Part shown: positions 1 to 64,000 of the stretch, piece after piece
How the letters are laid out: each line of letters opens with the position of its first letter
Numbering within the stretch: the stretch's first letter is position 1
Origin: Sphagnum compactum
Lineage: Eukaryota
Length of the DNA: 64,000 bases
Reading direction: 5' to 3'
Assembly (NCBI GenBank): GCA_965153455.1
Contig: OZ234493.1
Location: forward strand, 14,622,213-14,686,212
Notes under the pieces: model-generated
The model's database searches: none
Told to the model about the DNA's origin: nothing
What the model saw: only the letters and a program-made list of their open reading frames with translations
Made by a program: the position numbers and the translations under genes

Positions 1-679
1 ATTTCAAACATGATGCCAATATGAAAATTGATGTAAATTTGGTGTATGTTAACAACCCTAACAACTATGTAAACATGGTGCATCATGTTTATTTTAACAA
101 TCTTAGTGGTAATCCATAATCATGTTCATTTTCCTTGCCAACATATATCATCAATTATCATTTAATTTTTTCCATATCAAACATTTAAAAAGAAGAATTT
201 TGAATCTAGCATGGTTATATTAAGGGGTCCAACAAATGTGATTCTTAAATTTGGACATTAAGATCTTTGTTCAATTTTATGTTGTGAACTTGAAATTACA
301 AAAGATAAAACAATCTTAATGAAATAAATATGGGCATAATAGTTAGTAAAACACATGTGTTAATAGAATGGATCTTGTTTGGGTAGTATTTAGATGTGGT
401 GTAGAGTCCACCAACATTGAGTAAATAGATGATATTCGAACAAACAAATTAGTAGAAGAAATATTTTTGCACATTTTAACAATGATATATAAATTCACAC
501 ATTGCACACACACATGCACACCTTTCATTCATTTTGTTGTAGTTAAACAATGTAAAGAATATGCATTGAAATAGATAACTTAAATATGAACACATTGTGT
601 GGATAGCCTTTAAAACACTATTTGACATGTTCACCAATGTTCCAATGCAATGGTTTTGTTTTTTCCCCATTTTGTTGTG

Positions 680-905
680 TAATGGTTTTGCTTTCTCCCA
701 TGTTCTCCATATCTATTTTGGGGCATTTCATGTTATAAAATCAAATAATCCTTCGTAGATTCTAAATGTCTCATTTTCAACACACTAACAACATGCAATG
801 GTTTTCTTTTCTCCCATGTTCTCAAGATCTATATTGGGGCATTTCGTGTCATGAAAGCAAATAATCTTTCATATCTATTCTAGAGGCCTCATCTTGAATG
901 CGCTA
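680..905. repeat. Degenerate tandem duplication, ~116-bp unit, 2 copies
   Basis: AATGGTTTT..CTCCCATGTTCTC..ATCTAT..GGGGCATTTC..AAATAATC recurs at 681 and 797. Confidence 0.75.
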
Positions 906-2580
906 AATAAAAATTTTAAGCATTGCAAGTCTTTACATAAAAATCTTGTTCACAAAGCATCTTATCTCATCATAAGCATAGTGATATGACAAAATTGAAG
1001 ATGGACTATCAATGTTAAATTAAGGACATGTATTATCCTTCTACTAATACAAAACATTCCTTTATTTCTATCTTAAGTTTAAAAATTGGTTTTTTTTATT
1101 TTTTTAATTTTTTTTATGGTCCAAATTGATGGTATACAACACCCTTTTTTTTCCAAGGAAGAGAACCTTTTCCAAGGGAATCCTTGGACCAAAATGTTGA
1201 ATAGCATGGTGAAGTAAAACAAAAAAGAATCAAAACTTACATCTCACTTCATTTGTATGGGCATCTACAAGGATAATCATGTAGGATCCTCATTTGCGTT
1301 ATACATTACATCATAATGTCAAAAATAGAATGAACAAGGTTTGACTTTAAGGACAAGCACATTTTTATGAGTTCAATAGAAACCAAATCACTTTTAATAG
1401 CATCCAACTTGCACATGATTCCTTTCTCTCTCTCTATGGATGAATATATGTCATGATACATAACACAATTCTTTTTGAATTAGGAAAGGACTTTATTTAA
1501 ATGAATCAAAAAATGGTGAAAGAAACAAAAAAGGAATATACAAGAAGACTACTTTTGCTTTATCTTTTTGGGGTTGAAACCCTAAACATGTTAAGATGTA
1601 CTAAAAGTCACAAACCATCTCCTTTATTGTATACCTTTACTAGTCTTACTTCACCATACACATGGATACAAAGTCAATGATATTAATGGTTTTAAATAAA
1701 TGGTGGTCTAAGCTATTGTAGTTTAAAATATTTGACAATTTTTAAATTTGATATGACATCAAATATAGGAATCCTATAAAGAGTATGTCCTTTTAGGTCT
1801 AGATAATACATTTTAACTAGTTTGAAACCTTTGCCAAAAAAAATGTAAAAGTAAGATTTTAAAACTTCGCTAAATATACAAATTTTTGGATAAGTTTATT
1901 AGGTGCCATGATAATTTGGACGGGAAAACAATTCGAAATTTGATTTGTGATAATCCCAATTATTCAAATTGTTAGAATTAGCAAGTTTATGATTGTATGA
2001 TGTATCTAACTAATAAAATACAAAAATTGAAAAAATCTTTAAAAACATTTTCAAATAGGCTTGTACAATGTCATAACATTGCATCATGTGTATCATGACA
2101 CCTTACAAAAAAATTCAATCATTCAATTGAGTACAAATGACATTATAACCAATATTGACCTCTTTTTTTTATATTTTTTGTTATATTGTGACACCAATAA
2201 CATTTGTATATATTACGTTGCATTGATGATCATTGTACATAGTTGTACAAATTGGAACACTTATATTCTTATCTTAATGAAGTTTAAATATTAATGTTGT
2301 TAAATACTAATGACAACAACATGTTGCAACTTATAACATGTAATGGTAAAAAATCATCACATTCCTCCAAAATGTGCACATACAAATTACAACTCCATTT
2401 TCATAGAATTCAACTCGTAAATATGTTTGTTTCAACTTATGCTAGAATAAGAATTTGGAATAATCAAAGAATTACTATAACTTGTTCACATTTGGCTCCA
2501 ATTAAAATCTCGATACTTTTTTCATGCATGCACATACAAAAATAAAGCTAATGGGGATGAAAGTGTTTTAGCCTTTGAAA

Positions 2581-3008
2581 TCTATTTATGAATCAAGGTA
2601 GTTTGTTTTGTTTTGTCACAATGATATTTCCTAAACCATATAGCATTTCATGCCATGCTCTTGGCATCTTTAGAAAGCTCTTGATGAATAGGGGTGCATC
2701 AACTTGGTTTGAGATTATTTGGAGCTACTATGTGAAAACTATTGATTATTGAACCACTTTTCAATGAAAATTAAATAAAATCAAAACTCAAAATTGTATT
2801 GGAATTTGGATGCATTATTGGTGGAAAACCCTTGGTGGGCTAAATTAGTTTATTTCATAATTTTCAAGCTAAGGTGTGGAAGGTATTGCTTTTTGAATGG
2901 ATTTTGTTGTTAAAAATTCAAACAAATTGCAAAAATTGAGTTTGGTAGGAAAAATCAGTTGACCTCTCAATGTGTTCACACTTAGGCAAATTGCATAAGC
3001 TACACTAG
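2581..3008 (+). mobile_element. Short non-autonomous Helitron-like element
   Basis: Begins with TC after an A (2580|2581; alternative start 2593) and ends CTAG (3005-3008) before a T. An imperfect hairpin CTTAGGCAAATTGCATAAG lies just upstream of the end. No TSD. These are Helitron end hallmarks. Confidence 0.5.
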
Positions 3009-4513
3009 TATATTTGAAGACTCAAAGTATTATGGTCATAGGCAATGCTTCACATGTGTGCCAAAAATCCAATTCATCAAATGTCACATTAGATTCACTG
3101 CATCATGGTAAATCAATTTGTCATATCCTTGGCTATATTTTTTTAATTACTTGTGTTCTTCCTTTTTTATTTTGTAATGAAACATGTATAAAATATTTTC
3201 ACATTATATTTTATCCAAGGTTGGCTTTTTTAAGGGCCCCCCTTTTTGTCATATGCATGCAATGGGTGAACATACTTTTGTAATTTTTAGAGACAAATTT
3301 CTTGGTCCCCAACTTGGATTATATTTTTGGTACCATGGTTTTCAAAAGTTTACCATTGTAATACATCACAATTCTCCAACTTTTTATTATGGATTTTATT
3401 TAGAGGTTTCTTCTTTTCATGCCTAGTAGGATTTTTAAAAAAAATTGTATTAAATGTAACATGGTTTGATGATTTTTATTCATGTCCGTAAACAATATGC
3501 TTTGTACAACTTTGAAAACATGTTTGGTCCAAAAGTTTTGAAGAATATTACAAATCTCATTTCAAGTTTTTGCCTTCTAGCAAACTTACAAGATCAACTT
3601 TGCATTTATCCATCAATAATGGTGGAATGGCCCCATCTTTTTAGTCAATGCTCTTCAAATAAAACATTAAGCTTTTGTCACAACTATTAAAGAGAACATT
3701 TTGTATTATGGTAGTCCAATGTATTGTGGGACAGATTTTAAGTATTAGGCCCATTGATTTTTGTGATGAATATCTATTATTTAAAGATTTTAAAGAAACC
3801 TTGGAAACATTGTCATTTAATGTGTTTTCAAAGCAAAAAATAACCACTTTGTTCTCTTGAAAAATTAGAAAATTGAAAGAAAGATAATTAACTATGTTTT
3901 TTTTATTGACAAATTCATGCAACTCCAATTGTTTCGAAACCACTTTTTTAATTATGACAGTAATTTTTTATCACTGGCATTCATAAAATGTCCAAAACTT
4001 ATAAGAGGAGGATGAAAGTTGCATCAACTTCATGAATTGGGATATTAAAGGCAATTCATGATCTTCCTTCCAACAAGTGTGGATTGATTATAATCACACA
4101 ATACACATATGAAGGTAGGTTGAAACATATACATGTTATCCCCTTGTTAATATGGTTTTATATGTCAACTAAAAAATGTCGATACACTTTTAAATCTATA
4201 GGACCAATTAATTTCTCTTTTTCACATGCATGCACAAGCAATCCATTTGGTGGACATACTTTTGCAATTTTCAATTTGGATTCATTCATTGCTCCCAATA
4301 TAATTTTGTTCCGTGTTGACCTACCATGTAATCCAAGCAAAAAATTATATATTGGGTATATGAACATGATTTGTTTAGATGTTACTGTTGTACCATGGAA
4401 AGATGTCTAAATATTGCAAGTTGATAACTTTTTCCCTTGAAATATGGTGACTTTGTACATTTTTTCCCACAAGAATATCTCTAGACCTTACACATGTTCC
4501 TTCTTTATTTATT

Positions 4514-6058
4514 GCCAAGTTGGGATTCATGGACACCTTTCAAGCGGTTATGGGATATTTTATTTGTCATGAGGTCATGCCAACAAGAATCTACAACAGT
4601 TGACCCAACTATGGTGGGCATAATTACATAAGGAAGCCGCCAAAAAGAACAAGGGTACCCAAGGACACACTTTGCAAAAGGAACAAAAAATGGATCCAAC
4701 TTCATGATGAAGATCTTTGATAAAAAAATTGTCAATTTGGAAAGAAGGCTCATAGCCCAAATCCAAATATTGAAGTATTGTAGCTTAATCACACCTTATT
4801 GTCTAAGGTCATCCTTGATCATGATATTTTTCCTTGTCATCATATTTCATCAATCACCATTTAGTTTGGAATTGTTTAAAATAATGAAACTTATGAAAAC
4901 AAGATTTGAATGCGTTCATTAATAAAATTGTGATTTTCAAATTTGGACATTAACAATTTTGGGTGAAAGCACACTACGGTGACCCCCATTGTGTTGTCAA
5001 GTATTGTTTTTTTTGGTGGTCATTTTGAACTTAAACCATGTCAAAATTACAAAAGATTTTCACAACGTTTTTCCATTCTATGGTAAAGCATAACCCAAAA
5101 AAAATAATAGAAAATTTTTTAATCATTTTCTCTTTATATTATGGTAATTTGGAGTGTATTTGCATGAAAAAGATACATGTCATGATGTATTAAAAAATGA
5201 AAATATATATTTAAAATTATTGAAATGATTTTTAACTTTCATGAAATTTATGGTACTTATTTCACATGTCATTTCACATAATTTAAACCAAATTTGTGAA
5301 CCACTTGAAAAGTTTGATAATTTTCATGTCATAAATGGGTTTTTTTATGGTCATGATGATAAGTATGTGGTAAATTGACATTTTCACAAATAATCATTTG
5401 CAAATGGAATGTGACAAGTGTTTTGAGGTGGACCTATTTTTAGATTTGAAAAATATATATTTTCATTATTAATGAAATAAAATACAAAGGTAGTTTGAAA
5501 TGAAAAAATGAGTTTTGTTTTATTGTGTACATAGAAATCTACCCATGGTTATTTTCCTTTACATTATTAGACTTATTGTTTTCAAATAATATTAAATAAA
5601 AATATTTTAATTTAAACTTAGAATTAAATGGACTACATTTTGTGGAATTCACACAAAATATACCTTTAGTAGTGGATGGAAAAGTGCCCCAAAGGGGCTC
5701 ACCGTGGTGTGCTTTCACCTTTTTGTTAAATTTTATGTTGTGGACAAAATTATAAAAGGTCCAAGATAATTCTAATGTGATAAATGCGAACATATGAATT
5801 AGTAAAAAATATGTGTTAAAAAATAATCTTGTGTAGTATTTTTGTTTGTGCAATTTTTCCTGAAAGAACCTTTTTGGACCTTTGCACATGCCTATTTCTT
5901 TTGTCGCCAAGTTGACATTCAAGGATACCTTTCAAGCAGTTATGGATTATTTTATTTGTCATGAGGTCATGCCAACGACAATCTATAATAATTGAGCCAA
6001 CTATGGTGGCATAATTATGTAAGCAAGCCACCAAAAAGAATGAGGGCACCTAGGGACT
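4514..6058 (+). repeat. Dispersed direct repeat pair (~150 bp at 4514-4668 and 5906-6058), probably decayed transposon coding sequence
   Basis: GCCAAGTTG..ACCTTTCAAGC.GTTATGG..ATTTTATTTGTCATGAGGTCATGCCAAC..CCAACTATGGTGG..CCAAAAAGAA is present at both positions; parallel ORF translations in the ORF track agree. Confidence 0.7.
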
Positions 6059-6130
6059 ACACCTTCACTTTTAGAAAACTTAGTCCTATGCCACCATACA
6101 CTTCCAATCAAATCTAGTTTCAATGAAATG

Positions 6131-6620
6131 GTGTCATTCCACCATACATTAAGTGTAGTGGAAGGGAGTGTGACACCACCACCTTCTTGATTGCTTAAGT
6201 GGAATGGGACTCATGCCATTCCACCACATAATGACCATAGTGAAAGGGAGTTTGACAATGCCAATTTCATGATTGCCTAAATGGAAGGGGAATCTTGCCA
6301 TTCCACCATACATTAACAATAGTGGAAGGGAATGTGATAATGTCACCTTCTTGATTGCTTAAGTGGAATGGAATTCGTGCCCTTCCACCATACATTGACC
6401 ATAGCGGAAAGGGTTGTGTCAATGCCACATTCTTGGCCACCTAAGTGGAATGGGACTTATGCCATTCCGCCATACATTCATTAAAGTGGAAGGCAACCAT
6501 GAAAATGCCACCTTCTTAACTATTGCCTAGGTGGAATTGGATTTGTGCCATTCCACCATATATTGACACAAATGGAATGCAACTACGGCAATGCCCCTTT
6601 CTTGAATACCTAAATGGAGG
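6131..6620. repeat. Tandem minisatellite, 82-bp unit, ~6 copies
   Basis: The CATTCCACCATACATT-like anchor occurs at 6135, 6217, 6299, 6381, 6463 and 6549 (spacing 82,82,82,82,86). Confidence 0.9.
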
Positions 6621-7949
6621 GTGAGTGGATGTGTTCACCATCCATTGTACATAACTAATTACAATTTAGGGAAATTTTAAGAAATTAAACTTCTTCATTT
6701 TGCTTCTATGTACACCACTAGCTTACAATGTGCCAATCGATGAAACTAAACCACAACCTAACCATCCCAAGTGCATGTATGGTCATATGTGTGCAAGGTT
6801 TCATATGGAATGCGCATTATGTACAATTTCACCTACTGCCATGGATAACCATGTGTAGCTTACTTGCGGGCGTGCTTGCAATAATACGAACATTTGTTCA
6901 ATTTAGAAACTTTAATTATCATGATGTAAACAATTGTGATTGAATCTATAAACACATATAATTATACTATAAAACATGGTTTTGTGCCATTGCATACTTC
7001 CACCCAAATCTAATTTTAGTGGAATGGAATTCATTGATTACAATGGATTAGTGTAATAATGGAATCAATTATGCACTTGAAATGTCAATTATACTTGTCT
7101 CATCTTTTTTTGCATTTAGTGTGTATTTTTTGCCCCACACCATACATGTTCGCATTACATGTCCACACAAACACAACCACTCATGGACTAAATTTGATGG
7201 GATCCATTGAGACACCACACCATTAGTGCACCATTAAACCACCATACAATTAATCACAACACACGTGAACCACTTGAATTCAATATAGTGGATTGATCCA
7301 CCAAACTATAATGTGTGGAGTAAACCATTGAACTGGAAATGGCTTGTAATTAAAACATCATTATGCAATCACTAGAAGATCGCATGCAATAGTCCATTTA
7401 GTTTTGTGCTAGACCAATAGTTCCAAAGTTTCAATATGAAACAAAAAATATGCAAAGTTTTCAACCTCTTTTAAGTTGACAAATGATTGAACATTGTTGC
7501 TACCCCACATTTTTGAGGTGATGTGTTATTTTATGTGGATATAAAAGTAATTTTACAAAGTTTGCATGTAAGCAAGGTACAATTACATTTTTAATCATCT
7601 TTCATCATGTCTTTACTAGCAAAGAAAGGATGAGATGCTAGTATTTCTTGTTAAAGAAATAATGAGCTGCTAATCTTTACATTTAAAGAGGAAATTGGCT
7701 AATGTCTTTACAAGGCCAAAGAAAAAGTCAATTGTTGGTCTTTATTTTATGGAAGTAAATAAGTTGCTTTTGGAACACATGTTTTCTTCTTTTGTCAAAT
7801 AGAATGTAGAAACTATCCTTGTGTTTTCAAGTAGTGAAATTATCAAAATGCATTTGTTGGTTATGTTATAGTGCTCAATAGTTATATCTTAATCAAATGT
7901 TTACATCATTGGTTCAAGTTATGATTGGTTGTGCAAAATGTGATAGGTA

Positions 7950-8720
7950 GTAAGGAGTATGCATGACTTTTTGGGTTGTGGAAATATGACATAATGGTGC
8001 TAATGAAAGGCCAATGGGTGGTCTTAGGCACATGTGAAGGAAAAAAAAACCCATCTTGGTCAATGACACATTTTGGATGTCCTAATGTCCTTGGTGCAAC
8101 AACAAACATGTATGATGTTCCATGGGTCAAAATGTCAACCTCTAATGGGATGGAAGATGTGGATGCAACAATCAAGAAGAAGAAGACCCTCCATGGAGGT
8201 AAGATAATTGAAAAGAACGAAAACAACAAAACATCTTCCAAAAGCGAGTGAAGGAATGTGTGGCTATTAGCCATACACCTAGTATCCGAATTCTAACAAA
8301 TGACAAAGGAAAAATTGTTGGCTTGAAGTTAATTTGGTAGGAAAGAATAAAAGAAATTACATACCAATGATTGGACTTGACAATTTGGGAATTTGGATTA
8401 CACACCCAAAAATAATGGGATACAATATACAAAGACTTAGCCAAGTAATTAAGATATGACCCTCCTTTAAAACCCGACATTGTAGAAACTTACATGAAAG
8501 AACATTTCAATTCCTATTGGATCACATTGAGGAATGGGAAGTAGAATGGGATGATGCATATCATGAGAACTGTCCTATAGACATGTGGGATGCAAATCTC
8601 CACTATTGGAAGACTCCAAATGCCAATAGAGAAAGTGAACATATGGAGGCTATTCGTGCCCCGTTGTGAGAGCTAGTAGCTTTGGGACAAACACCATTAA
8701 CATGTTTTATGGAGCTACAA
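7950..8720 (+). mobile_element. Decayed transposon coding remnant (possibly CACTA TnpA/ORF2-like)
   Basis: A stop-riddled frame reads ..LDLTIWEFGLHTQK*WDTIYKDLAK*LRYDPPLKPDIVETYMKEH.. It is protein-like but interrupted and is flanked by short-motif arrays. Family assignment is tentative recall only. Confidence 0.3.
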
Positions 8721-9039
8721 GTATGATGCAACTTGGATGTCGTATGTTGCAAATTATTATTGTATTGTTGCACTCACATATATAGTAACAAGTTTGTAGG
8801 AAAAAAGGTGGATCTTCATCCCAAACAATAAGAATAACCTAATTTGTTGTGGGCAATCATGAAATGTTATTATATTATGATTGATAGGGGTCCAAAGGAA
8901 TGACACATGCTAAGGGAAGGAAGAGGAGAAGAATGTGCAAGAGCCAAAACAAATTTACCATATTTAAACCTCCATGTCCATGTTTTAGTTTCACTATGGT
9001 AGATGACTTAGACATAACATTAAAACTAGGTCCAAGTGA

Positions 9040-9600
9040 CTAGACCTTAATGACACAAGCTCCCAAGTGATGAATGCCTTGGTGAAAAGGACCATGATCA
9101 ATTGACATAATGAAATAGGCCCAATTCACACAAACCTTTGCAACATAAGCCCTAGTGAAATTTACAAACCCAAGTAACACAAACCTTAGTGATATTATAA
9201 ACTTGATTGACATAAGTTGAGTGACATGGGCCTTAGTGGCATATGTCCTAGTGAAATAGTACACCAAGCTTAAGTAACACAAACCTTAGTGACATAGACT
9301 TGGGTGATATAAGTTGAGTGACATAGACCTTAGTGGCACAATGGTTAATGACATAGGTTTAATGACACATGTCCTAGTGACATAAAATCGAAGTCCTGCT
9401 GAGTGACACATGCCATTATTGATATTAAGGATTGAATGAAATAGGCCATTAATGATATTGGTTGAACAACATAGGCCTTAGTGATATTAAGTGGCATGGG
9501 TTGAGTGACACAAGCCATTCATGGCATAAGTTTTAATGACTCTAGCCCTAGTGACATAGATCTTAGTGGTTGCATGGGCCTTAACAACATAGGTCTTAAA
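9040..9600. repeat. Degenerate short-motif array (CCTTAGTGACATAG / TTGAGTGACA variants), likely transposon subterminal repeats
   Basis: More than 15 imperfect recurrences of (C/T)TAGTGACA(T/C)A and GAGTGACA in ~560 bp. Confidence 0.65.
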
Positions 9601-12009
9601 GTAAAATGTGTTGTATTTTACAAAGGCTAGAGGTTAAAAACTATGATCATGACGAGTGGGAGAGGGAGGAGGAGGCAAATGAGCAAAGATGCAAAAAAAA
9701 AATCAACATTGTTGCACCTTACACTAGAGATGCATGTAAGGGGCATATCACATCAAACCAAATCAAGTCATTAAGAAAAGACATCACTAGAACTTAATGT
9801 GAGGGGAAATTTAATGATAACAAGCTTAATGACAAGTGGGTGGCCTTGTAATGGCACTTGCAATGGTGGCATTCAGTCCACATCTTAGTGACACTTAAAA
9901 AATTATAACTTAGTGGTATTAGTGTATGTAATGGAATGGATCAACAAGGCTACTATACACTTGCTTAATTAACATACATGTACAATATAAGCTTGAGTGA
10001 AATAATATAGGTATGATTGCAATATGAGAAGCAAGTCATGAATAATGATCTTAAATGATATTATTTGAATGAAAATAGAGTGACTTGAGCACATGGTTGG
10101 ATTTGAAAAACATTTTGGGCAAGGGGGGAGAGGGGGGGAAGTTTGTATCTATAAAATGCTTAAGAAAGCACCCTAAATAGAGGTTGTCATCTTATAATAC
10201 AATTTAAGTAATCCTAAACAAGGGGGTTTAAATATTTGAATTACAATTTCAACCATATTATGTGACTTTTAAAACATCTTGAAACCACTCATTATTATAA
10301 TCTTGCATTCTTGAAAGATTCAAACAATTATAAAAGACAAAAATATGGTGTAGTTTAGGTACCCTAATGTTATTAGATGCTTCTATTGCATATTCCTTGG
10401 TTCTTTTGCATCATTTTTTTTACTAATCTTCACAAATAATATGACAAACAATGTTTTTTTGCAAAACACCACTTCTACACACAACTTTAAAAAATAAAAT
10501 AAAAATTCTTCCAAATAATAATACCAAAAGCTTAATTTTTAAAAAATTCTCTGTTATGGTCAAGGCTCATGTTCAATATATCAAAGTGGCCTCAAAAAAT
10601 TTATTTGTAATTGTCAAAATAACTTCTACAACTTCCATAACTACTCAAACTTCAAGATGAAAGATGACCAACACAAAGTTCAAATTGTTCATTTAGTCCT
10701 ATTCCTGTAACCTAACTACCAAAAATCCAACCTCAAATTTCTTCAATTAAAAAAAGAAACAATTCTAGAATTCCTACAACATTTTGTATTGAAGGTTGCG
10801 TGGTTATACATTGAATTTAACAAAAGAATTGGTGCCAAATTTCACCAAATTTGAATAATTTAAATGAAAAATAAATTTCATTTCATTATATGAATTATAT
10901 GGACTAGGTGATTGTTACCTTGAGTTTTGGCTACAACTTGTAGTAGACTATTTCTTTATTTGTGGCATGGGAGCACTTAGACTAGGTGGATGGCATGTTA
11001 TAACCTATAGTCAACTGAAAGATGGTGAAAATTGTACATAGTTGAGTTTGTTACATAGGTACCATTTTAACTAGTTTAAGCAATTTATGTACCAATAAGA
11101 ACAATTGAGCTATGGCACATATCTATGTTACTCAACCAATGAATAAATGCCATGTCAACACACTTTCTCAAAAGCTCACTTATGAGAGGCATCATTTGAT
11201 TTTTCATTTTTGATATAAAAATTTTGGTGAATTTTTATTAATTTCTTTTTTTTCAAATTTACACTTGAAAAAAAAGTCCCAAAAAAATCTCAATTTCTTT
11301 GTTGAAAAGATGGTGAAATTTTGCCAGAAACAAAACATTGTTTTGTTGGGTTTTTAATCATTAGGCTAACCATCAATGGCACAATAGAATTGATGCAACC
11401 CTTTTCATTATTATGCAAGGTGTGTCGCATGTCTTATAGAGTATCTAGTTCTTTGGGTAGCATAAATGTCCTTAAATTTGTGGAAGGGGTATTCATTAAT
11501 TGTTCAAGACCCTTTTGATTTTGAAAAGAACATCTCTTTAGAAATTAAAAAATGATTTATGCAATAAAGGAAGTTATTTCCATTTTTTTTTCAAATGATG
11601 TGCAAAAAAATATTGGGTGCAATTTATTGAATTTTTAAAAATAATTTATTGATATGTAAATAAAGTCTTTAGAATAAATTATGAAAATATATTTAAAATA
11701 TTATTAATTTTAATAACATATTCTTCCAATATTTTATTATTTCATAACATATTAAATGATACAAATCTTGCCAAAACATTTTTTTTTTCTGAAAAAAGGC
11801 GTTCAATGCAATGTTTTTTTGGGGGGCAAGTTTTCACAACTTGGGAAGAAAAAAACGGAAGCTACAAAATGTACAAATTTGTTTTTTGGAAAAAATGAGC
11901 TTAAGTCATCACATTTCAAGAGAAAAAATCTTAAGGTCATCACATTTGGCTGCTCGACAATTTTTTTAAAAACAAAATCATGGATTTGGCAGCCCCAATA
12001 TGAATATTT

Positions 12010-13040
12010 GAGCTCTGCGTAGTTGCACACTACCATGATAATGAACTATTATTTAATTAATTATTTATGTTTTCATATGGGTTTTAATAATTCATCATTA
12101 TTTATGTCAAGTTTAACGTGTTGCTACACACTACCAACGATGATCAACTTTCTTTTTTTCTTATGTTTTCATATGGTTTTGAATATTTCATCACTTGGCC
12201 TTTGCATTGCTACACACTACCAGTGACGATTGACTATTTTTTTTTCTCTTATGTTTTCATGTAGTTGTCAAATAATTCATCATTAATTATGTCAATGTCA
12301 AATTTAATTTGATTTAATATAAATTCTACGGACATGAAAAGACACATGTTACTAGGGTTTTTCATATTCATGTTGGTAAGTAGGGAAAAGGAGTGAGGTA
12401 GGTATAAAGACGGAGTAGTGATTATGAAAGAAGGGAAATGATTATTAGAAAAATATGTAGCAAAAGAGGTTATTAGGAAAAAAAGAAAAAGAGGTTGTTA
12501 GACTTTGAAAATGGGACAATTGTATGTGGAATGGTCTTTGAAAATGATCAGGGACAACCAAACCCATAGATTTCAAAATTTGAAATTTATAAAATTTATA
12601 ATAAAATTAAAATAAAATTAATTTAAATTTAAAAAAAACTAATGAAAGAAGATTACAGAAAACCACCCATATACCAGCTCCTCAAAATTTCCGTCAATGA
12701 AATTATTTATATCAATGTCAAATTTAATTTAAATTAATATAAATCCATGACCATGAAAAGACACATGTGTAATTTGTTTTTTTCATATCCATGTTGGTGG
12801 ATATGGAAAAGGAGTGAGATAGTTATTAAAAATAGAGGTAATTATTAGGAAAGGTGGTAGATAATTATTAAGAAAATTAATAGGAAAAAGAAGTAGTTAA
12901 TTAAGAATGAAATGAAATAGTTAAGCTTGAAAATGAAATGAGGTAATTATTTCTGAAATTGTATTTGAAATGGTCCATGGATGACCAACACTAAGGATTC
13001 CTAAAAATTTCCCCCATATACCAAATTTTCACTGGAATTT
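12010..13040 (+). repeat. Interspersed repeat family, several partial tandem copies
   Basis: CACACTACCA..TTATGTTTTCATATGG recurs three times (12025, 12126, 12211). CATGAAAAGACACATG..CATATCCATGTTGG..GGAAAAGGAGTGAG recurs twice (~12330, ~12750). An inverted copy lies at 54470-54810. Confidence 0.8.
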
Positions 13041-14705
13041 TCAAATTTCGACAATATTTTCTAAGTATGCTAAGTCCACAAATAAGTTTTGAACTTATCT
13101 TGAGTTTCAAACTGGGTTCAATTTTTAAAAAATTTTGACAAATTATTCATAGTTTTTTTTTTTTTCTTTTTCCTGACTGACCCTCTTAAAAATTAATTAG
13201 TGGATCAAGACAATTTTATTTTATGGCTCAGGCCTTTACAAGAATGAGAAAACAAGGGATGGGTTCAATTAATAAATTTTTAATGTTTTAAAAAATAATT
13301 TGGGGGTCAATTTTGTGATGTAGCCAAAGGAAGTGGCTATCATCCATAGGAAGATATAGCAATATTTTTGGCTATAATAAAATCATCATTTTTTGGTGGC
13401 AAAATTTTCCTATTTGGTGTCCAAAAAAAAGGTTGGGTTGGGGTTTTGTGGTTTGCAACTCATACAAAGGAGTTTTGGTTTTGAAAAAATGGCCCAAAAA
13501 AAAGTTGGTATAAGTTAGAAATTTCCAAAAAAGTTCTACTTTCCCCGTCTGACCTGTAGCCAAATTTGACCAAATCCTCTTGTGGATGATTATAGTAAAA
13601 AAATTGCAAAAAAAAAGAAAGAACCCTAAACAAGATATGAAAACAAAAATTAAAAATTAAGCATCCTTCTTTATTTTTTGTCTACCAACTTGAACCAAGT
13701 TTAGAAATTCTGGAGATTTTTTTTCGAATTTTTTTCGATTGAAAATCACAAATGTCACTTCATTTTCGCATTGTGAATTTTTATTTTCTGTTTTTGGCGA
13801 AATATCGCCAGTAAAAAAACAGGGCTGGAAGGAATTAGGGCAAAATCTCACCAGTCGAGAATCCTCCAAACCCTAATCGAGCTAGGGTTTGTCGTCTCGC
13901 AGTGGCCGTTGCCATCTCTCTCGCCTTGTCATTCTGCTTCGTGCTCGCACGCTCGCTCGCGCCTCGCGTCTCGTCTCGTGGATTTTTGTTTGTGTTGCAA
14001 ATGTGTTGAGGAGCGCGGTCAATATAAGATATTGCCGGAGGTTTTGTAACTGCAAATCGGGGGAGACAGGAAGACGCTGCGAAGTCTTTCTTTACGCCAG
14101 AGAAAACATCGGAATTAGTTTATTTCAACGCTATTGCTGCGTAGTTCTTTCTACTGGAAACCGCCGATGTTGAGACGCATACTGTTAAGAGGATCATGCA
14201 TCAGGAGTGAAGCAAGCAAGGAGGAACAACAGCTTCAACCCGTAGTAGACCATGTGTCTTTTTTCTTTGGTTTCCAAGAAGGAAAGGAATTGTTGACGTC
14301 TTCTATTTCTCATAGTTTGGTGGTATTCTTCCTACTTTAATGTGCAATTCTCACCAGTTTGGAAACGCCAGTGAGATTCTTGGCTCGAGATTTCGAGCAG
14401 CGAAGACGGGGGAGAAGTTCTTTTCTCGCCAAGTTTGTTAGGGTTCCAGGAGTTTGGAAACCCTAGTGAGATTTTTGGCTCAAGATATGGAGCAGTGAAT
14501 CCAGGGGAGGAAGTTCTTTTCTTGTCAATAAGCACGGCTCGCAGGCGAGGAGTTATCCAGAACGTTCAAAGGGAGGGGTCCGGGTGTGTGAGAAGCAAGG
14601 GGATTGGTTGAGTGCAGTAAGGAAGAGAATAGGGACAGAAAGGAAGGTTCAGGAAGGTTACCGTTAAGTGTTTTCTTGGTCGTCGTTTGAGGTTTTGCTT
14701 TGCAT

Positions 14706-15806
14706 ATGGCGTACACGAGTAGGCCGCCACCGCCTCCAGGGTTGATGGGGGACAATCTGACCATCATGACAAGTATGCCTCTCCAAGAGCCTCAGGAAGT
14801 GGGGTTAGATGATGTTGCACTGGCCCCAGGACAGAGCCGCAAGAAAGATGATCGCATCCCGCAATGGGGATACCATGAAACCAAGGAGTTCATTGCCATC
14901 AGGGCAGAACTCGAGAAGGACTTCACACAGACTAAGCGCAACAAGACTCTGTGGGAGCTCATTGCTGGGAAGATGAAGGAGAAGGGGTTCCGTCGCAGTG
15001 CTGAGCAATGCAAATGCAAGTGGAAGAATCTGGTCAATCGCTACAAGGTAACTATTTCTCTGTCCTGTCTGGTGGGTCCTATGATATGGGTGGTTTTTTT
15101 TAATGTGTTTGTGTATTTATTGAATGGACTATCTCTGGGAGCACTGCAAGAGTTTTTCTGGTCCACTTGAGCAGAAACACCTGCAGCGCATGACAAGTAT
15201 GCCTCTCCAAGCAGATGGTTTTTTTTGAGTGAGTGGAATGTCCATTTGCAGGGAAAAGAGACATCTGAACCTGACAATGGCAGACAATGCCCTTTCTTTG
15301 AAGAGCTTGATGGAATTTTCAAGGAGCGAGCCAAGAACATGGACAGGCTGATGCTTGAGTCAGAAACAGGCTTCAGGAAGAGAGCAAAGCAAGGGAAGTT
15401 CTCAGATGAGGATAATGATGAGGAGTACAATGATGAGGAGGATAGTGAAGATGAGCGTGCTGTGAGGAGGAAAAAGCGGAAATCGGACAAGGAGAAGCAG
15501 AGGCAGACTGCAGACAGGTGCCGAGCCAGTAGCATGAAAGAGGTATTAGATGACTTCTTTCAGCATCAACAAAAGATTCAGGAGCAATGGCGCTATGCTG
15601 CTCAAAAGAGGCAACAGGAACGATTATTCAGAGAGCTAGAATGGAAAGAATCAATGGAAAAGCTTGAACAACAGCGCAGGGCACAGGAACATGCTTGGAG
15701 GGAACATGAAGAAATGAGACGGGTCAGAGAGGAAGCCCGGGCAGAGAAGAGAGATGCCCTCTTTGCAGCTTTGATCAACAAATTCTTTCAAGAGAATGGT
15801 TCATAG
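14706..15806 (+). CDS. Trihelix transcription factor, GT-1 clade (GT-3a/GT-3b-like), ~298 aa
   Basis: join(14706..15047,15252..15806) with a phase-0 GT-AG intron. Myb/SANT-like trihelix domain WGYHETKEFIAIRAE..KRNKTLWELIAGKMKEKGFRRSAEQCKCKWKNLVNRYKG..CPFFEEL, then an acidic stretch, basic NLS RRKKRK and a C-terminal coiled coil. Confidence 0.93.
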
Positions 15807-17250
15807 TTCAATCTATCTGTAGTCAGGGTTTACAGTGTCTTGTAGGTTTTACTGCATTCTCTGGTGCTGGAGGTGTGGAGGAATCCTTTCATTGTTAGCA
15901 GAAACTGAACTGGCAAAGATCCAGGCAACATCTTGTCACATAATGAGGTAATCCACGCATAGGTTGTATATATTAGTTTGGTGGAGATCTCGTACAACTG
16001 TACGAATATCATGCCCTTGACTGAAGATAGTGATGCCTTGTGCTTGGAGAATATCCGTTGGGATTCAAAACATGAGTCCTGATGACTTTGTAAAGCAAGT
16101 GAATTTCATTTCCAGTACTGATCTTCATGCTCTTTTACGTGTTTGCTGACCTGATACAGGATTCAAGGTCTTTAACCCATCCATTGTATTTTGTACTTAC
16201 TGTATGCCATTGAGGTGAGGTAAAGGCCGTCTAAGATTGTCACAATCCTACAGGGGAAATTCCTCAGTGGACAACAATTTTGAAGATTCTGTCTTTTTTC
16301 TTTTCTTCAATTGGCAGTCACAAGGCTATGACATTACTCGTTTCTTGTTGTGTCTGTTTTGGTTTGGCTGGGTCTGACATAATTTAATGGTTACCTTCAA
16401 AGTGCTATTGAGTGGTTTTTTCTGCAGTCTCTTAGACGTATTTATTTTCTTCAAGTGTCTTTTTCCATTAGGCTTGTGGTGGGAATAGCAACTATTGGAT
16501 GACTTCTGGAGGTTGTGCATGGATTAGTAATGTGCAGTGTCTCATGAAAGATGAATTGAGGATGACTAGCCAGAATTGATGTCTTTAATTTATTCCTCTG
16601 CTGAAATTTTCTGTATGATAAATGTAGCTGCCACTGGAAGTGAGTGATCATTGCCAGTTCTGTGTTGGAATCCTACCTCTGGTGAAATGTGCTCTTGCAG
16701 GTGGTTCTGCAGGTGTTGTGTTTAGAATTATGTTGCTTTGACACACCGTTGACCTGTTGATGAGAAATGTGAGCAGGATCTTAGATGGTATAATTTCAGC
16801 AGGTTCTTCACAAAAAGGGAGAAGTTGTGAACAGGGCTGAGGTTCAAGGGCAAAAATCTCTGTCTTTTCTTATTTAGGTTTTCTGCACTGGTAACTGTGG
16901 ACCTTGCTGAAAGGATCACCATAATACTCTATTACCATTTACTGGACAACTAATCCACATTGCAAACTTCAACTACTGAAACATTGGACACACCGAAGCC
17001 CTTGACTGGGTGGATGATTTTGTCAGTGAGCTGCAAGAACGTACTGGAAGGAGCATGAAGTGAAGTAGATCTGCAGAAGACTTCTTGCTTTTTGCATTGA
17101 TTTGATACCTTGAATTTTTTCACTTCTTAAGTACTCAGTTGTCATGTCCATATGCAACCAAGCTTGCCATGGAATCCAAATTTGGTCTCAGCTATTTTGG
17201 TGGATGGCAGCATCTAAATTATGATGAGTTCACATGATAAAAATGCTTTG

Positions 17251-20200
17251 TCATCCAATGTACATTTTTTCAGGTGTTGATGTTGGCTCTTCTTTTGTTA
17301 CAGGGCCAAAGTCAAGAGGAACAGACATCTCAGTGATGAACTCTTCAGTTTTTATGAACAATCTAGAAATAGCCATCTCCATCGACTCATCTGCAACATC
17401 TACATCCTCATCAACCCCGTGCACCACTTCTGGATCCCAGTTGGTGCATCCTGTTGATCCCAAACCTTTGTTTCAGTATAAATCATGAGCAACCTAGAGG
17501 CCTAGTTTGTCCCTCATTGAAATTCCCAGGACTCAATATGATCAAGCTCTAATCCATTGATTTAAAGCATTTTACTGATTTCACTGGAACACAAGAAAAT
17601 TCATGAAGTTAGATTGAATCCATGGTAATTAGAAAATGGGTTAGCAATCCATATACCAGCTTCTTTGAAAACTTGAAAAATTTGGCGCTTAAGAGCTCGA
17701 ATGATATCAAGGAAGTCATTTTTGACATCTTCAAAGTTGTCCTCATCCAAAAACCTCCCCAACTTGTATCGCATGGCATCCTCTATTTGCTGTACATTTA
17801 TTAGTAGCAAGAATGCACTTTCAGTCCCCAAGGATTTGGTCCAGAATCCATGTATAGTTTCAGTAATTTGAGACCAACAATGTTTATCAGAACATGAGAG
17901 ATGCATGAGATGTGGGCACTGCTGTAGAGCTCAAAATGTGACCTATTTCAATGTAAGTAAATGTGTCCTTATGTGAACTTATACTCTAGTGCTCTTTACA
18001 TACATATCTCAAAGAAGATCATAGATGATGTCAAGGTGTTTTTCTCCCAAATCATTATTCATTGCTGCATTGAATGTACAAGCTGTGGAGAAATGTGTAG
18101 ATTTTGTGTCAAGAGGACTGAGGAGAAGAGATTTACAGCATTAAGGTCTTGGACGTCACGGACAAGTTGAGCATGATACTCTCGTGCATGAACCAATGCA
18201 GGCAAAACCTCATCCACCATCTCTTGTTCCAAATCCAGATTGTTCTGAGTGAGGGTGAAAGCCTTAACCTCGATTAGTCTCTCATATTTTTTTGTGTGCG
18301 GTTTTGAAATGAATTTCTCCCTGGCCTCTGTGCCTTCAATCACAAACATCTTCTTCAAATCCATGTCCTGCAGTAAATACAATCATGTCACACCATGGGC
18401 ATCCACATCACTGATCTGATGTTACTGATCTTATACAAGAAACACCCTTCCTTAGTACATACAATCTTATGACAAGTTTGACAAGAGAGACAATCTTGAC
18501 TTTTGGACATGGGTATTTTCTACATCCCTTGACCTTCACATTCTCAACTTTTTGATGGACAGTTTGTACATCGCCTGACATTCAAATTTTTGTCTTTTGA
18601 TGGGCATTTTTCTACATCCCATGAACTTCACATTCAAGAGGATATGTAATGCAATGTGGGGAAGCTTACATTGGTGAGTGGGAGCGTAGGACGTTTCTGT
18701 TTCATTCTATTCTCACGTTCCTTATCACTTGCAAGAGCAGTTTCAGCAAGTGGTCGTCCGTCCATGTCTTTCCATGTCCCATATGTACGCCAATTCTCAT
18801 ATGCATCTCCTTCCTCCATCATTGTCAATATCTCTGATGCACCCAGCCCCAACTAACAGAGAAAGTCAAGTACACATCTCTCAAGGATTGCTTTCATTGA
18901 ATACCTTTCACCAAATGCAACCCGAGTATATGGGATGTGCCTACATCAACACAAATTAGCAAGCTCCTTGATCCATTGACAGGTGTGGTTTTTTTTCTTT
19001 ATCATGTTTTCTATCATATTTGAACATGAATTCAATAGTTTGTCAATTGATAGGAAGTGTTGGAAAAATTGATCAAAGAAGGGAACTTTTGGAGGAGAAG
19101 AACCTGAAATCAGCTTCTGATAATCATGTCGCTCTTCAAACAATTCGTAGCTCCCATCGATGATTTTTTGTATCTCCTCCCCTTTTTCTAGGAGTTCAAT
19201 TTCCATCTTATTGTGAAGCTCCTCAAACAAAGCATGCTCAACTCGCAAGGACTGCATCTCATCTTGCATCTTTTTGTTGTGCCATTGAATAGTAGTAAGG
19301 TCTACCATTCCCTGCAATTTTGCAGACCCACTTTGAAGAATCAAAGAAACTGTACCACAGGCCAGAAAGAAAGGTCACAGATCATCTCAACTTTGTATAA
19401 CAGAGCTAGCTACATAGTGGTTTTTGAAAAATATCTCCCTTTGAGAAGATGATGATGATTACCTTGTGCACTCGGTTTTCGAGGATGTGAATGTGGATTT
19501 GAGTAGCACGGTTGTGCTCACTTGCTGCATGAACACCACCCATAGCTTTTTTGGAGCTATATTCATCAGCATACAATGTTGCAATTGCGCGCTCTAGCTC
19601 CTCCACCCTTTTGTTTTCTGCATCAATTTTATCTATCCACATTGCACACTCAGCATTCAATCTCTTCATCTCCTCAGCATAGTCCTGTTTCCCCACACCC
19701 ACAACAGAATTCTTGAACAAGGTAAAAGTATTCTGATGCTTTAAAACCCTTATTCTGATGAATTTGCAGGGATGTTCTTCCAGCTCTTTAGTTAGATGTG
19801 AGAGGTGATGGATGGTCCTACAATCATCAACCAAGGCCGGTAATAGAACAATGAGGCAGATCTTTCTCCAAAGTGTCATGGAGGAGGTTCATCTAGATGA
19901 TTTTTGCAGAAGAAGGGAGACTATATTGTTTCTATGAACCTCAGGGTAGAAAAGATCAATCTTGTCTTGGGTCATCATATTGTCCAGCTGAAGTGTTTCC
20001 AACATCACTTTCTGTCGTCGTAACACAAGTTCACTTTCTTCATGAAAGTGCCGCTGACTAGCTTCCATCTTGCGGAAAGTATGGTGCAGTGTTTCCAACT
20101 GAAATTCCAAAAAAAACCCCAAGCATTCAAACCCAAGTCAGAATCATGCAAATCTGTTCATTCTGACTTGTGTTACTTACAAATCACTTGATTTCATCAG

Positions 20201-20991
20201 GAAAAAAATAAAATTTCCTTTTTGCTCTTTTGAATAAAGCCTGATTTTAATCAAAGAACTCTTGTTACAAATTTATTTCAAATTTTCCAGTTGCATTGAT
20301 TTCTTCAAAAGTAGTAGTAGTAGTCCAAGTTTTTCTTTGCAGAGCATAACCTCATCCACTATAGAAAGCTTGTCCATTCCCACTGGAATCAAGGGACCCC
20401 ATTGAACAGGAATTGGCTTTGGTGGTGGAGGCTTGGGCAAGGGCTCAAAGTGTTTTGTTTCTGGGACAACACTGATGGCCCTGCACCACTGCACACACTC
20501 AAGTTCCCACTGAGATGTAAGCAAAATTGAATACCTAAAATGTGCCTGCCGCAGCACATTGAGGTTCTTTTGTCCTGGATAAAATACTAGTGAAATAAAA
20601 AACCCATTGTTATCAGGCAAATCCTTTAGACAATTTGCAGCTCTGTAAACCTTTTTTTTGTGGCTATGAAGAAACCACACCTCTGAATTGAGCTCAATGA
20701 CAACTGCGACCATTTTTTCCATTGAAATTTTTGTTGACAAGAAAAATGTGCAACAGAACTGGAAAGGGTTTATAAAGAAAATGAATCCTAAATCCTAAAA
20801 CATCAGGCTGTAAAGCAAGGAAATCTTCTTGAACTTTTACACCAGAATTGCTGAGATTTTCACATAATCTCAAATTTTGAAAGTTCTCCAGATTAGTGTG
20901 GATGTATACATACATAGCTGATGACAGACAGATCTACCTAGTTGGGTTTTGTGTGGAGAAACCATACCCTGGTATTGAAAAACTTCCTCAT
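17251..20991 (-). CDS. CCDC63/CCDC114 (ODAD1, Chlamydomonas ODA1/DC2-ODA5 family)-like coiled-coil axonemal protein, ~504 aa
   Basis: Predicted exons (minus): 20968-20991, 20351-20488, 19940-20098, 19463-19684, 19087-19311, 18670-18852, 18137-18367, 17657-17789, 17251-17450; all GT-AG and phase-consistent. The motif MGGVHAASEHNRATQIHIHILENRVHK..NKKMQDEMQSLRVEHALFEELHNKMEIEL resembles the family core (MGG..IKILENRLDK..N..LR..I..LR.E...F). The start exon and the 19087 donor are uncertain. Confidence 0.72.
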
Positions 20992-22008
20992 TGTAGTTTG
21001 CTCTCTTTCAGCTCAATCTTTGTCTTCCTGAAGTGATCAAGGTCTTCTTAAGCAGACAAGGTATATCAGAAGCTCATAGATTCGCAGTGTACTTTGTTGT
21101 GATCAGTTTCCTACCGAATAAAGCCATTTCCTGGACAACAAACACATGAGGAGACCCTACAACACATGAGATCATTTGCAGTTGTGGCAGAGTCTTTTGT
21201 TAAAAGATTGGGCTGAATTCCATCTCAGCAGTCAGTCCAGATTACAGAATGGCCAACCCAATGCCCACATCTCTCTCTCTCATACATAGATTCAACTTCC
21301 CTTCTGTTGTCAACAAAAAGGAACCAGATTGTGGAGACATCAAGTGTCTGAAATGGTAAGAAAACTCCATATATCAATTGAAGCTGTACAGTCTGAGTGC
21401 ATGGTAATTCGCCAATCAGAAACCAATTTCCAAATTTGTCAGCAAAATGTGTGCAACCCTAGATTTTTATTTTTGGGTTCTAGAGGAAAAGAAGGGTTTT
21501 CTGCTTGTCCAGGTTGTGCAGAGTGTTCATGAATTAAGAACCCAATGAGGAGGAACTCATGATGAATCCCAGAAGGCAAACAGGTGATTGATATCAGCAA
21601 AACAATGGCAGAAAACACTCTCTTCATTCCTGCCCAAAAACACACACACACACACACAAACACACAACTGTTCAGAGAATCATCCAGTTTGCAGTTCCTT
21701 CACTTAATTCCTTGGTGAAAGAGAAATGGGTCTGCTGATTCTGGAGGACATATATTATGGAAACATTGGCAGTTAGATTTGCAAAATGGAGGTGGTAAGT
21801 TTCATCAAGCAGACCCATGAGCCATCATAATCATCCATCCATCATCCATTTATTGACAGATGAAAATTTCTGCAGTTCCATTGATGAAATTCATGAATAT
21901 TTTGCATCATGAATATTATTAGTATACCCTATTTCTATTTGAAGCCATATTCTTAAGATAATAAATTTGGGTAATGGTTTTGGAAACCAATTTAGTTTCT
22001 CATTATGA

Positions 22009-22199
22009 TGGTGCATTCACACTTGAAGTTAAATCAACATTAAATGAAAAACTAGGTGGCATCCTAAGTGGCAATCAATGTTAAATGAATGCTAGTTTAA
22101 CATAAAATCTTCACGATAAGTAAGTTTAAGTCTTAAATGACTAGTATGGTGTTAAGGGACTCAACACTAGAGTCCCTAACACACCGTGTGAACGCACCT
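22009..22199. mobile_element. MITE, PIF/Harbinger (Tourist)-like, 191 bp
   Basis: TIRs TGGTGCATTCACAC / GTGTGAACGCACCT (12/14). 3-bp TSD TGA at 22006-22008 and 22200-22202. Internal hairpin AGGGACTC-aacacta-GAGTCCCT. Confidence 0.75.
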
Positions 22200-22504
22200 T
22201 GAGTGTAGCGAGTAATTGAAATTATAAAATTGAAAAAAAATTGTGTACCAATAAAGGTATTGAGTATATGCGTAATGGTAATAAAATGTGTCCAATAATT
22301 TCACATTAAGTTTTTATTATTTTCCAATTGGGATTATAAAGGGTCTCAATGTCTCTACCCTGAAGCACAGACCCAATAAAAAGAACTCACTCACATAAGA
22401 GATCCTTGTGATTAACCCTTAAATGGGCAGATGGACCAATTTGGTCCACTTTTCAGTGTTATTTTGTGTTTATTTGAGTCTTAAGGGTTAACATGTATGG
22501 AAAG

Positions 22505-22765
22505 CTGCCTTAATGATATTGTAACTAGGATAAAAGTGTTCAAGTGTAAGGTAAAGCATGAGGCCATGAGCTTTACTTGAATAAAGGCCCATGTGAGGTG
22601 GAGCCATGTATGCAAAGCCACCTTAATGATATTGTAACTAGGAAACAAGTGTAAGGTAAAGCCCAAGGCCATGGGCTTTACCAGAGTAAGGACTCAAATG
22701 AGGTGGAACCAAGTGTGGGCCGGATTCCAGTAAATTCCACGGCCCAGGGCTTTACCAAGCATAAA
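22505..22765. repeat. ~113-bp tandem repeat with a hairpin core
   Basis: CCTTAATGATATTGTAACTAGGA..AAGTGTAAGGTAAAGC occurs twice. Perfect 11-bp inverted repeat GGTAAAGCCCA/TGGGCTTTACC at 22655-22682. Confidence 0.75.
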
Positions 22766-23004
22766 GACTTATGCAAGGTTTTTTTTAAATAAGAAATTGC
22801 CCATGATACTAGTTAGGTTTAGGGTTTAGGGTTGCAGGGTGTTTCAAAAAATGGAACAAAATGCTTGTCATAGTAGACATTTCATCATATTGTATTTTCA
22901 AAATGTTCGATGTGGAAAAATTGTGTTGGGTAAGGTGCTCTCAGATTACAATGGGAAAATTGGTCTAGGTTTTTAGGTTTTGAGCAATAAAGTTGAGTTA
23001 TAAC

Positions 23005-26000
23005 CAGTGTTGGCTAGTTATAATATTTTAGACTAGTCCAAAGGATATGAATAGGTAAGGCATATTTTTTTTAAAGGTTAATAAATGTATATGCATTTGG
23101 ATAGTTCGAAAAATTCGTTGTAAAGACAATCATCACAAATTTTCATTCATTGTTGGTTATGTATTTGTTGGTTTTCAAATTCATGAATCTCTAGATATGC
23201 ATACAAGTTATATATAGAAAATTTCAAATGTTAGTTATGAAAAGATAGAGATATTCAAACATTTGAAATCAAGTAGCTTGTAATAGAATCAAACTCAGTT
23301 CTAAAAAAAACTCTACCTACTATAGCATAAACTACGTGAAAAAAATCAACAACCACATATACATAAAACCATCCCAACACCCCAATCCCACACACATAAA
23401 ATCCAAGAAGAAATCGATAGCTCTTAACAACTTTTATTCTTGTTGAACTCCATAAACTGGTCCGTAAATAGCCAACCCTATAACATCAAACTTGGATAGA
23501 AAAAATTAGGGTCAAGGTTAAATGGAAAAAGAAAAAATAGTAAAAATTAAAAACTAAGGTCTAGAGGTTTAGATGAATCACCTGATCCCAGTCAACTTGC
23601 AATTTTTCGAAGTATTCAACTTCTTAATCAATTGATTATTTTCCTCAATTAAAATAACTTTAGCCTTCATATAATCTTTTAGGTTTACATTTGGTGTACA
23701 ATTCAAACACAGATCATCAAAACCAATTTTTTACCATTATGTTAATTTGATCCAAATTTTCCACTTGTAAATAGTGTTTTAAAATTGTCAAAACTCTAAC
23801 CAAACTAAAGACTCTTTCTAATTCAATTTGAGATTAGGAATCTTAAAAAAATGTTTAGCAAGAAAGGTTACATTCAGAAATTGACCCTTGTGAGTCGAAC
23901 ACCAAGTTAGTGGATTTGTACACATAGATGAAAGGATAGATAGCCTTTGAAACAAAGACAATTCACTAGTAACCAATGCCCATGAAGATTCTTTCATGGA
24001 TGCCTCAATACCAAATGTGAGTTTTGTCATCTACACCCTCAAAAGTGGATTGAATAATTGCCTAGGCTTGCACAATAGGGTTTAATTGTTCAAAAATTAT
24101 CATTAGAAGGGGGATGTTTTTTTTCACATCCTATTTAGTTATGAAACATATTGCATTTTTGTGCCCCACATAGTTTTGAACAACCCACAAGGATTTGAAA
24201 TGGGGATTCAACATTAAAATTAACATATTGTGAACTTGACAACAATTAAATGATATAAAAAATTACAAAAATGGTCTTATCACCTTCATAACCTCCTATT
24301 GCACATTCTTTTTCAAGAACTGAAGTTCAACATCAAATTGATAAAATGTTTCACCCCTGTCAACAAAGGGATCCAACTCAAACCCTAATGCCACAATCAA
24401 GTTAATTATAGTATTTAAGGCATCAAATCACAACCAATGACCTTTGGATTGATTCATCACACATGCATTCACCATAAGATTCAAATAGGTAATGATAATT
24501 TGAACAATGACCCATGTTTGGGCTTTCAAGACTTATTATTGCAAAATTAATGTATTTTGCCTCCCAAAGCAAAAGAACTTGCTTAAATTCCAACATCTCT
24601 TTAAACATTATGACTTTGTTAACAACCTTGTTTTGATGGGAATTTTCAACTTTTAGTGTTGTTTTTCCACTTTCAATGCATGCTTTTTCCCACTCCTACC
24701 TCCCCTTCCCTTAACTATTTTCCATGTTGTGTTTTACAAATTAGCTTGAAGTTCTTTCACATTCACGAAAATTAGACCAATAAAAACCTTTTCATCATTT
24801 GTCGCATATTGGCACATTTTAGACATCACATGCCCAAATCAAATATCTTCATAAACTTGCAACAACTTTAAAGGCTCATAATCAATAATAGATTGCCATG
24901 TTACAGCCATAGATCCCAAGTTGATGCCTTCATCTTTCACAAAAGCAATCACATGATGGATTAGTTCAAAATTTTCCAACAATGTTTGGAGTTGCAAAGC
25001 CATGGTACTACTAGTTGTTTCATGCATTTCAAATAATCTCACAATAACATGCCTAGGGGTCCAACCTTCATCCAAATAATTAATGACCAACACCAATGTG
25101 TTTACACACCTCTAGACATTTAGAGATCAAAGCTAACAAATTGTGGTTGTAATTTCAAGGTCAGTGAACACATGCAAGTCCTTGATCTTTTGAACCATTT
25201 TAGGCAACATTTTTTCACATGAATTAAATGAGATGGAAAAGCAAAATGAGGACATTGGTGCATGCTGAATTTGTGTAATTAGATGTTTGTGCATGTGGAA
25301 AAAATCTTATATCTTTTGCAAATATAAAGTATGTAGGGTCTTCAAAAAACTTTTATTGTAGTTCATCACCATGTTTGTAAAGATTTGTGAAGCTAAAAAT
25401 TGTCATGATTACTAACCCAAATGTCCTAGCACTTTTCTTTTTCAATTGTCAACTATGATATAAGTCAACATGCTTAGCCATAGATTTTTCAATTAGTATC
25501 AACTTTATTTTTACAACCAAGCGAATGTGCAAAATCAACATGAGTTTTCATAGAAGTAACACCATTTGCCTTATTACATTTTATGAACCCTTTGTGAACA
25601 AAACTTTGGTTTAAAATGTTACCAACTATTTGTTGAGACTTGTAGATGATACATCTCAACATCTCTGTGTTCACAAGATCAACATACAAGTTGTTATTGA
25701 TGACAAATAACCCCTAACCAATTGAGTTCATATTGTGTGCTTTCCATTTTTGAGCTTGAGCTTCTATAATTATAAAATGCATTTCATTAGTTTTTAACAA
25801 GTCATTGTCACATTGCAAGTGGATGCTTTCTATATCCAAAGTGTTGGCAACCAAGTTCACATTCACATCACAAGCAAGTTTGTCATCAACGCCACCAAAA
25901 CTTTCAACAACAATAATGTCGTCTTTAACCATTGTAAAATCATACATAGTTGCAAAACTTAACTTTATGAAAACACAAAACATTGGTAGTTAACATTAAC

Positions 26001-26966
26001 AAATGAAATTGGACAAAAAAAGTTTGCAAACATCCAAACAATTGAAATTGGAAAAATAGTAAGTTAATGAAAAAAAACCTAATTTTGTGCCAAAAACATG
26101 ATGAGGGTGTTGAAAATGTGATAGTCTTCCTTGAATGCAACTTGTAATGTTCAAGCTCTACGATAAAAGGTTTTCAAAAAAAGAAAAATTGAACAAAATT
26201 TGTCATTCAAAATGTAACATCTCATAGAAGTTTGGTGCTTGTAGACATGTGTGATTAATGAACAAACCAACAATTAAAAAAAAAAACAATAAAACAAAAA
26301 GAAAGTGTAAGAATCAAGTGGTTGTTGTGTGTGAATAATGAACAAGCCAACATCTAGAAAAAGTAACAAAAAAAGTGCAAGAACCTTGTGATTGTCATGT
26401 GTGAGTACTAAATAAGCTAACAATTAGAAAACAATATCATAAAAAAAAATGAAGTGTAAGAACTTAGTCATGCTTGTCGAATGTTGCAAATTCCAGAGAG
26501 ACCTCAATGTTTTGAAGCCAACACACTTTAAAGCTCCTTACTAGCAACCTACAAGCTACCATGAATGTTAATGTTACCATTGCTTCTCTCATTGATGATT
26601 ACTTCACAAAACAACTAAAAAAATAACTCACATAACTAAAGACATCATTCACAAGAAAATGTGACAACAAGAGACACAACCAACAAACAAAGAATGGACA
26701 ATGAGAGAAAATTGTGAACTTTTCTATTCACCCTTAAACCCTTTTTGAGTAAAAGTCATATGTGAATTTCTTTCAACCTTGACGAGTGGATGCAGATGCA
26801 CTGCAATATCATTGCCATGAACAAATAATAATGCGATATGATTATCATAATGGAAGACATCCACCAATTGTGGGTAGGGACGATTAATGAAAATACAACA
26901 AACTCCAGATATGTCTTCATGATGCATATCTAACTAATATGCATGTTGATAACTGGCACAACACTA
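23005..26966 (-). mobile_element. Full-length but decayed hAT DNA transposon
   Basis: TIRs CAGTGTTG-GCTAGTTAT / ATAACTGGCACAACACTA. 8-bp flanks GTTATAAC (22997-23004) and TTTATAAC (26967-26974). An internal minus-strand transposase remnant is present. Confidence 0.85.
23700..25700 (-). pseudogene. hAT transposase pseudogene
   Basis: Fragments in the correct order with stops and frameshifts: BED-finger-like (LRCIIYK..NGVTSMKTHV), catalytic (LVINYLDEGWTPRHV..LFEMHETT..VIAFVKDEG), and C-terminal dimerisation-like (ELSLFQR..NPLTW..HKGQF.NV.FLAK). Confidence 0.82.
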
Positions 26967-27830
26967 TTTATAACCTTATAACTATGGTTGTTTCTTTGAA
27001 TTTTGTGATATTGAAAATCTAGCGAATTTCTTGCAAAAAATTAGCATAATTAGTTGAATTACGAATTGAAAATATTTTTCCAAAATTTTCCAAAATTTTT
27101 AAATGGAAAAAAAATTCAGAAAAAATCCTCTAGTTATCAGTTATAACGCATAACTTATAAGTAAAGAAAAAAAATTGGATAATATAATTCTCTGGAGTAT
27201 TAATTACAAACGGATTTTCTCGGCAGAGACGCATGCAGGCGGGAAGGAACCCACAATTTGGATTCGGGTTCGATCGTTTTAACACTCATCACTTCTTGTG
27301 AAGTTGCATGCTTGTGAGCCATGGATCATAGCTCAACAATTAGTTAAGCTTTAGTTCCGTAATTTTCCTTAGTACTAATGATTTGAATGCTTATAAGCCT
27401 CCAAGTAGTGATTATTAATAGTTGAATCAGCTTTTGTGATATTTCTAGGCATATAGTACTTCTTTATTTCAGTTAATGTAGCGCTTAATCAGTTAAGCAC
27501 CTAGTAAACCTTTTAAAATACATTATCCCTTTAATGTTGTAGAGAATGGAAAGGGGATGTAAAATTAGATGTGATTTATTGATATATAGGGAATACAAGC
27601 CCATAATTAACAATAGCATTTCGCCATGACAAGGTTAAGTTAGTCTATAGAAGAATCTTCAAGCACTAATGATGTACTTGTAAGATTTTTAGGATGTAGT
27701 CTTAATACATCTTTATTTAGTTTCACTTCTATCAAATTTTTAAATAGAATCAAATCAAACTTAAGTATTAACATTTCCGCCTGAGTAGCCTCAGGTGAAT
27801 TACAACTTTATAACCGACTTAAAGGATAGT

Positions 27831-28244
27831 TCACAATTGCAAAAAATCTAGAATGTGACGAATGGAGCGAGCGAGGTACTCGGCTCGGTGCTCCATGGGA
27901 AGGGGGTTGATTGGCCCTCGTAGCCAACGATAATGGCCATCACCTGGAACCCACGTTCGACAATGGAGACGGACATCATCATCTTCGCATTGACACTCTT
28001 CAAACTTTTTTGGCACGGCTCCACGAGCAGGAACGAATTCTAAATAGATTGCTAAAGCATGTGGGTTAGGAGACAATTGACGATCCCATGCCGAACGATC
28101 GACTCGAGTGCGCACCACTCGCCTAGGCGGTTCTTCTTCGCGCGGCCGTTGAGAAACAATCACGTCGAGCGGTGCTTCTTCAAGCTCTTCCTGTTCTATT
28201 GGTGCAACTGGAGGATTCGAAGGCATAACGACATCATCCGCCAT
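27831..28244 (-). CDS. Orphan 137-aa ORF carried inside the solo-LTR-like element
   Basis: Intronless ATG-to-TGA ORF with a good start context (GTCATGG). It is GC/CpG-rich compared with the flanks and has natural-looking composition (acidic N-terminus, basic patch, CxC..HC). No family recognised. Confidence 0.55.
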   Translation of the reverse strand: MADDVVMPSNPPVAPIEQEELEEAPLDVIVSQRPREEEPPRRVVRTRVDRSAWDRQLSPNPHALAIYLEFVPARGAVPKKFEECQCEDDDVRLHCRTWVPGDGHYRWLRGPINPLPMEHRAEYLARSIRHILDFLQL

Positions 28245-28802
28245 GACTAGTTCTCACATGCATCAACAAAAACCAAGAAGGTAGTACAAACAATGTGGTA
28301 CTTGCGTTAAGAAGGGGTCGAAGCCTTTTTATTTACCAAATTAGGGTAGGCGTAAGGTGTGGGAGTGACGGCGGAACCTCATGAAAACTCGAACATCCTA
28401 GATCTAATGGATTCATCAAACCTTAATTTCGACGGCGGATCTAGAAGTATGTGGGGGGTTTTTTGTGGTGCAAATTTTACTTCCAATTTACTATGTACTA
28501 CATAGTTAACTAGTGCATGGTAAAATAAATAGGTAGGGGATATCAAAAGAGTAAATGGTACATGGAAATGTTAGTTCAACCAATGAATTAGTTATGTAAG
28601 AATTCAAGGACGTTACTTGTTACTACCGATAAACTATCCTAGTAGTTAGTTACTTGAAGTAATTAGGATGAAGAAGTAAGATGTGAAGGTCAACGACGGA
28701 AAGAATAAGGATGAAGCTCAAGAGACCTCATCAAGATATCCAAGATAAAGGAAGGGATGAATCCTCCAATCCCATTAGTCATGAGGATTGTCATCCTATT
28801 TG

Positions 28803-28952
28803 ATTGAAGGATGGAATATTTCTTGTGTCTCATTGGGCCCAAGAATTTTCATCCTAAACTCAATTGGATGGTAATTTATTCTCAATTCTCATTGGCTCTA
28901 GAAGGATGAGGAGGCCATTGATTGGAGCAAAGGATTTCAAAGCTTTCATTGG
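28803..28952. promoter_or_regulatory. Periodic CCAAT-box array within the LTR-like element
   Basis: ATTGG at 28832, 28863, 28891, 28921 and 28948, plus ATTGA at 28803; spacing 27-31 bp. Confidence 0.55.
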
Positions 28953-29145
28953 ACAAGGGGAACAAGCTCAAGGAAGGTCATGGAGGCTTACCAAGGGAGA
29001 GGGTATTGTGTGTATGTGAGAAAAAAGAAAGAGGAGGAGGTGTGAGGAAGAATTTTTAGTTTTTATGTGTGGAGAGGTGTTCATGGAAAAGGTGTGTGCA
29101 AGAATCAAACATGGAAGGAAGTTGTGTGTAACAAATACTTGTAGC

Positions 29146-29513
29146 AAAGCCTCTGGATTTTTGGTTCAATTAATTGTTCCTCCCAAATGCACCGTTGGAT
29201 TTGTGTCAAAATGAAATCAGTTTTAGTTTGGAAGGTGTAGAAGGTTGTCCCCAATTTTCAGCATCATCGGGTTTGCTGTCAGGGAGTTACACTGGTTGGA
29301 AGTAAGGGGTGTTGTAGTGGAGTTCATGGAAGGATTTCTATGACAAGGCCTCTGAATTTTTATTTCAATTAATTGTTCCTCCCAAATCCACCGTTGGATT
29401 CGTGTCAAATTTAAATCCGTCTTAGTTTGAGAGGTGTAAAAGGTTCTCCTCAAAATTCAGCATCATCGGAATTGCTGTAAGGGAGCTACACTTGTTGGAA
29501 GTAGAGGGGGTTG
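29146..29513. repeat. Tandem duplication, 199-bp period, inside the LTR-like element
   Basis: TCAATTAATTGTTCCTCCCAAAT.CACCGTTGGATT.GTGTCAAA..CAGCATCATCGG..GTTGGAAGTA occurs at 29166 and 29365. Confidence 0.9.
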
Positions 29514-30016
29514 AATTGTCTGTTTTTTCCTTCAATCGAAGCAAAGTGGTTTCTAGTTCAAAGCTTAACTCTTGATCTAAAAATAAAAACTTATGAGATT
29601 TTGTAACTCGGCTCCTTTTATATTAGCTTTCCAAAAATTCAATGCATGTTAGATTAGGAGGTTATATGTAGATGTTATAACAAATGGAACGGAAGGGTTC
29701 CAACCATCAAGCGTGACATTGGATTGAACATCAACATACGGCTCCTTCATATTCCATCATGGTGAGTTATGATTATCTCAAAATGTCTTTGTATCTTCAA
29801 ATTGGACACAACGCATTAGATACTTATTGAATTTCATTACTTACCTTGAACCGCCTTACTTGTTAGAACTACAACTACATAGTAATTCCACTTCCAACCG
29901 ATTTTTTTTTTGTGAATGCATATCTTAATGGTGAAGGTGTGCAAGAATTCCTCACAATGCTCATCATCTTTCATTCATTCAGCTTCTTCTTGTGAGAAGG
30001 ATCGATAAGAGAAGAA

Positions 30017-30394
30017 ATGACTTCGTGCTGTTGTTATAGCAATAGCAATGCTGCCATCTTTTCCTCTTCGTATTCGTCGATAGAATCCTCCTTCACTCAC
30101 AATGACGCACCAATTCTGTCTCCAACCCGTGTTTCCTTCTCGTCGTCATCATCGTTGTTGCACTGTAGTAGATTAGGATCTGTTGTTGTTTCTGGAAAAT
30201 CGAAGTTTCAGGATAGAGTGAAGAACGCAGGATTTACAAAATCTAGTGCTGCGCAGAGCTCACAAACACATTATAACTCTTCTTCCTCTCCTACCCATCT
30301 CTTTTTCTTCTCAGCATCATCATTTCCGCACTCTAGATTAAGGTTTAAGGTTTATGGAGCATTAGGATTTATAAATAATGCACTAGTCACCTAA
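30017..30394 (+). pseudogene. Orphan 5' gene fragment encoding a Ser-rich, plastid transit-peptide-like sequence
   Basis: The ORF MTSCCCYSNSNAAIFSSS.. is very Ser-rich and is preceded by UTR-like sequence that the LTR insertion splits. No downstream exons could be identified. Confidence 0.35.
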
Positions 30395-33300
30395 TAAACT
30401 TTTCAAAACACGTACATGGATAACTAGTTTTAAGAGTTTTTTTGAGAACTTTTTATTTATTATTTATTATTATTTTTTAGACTAAATTATCACTAGACTT
30501 TTATTAACAAATACATGTTGAAAAAAATTAAGAATTGAAAAAAAAATTAAAAAAAAATTCATATAAGATCACTTGTTTGTTAATATTGATCCATATTTCA
30601 CACATGTCACACATTGTATTCTTTGTAATGCTCACTGTTAATATGAGTTGGAAAATCAAAACCATTTAAGGTTTGTAATCGAGTTGAATCATTACAAAAC
30701 CTCAATAACAACAAATGGCCCTAACCATAATGCATAATATTAAAAAAATTAATTTAACTTCATATTTATGAACAAGGGTTTAGTCCTTGTATTTTTTATT
30801 GAACGAAGCCCTACACCTACAATGTTGCATAATTTTAAAATGTTAATAACTTCATTGCTTAACATCATCAAACCTTTCAATGGTTCCAATATGTTTTTTT
30901 AAAAATATTGATTCATTCAACCTTGCGTGATTAGTAATACAAAAAGAATTTTTTAAAATTTTGATAAGTAAAATGACATCAATGTTATAAATCATGTGTG
31001 ATAACATAATAGGTGATCGTATAGGTTGATAAACTATTATTAGATTTGAAATCATATATATTTTTTATGTACATTTATTAAGGTTTAATTTAGATTCACA
31101 CGTTGAATTTGACTTTTTGTTTAAAGGTTGTAAAGTGTGATTTCCCATGATTGATTTGGAATAAGCTTGCCCTGGTATTATTTGTTTCATTTTTAAAACG
31201 TTTACCCTCATCATTTATGAGGGATTGGGATAGGCAAATCGAGTAATGACATTTTTATACAAAAATATGGCTATGGCTTTAACATCATCAATATTGATTA
31301 CCTTGGCCTTTGATCATTCTCTTTCTAAAAAACATATTATAATTAAAAAAAAAATCTCAATAAAAAAATTATATGAAATGCCCAATTTGATTTGCACAAA
31401 TTATATCTCACATCGTTTATATGTTTAACATTTAATGAAATAATTATTGAACTAACGTAAATGTGTTTCAATTTGATCGACATTTATTCATCATAATCAT
31501 AATTATTTAAAAACAGCAAATTATGCAAGTTTACTTTAACAAATTTATAATTAAAATGTAAATATTGGGATCATATCTTATTATTTTGTGAAATTTCAAA
31601 TCCAAAATTTTCTAATATTTTGAATTGAATATTGGAGGAAATGGATATCCTTTAAATTTGTCAAAATTATGTATTTATAATGACTCTGAAATGAATCTAT
31701 CAAAGTTAATTATTTCATATTTGGGATTGGTTTCAAAATTTGAATATTTTATAAAATATTTTTTTCAAACATAGTATAACTTGATAATAAAATCATATAA
31801 AAGAGAGGCATGCAATGTAAAATAGTAAGCAAATCTTGCAAACAATGACTAAATCTTCCTTTTCTTTTTATTCCTTTCAAAATTTTTGACAAAAATAAAA
31901 AAATGACAATGAATCAATAAATTAAATCAAACATTTTTAATGTGAATAAATTGTGTGTTAATTGACAAACTAATATGGATTTATGGACAATGTAATTTTT
32001 CTCCATGTTTGAATTTTGAACCAAAGTTGGTATTTCAATTTTTAAAAAATAAAATTTTGTACTCAGGAATTGATCATATTAAAATCATAAGAAAAATATA
32101 AATATCCATAAGTAATAAATTTATAAGTTGAACACATGTTTGTTGTTTTGTAATTCAAGTTTCAATACAATTATCATCATTTAAAAAAAGAGTTTAAAAA
32201 AAAATGTTTTAAATCAAGAAATGTTGTTTTAATTTAGTTTAATCATGAAAATGTTGTTTTCATGCACAAGGTTAAAGGATTTTTTAATTTCATTTTTTCA
32301 ACCTTGTTAAGTTCAATCATGAATACATATTTATAAAGTTAGATGTTAAATGTTCAACGTTGCAAAAAACAAATTGCGATATTCATGTATGAAAAAAAGA
32401 TTCGATTTGTGTGTGATTTGACTATATTGTTCAACATCATAACAAATTTTCATGTCTTTGAAATCAATTGAAAGCCCATGGAGAGGAAGAAAAGAAAATA
32501 ACCTTTTCATTTTGTAACAATTGATGGAATTATGTTCTTCAATGCATGATTTCATTTAAAATCTTTTTGTTCTAATCAATCAATTTAATTAACTAATTAT
32601 TATTTTTTTGGAAAATGGATTAATAGTTCACATTCTTTTTCATTTTAAGGTTTTAGTTTTTAATTAGCAAAAACATATGAAGAAAAATCTAAAAAATGTG
32701 AAAGGTGTCATATTTAGTTCAAATCTAACTATATAAATTCACAATGATTTGCCTTTAAGAATGTTTGAAACCATTGAAAATTTCAAACAATGAAAGTGTC
32801 CATAAGATTCAAATATTACATTAAACATTAAACCCCATTCAAATTTTAATTTGATAATTTGACATGATCCAACCTTGGCATGGCCACATCCTTCTAATGG
32901 GAACTATTGGATTTCAAATGGTGAGTTTGAACATTAACCAAATTGAAATTTCTAATTCATTTCAATTCAATACATAAGACGTTTTATGTGTTCATGTGAA
33001 AAAACAAAAGAGTTGATGAAACTGTTCAAAAATTTGCAAATTTAAAAAAATAATTTGAAATTTTATTAATATATGCAAAGTATATAGCCTTTTCTTTCCC
33101 ATCTTCACCACGATAGAAAGACAAATTGAAGTTTCTTTCTTCGCCCTTGGATAATTCGTAAAGCTATTAGGAATGACAAAAGTAATAAATACATATTATA
33201 AATTATGTTATATTCAAGGATGAATCATTTTGACTAGTGTTAATCATTACTCAAGCTTACAACAAATGAATTGAATAAGAAAAGTTTTAAGAAAAAAAAG

Positions 33301-36135
33301 AATGTAAGAAAATGATATAAGGAGAAAAATATCCCCAAGAAAGTAATTAAATTAGAAGAAATGCATGAAAAAATATCATTAAAAAAAAATCAAAATACCA
33401 ATCAACCTCGAGTTTCAGATTCTTCAATGTAAAAACTGAGAATTGCAATTCACAAATCATCTTGACAAGAATAAGGATGGGTACGTATCATAGTTGCATA
33501 AGACACTTGTAGTTGCATAAGACAAGTTGCAATAGATAGTGTTTTTCTAGTTAGTTATAGTTTGGTTATAGGATTGAGGAAGAGAGTTAGGGTTAAGCCA
33601 TGGGTCTATAGTCTATACCAATATAGAAAGAGGGCGAAGTTTTTGAGAGAGAGATACAAGAGAGAGACAAGGAACTTACTCGCAGTTTTTTGAAATAGGT
33701 GCCATTGCAAATTCAATCGAAAAGTTCAAGCAGGATAGCCATGTTGACACTGTCTTTCTTTTGGGTGGCTATAGCAAACCTCAAGAAACAACACACCCAT
33801 CTGGATCACAACACGTCATTAGACTTCATCAGCTATTAATGCAACACATTTGAGAAGGTAATTTCCCAATAGGGTGGTGGGCAATCAATGAACAAATAGG
33901 TAGTCAACTGTAAGAACATTGGCAATGTGTTTCATTCTATTTCAGAGACTAGAAAAATAGTTGATTTCCTGAGAGTTTCAGGCCCATAAATCTCATAAAA
34001 CCTCTTCATGAAAAGTGTCATAGTATTATTACCTCCAAACTCCTACCATGCATGCCCAAAAAAAAGGATACATTTCAAATCACCATTGAGAAGCCAATTA
34101 CTGGTTAGGTTATGGGTACTCTAATCTAGCCTGAACCACCACACTTTGAGCAAAGTTCTTGCCAGGATGCAGTGTGTCAGGAGGCCTTTTACCTTCTACT
34201 TGATAGCAGCTTTCCATCACAGGGACCCTTTCAAGCAAAATGGAAGTCTTTGAATAAAATCCACAGGTAATGCTAAGTTCGCCCAAAAGCCACAGCAGTT
34301 CCTGGAAACCTCTTCCCACCACAGTTTCCAAACTTGTTCCTGCTGTTGTACAACTCCATGATGAATCCCACATTGATAGGCCCCAAAAAAGCACCAGCCA
34401 AAATTGTATCACCAACCAACATTCTTCAAGCACTTACAAACAAATTCAATTACAGCTAGCTAGCTACATTTTCTCTACCAATCTGTCTGTTTCCAGCATT
34501 TCCTCGAGTAATGCTGATGAATGCAAAAAGAGCCCAGGGGAAATTGCTGCAGTGTGATCATCCAACACAGTGAAAATTTGTTGTGCAAAGATTGAAGACT
34601 TATAAGCTCTGATGAACAGGAGCATAAACCCAAGGGTTTTAATGCTTCCAGACATCAAGCACATCAAGCAAAAAATGCAGGCAAATATGCAGAAATCTGC
34701 ACATGTAGACAATTCTACTCAAGAATATGCAAAAAATCCATGCACAAAGATGAGTTGTTGCAGGATTCATCTCCGTCTGTGCTCTTCCAATTGTGCAGAA
34801 GCATGATCCACCAAAAGGGTGCAAAAGGATGGATCTGACACCTCTAGAACACACAAACAAACAGCAGCAGAAAATCAGAATAGCCTCAGCAAGCTTACCA
34901 GTTTTTTCTTCCAGGGTTTGGTTGATCAGAGGGGTGGGAGTGGGGGGGGCAATAGGGCTGCTGCTGCTGCTGAGGATTTTTCCAGAATGGAGAGTTGTTG
35001 CAAAAGGTAAGGTTTATTCATTCAGGGTTTATGAAGAAGACCTAAACGAAATCTGTTAGAAAGCAAGCTCTGTCTGCTTCAGGTCTGAGATTTTTTGTTG
35101 CCTTTCTTCCTCACCTCAGATGATTGCAGACCTGTTTGAATGCTGCTTTCTAGATTTTGTGCCTCGCTGCAAGAACAACAATGTTGTAGAAGCTAAGAAC
35201 AAGAGTTGCAGCATGATATGCAACAAGAGGAGGTTTCTGGGCTCCTTTCAATGCTCCCTCCTGCTCTCAGAAAACCAAAACCCTAGCTCCTCAAGCTTCA
35301 TGGGTGCAGCAGCAGCATTCGATGGATGGAGTCCCCACCCAATTCCCAATTCCTCCCCAAAAATTGTTTGATCAAGCCAAAGTTGCAGCCTCGATCGATC
35401 CGATGAAACCCAACAATCCAGAGCCCCGGATTCTCGGAAACAAATCCCACCATCAAAGGTAGAGAATCTAGGAGGTACAAAAAAAAAAAAGTGGGTGTAT
35501 GAGGGAGCGAGTACAGACGAGGGATTTTCGCAGCCACCCACCCACCTACCTGTCTTGTGTTATCTATCCATTCGCGGGCGTGGAAAATTCGCGACACCTA
35601 GACGTCATCAGCGAGCTTTCCTCCTGAAGCTCACGAAGTTTATGTAACTTGCAAACCCATCAAGCCCTGGACGATGATCAAAGACCTAAAGCAAAACAAT
35701 CAGTAGTAGTTTCTGGCAAAGGATGTTGAAGAAACTGCTCCTGTCTGGGGGACTGGTTTTAGGGTTTGAGGACGTCTAAAACCCTAAACCCATTCTCTGG
35801 TTTTTTGTTTTTTTGGGGGTGGTTGTTGTAGAGACAGATTTCTCTGTTTTTTGTTTCAGAGACGTACATTTTTTGTTGCAGAAATTTTGATTGCAAAGAG
35901 AGAGAGAGAATGTGTGTGTTGTGTGGGAATTGCATTTTGGAAGTTGGGTTTTGTCAGATTTCTTCAGAAAGGTTTGCAGAAGAGAAAGTAGGAGGAGTTG
36001 TAGAACAAAATTGCAGTTGCAGAAAGAAATTTTCTTCAGAGTTGCCGAAGAGAATTGAGAAGAAGGAAAGAAGAAGAAGAAAGAGAGGAGGATAGGGGAT
36101 TGTTCCTTGAGAAAGCTTGGAGCAGGTAGTTGGGA

Positions 36136-38045
36136 ATGGCCACACTGGCTGTTCCTGCTGCTGCTGCTCCTCCTCCACTTGTGGCAGCATCATCATTGAG
36201 GAGCAGCAAGCAGGATGGTAGTGGAAGGGTGAGCTCTGTGATGGCGGTGCTCCCAGCTGCTGCCAGCAACTCCAATTTGTCTCTTGCTTCTGCCCTCCCC
36301 TATGGAAGAGGCATCCATCAGCACAGACAGCCTCTTGTTCACATCTCTCCGATGCCAAGGTTCTTCACCGTTGACCCTTGATGATTTTCTTTGTTGTTGG
36401 GTCTTTTTTGCTTGGTCTTTTGGTTGCAATTTTTTTTCCTCATAGTTGATTGATTGTCTTCTTCATCTGTTTTTGCAGATGGTTGCAAGTGAGAGGATCC
36501 CGACTGCAGGAGAAGCCACAACAAAACAGTAGAAATTCACAAGTGCAGGAGATTCAATGTCAGTCATCAAGAGCACAGCAGCATCCACATTGTTGGGACG
36601 CAGGGTTTGCAGATTCCTCCTCGAGCTTGCAAACGAATAGATTGCGACACGCCGCTGCACACGCACAAGAAGCAGCAGCAGCAAATCAGGATTCACAGTT
36701 TGTCGCAGAACTGGATGGTGGGGAACCTGCACAAGAAGGGGTGGTGGTGTTGGTCATCGGAGGAGGTGGAAGAGAGCACGCGCTTTGTTACGGTTTACAA
36801 AGATCAGCCTCCTGTGATGGGGTCTTCTGTGCCCCTGGAAATGCAGGTATTGCAACTTCAGGTGATGCAATTTGCATCACCGATCTTGATGTTGCAGACA
36901 GCAATGCTGTTGTCTTCTTTTGCAAGCAGCGAGGTGTGGGACTGGTGGTGGTAGGTCCTGAAGCTCCCTTGGTTGCTGGGCTTGTCGATGATTTAACCAG
37001 TGCAGGCATCCCTGCCTTTGGTCCATCAGCTGCAGCAGCAGCATTAGAAGGCTCAAAGGATTTCATGAAACGCTTGTGTGACAAGTATGACATACCAACT
37101 GCAAAGTATCACTCCTTCACAGAAGCTGAGAATGCGAAGAAGTACATTCAGGAGCAAGGGGTTCCTATTGTAGTGAAAGCTGATGGTCTGGCAGCAGGCA
37201 AAGGAGTCGTTGTTGCACTCACATTAGAAGAGGCATTTGAAGCCGTGGATTCAATGCTGGTGAGGAGTGAATTTGGTTCAGCAGGAGGCATGGTGGTTGT
37301 GGAGGAGTTTTTGGATGGAGAGGAGGTTTCTTTCTTTGCACTAGTTGATGGAGAAAATGCAATTCCTTTAGTTTCTGCTCAGGATCACAAGCGAGTTGGA
37401 GATGGTGATACAGGTCCCAACACAGGAGGAATGGGAGCTTACTCACCTGCACCAGTGTTGAGTCCTGAGCTTGAGAAGCAAGTTATGGAATCCATAATCT
37501 ATCCAACTGTGAAGGGGATGGCAGCAGATGGCTGTCGGTATGTGGGAGTGTTGTATGCAGGGGTGATTATTGAGACGAAGACAGGGTTGCCAAAGCTTTT
37601 AGAATACAATGTTCGTTTTGGAGATCCTGAATGCCAGGTGTTGATGATGAGGTTTCGGTCAGACTTGGTGCAAGTACTGTTGGCAGCTTGCAAGGGAAAG
37701 CTTAAAGGGGTTCAACTGCAATGGGCTGATGATTCTGCCCTGGTGGTGGTGATGGCTAGCATTGGTTATCCTGGAAGCTACTCCAAAGGTTCAAAGATTG
37801 GAAACCTTGATGCTGCAGAGCTTTCAACTCCAGGTGCAAAGATCTTCCATGCTGGCACAGCACTTGACTCAAAAGGAAACATTGTGGCTACAGGAGGACG
37901 TGTGCTGGGAGTAACTGGAATTGGTAGAGATGTTGCTGAAGCTCAGCAGAATGCATATCAAGTCATTGATCAAATTGACTGGCCTGAGGGTTTCAATCGG
38001 CACGATATTGGGTGGCGAGCTGTATCACGCTTGCAAAAGGTCTAA
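36136..38045 (+). CDS. PUR2: Phosphoribosylamine--glycine ligase (GAR synthetase), organelle-targeted, ~596 aa
   Basis: join(36136..36359,36479..38045) with a phase-2 intron. Ala/Ser-rich transit peptide. PurD motifs VLVIGGGGREHAL, APGNAG, VVGPEAPLVAGLVD, LEGSK, VVKADGLAAGKGV, QDHKRVGDGDTGPNTGGMGAYSP, EYNVRFGDPECQ, FHAGT, GGRVL. Confidence 0.97.
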
Positions 38046-38685
38046 AGAGATTAGGCCTAGAGAACCTGAGATGTCACCCACAGAATGCTTTCTTTTCCTG
38101 CTTTTTGCAGTAATCCAGACTTGCAAACAAAGATAGTTTTCTTCTCAGTAGCAAGAACTGGTTAGGAACTGTTCAGGAATTTTGCATCCTTGGTGAAGAA
38201 GTTTTGTTTTATGCTCCCTGCTTGCCATTGAAAAAATATTTCTTAAGGATTCTTTATTGACTATGTTTTTTCTGCAATCACATTGGGGTGTCTTAGGTGA
38301 ACTTGGCCCTCATTTCAGAGCAATGCCAGTATTTCCAGCATATAGAATCTGTATTTCCAACATATAGAATCTGTATTTCCAAATGTCTCTTAGCCCTAGA
38401 CCTTATGCATGAAACAAATGGCACAGAGTATCTTCAATGCTTCTCCAATCTGCAAACTTGCACCATTGCCATTCAAGTGAGAGTTCACACTATTAACTGG
38501 TATCCAGCTACCAGCTTTTAGCAGGTTCAGAAATAGCAAGCTCTAGAAACTTCACACACTAGAATGGTCAAATCTCACAACCAAGAACCTGGTAGAAGGG
38601 CTACAGCAATCTTGTACTGAGTCATGGTACTCAGTTTATAAAAACCAACTCTCCTCCCCCCCCCCAGCTGTGTTTAGGGCATAAG

Positions 38686-39446
38686 TTACCCGGACACAGG
38701 CTTGATACCAAGCTTGTTGTCAGCTTCTTGAACAGCTCTTTTGAGATGAAGCACTTGGTACTGCAGCTTTTTATTCTCAGACACAAGCTTCTCTTTCTCT
38801 GCTTCGTGCTCCGCCTTGACTTTTAACAATTTTCCACGAAGTTCTACCAATGAAACTAGCAACTCCTCCTGTCCAACCACACCTGCCACTCAAACAAACA
38901 CAGCAAACCCAAATGTCAACGACAAAATGTCCTTAGCACCTGTGTCCTACTACAAGAAGCAAGTTGCTGCAATCCACCATGGATCAACCGCACTTGAGAC
39001 TTACCTCCACCACCCTGCACCGAAGCTTCCAACTTCGCAATTCGCTCCTGCAACACGCACAGAGCTATCTGAATGAGTTCAGAACCGGGCATGAAGCAAA
39101 AACCCTAGCGTAGTAATATGCACATCCACCTTACAAGCTATCACTCTGTGGGCTAGACTCCCGCCAAAGCAAGAATATACTCACTGGAGTCCCCTATCCC
39201 TGCTAAAATAAAAGGACAATTATAGCACCTCCATCCAAGCTCTATTCAGCTTTGAAAATGTCTGTCAAACAAGACGGCATTCTCGTGGTTGATTCAATTT
39301 TTGGAAATCCCGCTCACTCGACCCTACCAGCAGAAACTGCAAATTGGTATCAGAATGAAAATAGGAGTACTCACCTCTGCAAGCAGAGCGCGCTCGTGAA
39401 ACGGATGTAAGAGAGAGTCGAGATCGACGGAGCGCGCGTCCGCCAT
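38686..39446 (-). CDS. Small (103 aa) coiled-coil protein of unknown function
   Basis: join(39375..39446,39005..39047,38686..38882), with strong splice sites (GTGAGT, GTAAGT donors) and consistent phases. Product: MADARSVDLDSLLHPFHERALLAEERIAKLEASVQGGGGVVGQEELLVSLVELRGKLLKVKAEHEAEKEKLVSENKKLQYQVLHLKRAVQEADNKLGIKPVSG. Confidence 0.85.
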
Positions 39447-40101
39447 CGCCGCCAATTCTTCTTCTTCTTCTTCTTCTTCGTCTGCTTGGTTGTTAGGGTT
39501 TAGAGCTCGAGGGTTTTGCAAAAACCCAATACGGCAACCCATAACATTCTGGAAAATCAAAAGAAGCTGATTCTGATTTCTGGAATGCTTAGATGCTGCG
39601 TAACTTCGTTGAACACGACAATTTCATCCCAGAATAAGTTTTTTAATAGACGAATAAAATGATTAATGTGACATTGACACATTTTCATTATTTTTTCCAT
39701 TGCATATTGAAAATCAACTATATCCAAAAAAAAATATTTAAAAATTTTATACAAAATAATTATATTTTTTAATATACTTTACTGTTTTCCGTGTTACTTT
39801 GAATTATTTTTTTAAAAAAAGGTATCATCGGGCACTTAACACTTTTAGCAGCTTTTTAATAATGCCTTCACAAAAAAGGAAAATAATTTCAAAATATTTT
39901 AATTGTAATATGTAAAGCTTCCTTGAAAGAGAACCGGGTCAAAGAACCTACCCTAAACTGCCGGTTCTGTCATACAAACTCTTAGTTCGTTGAAAAATTC
40001 AAAAAGCCTTAGATTCTCTGGATTCTGAAAATTTTCAAAGAAACTGGAACCGGAGCTTACCTATTAACAAAATCAAAGAGCCACACAACACTCGTCATGA
40101 C

Positions 40102-40429
40102 CAGTGTTGGGCTGTTATTAGCAACATGATCAGACCCCCTGACGGTTATCAGGCGGATCTTGTGGTTCATAGTCACAGTTCTCACTTAAATCAAAGAACC
40201 AGTTCTATTACCCAGGCCTCTCAAAAACTGAAAAATTTCAATTGATGGCTATAACCCCCGGTTCTTTCATGAAAAGTGCTGGGTCTTTGAGGTTTTTCAA
40301 ATAGGTAACTGGAACTGATGGTTCTTTCATTGTGATTGAAAGCAAAACCCAACTGATCTATGATTCCAAAAGAACTTAAAAAACACAAATTGATGGTTAT
40401 TAACAAAATCAAACACCCGCCCGACGCTG
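40102..40429. mobile_element. Non-autonomous hAT-type MITE, 328 bp
   Basis: TIRs CAGTGTTGGGC / GCCCGACGCTG. 8-bp flanks GTCATGAC (40094-40101) and TTCATGAC (40430-40437). A related partial element ends immediately to the left (CAACACTC at 40086-40093). Confidence 0.75.
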
Positions 40430-41578
40430 TTCATGACTCATAACCCTCAACCCTTTGTTTTAAATTTTATTAGTAAGAAGACAACATACAATTGGCAATG
40501 GCTGAATATTGATTCCAAGAAAAGTAAATCTCAAGTTTTTTGTCATTTTGTCTTGTTGATATCCATGACAAATGCTAGTTTTATTGAAAATTTGTCTTTT
40601 CAAAATAAATGGCATTTTCAAATCCTTTGGGACTAACTTCGTTTGTGGGATGACAAGGTTCTTATGTTGTTGTCTTCTAATTGTTTTTAACATTGAAGAT
40701 ATGTTGCACAATTTCTCATTCAAGTACCATTTGTCTGAACTTTGAGTGTCATTCATATTAGATAGTAATGTGACAAGACAATTGAGTTTGAGTTGAAGTT
40801 CATCATGTGGAGGTGGTGTGCTTGGACGTTTCTATTTTATTACTTCAAAAATTCTTGCAAATGACTAGTTACCTCGATCGTTATCAAATCGCTTCAAAGA
40901 TCAATCATCCTTGCCAATCGATTTTGCAAACCCATTTTTCACAAAAGCTAAAAGAAATCTTGTGTTTCTGTTCACCCAACTTTTCATATGATTATGAGAT
41001 ACTTATTTCAAGAGAGATTTTTATCATTGTAAAATGGATTAGTTATGTTCAAATTAGTTAATTGTAAAAGTTCACAATCTCAATTAAGCTCACATAATGT
41101 TTGACATTGAGTAAAATGAATTGCTTAGTTTTCAATCCCTAGCTTGTAGTAAGCATTGCTTTTAGACTTAATTTATGAATGAGTGTTGCAGTCAACCCAA
41201 GGAAAGGTTTTGATAAAGGGCTTTGGTTGTTTGGCTTTAGTTGCATCCATGAGAAAGCAAGCCCTCATGCTTGCTACCATCAGGTTGTGCACACAACAAA
41301 TCTGTCATGAACCAAGACAACAGATCATGTACATCAGGTCATGCTCCATAATTTTCTTTATTCATGACTCTGTGGTTAGGACCCTTGTTTCCTTGGAAAT
41401 ACACTAGTTGACTTGTGAGACAACATTTTCTGTTACATCATCTCTTTCCCCTTCAAAGAACTCGTGACTGGAAAATTAACAAATGTATGTTGTTACCAGA
41501 GTATTTCTGTTTTCGATTATGCACAGTAGTTACAATGCCACAATAATCTGATTCCTATAAACTATAACCTTGCTGGAG

Positions 41579-43920
41579 TCAAACAAGATCCTCCTTGTTG
41601 TCGTCATCATCCTGATGAGATGGTCTAAGACTTTTTGGCCTTGAAAATTTCCTTCCAACTGTAGTTGCCACAGACAAGAAAGTGTCAGATAACTGACCAT
41701 CGATGCCACAAGCTCTATGTAATGCATGGAATCAAATCCGCACAGGACACACACAGCTACTAAGTAAATCATGTGAAAAACCACAAAGTAGTCATTTGAT
41801 GACAGCACCCATTTTCGCAGCAGCATTATGCACCTCCTCAAACAAGGCCACAGTGAACCAGCACCCACCAGCACACTATCCACTGGATGCCCGTTATTAC
41901 TCAGTTGTGGATGAACCCCAAACTGAGTTAATATTTGGTTTCACCTTGGTAACCAATTCTGTAGGAAAATAGGTCTCATATATGGGTAGGTAGGAAAATA
42001 GGTAACTACTAAGGTAAGTAGATGGTTTATAAATATGTAAGGGCTGTTTTTAGTACCTGCCTACTAACAACCTGCTTGTGGGTTGTTAGTAGGTAGGTAG
42101 GAAAAAAAAAGCAACTGAGCTAACCACCATGGTTAGCTAGGGAACTGAAACCCAACAGAAAACTGTTTTCTGAACACTTACCGTTCATCCTTTATGGTGC
42201 ACTGGTGGGTGTGGTTCACTGTGGCCCTCTCAAATGACAAATTGAAGATTCTCTTCAATTGTATTCATTGAGAGAGTATGAAATGCCCGCACATTGGGAA
42301 GTTGGGAACTTCCATTGTTTCATTTGTTCTAGTATCAATAATAGACTTGTTTTATGCTACTGCTGTGGCTTCTGTAGTTTTTTACACTCTCGGGCAATGC
42401 AGTTTTTGTTGCAACAGTGGTGGCATACATAAGCTCCTGGGGTGAAAGAAGGAACGAAAGTGGCAGATGGTGTATGGACCAATGAAGCAGAAAACTGGGG
42501 TGAGACACTATCACTCCACTGCCCTTGTTACAGAATTATTAGAATCCAAACCCACCAATCACAAGCTAAAGAAGTGAAGAAAGAGACAAACAGCTTGGTT
42601 AGTTTTCTAGGAGCACCTACCTAACAAGAACAAAGGAGAAGAGGAAGAAGACATGTACCAGGAGAAGATGCCCTCACAACTACAACATGCACAAGTGACT
42701 TGTTTGGGGGTAGATCCAATCGCATTGGGTACAGCTTTGCACTCAAGGGATGATGTGCACACAGAATAATGTCATCGTCAATCCCTGTCTCTGCATGTAA
42801 TTGTTCAGTCAAATGTTTGAGGCTGTGACCTTTGAACACAAAACTTGCCCACTCCTTGTCATCCATTGCCATGACTGCTGCTTCTCCTTGATTGTCATTC
42901 ACCACTCTGTAAAAAATTCTGCAAGCATCAGACCTTGCTGCTGATCTCCATGTAGGTGAAGGCTCTGGGATTTCCTCATGATGTCCAGAGTAATCATGAT
43001 GTCTCTGTTGTGGTGCTGATGATCCTGTTGATTGCTCCTCATCCTCAGACATGGCGATCTGTGATGTTGCAAATGGACTTGGCACGTGCTGGTGGTTGTC
43101 TTCTTCAGAAGCTGGGGTGTTCAGGGGCTTTCTTGGAGAATAGTACAGTTGTGAGTTGCATTTTTGCTCTTCCTCTGTAAGGGACCTGGATTGCCTTGGG
43201 ATGAATAAACTTGATAGAGGAGTCTCCTCCTCATCTTCAACAGAAGGTGCATGTACTCTTGTTGCTACTGTATGTTTTGGTACCTGTAAAAGAAGATGCA
43301 AGTTAGGAGACACGATCTCTTGAAGTTTGATGCTTAGAGCAGAAAATTCAATATAATAAACAGAGAAAAAGGAGCTTGCTTACAGCTGTGGGTGTGATAA
43401 GCTCGGGCTCTGGATCTGACATATGTTCCATGATGTCAACTTCCCAGTAGATCCATTCATGGGTGGCTGATCGCACTGGAATATCATGTGTTACTGAGTT
43501 CCTCCATGGTGGAGGACCTCCATTTGCACGAAGAAAATCGCCACCCAGTTTGGTTTTCAGCTTGACAAATTTACCTTCCGCAGCAGCAATTGGCTCCCAC
43601 TCAAGTGCCGCCGCATCTGCCTCGCAGGAAGAAGCATCAGGAGGATGGCTATTCTGAAGCACCTTCTTCCCTGTCATGCCCAGCAAAAAAGCATGATCTG
43701 ATGCTGTCAAGTACAGTGCATAACAGCTTTTCAACCGGATTGTTGTTGATGTTGTGTTGCTGCTGTTCCTCCCTGGATCAACAAGCTCCACCTGCCATAA
43801 CACTGCCTTGCTTGACTTGTGTCTATCTTGAGAGACAGAATGGTGATCATCATCTGCACATAGGTACTTGCCATGATGGCTTTTGAGACGAACAGTCTTT
43901 GCACCTTGAAAGAAATCCAT
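41579..43920 (-). CDS. DUF569 / actin cross-linking (fascin-like beta-trefoil) domain protein, ~413 aa
   Basis: join(43384..43920,42659..43283,41579..41658). N-terminal MDFFQGAKTVRLKSHHGKYLCADDD..VSQDR..RLKSCYALYLTASD..FLLGMTGKKVLQ..WEP..FLRANGGPPPWRNSVTHDIP..WIYWEVD and C-terminal RIFYRV..FVFKGHSL..L..LYPMRLDLPPN..VHVVVV are typical of plant DUF569 proteins. The last exon is less certain. Confidence 0.9.
41846..42226. mobile_element. Intronic MITE (Tourist-like GGCC termini)
   Basis: TIRs GGCCACAGTGAACCA(G)CACCCACCAG / CTGGTGGGTGTGGTTCACTGTGGCC (25 bp, one indel). No clear TSD. Confidence 0.75.
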
Positions 43921-44348
43921 GACTGTTTCTCTTCTGTTTCCCTGAGAAAGAAGTTGCTGAAAGAATGGATGCTCCCCAGTTTTCGCCCAGACAGATCACC
44001 AAAGAATGCTCGAATTCAGCTTCAGTTCTAAACCAATTTTCTTCACTAGTCTTTCTCATCTCTCTCTCTCTCTTCTGATCTTCACACCCAAGAGCGAGCA
44101 AGCAAGCTCCAGAGAAGGAATTCTTAGTGGCCACCGGAGAAGGCACACAGAAAGTGGAGAAAAGCCGCGTGTTGTGCGACAAGGAGAGGAGATTCGTGGT
44201 CACAACTGCAACAGCAGAAGCAATTGGAAGCGGTTGGGAAATTTCTCGAGAGGAAGAAGAGAACAACAGACAAACAGAGCAATGTCGGTCGCGAGAACTC
44301 TACGATGAAGAGTTCCAAGACTCCTCTCCAGAGTTTCGAGGAGAGGCG

Positions 44349-44360
44349 CCACACGTGTCG
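44349..44360. promoter_or_regulatory. G-box/ABRE-like element upstream of the DUF569 gene
   Basis: CCACACGTGTCG (CACGTG at 44352-44357) in a CpG-retaining region ~430 bp upstream of the DUF569 ATG. Confidence 0.3.
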
Positions 44361-45479
44361 TTGAGGCAGACCCAGTCTGTCAATTTCCTTCAAGAATATG
44401 ACGACCAAGAGACCGACCACATACGACAGATAAGGGTGGGACCAGATTGCATCCAGATTGCAGCAGGCGGAATGCTTAGATGATGTCGCGTTGATGGAAG
44501 GAACAGTGCTGCAGTGCACAGGGTTTAGGGTTTATGAGAGGTTTCGGAATGAGATGCAACTTGTCCAGAGACTTGGGCAGGCTACAATTTCTTTCAGGAC
44601 AAGAATCCCGGCTGAAAAATAGCAACGTGGCATTGTCAATTCCACTTTCATGGAGTACGAGTGCACATCGTTTGTCCTTTCTCTTGTGCTCGAAGTTTGT
44701 TGAAATCCATTGTTGCCCTCTTCTCTTCTTCTCAGAATGCACACCATTTGTTTGGTTGTCTGGCCTATTGCCTTTTCTCGAAGTTGAGTTACTGCTGACC
44801 TCGTGGTTTTTTTGACACCATTGTAGAAACCACCATTTGCAAGCAGAATGTCTCCAAGCTTCCAAGAAGTGCAACTCTAATCACTACTTACTGCAGAATT
44901 CTTTTTGCAAACAACCTGTCTTTCATATTGCAAAGGAGTTTGTTCATTGGGGGAAAGGAGCAGCAGGAACTGCAACACAAGGCATGGGCAAAGAGAGGGG
45001 GATGCATGAGCTTGTGATATGTTTTTGCTCCATCTGTGTGCACCACTCTAATGCTCTTCTTCCAGTAGATCAATGCAAAAGAAATGTGCGTAGTGCCGTG
45101 ACAGTGTTTGTTCTTCCTCCTCTCCCTTTCTACTGCCTTTTCACAATATGACTGTTGCCTCAGATGTCTACGATCTTTGGAAGACAAGAATTCAGTGGAG
45201 AGAATATCATTTTGTCTTGTTGCTCTTGCCCCAGTAATTTGTGCTTTGATCCTAAAGCAATCTCTTGGATTGTAGTCAATTTATTTGAGATTTCAAGCAT
45301 TGATAACCTGTATGATACTAGATATTTTAGTGTTTTGAATTGTGGTGAGTATGGAGCATGGTTTGCTTCATACCTTTGTGCCAATTTGGATTAGATACTG
45401 TAAGGCAATATTTGTACGCGATACTGGATGTGCATACTTTGCACTGAGGGTTTAAAATGGAGAAGGGATTGGCAGTGTT

Positions 45480-46270
45480 CAGCAATTGGAAGAAAGTGAA
45501 CTGGAGTGTGCTGATGAATAGAGTGGTTGTGAATCCAATCTCCCTTCCCAAGCATGAGATTGATTGACATGTATGCCAAATGTGGGAGCAGGAAGGATGC
45601 CCAAGATAGTTCAACAAGATGCTCCCTATGTTATGCTTTCCTAGACTGTCATGTTATTGAGATCTATGGGAATAGAGCAATTATGAATCCAATACTCCTT
45701 CCTAGGGATGAGCCTGATCAATGTATGCCAAATGTGTGGGGAGGAAGGACACTCAAGATGGTTCAACAAGATGCTCCTTATGTGTGCTGTCCTAGACTGC
45801 CATGTTACTGGGAAATACATGTGGGCAATGCTGAAATCCCATTATTGGAACTATTGGAGACAAAAATCCACAATGTGAAGGTGTGCAACTGAATCCTATC
45901 ACTTTTGTGGCATCTTGGATGTGTATGATAGCAACAGTTGAAGATAGTAAGACTTGTGCTCATTGATCAGGTTATTTAAATGAGTTTTGACATTGATGTC
46001 TTTGTTAAGGAAAATAGCGTCCTTGACTCATAGTATGTGAAATGCAGGCGCATGTAGGATGCATGGAGTGTGTAGCAAGGTCACTTAGACAATGTGGTCT
46101 TGTGGAATGCAACAATATTTCAATTAATTGTTGTGACATGTGAGCAACGGCAGGCAATACATTGAGAAATGCAACAAGGTGTAGAGCCAATCTGTGTCAA
46201 TTTCTTTTACAATCTTTTGTGCATAGACCAGTGTAGAAGCATTTGAGGAGGGCATGTGTATATGAACCAA
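45480..46270 (+). pseudogene. PLS-class pentatricopeptide repeat (PPR) pseudogene fragments
   Basis: Broken PPR motifs across shifting frames with stops: LIDMYAKCGSRKDA (45560), MYAKC (45721), S*TAMLLG, EGVQLNPITFV (45877), KCRRM*DAWSV (46040). Confidence 0.75.
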
Positions 46271-49200
46271 ATGGGTTAGCATTTTAGGGTTTGAAATTTT
46301 TGAGTCAAGACTTAGTAAAAGAATTTCAAAAGAAAATTCAAAAATAACTATGAGCACGAAGGATTAAATGCCAAATAAAATCTATAGCTTTTTCTTTTAG
46401 TTGTTCAATAAAATTCCAGATGAAAAATTGTCAATGGGCACGTATGGTCATTCTTTGCATTCCATGTGTTCAACACTTAATAGAAAATAAGTTTTCAACT
46501 ATAATATCATGTTTTTAGAACTTTTGAAACAAAAAAAATCTTCTTATAGTGATGTAGTCATTCACACATCTGAACACATGAAAAAAACTTCAAACGACTA
46601 AACACATAAGTTCTCTAATTTGTGAACAACAAAAGATAAAATTCAACATCAATATTACATGCAAGGTTTCAAGTGTACTTTTCATTAGGTAGTATAATAT
46701 GACTTCATGCTTTGAACCATATCACATCACTTATTCTTGTATTACAATTATCCAATTATCATTCTTTAGTTGTAAGCTTGTAATTACATACTTACGGGAA
46801 TATGGATATTATATCAACATTAATAAATTTAGAGGATTCTTGTAACGATTTGAAAATGAAAGATTACTAAATGTATTATAAGAATTATGATATTATTATA
46901 ATTTTTAAATCATGAGTACAAGAAATGTGTTTTAAAATGCGTTGATAATGCTTTAACACATCCATTGTGTTTATGTGGAACTTATTTAAATGTTACATTT
47001 CTATTGTAGAATTTGAGTGCATATTTTAGTATGTGACAACTTATGTTGAATATTTCAAAAGATTTAAGTCCTTGAATCCTTTGAATTCCATATTCATCAA
47101 TATATTGTTGATTGGATCAAAATTTAATATATGTAATTTAAAAAGTTTGTGTATTCCTATATTTAACCCTTTGAAAGTTCCTCCGTTCCTTTACCCATAT
47201 ATTATGTGCCATTCATATCCAAGTTAAACATGAACATTTCTTGGGGAATAAACCTATTTGGACAAAGTAAGATATTATTTTTCAAACCTACTCAAATTCC
47301 TCAATTTAATAAAATATTTGGTTGTATTGAATTATAAAAGTTATGAGTTAATTGAATTAAAAAATAAAAATGGAGATAATAAAATAATCATGAAACAAAA
47401 AATGTGTGATTATGCAATTATAACATGTATAAAATCAAATGGTGTTTTATGTGGCTTGAAATACCTTAAGCATTTTGACATGACACTCATCAAAACATTA
47501 AGTTGGTGATTGTTCAGATATACATGTGTCCTTTTTTTAAAGGTGTATTATACTTGTCATTGCTTCTAGGGTTCAATAATTGTTTCTACAATTATGAAAA
47601 GTGATAAATTTTTAAATTGGGAAAAAAAAAAGTGAACTATTTGATGGAAAAAACAATGCAAGGTGATTGGCAATGTTTACTTCATTTTTGTTATTGTGCA
47701 ACATTCAAAATTAATTCTACTGCTTTTAAGTCTTTGTAAACACAATTAATAGTTTAAAATGTAATATTGATTCATTAGATGTAAATTTGACAATCTACAA
47801 CAACTATAAGAAAATTCAAGATATAAGGATTGGATTCCACTAATTGAAATAAACACACTTATATTTTTGCTTATGAACAAAAAGCTACCATGACCACAAA
47901 AGAACCATTAGTAATGTGTGTTCCAATAAAATATGCATGTCATCAAAGAATTATAATGTTTTAATTACAACATCATGGATAAATTTCTTTGTAAACATTT
48001 TAAGAAACATTAAATTTTATGGCTTAAATTTATAAACCTTTAAAATTATATTATGCATGAGGTTCATTACATAATTCCATTTTTTTAAATTTTGGTTGTG
48101 CAAAACATATTTCTAATGTATATGTTTAAACACACATAATTTATCCAATTTTTATGGAAACCAACCCATCATCTTTTTACAAGATAAAAAAACTTGTTAA
48201 GTAGCCTAGGTTTTTAAGTAACCTAACCTAGGGTTAGGTTTTTAGGTTGTTTCATCTAGGCAACCTGTCCAAATTTGCCACGTGACTAAATAAAAGACAC
48301 CCACCATTGGACATGTGGTAGCATGCAACGATTCTTTTGTAATTGGAAATGTAGTCATAATGGTCCAGGTAGGCAAGATGTGACTATAATCTAGTTGTAA
48401 ATGTATTCACAAAAGAAAGGTCCATGTTAAAGATCGCCATCCATGGTAGTGGATGGAAAATTGATCAATAGTTGGAAGGCTTTGTGACTCCCAATGCGAC
48501 TATGAGCATCACGTCATGTCATTTACAATTGTTTGTCCTTTGGCACTTGTCCAAGGCAACTAAGATTGTTTCTAATGATGTGTTCTTTACAACTAAAATG
48601 TAATTGCAAATTAATTGCTTAATTTTTAGATTTCTTCTAGATGTTATGTAAGATAGTTTTTTAAATTATGTAATTATAAATGTCAAAAACACATTCAAAG
48701 CTTGATTATTGTGTTTTAACATTTAAAACCAAGTCTTTTCAATTTTGTTCAATGCTAGTGTCCTTAAAATCCTCAATTTATAATTTCCCATATATTTTAG
48801 AAAAAAAAAGGTCACTTTCACATAAAGTCAAAGATGTTTGAATTTAATAGCACTAGTCAACTATAGGTTGTTGACTACTTTGTTTCCACTTTATGGCTAA
48901 TTAGTTTGTGAAAATTACATTAAAAGCACATGGAATTGTAAATTCACAAGTATAAAAACATTATGCACTAAACTTCATTAATGTTTACAATTAATATACT
49001 GATTTTTCAAAGTCAAATAGGTGCAAGATATAAGGGTAGTCAATTGTAGTTCTTGGTTCTTTTTATCATGATTACACAGGTATCTTTGATAAAATTTGTT
49101 GAATTTGGATTGAATCTAGTTAAAGCCATGTTTGTTGATATTCGTCACTTCACCATGAAATCAATTTAGGCAATATATAGACAAACATTAAGGCAACCCA

Positions 49201-49928
49201 ATTTGTTGTGGCATGTCACGATTCACAAACAAAGAAAGTACTACTAAAAATCAAACATTGATTAGAATAATTTTACGTAGTTTTTAAAATACATGATATA
49301 AATGAAATTAATTTGTTGAACAATAACATATATAAAACCAATCAAGATTGAAAAGGTTCATGAATCTATGTTGGTATGTTGCACGATTTTATGGGTAAAA
49401 TTGTAAATCAATTTTCACAAGACCTATGGTAGGCTTAATCATTGGGTTTTGTACTAGTGGTAAATAGCCAGTAAACATTTATGTTTCATTAAATTAAGTT
49501 CAATTCCTTGATTTGTGTTGTAGATTACCTTCATAATTTTGTGGGTGATCACAAACTTCTAGTTTTTGCAAATCAATATTTATAATGCACAAAATATTTT
49601 AAAACCCAACAATAATAAAATATAATTAGAGATTGTGTGAATGTGATGTTTTATATGTGGACATGGATTATGTGAACGTTCAATGTAAAACCAAAACCCA
49701 ATTGAAATTATGGGTCTATTATTGTCTTTGCAGACATCGTTTAAATGAATATTCAATGCAAAATCAAAAATTGTTAAACAATATGGGCACGATATTGTCC
49801 CTATAGACATGGTTTAGGTAAATTTTTAGTGCAAAATCATATATCATTAAAGTAATGTGGGTGTGGCACTATCTATCCATGAATATTGTTTAGGTGAGTG
49901 TTCGATGCAAAGTAACAATCTAATGGGG

Positions 49929-50564
49929 GCCGAAAACATCCTTAAGTGGTACCACTAGGAATGTCATACCTTAATCTATCAAAATTTGAAAAATCATAGG
50001 AAACACTTGAATAAATATTATAATAATTTTTTTTTATGAGTACATTTATTAGGTTCCATAAATTTTTAATTTTTAATAATATCAAGATATTGTATATTTT
50101 GATGTTCCTAATCATTGCATTTAGAAAAAGTTTCATTAATGTCACGGTAGTTCATTTCCTTGAACTTTTTGGTCAAGAACACAATTATGAAACATGATGT
50201 TAAAAAATTCTTGGGAATTTTTTTCTTAAGGTAATTTGGTAGTCATCATATTTTTAATCTTTTATTAAAAATTAATTGAGTAAATATAATTTAGTTATGA
50301 ATTTTCAAAGGTAAGGTTATCAATTTCTAAAGGGGCACTTTTGATTAGGAATACAAATTTTTAACAATTTTTAATTTTTTTAATTTCAAAATAGACTTCA
50401 AGCTATATATTAATGTTTGCAATTGATAAACATGAAAAAATAATGATTTATAGTTGTGAAAACATTTAAAATAAAGGGCCCATGAAAATGATTTGGCTAT
50501 TTATTGGTTCCTTAATTATTTTTTGAAGTGGTTCCTAGTGGTACCACCCAAGGATGCTTTTGGC
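49929..50564. mobile_element. MITE-like element with 33-bp TIRs
   Basis: GCCGAAAACATCCTTAAGTGGTACCACTAGGAA (49929-49961) matches the reverse complement of 50532-50564 at 29/33. The interior is AT-rich and non-coding. Confidence 0.75.
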
Positions 50565-52649
50565 TAGGGAAGTAATGGGGGTGCAACATATTTCTCCATC
50601 CATTTTATCACTTAAGGGACAAGTGATTTCACAAATGTATTGTTACCCAAAAAGACAAAAAACTACCCATTGAAATCTCAAAAATCCAAGAAAAATGTAA
50701 ATTGTGTGATGTTATGCAAACTTGATGAAATGAAATTCACATAAAATGAGGAAATTGAAAGATATTTAACCTGAAATCTAGTAGGGGGGTTTGGAATATA
50801 TTTGTCCTTGAAAATCAAAGTTTTTTAAAGCTTGAACTACTAGACCATGTTTTACCATTGTCATTAAAAGTGTTAAAGATATTTTGTAAAATTACACATT
50901 GAAAAAGAGGAAAGTAGTGGCATCTTAAATATAAACATTTTAAGGGGAGCTTTACAACAAAATCAAATATTTGGTGGTAATTGATTAAGCTTTCATACTT
51001 TTACAATGAAGACTATCAATTGTGACATCCTCTAGTTTTAAGTTAAAAAGGGGATTAAAAAAGGATCCGCCCATGAAGCCAATGCCACGTTTGGTTGAAG
51101 GTGGGCACCAAATCCATTTTCATGCACACAACTTGACATCATTTTCATGAAAATCATTACAAAGTTTTAATTTGAAAAAATTGTTTGTATTGTAGAAGAA
51201 ATGGGTGTTAAATATTTTTCTATTGTGATCCCCCTATAGTCACCACATATTGCAAGACATCACGTATATGTTGAATTTTGCAATTGTAGGCATGATTGTA
51301 AATTGATATATTTTGATCCTATCATCTTAAACTCACATGCAAGTACCACAATTCACTTCATGAGCAATGATATTTACATATTGATATCATGAGGAGGTAA
51401 CTAAGAATCGTAATACATGGAGAGATGTCACAAATATAGTAAGCAACTTTCACACATTTTTTACATGCCTCTAGGGACCTTATTCAATATTTAACCTATT
51501 CAAAACAAACATACTCAAATCATTTGATCCTCCCCAAATTTTTCATGAAGAACTAGCATTAGAATACAAAGTTCTTGAAGAAAGGAATAGTTCACAATTG
51601 TGCTTAAACGAATCATGAGATTAAATGATGAAACAAATTAGGCTTCACATTGATTTGCAAAAATATTTGCACACATTTTATTTCAAATAGTGGCATGACC
51701 TCCAAAGTTTATAAGTTCAATGACAAAGTATAGTCTACCATACTTGTATGAAATACAAATGTGAACTTTGGATTAATACAAAGTAAAATAAATAATGGGT
51801 CATGTTCTAACAATGTGACACAATCTCGCCAAATCAAGAACCCACCTTAACTTCACACTATCTCTTGCTTTAAAACCGCCTTGTAATTGAAGATAATTGT
51901 GATTATTATTACTAATTTTTGCCATTGATTCTAGAATAAAGTGGACATGTAAATAATTTACATTTGACAAATCAAGCAAAAGCCATTGAATACATATTAG
52001 GCAAAACATAACAATGAAGTTATAGTTCCTTGCCAAGGTTTTCAAACATTTCATCCTTGTGCCACAATGCAAATGGATTTGAGTTCAATTTAAATTTAAA
52101 TTTTCTTCCATTTACTTTGTGTACAAATGAATTGGACACTTGGGGGTTTGGTGCTGAGTGTTTTCAGGTGATTTTCACTTGGTTTTAGTAATGAGAAGCT
52201 AAAAAATGCACCTTGAAAAGTTATACTTCACATTTGAACAGTAAAAACATGATATTGAAAGCTTAATGGGCACATTTGTTTACGCTTTCAAGCTTACTAA
52301 AAAAAATAAAGGAGCACAACCTTTTCATATCACCTTAAATTCATTTGCAACTTCATCATGTTATCAATGTCACATGCATCATGATTAAACTTTAAGTTTT
52401 TACACAAAAAAGTCCAATTTTGCGACCAAATTTAAGGTTTTTTTCACTAGCTCTTATCATGATTACACACAATATATTATGATGACAACAAGGTAATGGA
52501 AAGCCATTAAATTCATTCTTATTGCATGGATATAGGCACTTTCCATTGGATAACGGTAGTACAACTAGGCTAGAAATTTGTAGACTTTAATTAATGTTGG
52601 GAACATTTTGGATGAAAAATAACAATCAACTATGTGATTTCACAAAGAG

Positions 52650-54200
52650 TCTTTCACCATTTCAACCATTTTGCCCCTTGTTGCCCTTGTGTTGGAACAA
52701 TTTTTTTTTTTTCTTGTATATGTATTTGAAAAGTTCATAAAAATGAGCTTTGTCACCCTGTGGGATGAAGAGAAGTTGGATGGTTTTTATATTGATGAAA
52801 ACCTAATGAAAAAGGAGAGGAGGAGCGCGGAAATGCAAGAGGGACAAAAGAAGAGACAATTGATGTTGATCTTCTTCTTAATGGTTGTGAGTTAGGTTGT
52901 TTGTCTATTGCAAGGTTGTGTGTATCTAAAATTGGTGATGTTGCTTGGTGTGAATTATTTCATGGTGGCTGCAAAAATAGTGGTTTGTTTGGTTTCTCTT
53001 GATGGAATTTGGCAATGGTTTAGCTTAGCATGGGAGGTTGTTGGTGGAATTTATGAATGGGAATGCATAAGAACCTATTTAACAAGTTCCATTTGTTAAG
53101 CTAAGTATCGAAGTCGTTTGTTGTAGAAGTTGGTGTTGTGATAGAAATGCCATATGTGATAAATAGTTGTGTGTGTTCAAGTACTTATGTTGTACTCTCC
53201 AGAGCTTTTCGGTTGTGCACTAGAATGTTAAGACGACAAATGTAAGAACTACAACATGATAAAAGAAATATGTCTGGTGAAGATAATGAAAGATAATATG
53301 GACAAAAAAATTGTTGGTTTGTGAGTGGCATCCAAGAAAGAAAGGAAGAATTACAATTATATAAGTCATCTGAATTTTGAGAATCCATGGGCAGTTAGAG
53401 ATGTAGTTGAGTGGGAATTTCGGGGATACGGGATTTCGCATTGAGTGAAAATTCTAAGGGATGTGGGGTTGTTGATTTGTGTCAATGTTCAAGAGAGTGC
53501 CTTACCAAGATCTACTTGAGCTTAAGAGTGGGGAGTGATCAATTTTCTCAGTTATATCAATCACTGGATGCCTAATAGAAGACCATGATAGCAATTGAGA
53601 GGAATCCGAAAAGATCTAATTCACTAGAATACTTCATTTCAAGGTTGTTGTAGCTACTTTGTTAGCTTGGTGTTGTAGATGTTTTTATTTGGTAATAAAT
53701 ACTTGGACATGCTTTAAATGATGACAGAGGTATCCTATTTGTGATGATTTGATGTTTGTTGAGTACTTGCTACATTTAGTGAAGATTGAGCCATGTTGAT
53801 CAACCTAATTCAGTAGGATTTGTGGGATTAACCGGTCTTTTTTTTTTGCTACAACCCCATTTACATTGCCACAAAAGCCTTTTATGTTTTCTTCGATAGG
53901 TCTATAATTGTGGGTTTAGTTATAAGGAACTTTGTAAAGAACTTTCAAAGAACACATGTTCCCACAAAAAAATGACAAGCATTAGCTTCAAACGATTCAC
54001 AAGTTGATTTATAACTTCACATTTTGATTAATGCTTAACTTATAGAGTTGTGAGGTGACTATGAATACAAGTGGAGAGAAAGATGTAATGGAAAGTTGTT
54101 GAATTAGGATTTGTGATCGGAACAACCTAATGGAAAAAGACTCTTAGTGGGCTTGACAATGTCCAAGTATTGTTTCATACCCATAAAAAAATGTTATTTT
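52650..54200 (-). mobile_element. Possible decayed LINE-like retroelement fragment
   Basis: A/C-rich minus strand with stop-interrupted, protein-like frames. No intact RT motif was found, so the assignment is tentative. Confidence 0.25.
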
Positions 54201-54469
54201 TTCCTAGTTATTTGATCCAAAATCAAAAATTCATTTTATGTCCCAAAGTTATTTAAAAATTTGTTGCATTCATCAACCAGCCATTTGTTGGTTATGACCA
54301 TAAGAAAGCTTAATTACACATTGGTGTAAAATTTGGGAATAAAAATTTGGCTTGAACTTGACCCAATGTGTGAATGACGTTTGAAGGACCATTTGAAAGA
54401 CTATGGACTTAGTAACTAGTGAGAGTGCATTGGTTACTCAATATAATTCCAATGACGAGTAATTGGAAT

Positions 54470-54810
54470 TATCGTCCATGGACCATTCCAAAGACAATTT
54501 CAAAAATAACTACCTCATTTTCAAGCCTAACTACATTTTTTATTAATATCTACTTCCTTTTCCTATGAATTTGCTTAATAACTATCTCCCACCTTTTCTA
54601 ATAAATACCTCCATCTTATAACTATCCACCAACATGATGGATATGAAAAAACAAATTAACATGTGTCTTTTCATGTCCATGAAATGTATATAATTTAAAT
54701 TCAAATTCAAATTGACATGAATTAATGATGAATTATTGAAAACCATATGAAAACATAAGAAAAAATAAAATAGTTGATCATCACTGGTAGTGCGCAGCAT
54801 TGCGGAGCTC
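54470..54810 (-). repeat. Inverted copy of the repeat family at 12010-13040
   Basis: The reverse complement reads GAGCTCCGCAATGCTGCGCACTACCAGTGATGATCAACT..TTATGTTTTCATATGG..GGACATGAAAAGACACATG..GAATGGTCCATGGA, matching 12010-12990. Confidence 0.85.
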
Positions 54811-55980
54811 TAATTGATTGTACAAGAGCAGTAAGGTTACCAGTTATGGGACATAGAAGAAGGTGAGTTGTGAGGTTTAGTCAACCAACAACTAGGAAAG
54901 TGCAAAAAGGTATTAGGGAGGTTAGAAAACATCAAAAGGTATATGTAATATAACTGAGGAGCTCTTGTGGCATGCTCCCACATTAGTGAAATGCTCCCAA
55001 TAATCAACTATGTGCTCATGTGTGAAGATGGGCATCTTCCATAGAAGGGCATGCATCTAAATGAGAAATTTTATTTCCAATAAGGGAAGCTTTAGATCCA
55101 ATAAGGGAAGTTTTCAGTTTGAACTTACCATAAAGGGCTGCACCATCACAGAATGAACTGCCTTGTTTTGTCAAATTTTGAATGAGGATGCCCTTTCTTT
55201 GGAAAGTTAAGGCCCATTAACACGAGACTGCGAGCCCTTGACGATTAAAATATAAGATGCCTAATTGGAGGAAAAGGCCTCTGTGGTACCAGTTTACACA
55301 ATGGGCTGCAGGCCTAATACACCAGAGACAAACAAATGGATGAAAAGCCAATACAGATTCTACATGGCTGGGAATGGATAATGGTGCGTGGCATGATTGG
55401 TAATCAAAAAGGATGAAAAGGGGCCAAGGGAATGATGACTTCCCTCCAGATTGTGTTCCCCAAGTTCATACCTGAAACCATGGAAGACTGGCTAAATCCT
55501 TGGCTTCGGTTCTCTGAGTAACAAAGCTGCTAATTGCGTGTCCCAAGCTGCTCAACTTCCTGCACAGCAGCCTCAACTTCACACAAAAATGGAAGAATCC
55601 AGCTCTTTCGATGATGAAACATCTAAATCCAGCTCTTGCTTGCTTGAGATATTGCTGATTTATTAATCTTTCCAATCTGGAGACCAACAACACAGATCTC
55701 TGTATAAGCCAGAACTGCAAGGCTATGGCAAGGACTTTGGTCCCTCGCCAGTCACTCCTCTAATAACAGAGTCCCAATGACATGTTGGGAGCTAGAACAG
55801 GTGTAAGAATGAAATAAACAATCTGGGTTACAAAAAAAGAGCTTTACACCAGAATCATGGTTGTGGACACCCAGTCCAAAACAGAAGATGAAGGATGGCC
55901 AACTCCTGTTTGCTACTTTTGTTTTGTTGAGCTATTTGATAGTGACCTACTATTCAAAAAGGTATTCACTCAGCTCTCCT

Positions 55981-58900
55981 TCATGGGCGCCTGAAGTTCT
56001 TTAAAAAAGCCATCAAACCAACAGCAGCCAATGCACCTGAGGCTGTAGCCGCAGGAAAACCATAATTTGCGATCTTACTCCTCTGTTCCAGTGAGACTTT
56101 CAGGGAACTCAACTCTGAAGCAAGCTCCCGGGCCTTCTCCTCACTTGTGTCCTTGTCAGAATTGGCCTTTTCTAGAGAAGCCTCGAGGACCTTGACCTGA
56201 GCTTGCCAAGTTGAAAGCTCTGATTGTGTTCTTGCTGACGAATCAGTCAATTCAGAGTTCGCCTTCAACAGCTCAGCTTCCAGCCCCTTGCAAACCTCAT
56301 CGGACATCCCTCTGTCCTTCCGCAGATTGGCAATTTGAATCTGAAGTTCCTCAGTGCTTATCTGAGCATCAGACATGGTGGCTTGAAGCTTCTGAACCAT
56401 TGACCTTGCTGTACTCAGCTCCTCTTCAAGAGACTCTTTCGAGTTACTTGACAACAAGATTCCAGTATGCAGTGCTGCAGGAAATAGGGCATTCCTTAGG
56501 AACAATAAAATTGGACTACTGCTCAAATTTCTTCACCCACATTATTTCTTTCCCTCATATCTGAAATTGCAGAGGAAACTCCACAAAACACATGGTGAAG
56601 GTAAACTGTTGTCTCATTCCAGCAAAACCAAAATTAACAGAACAATGAGTGTAGCCATAACTCATAACTTGTGCATGTCACCAACAAGTATCAGACCATC
56701 TCCTTCACAATCAATAGCAATAACTAGCTGCCATGACTGCCACCAATGACTTCATATGCATCTAACAGATCTTTCCAACAGTATAAACATCAACTCATGT
56801 TCATCTATGTTCATTCAACTGATACAACTAAAAAGCCTTTCACCTGGGTCAGATCATGGCAATCCATACCTTCCTTTTCCTCTTCAAAAATCTGAGCGGC
56901 CTCAGCTGCTTTGCTCTTTGCAATTTGCAGCTCATCTTGTAAACCAGAGACTGTAACCTCCAGGCTCTTCACCTTTGCAGCAAACTCCTCTCTCTGAGTA
57001 TCCTGCAGCTCCTGGGCTAGGGACCTGGCAGCCTTCAATTCATCTTCAAGAGATTCTAGCTTGCTATTTGAGACCTTCAATTCGACATAAAGTGCTGCAA
57101 AACCATTGGCTCAAATTCAGAGAGGCTCCTGGAACATCACCACACCAGTTCCAGTCTGCTTTGAACATGCAAGGCAGTTTCTTCATCCCAAGTAGATTTC
57201 ATATAATCTGCTGAAATGATGAAAAATAGATATCCGTACCTTCCTTATCCTTCTCACAGATCTGAAGGGCTTGAGCTCCTTCACTCTTTGCAACCTGTAG
57301 CTCATCCTTCAAACTCAACACACTGGCCTCCAAGCCCTCCACCTTCGTACTGAATTCTCTTGTATGAGAATCCATCTCTGCTCCATGGTGAGCCAGCTGA
57401 TCTGCCAATTCAGCTGCCAGCTTCCCATTTTCTTGCTTCAACCTTTCTTGCTCCAAACGAAGCCCCTCAGCCACCTATACAAAAAGAATTGATCCAAACA
57501 TCCCAAAGCTGTGATGGCCTGGAAAGAAGGGCACATGATCAAATTGACCTAAATGCACTGCAACCAATTTTAATGCCAAAGCTTGGAGAAACATGAGCCC
57601 AACACCCGAGTGGGATTACCCCAGAAATTATACAGAGGAAATATCAGAAAAGTAACATGTCCTATCATCTTCACCATTGGTCAAACCCTGAGCACTGCCT
57701 CTGACTAATGGATAGTCCTATGAGCTGCTCACCAATGTTGTGCTAGTAACCTCATCCTCAGCTTTCAAAAGGGCACTTGATAGTTGCTCCACCTCCTTCC
57801 GGAGCAACTCCTGCTCCCTATAAAATTTCTCAACCTCTGCAGCTCTATCTCCTGCCAGTGCCTGCAGAGAAGATCTTTCTTTCTCCAATGTTTCATGTTC
57901 AGTAGATAAAATTCCAATCTCTTTCTCCAGGACTTCCACCCTTGATTTAGCAGCTAAGGTGTTGCTATCTGATTCCTCAATTTGGATGTTTAAGGCAGTA
58001 AGTTCTGCACTCAACTCAGAAACAGAAATTCTCAAGTCTCTTATTTGAAGAGACAAAGAGTCTTTCTCCTCCAGTAATGAGGCCTTCTCCTGGTTAAGCT
58101 TTGAAACCTCTTCCTTTAATCCATTAATTGCCTCCTCTGCTGCATGTCCTGCATTTGCAAGTTCTTGCACCTGGTTGGCATGCTCCAATTTGAGAGTGTT
58201 GATTTCTTTCCATGCTTCTTCCACCTGTGGAAAATCATCCAAAAATTAACATTCATTGACCCTCAAGCCTCCTCACACATTACTGAAGCAAGTCCTGCTC
58301 AACACTGACAGCAAACCCTTGCACGAGACAGGTTCCCCAGGAGAAACTGTGATGAAGTCAAAATCCTCAAATAGCAGTTGCAGCACAGGAACTGATGTTC
58401 TCATTTCTCACCTTTGAATTGGCAGCTGTTGCCATTCTGTCTGCTTCCTTAACATGGGCAGATGAATCATCAAGCTCCACACTCAACCTTGACACAGCAG
58501 CTTCCAAGTCTCTATTTTTGTGAGACAAGAACTCTTTCTCCTCAGTCAATGCAGCCAACTGCTCATTCAGCCTTGAAGCATCCTCCCTCAGCCGAGAAAT
58601 CTCTTCCTCTGCTCCCTGTTGCTTAGTTGCTAGTTCTTGTACCTCATTTGCATGCTTTATTTTAAGACCAGCAATCGCTTCCTGAGTTTCTGCTGCCTGT
58701 GGGTGGTTATCCAAGTGTCAGTTCCCAGGATTCCTAGTGCAAACCATGGTACAGAAGACCAATCATGAAGTTAGCATGATGCAAATACCAGTTACATATC
58801 AGTTGCACGGAAAACTATATTACATCTCCATAAGTATTGAGAATTTCTCCATACTTACAATCTTTTCTACCTGGATGGAATTGAGAGATGACCCAGTAAT

Positions 58901-61900
58901 TGGGTTCTAGAGATTTCAAATCCGATAGCATATCAGTACACAGGAAAAGAGAAAAAAAACAGGGGAGTGTTTGAACAATAGGGACAGTGTCACACATATA
59001 TGGTAATGACCAGCTACCATAACAGCCCCACTGACTTCATCAGCTGCCAACATGGGTACAGGTCAATGTCATACATCAAACATATCTATAAGATTGCAAA
59101 GAAAACTCCAGGATAATTAAGGTAACTGCTATGTCAATTGGCCAAACCAAAATAAACACAACAAGATTCAGAGCAGTCATAACCTTCAGAGTATCACTCA
59201 TCAAGTATTGGACCATCACCTTCATCCACAAATGGCAGCGACTAGCTACCATTACCCTCACTGCTTCATCCTCTCCTGGCAGTAAGTTTGTAACTGCACA
59301 ATAATCTGCTGTGGGAAAACAATCATACCAGAACTTGCATCCTGAGTTTGTCACATTTCCAGAAGAAACAAGCCTCAGTCATGATTTTGGCTAGCTCACT
59401 CAAGAGGTGGCTAATCAAAATCAAACTGTATCCTTGTTCAATCTTTTGAGGGTAGGCTTCATTTCATATTAGGTTTGACCCTGTACAAGCAAGCATCTAG
59501 CTAAGTCTGAGGCATAGAGAGGCCTTCATAGCAGGTAATGGGCAGCCCTGAGTGAGCACCCTGAACATATCCTTTAACCAACATTGCTGGGTTTCCATCA
59601 CATTAAACAACATACTGAGTTTCTGTCAAAAGACCAGCGGTAATATGGGGACTCAGCCATGATACTGCATAGCCTCAAACATTTTCAAGAGCTATTTTGA
59701 GACGTGACAGTCATGACCAGAATTGTCTGGTTCAAGATTTCAAAAGGAACCTTTGGTCCCAGTTCTAACAACCAATCAAATGCAATAACTGCCTAAAATG
59801 TAAGGGCAAGTTTATACTTTTTTTATGAAGTTATATTTTTATCTACCTAGAGAAGCTGAGAACCTGAACCTGTTCAAAACAAGGCAGCACCCCCAGTTCA
59901 GGTTCTCATTCAATTTTGAAAAGAGGCCCATTGCCTGGTTAAGTTTCAATGGCAGTTCCATCAAAACTTGGAACCTATGGTCCAGAGACCCTAGAACCTG
60001 ACCTATAACCTGGACCTCAACCTACCTAAATCCCACACCCTGCCAACACTCGTCATGACTTTCAAAATTTCTAAAGTTCTCACAAAATGCTAAGACAACC
60101 TGGTTTGCAGACAAGCTCACCTCTGATTTGGCAGCCAAGGCCAATCTGTTGACATCCTCAACCTGAACTGATGATGCAGCAAGCTCTGCTGTCAACTTTG
60201 AGGCAGCAGCTTCCAAGTCTTGTTTCTCAAGATCAAGGGAGTTCTTTGTTTGAATCAGTGCAGCAATATCATTGCTCAGCCTTTTAGCCTCCTCCTCCAG
60301 TCTAGAGTTTGCTTCCTCTGCCACATGTATTTTATTGGAAAGTTCTTGCACATTATTGGCGTGATCTGTCTTCAGAGAAGAAAGCTCATCTTGTAGTTCT
60401 TCAGCCTGTAGATGATCACAAGAAAACATAATTCACTTTACAATAACGGTTACAACATCATGCTATGGTTGCAGTCAAGGCATTTTCAATAAGGAGAAGC
60501 CTCTGTCCACACAGGAGTGATTAATAAGAAACAAGACATCTTATAAAAATCGTGGTCATTCAAGCAGAATAACATGAAAATTTCAGACAAGTGAAACATT
60601 TTCACCTTTGATTTGGCAGCCAAAGCTACTTTCTGTGCATCCTCAATTTGAGATTCTAAATCCTTCTTCTCAAGAGCAAGGGAGTTCCTCTCCTTAACTA
60701 ATGCAGCTATTTCTTGGCTCAGGCCTGATGCTTCCTCCTTCACCAAGAAGTTCTCTTCCTCTAATTGATTTGTTCTGTTGGTGAGTTCTGTCAGCTTGCT
60801 AGCATGCTCCCTCTTTAGAGTTGCATTAAGTTCCTGTGCTTCATTTGCCTGCAAGTCAGCACTCTTGAGTTATGATGCTATATTTGACCACATAGACCCC
60901 ACAAAGCCTACAGAACTACCTCCAGATCCCCATATAAAAATAGCTGCATTTTGGGTGCCTCACCCTTGACTCAGCATCTGAGGCTATTTTCTCTGCTTCT
61001 GAAATGGAGTGCGATATTGCAGAAAACTCTGAAACCATTTTGGACATAGAAGCTTCCAGTTCATCCTTCTCCTCAATCAGTGCAGCCCTCTCTTGGTTCA
61101 TTGTTGAAGCTGCTTCCCTCAATAAGGAGATCTCTTGCTGTGACTCATGTATTATCACAGCTTGCTCTGATATCTTGTCGGCATGCTCCTTCTGGAGAAT
61201 AATGATTTGTTCCTGTGCTTCTTTTGTCTGCAGATCAAAGTGCTCAAATCATTATCTTCATCACAAGTGAAACACTGAGGAAATGCAGCAATCCAAATGG
61301 TTGTGGTGTCAATCAGAGACACCTGCATGGAAAGCTGTAACAACACCAAAAGTTATAAATTGCCAGAAGGAAAAACACAACAGAAATCAGTCATCCTCAC
61401 TTTTGACTTTTCAGATAATGCCAGTTTTTCTGCTTCGTCGATACGGGCTGATATCTCTGACAGGTTTGAATTTGACTTGGAGAGAGCAATGTCCAGGTCT
61501 CTCTTTTCAAGAGAACGGGAATCCTTCTCTTCTATCAGTGTGGCCCTCTCTTGGTTCAACTTCAAGGCTTCCTCTTTCAGTGAATTGTTCTCTTCCTCTA
61601 TTACACATGTTTTGTCAAACAATTCTTTCATTTGGATATTGTGCCCAGTCTTGAGAGCAGAAACTTCCTCCTGTGCTTCTTTAGCCTGCAGATAACCACC
61701 AGAACTTTGTATCACTTAAATGAGTTGTTGAGAAAACTCCACAACTACTTTGTGAGAGACACTTCAAAGGTAACCATTATGTCAGTTCCAACCTGACCAG
61801 AAAAAACATGACAGAATGTGTGTTGTCATAATGTTGTCAGTATCACAAACTATAACCTTGATCAATGGCAGTGACTACCAGCCAACAGAAATCATATTAC

Positions 61901-62628
61901 TTAAGCTTCCTCAAATTGTTTTGTCACCGTGATGTCATGGAGACAAGCCTATATCAATAGACCATGGTCACAACAATTCAATAAAATAATAGAAAAGCTC
62001 TCACAAAAATACCATCATGCCACTTACCACAGTTAGCTCTTCCTCTAGCTCCAACACCTTCTTAGTGAGAGAGTCTCTGTCAGTTCGTAGACTCGCCACT
62101 TGCCTCACCAATTTGTCATTCAAGTCATGTAGTGCTGCCACCTTCTGATCTTCTGTGAGTGGGCTCCGAGGAGTTCTGGGGCTCCTAGGAGTTCTAGGGG
62201 AGCCCAGAGCCTCTTTACTGTCACCATTGATGGGCCTTGAATCCTGATGTGAAGGAGATACTGGTGGTTTCTCTGCTCCAGAACCAACAAAAAAACAACT
62301 TCTTGGGTCCAAGTCTTGGAATAATGCTGACTAAAGGACACAGTAATGTACATGTACAATTGAACAAAGCAGCTCATCTAAATGGGGAACAAAAACCTGA
62401 TGTTTGTGGTGATGGGGGCTGTTCCCTTAATGCTTCATAAGAGAGTGGGCTTGGGGGCTGAGTATGCTCTCCACCTTCAGATTCCTGGTCTCCAGTCTCA
62501 GACACATGATCCCCATTGTCCGAGCCAATGTCTCCATTACTCATGTGGTCATCACTTTCAATGTTTCCACTTGCTGTGGCCTTTTTCCTACTGGCATGAT
62601 GCTTCTTGTGATGCTGGTGGACAGGCAT
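55981..62628 (-). CDS. Long coiled-coil, C-terminally tail-anchored protein (~1,094 aa); architecture reminiscent of PMD1/PMD2 or golgin-like tethers
   Basis: Predicted exons (minus): 62397-62628, 62028-62272, 61401-61685, 60964-61227, 60606-60848, 60121-60405, 58412-58696, 57733-58224, 57240-57474, 56870-57094, 55981-56474; all GT-AG and phase-consistent. E/K/L/A-rich heptads. Ends in hydrophobic YGFPAATASGALAAVGLMAFL plus basic KNFRRP. 5'UTR exons probably extend to ~63960. Confidence 0.85.
59718..60051. mobile_element. Intronic non-autonomous hAT-type MITE, 334 bp
   Basis: Perfect 8-bp TSD GTCATGAC (59710-59717 and 60052-60059). Degenerate TIRs CAGAATTG / CAACACTC. Internal GAACC/GGTTC motifs as in the 40102 element. 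Confidence 0.7.
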
Positions 62629-63969
62629 GATGTCTGCAAAGAACATCATTGCAAGGTTATAACCACACCACAATTCACATGACAACACATCAAACATAGT
62701 CCATCCAAACAGAGTTGAAAAGCACAAACAGAAGAAGAGATTCTGAAGACATGACTTGGATCATCAAGCTGCAACAATTCTTTCTGCTGTCTCTGCTCTG
62801 GTTCCTTGATTCCTTCAGAAAACAACAACGCTTCCCATTTAGACAAAGGCTTGCATTTATGCACTCTGAATCCCAAAGTGAGATGTGATTGGCACATCTT
62901 GATATTACTGCTGCTCAGAAAAGAAAGGAGCCACTATTGGAAAAGAAAAATTCCATGCACTGAAGGCAAATCTCCAGTGGCTAATGAAAAGTGGAGGAAG
63001 CCCTAAACTTCCTCCAGCTCATATCTAAAATGCTCCCAGAACCAAATTCTCCGAAAATACCAACCTTGTGTCTCCCTGACTTAGGGATTCTCTAATTTCT
63101 TGGAAAAATGTTGCATCATCTCAAAATTGGTCTAGCACTCTATATGTTTGTCTGCTTTGAAACAAAAAATTGCAGTCTCCTGGATACTAGAGGACAGACA
63201 AGCAGCCTTATTTCAAAATACATTAACTAGCAAACGTCACACATTCTACCACAGGGAAAGACATGCATCGTGGCCTCTTCTGCGCACTTTGATGGGAAAA
63301 TTTGGGTGAGGAGAAAAAATAAGCTGTATTGTTTGACATACAGCACTCTCGTGAGCATTCTATCACAACAGATCGTCTGGCTCAATCCCTGGAAGCCGGG
63401 AATTCGAGTAGACCCGAAGTTTTAGCACATGATCTGGGAAAATAAAGCTCACAACACGGAAACATTAAGAAATCAACGACGTCGATAACGATTACTTTGC
63501 ACAGCTCGAGGGGCGATTAATGCGGCAAGGTCGATAACACATCTCAACGACAAGCTAGAAGGTGAAAGTTCATGATCGTAGTCTCTTTTCATATCATATC
63601 TCTGACAGTGAGTCCACACTGGCAAGTGCCGTTGTCCTCAAGCCTGCTAACAAACAACAGCATTCCCGCTTCCAGAGTCTGGAACCCCGGGTAACTGTAC
63701 AAGCAGGATGGAAACCTAACATAGCGAAGCAAAAAAGAAAGAAAGAAAGAGAAAAAGGAAATGCTGCCGCCCGGCACGCACAGCGCGAAAGATCCAGACA
63801 AGCAATCCAAATCCAAATCCAAATGGAGATAGAATTCATACCGGAATGACGATGCAAAAATCTCCAAGCCGCAAGCTCGCAGATTTAAGCTTCAAAACAG
63901 ATGTAAGCTTCGGGCCTTCATGAGCCTCAAAACATCGCGTTGAGAAGAAAGACGCGACCAGTTCCCGCT

Positions 63970-63994
63970 GCACACACACACACACACACACACA
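63970..63994. repeat. (CA)n microsatellite
   Basis: About 12 CA units near the window end; a shorter CA run occurs at ~21640. Confidence 0.9.
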
Positions 63995-64000
63995 AGAGAA

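Follow-up and report, generated by a model that had tools for sequence, protein, structure and literature searches.

LTRs are usually regarded as non-coding regulatory ends. Retroviruses provide exceptions, since the MMTV superantigen is encoded in the LTR and both HIV nef and foamy-virus bel overlap U3. The MMTV literature, in the portions available, uses the term "LTR-encoded". In plants, the extra ORFs of Ty3/gypsy elements (Ogre ORF1 and the antisense ORFs of Tat/Grande) are located in the internal region, and we know of no description of a conserved protein gene within plant LTRs. The literature searched yielded no description of a protein gene inside a plant LTR, and the available portions of PMC7466625 mention none. 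Small-RNA-gene-like modules do occur in the LTRs of the non-autonomous elements Cassandra, Helenus, and Ajax, as described in the available portions of PMC10886601. The Ginger group forms a further point of comparison: according to the portions of PMC6839031 available, target-site duplications (TSDs) measure 4 bp for Ginger1 and 6 bp for Ginger2 and GingerRoot, and GingerRoot, found in bryophytes and lycophytes, combines TA..TA ends and inverted repeats of 100-150 bp with a DDE transposase.

The window analysed here, a 64,000-nucleotide stretch of Sphagnum compactum DNA, contains a 2644-bp solo-LTR-like unit at positions 27313-29956 (named family A). By its ORF the unit is oriented on the minus strand, with its 5' end at 29956. 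The features of the region are as follows.

27308-27312, no strand: left TSD ATGCT, identical to 29957-29961
27313-27318 and 29951-29956, no strand: terminal hexamers TGTGAG and CTCACA, inverted complements of each other
27572-27602, minus strand: TATATATCAATAAA, a strong TATA box abutting the second AATAAA (motifs)
27707-27725, minus strand: first AATAAA, about 115 nt past the stop codon (motif-level)
27831-28244, minus strand: 137-aa ORF (stop included), with an acidic, Pro-rich N-terminal half and a conserved C-terminal domain of about 80 aa
28325-28345, minus strand: TATA-like motif TAAATAAAAAG, about 90 nt upstream of the ATG (motif-level)
29145-29513, no strand: 199-bp tandem repeat, 1.9 copies, in the 5' third of the element
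29957-29961, no strand: right TSD ATGCT; the joint 27300->29957 in run X7 is the site without the element
29969-30371, plus strand: first exon of GAR synthetase (PurD), beginning 12 nt from the element (X16 record 24)

The element lies just upstream of PurD, in a genic region. A first-pass annotation of this DNA had described TG...CA ends with a perfect 5-bp TSD, an absence of gag/pol, and an uninterrupted 137-codon ORF, and all three descriptions hold. The termini are TGTGAG and CTCACA with ATGCT on both sides, and the ORF is a single ATG-to-stop frame on the minus strand at 27831-28244. A Pfam search of the ORF and of 21 other open frames inside the element, each 45 aa or longer, gave no match above threshold, and gag/pol is accordingly taken to be absent. 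The inverted terminus of the window element comprises 6-7 nt only. No terminal direct repeats of at least 60 nt were found at the ends of the element, head-tail similarity does not exceed 11 nt in family A or in a second family (named family B, see below), and no RNA family of Rfam was found at 27000-30300. A TRIM or LARD non-autonomous LTR element was ruled out, since there are no two terminal direct repeats around a non-coding core. The resemblance to Ginger lies in the TG..CA-type termini and in the ability of single ends to mimic solo LTRs (PMC6839031, available portions), but membership in Ginger1, Ginger2, or GingerRoot was ruled out by the 5-bp TSD (seen in the window and, among the 33 complete copies, in 18), the 6-7-nt inverted ends, and the lack of a transposase.

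The boundaries of the unit recur elsewhere. Among 80 related loci searched by blastn, 33 complete copies share the first and last bases, which reduce to 28 distinct copies after removal of 5 same-locus duplicates. In the ORF orientation, most of the 33 start with TGTGAGGA and finish with GGCTCACA. A perfect 5-bp TSD flanks 18 of the 33 complete copies (15 of the 28 distinct ones), and six more match at four of five positions. Since complete copies in related loci repeat the same boundaries, the ends of the element are not due to chance, and the earlier concern that no other copies with these boundaries might exist is answered by the 28 distinct complete copies. The empty ATGCT site that had been suggested for related genomes was also recovered: DNA run X7, which derives from another, related organism, contains the orthologous empty site as the joint 27300->29957 at a depth of 27.7, compared with 15,000-78,000 for the element bins. 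A paralogous empty site, with a 5-bp overlap, was identified by comparing two loci of the set (L001 and L049). Family A is large: 1597 protein clusters match at E<=1e-3, tblastn confirms 432 metagenome stretches, and the summed contig depth over the element is hundreds-fold above that of the flanks. The scanned viral contigs gave just two marginal 24-aa matches and the scanned genome contigs one 696-bp contig in a Streptomyces assembly, with no useful copies in either set.

The protein encoded by the unit belongs to an unnamed moss family of about 140 aa that includes P. patens A9U498 and A9U643 and Sphagnum jensenii CAK9856496.1, into which the window ORF fits. The ~140-aa layout recurs, at 25-47% identity, in relatives from a second Sphagnum element family (family B), from Physcomitrium patens, and from Ceratodon; the full-length ones include P. 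patens A9U498, A9U643, and A9U5N5, Ceratodon KAG0576639.1, and the high-copy family B. The window ORF aligns with P. patens P0333 at 37% identity over 110 aa (E=1e-18). Because full-length relatives at this level of identity share the layout, the ORF is, as judged at the family level, a genuine gene, and protein comparison places it in a moss-wide family. The C-terminal domain is characterized by the motifs LxI/VxLE..., GHYRWLRGP, and EY..TIRRILDFLQL. Across the family, this domain follows an acidic N-terminal half, has L64, H104, Y105, W107, L108, and G110 (GHYRWLxGP) as invariant residues, and includes a terminal helix (TIRRILDFL); the window ORF has this layout. Neither fold nor function was found for the protein in Pfam, the PDB sequence search, or the ESM Atlas: the PDB sequence and profile search gave nothing significant (best E=0.45), the ESM Atlas no match of use (score at most 0.76), and the AlphaFold2 models, with pLDDT of 43.5 from 48 close sequences and 49.6 from 24 diverse ones, were too low for a fold search.

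Family B repeats the architecture of family A, with a size of about 2.6 kb, the same termini, the same gene position, and a 5-bp TSD. Its internal repeat resembles the 199-bp tandem repeat of family A, and DNA similarity between the two families is limited to the termini and 63 bp. As far as these comparisons go, the ORF is part of the repeat unit itself rather than of an internal region. Within the single P. patens gene model A9U5N5, two 125-aa runs are 100% identical, as the paired LTRs of a young element should be, which gives an indirect hint of pairing. Two-domain relatives in Ceratodon and in a Logan contig share 68% identity and have the look of ordinary genes.

The history of the ORF was read from nonsynonymous-to-synonymous (N:S) counts. 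Differences between subfamily consensuses amount to 31:46, against 733:314 for differences private to single copies (odds ratio 0.29, p=2.2e-7). In the C-terminal domain, the counts are 11:33 between consensuses against 354:208 private (odds ratio 0.20, p=1.3e-6), and parsimony assigns 190:120 to internal and 757:299 to terminal branches. Given the transition-rich spectrum observed, the private ratio is close to what neutrality would produce. As substitution patterns, these counts demonstrate purifying selection on the gene in the element lineage that founded the subfamilies and neutral decay of the gene after insertion. Selection is visible only between subfamily founders, a pattern in keeping with a gene that works for the element during its spread and at odds with a host gene preserved in each inserted copy. 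The ORF is intact in 16 of 68 non-redundant copies and disrupted in 52, in a sample picked by tblastn with the ORF as query, which favours intact frames. The window copy has an intact frame and is the nearest to the consensus, with 17 differences in 414. Because stops are present in two of the four consensuses (those of the subfamilies with n=5 and n=4), and a stop at codon 84 recurs in many copies, some spread may have gone on without an intact ORF. Disruption of most copies with dN/dS near 1 had been named beforehand as evidence against the first-pass proposal; the copies are indeed mostly broken and their private changes look neutral, but the 31:46 ratio between subfamilies departs from that picture. 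Pairwise Nei-Gojobori omega values of 0.34-0.37, for which L002 was counted as intact despite an internal stop, were not taken at face value, since transitions at about 9:1 deflate the estimator. An apparent depletion of indels (one private indel in the ORF, whereas the 1131 bp of near flanks have 58; 80 of 85 copies lack gaps) was likewise dropped, since the loci had been ranked by tblastn with the ORF as query and such ranking penalises frameshifts. Indels occur in 2 of 7 incidental copies (four of family A and three of family B), too few to judge. A separate indel table has none inside the ORF among the 12 of 72 rows listed.

By CpG observed/expected, the ORF reaches 1.18, the remainder of the element 0.41-0.45, and the 7-kb flanks 0.21-0.38, and GC content is about 50% in the ORF island versus 30-38%. 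What is CpG-rich is therefore essentially the ORF island. This is a family trait, not special to the window copy: of 39 inferred ancestral CpG sites, individual copies retain 12-32 and the window copy 28. The first-pass contrast between a CpG-rich element and its depleted surroundings applies to the ORF, but the rest of the element reaches just 0.41-0.45.

The TATA-like and AATAAA motifs are largely conserved and in one orientation across 29 aligned copies; the commonest form of the TATA-like motif is identical in 12 of the 29, and the rest are one or two bases off. The TATATATCAATAAA segment is a candidate LTR promoter and poly(A) signal, and if it acts as such, the ORF would sit in U3, which is its most likely position on the basis of these motifs.

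How the unit is to be classified depends on its surroundings in other copies. None of the 80 loci holds a copy paired around PBS-gag-pol-PPT, and the 49 distinct downstream and 42 distinct upstream flanks contain no common adjoining sequence, PBS, or PPT. In X7, 26 loose ends at 29956 agree only at 0.41, which also counts against a shared internal partner. Two direct copies were found in L065 only, each with its own TSD. Pol remnants near elements in L006, L040, L043, L047, L008, and L078 were rejected as a partner, since their distances and orientations from the elements are inconsistent; in L040, pol is interrupted by the element. The unit resembles plant solo LTRs of Ty3/gypsy and Ty1/copia in its TG..CA ends, 5-bp TSD, kilobase size, high copy number with subfamilies, one-way TATA/poly(A) motifs, and lack of gag/pol, but it differs from them in having a conserved protein gene and no paired full-length relative in the 80 loci. 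Because no copy is paired around an internal region, with the 49 and 42 flanks all different, we infer the LTR identity rather than observe it. The first-pass proposal of an accessory gene inside an LTR thus gains from the LTR-type ends, the TSD, the many copies, and the conserved ORF in the unit, while the pairing was not seen: the full-length elements that it envisaged, with the unit at both ends, are lacking among the 80 loci.

Taken together, the element is probably the solo LTR of an old, very abundant, gene-bearing moss repeat of LTR-retrotransposon type. An integrase-type integration, with TG..CA ends and a 5-bp duplication, would have placed it just upstream of PurD after the split from the related organism in which the site is still empty. 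A ~140-aa gene is carried by the unit itself, most likely in U3, with the TATA-like motif about 90 nt upstream and AATAAA signals downstream. By analogy with accessory genes in retroviral U3, the protein may aid propagation of the element or its escape from silencing. Intact partners were presumably lost via LTR-LTR recombination, and solo copies could still transcribe the gene on their own.

A different reading takes the 2.6-kb unit as a whole non-autonomous mobile element with integrase-type ends and its own small gene, moved in trans by a retroelement integrase or an integrase-related DDE transposase. All copies being unpaired with their own TSDs (15 of 28 perfect, six more at four of five) speaks for it, as do the 49 downstream and 42 upstream flanks that adjoin no shared sequence, the size, termini, and gene position kept by the DNA-unrelated families A and B, and the selection on the gene in the spreading lineage. 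However, we know of no route through reverse transcription for a single LTR-like unit, old long-LTR families are expected to be mostly solo, and the two identical ORF copies within one P. patens gene model suit an LTR pair. Known integrase-related DNA transposons, moreover, differ in TSD length and inverted repeats (PMC6839031, available portions). We regard this reading as unlikely.

Two further explanations concern the ORF rather than the unit. Intact copies, including that of the window, might be present host genes, a gene-plus-promoter cassette selected at individual loci. The intact frame nearest the consensus, the CpG ratio of 1.18, the genic position beside PurD, the RNA-library contigs over the ORF, and the ordinary look of the two-domain relatives in Ceratodon and the Logan contig (68% identical) would agree with such a role. 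Against these stand the near-neutral private ratio of 733:314, the stops in 52 of 68 copies, the missing insertion in the related organism of X7, and a CpG retention that is not special to the window copy, which together make it improbable. The dispersing gene cassette of the first-pass annotation accordingly survives as a gene selected in the spreading lineage, but not as a host gene in each copy, given that 52 of 68 are broken. It is very improbable indeed that the ORF has no role for the element and is either a fragment captured from a host gene or an open frame arisen by chance: 137 open codons in 2.6 kb could arise randomly without great improbability, by a rough estimate, the majority of copies are broken, and no known domain is present, but neither the ~140-aa layout shared at 25-47% identity by elements with otherwise unalignable DNA in three moss genera nor the synonymous excess between subfamilies would be expected of it.

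If the preferred solo-LTR reading is right, the unit would be a plant counterpart of retroviral U3-placed genes. Both would then have a protein gene within a terminal repeat that is duplicated per integration and survives in the LTR; the moss unit differs from genes such as MMTV Sag in its host, in having no sequence relationship to them by Pfam and PDB sequence search, and in a U3 placement that derives from motifs alone, and the likeness is thus functional and positional only. Like the Ogre, Tat, and Grande ORFs, the moss ORF is a small lineage-specific accessory ORF, but those are internal and this one is in an LTR-like unit. Cassandra, Helenus, and Ajax share an LTR that holds a gene-like module with its own promoter, but they are short and found as LTR pairs, as far as the available portions of their description go, while the moss module is protein-coding and matches no Rfam family.

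A very abundant moss repeat unit with a protein gene contrasts with the non-coding view of LTRs. As an LTR, it would copy its gene twice per insertion and keep it through solo-LTR formation, so that hundreds of promoter-plus-gene cassettes would lie beside host genes; if it is not an LTR, it would be a new type of mobile element. Either way it offers a new testable protein domain, in a lineage where P. patens genetics is at hand. A bolder account would posit a previously undescribed kind of moss mobile unit: a ~2.6-kb LTR-like module (TGTGAGG...GGCTCACA, 5-bp TSD) whose sole gene encodes a ~140-aa new-domain protein, kept for hundreds of millions of years in Sphagnum, Physcomitrium, and Ceratodon and spread to hundreds to thousands of copies without its own gag-pol, with the protein as a propagation or anti-silencing factor and free copies expressing it. 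This account is unlikely.

RNA-library contigs cover the ORF in X15 (records 10 and 11) and X16 (records 17-19), and they hold no strand information. Trace DNA from a multi-copy repeat could also feed such contigs. Depth in X15 peaks over the ORF bins (185-408) and is 0-6.6 over 27364-27651, while in X16 it peaks outside the ORF (79.6 at 29092-29235) and cover is not concentrated on the ORF; contig depth is not a valid basis for ranking gene parts, and the RNA profile is a weak hint. The X15 RNA contigs leave out the last ~300 bp of the element, a part that the DNA runs cover heavily.

We assigned the unit at 27313-29956 (2644 bp) to a repeat family, family A, and its features are as follows.

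27313-27318: terminal hexamer TGTGAG, read from the sequence
29951-29956: terminal hexamer CTCACA, read from the sequence
27308-27312 and 29957-29961: ATGCT immediately outside both ends, read from the sequence
27831-28244, minus strand: ATG-to-stop ORF of 137 aa, from the ORF listing
29145-29513: 199-bp tandem repeat, 1.9 copies
About 90 nt before the ATG, in ORF orientation: TATA-like motif
About 115 nt after the stop, in ORF orientation: AATAAA motif
About 245 nt after the stop, in ORF orientation: strong TATATAT motif abutting a second AATAAA

The ends, the flanking duplication and the uninterrupted 137-codon frame are as the first-pass annotation had described them. Its statement that gag and pol are absent also holds, because neither the ORF nor any of the element's 21 further open frames of 45 aa or more matched a Pfam family; Rfam gave no match in the element region. 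The ORF forms a GC island of about 50% GC in surroundings of 30-38%, and its CpG observed/expected ratio is 1.18, with 0.41-0.45 in the remaining element and 0.21-0.38 in the flanks.

A protein search with the ORF returned 1597 clusters of 75-240 aa (76-88% identity and 132-169 aa for the best 120 of them) and no longer form of the protein. Sphagnum jensenii CAK9856496.1 is among the cluster members, the others coming from genome and metagenome sources; this named member makes Sphagnum the probable origin of the window. By a metagenome scan with the ORF, 432 stretches were confirmed and 80 loci returned, in which blastn of the element identified 33 complete copies with exactly its first and last bases. 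Of these, 28 are distinct and five repeat a locus already sampled in a different metagenome. The 5-bp duplication is perfect at 18 of the 33 (15 of the 28) and matches at 4 of 5 positions at six further complete copies. The copy in locus L049 splits a sequence that locus L001 has uninterrupted, with an overlap of 5 bp. When public sequencing runs were aligned to 26500-30800, summed contig depth, which is no copy number, was about 20-100 in the flanks and, in the element, 3,200-17,300 in run X1 and 15,000-78,000 in run X7. In X7, a DNA run from another organism, 27300 is joined to 29957 with one letter between at a depth of 27.7; this joint marks an empty site, so the window copy inserted after the split of the two lineages.

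The termini and the 5-bp duplication are consistent with an integrase product. The element is not a TRIM or LARD, because it has no terminal direct repeats. Nor does it fit the integrase-related DNA transposons, whose duplications, according to PMC6839031, are 4 bp in Ginger1 and 6 bp in Ginger2 and GingerRoot (the latter with TIRs of 100-150 bp), in contrast to 5 bp in family A. The first-pass annotation had proposed an accessory gene inside an LTR; LTR-type ends, duplication and a conserved gene within the repeat unit agree with this, but no full-length element with paired copies around an internal region was found among the 80 loci. Two direct copies occur in L065 only, each with its own duplication. 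Just beyond the element, the 49 distinct 3' flanks are all different, as are the 42 at the 5' end, and no PBS-like or PPT-like motif recurs in the flanks of the copies. Gypsy-type pol remnants are present in some loci at inconsistent places relative to the elements, and in L040 a family A copy is inserted into one. The 26 loose ends of X7 at 29956 have an agreement of only 0.41. If the unit is an LTR, we estimate a solo-to-intact ratio in the sample of more than roughly 15 to 1 (0 of about 45 per end), a solo excess that would be plausible if an old family had LTRs of 2.6 kb. Two gene models, P0242 and Physcomitrium patens A9U5N5 (P0335), join two ORF copies. A9U5N5 contains a pair of 125-aa runs with 100% identity, which suggests that P. 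patens has two identical direct-orientation copies lying near each other. The double run of A9U5N5 is as expected if the predictor spliced two LTRs of one young element, and gives an indirect hint of such a structure. Decayed pol sequences of Ty3/gypsy type, bearing RT and integrase zinc-finger motifs, lie at 4441-6700 in L006 and at 7537-8112 and 11080-12509 in L040.

The TATA-like, AATAAA and TATATAT/AATAAA motifs are largely conserved in 29 aligned copies. The TATATAT with the second AATAAA may serve the LTR itself as promoter and poly(A) region, which would place the ORF in U3 with a promoter of its own. Two metatranscriptome libraries contain contigs over the ORF, namely records 10 and 11 of X15 and records 17-19 of X16. 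In X15 the deepest bins are those of the ORF (185-408), and the element's final ~300 bp reach 0-6.6 though DNA runs cover them heavily; X16 has no such ORF-centred pattern. These are unstranded contigs to which DNA traces of a multi-copy repeat may contribute, and they hint only weakly at transcription of free-standing copies.

Intact frames are a minority, 18 of the 85 ORF-homologous stretches in the loci and, after removal of near-duplicates, 16 of 68 copies including the window copy, in a sample that tblastn ranking with the ORF biases towards intact frames; most other stretches carry 1-5 in-frame stops. Because of the same ranking, the scarcity of ORF indels was discarded as evidence. Parsimony on the 68-copy tree gave non-synonymous-plus-stop to synonymous counts of 190:120 on internal branches. 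Terminal branches gave 757:299, near what neutrality predicts under the transition-rich spectrum observed. Clustering at 10% distance yielded four subfamilies of at least three members (17, 5, 25 and 4 copies); a further 17 copies were excluded. Non-synonymous to synonymous counts were 733:314 for copies against their own subfamily consensus and 31:46 among the four consensuses (odds ratio 0.29, Fisher p=2.2e-7). The contrast is 11:33 versus 354:208 private changes in the C-terminal domain (odds ratio 0.20, p=1.3e-6) and 20:13 versus 377:106 in the N-terminal part (odds ratio 0.43, p=0.03). Judged from these counts, the pattern is that of a transposon gene, under constraint as long as its lineage goes on copying and neutral after insertion. 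Speaking against a strict need for the gene, the consensus of each of the two small subfamilies has a stop, and many copies share one at codon 84. The window copy is nearest the consensus among the 68 (17 of 414 differences). The synonymous excess among consensuses upholds ORF conservation at that level, but not in the individual copies. Taken overall, the first-pass interpretation is partly supported. Family A is an LTR-type repeat, probably a true LTR, with a conserved accessory gene, and selection acts on that gene in the spreading lineage, not at each copy.

Profile searching against 1.84 billion representatives yielded 228 matches. Among them are full-length relatives at 25-42% identity that share the ORF's layout, in which the N-terminal half is acidic and a C-terminal domain of ~80 aa is conserved. 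Named relatives are P. patens A9U498, A9U643 and A9U5N5 and Ceratodon purpureus KAG0576639.1 (P0328). The last has two tandem domains and 68% identity to a 299-aa, also two-domain, Logan-contig protein (P0274). Both are possibly ordinary genes of the host that contain the conserved domain; if so, the question of capture versus domestication arises. The searches pointed to no function for the protein: Pfam and a PDB sequence search gave no significant match, the best ESM Atlas score was 0.76, and AlphaFold2 predicted a few strands and a C-terminal helix (pLDDT 43.5 and 49.6). A 696-bp contig of a Streptomyces assembly (L083) encodes 38 residues with 61% identity to the ORF C-terminus and most likely represents contaminating DNA from moss or plant.

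A second profile search returned 1890 proteins, including those of a high-copy family B (about 140 aa, 38-47% identity). Its elements of about 2.6 kb lie on contigs that also contain family A (L069, L006, L024), and they match it in their TGTGAGG...GGCTCACA ends, in having a tandem repeat in the interior and in the relative place of the ORF.

L069, 4214-6833: family B copy, ORF intact, perfect duplication AGGAA
L006, 2076-4440: family B copy, 4 stops
L024, 3468-4880, minus strand: family B copy, 2 stops
L007, L009, L022, L048, L061 and L063: family B fragments

At the DNA level the two families share only 63 bp, within the ORF 3' end. The non-coding DNA has diverged past alignment with the protein retained, and the ORF is a real gene at the family level. 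In the accessible parts of the literature searched on additional ORFs of LTR elements in Sphagnum or Physcomitrella and on ORFs inside LTRs, PMC7466625 included, no such gene is described; matches for 'LTR-encoded' mainly concern the MMTV superantigen.

Next to the element, the first 403 nt of an RNA contig match 29969-30371, starting 12 nt from it; this is an exon with a Ser-rich N-terminus and an ORF from 30017. Its continuation matches 36591-36615, inside the GAR synthetase (PurD) exon region at 36450-38045 (GARS_N/A/C domains). The element therefore lies at the 5' end of the PurD gene, whose first intron is about 6.2 kb. This PurD-adjacent insertion site is the one empty in X7. Direct repeats at 45569-45783 encode MYAKCG-like motifs, recognised by eye, of the kind typical of pentatricopeptide-repeat genes.
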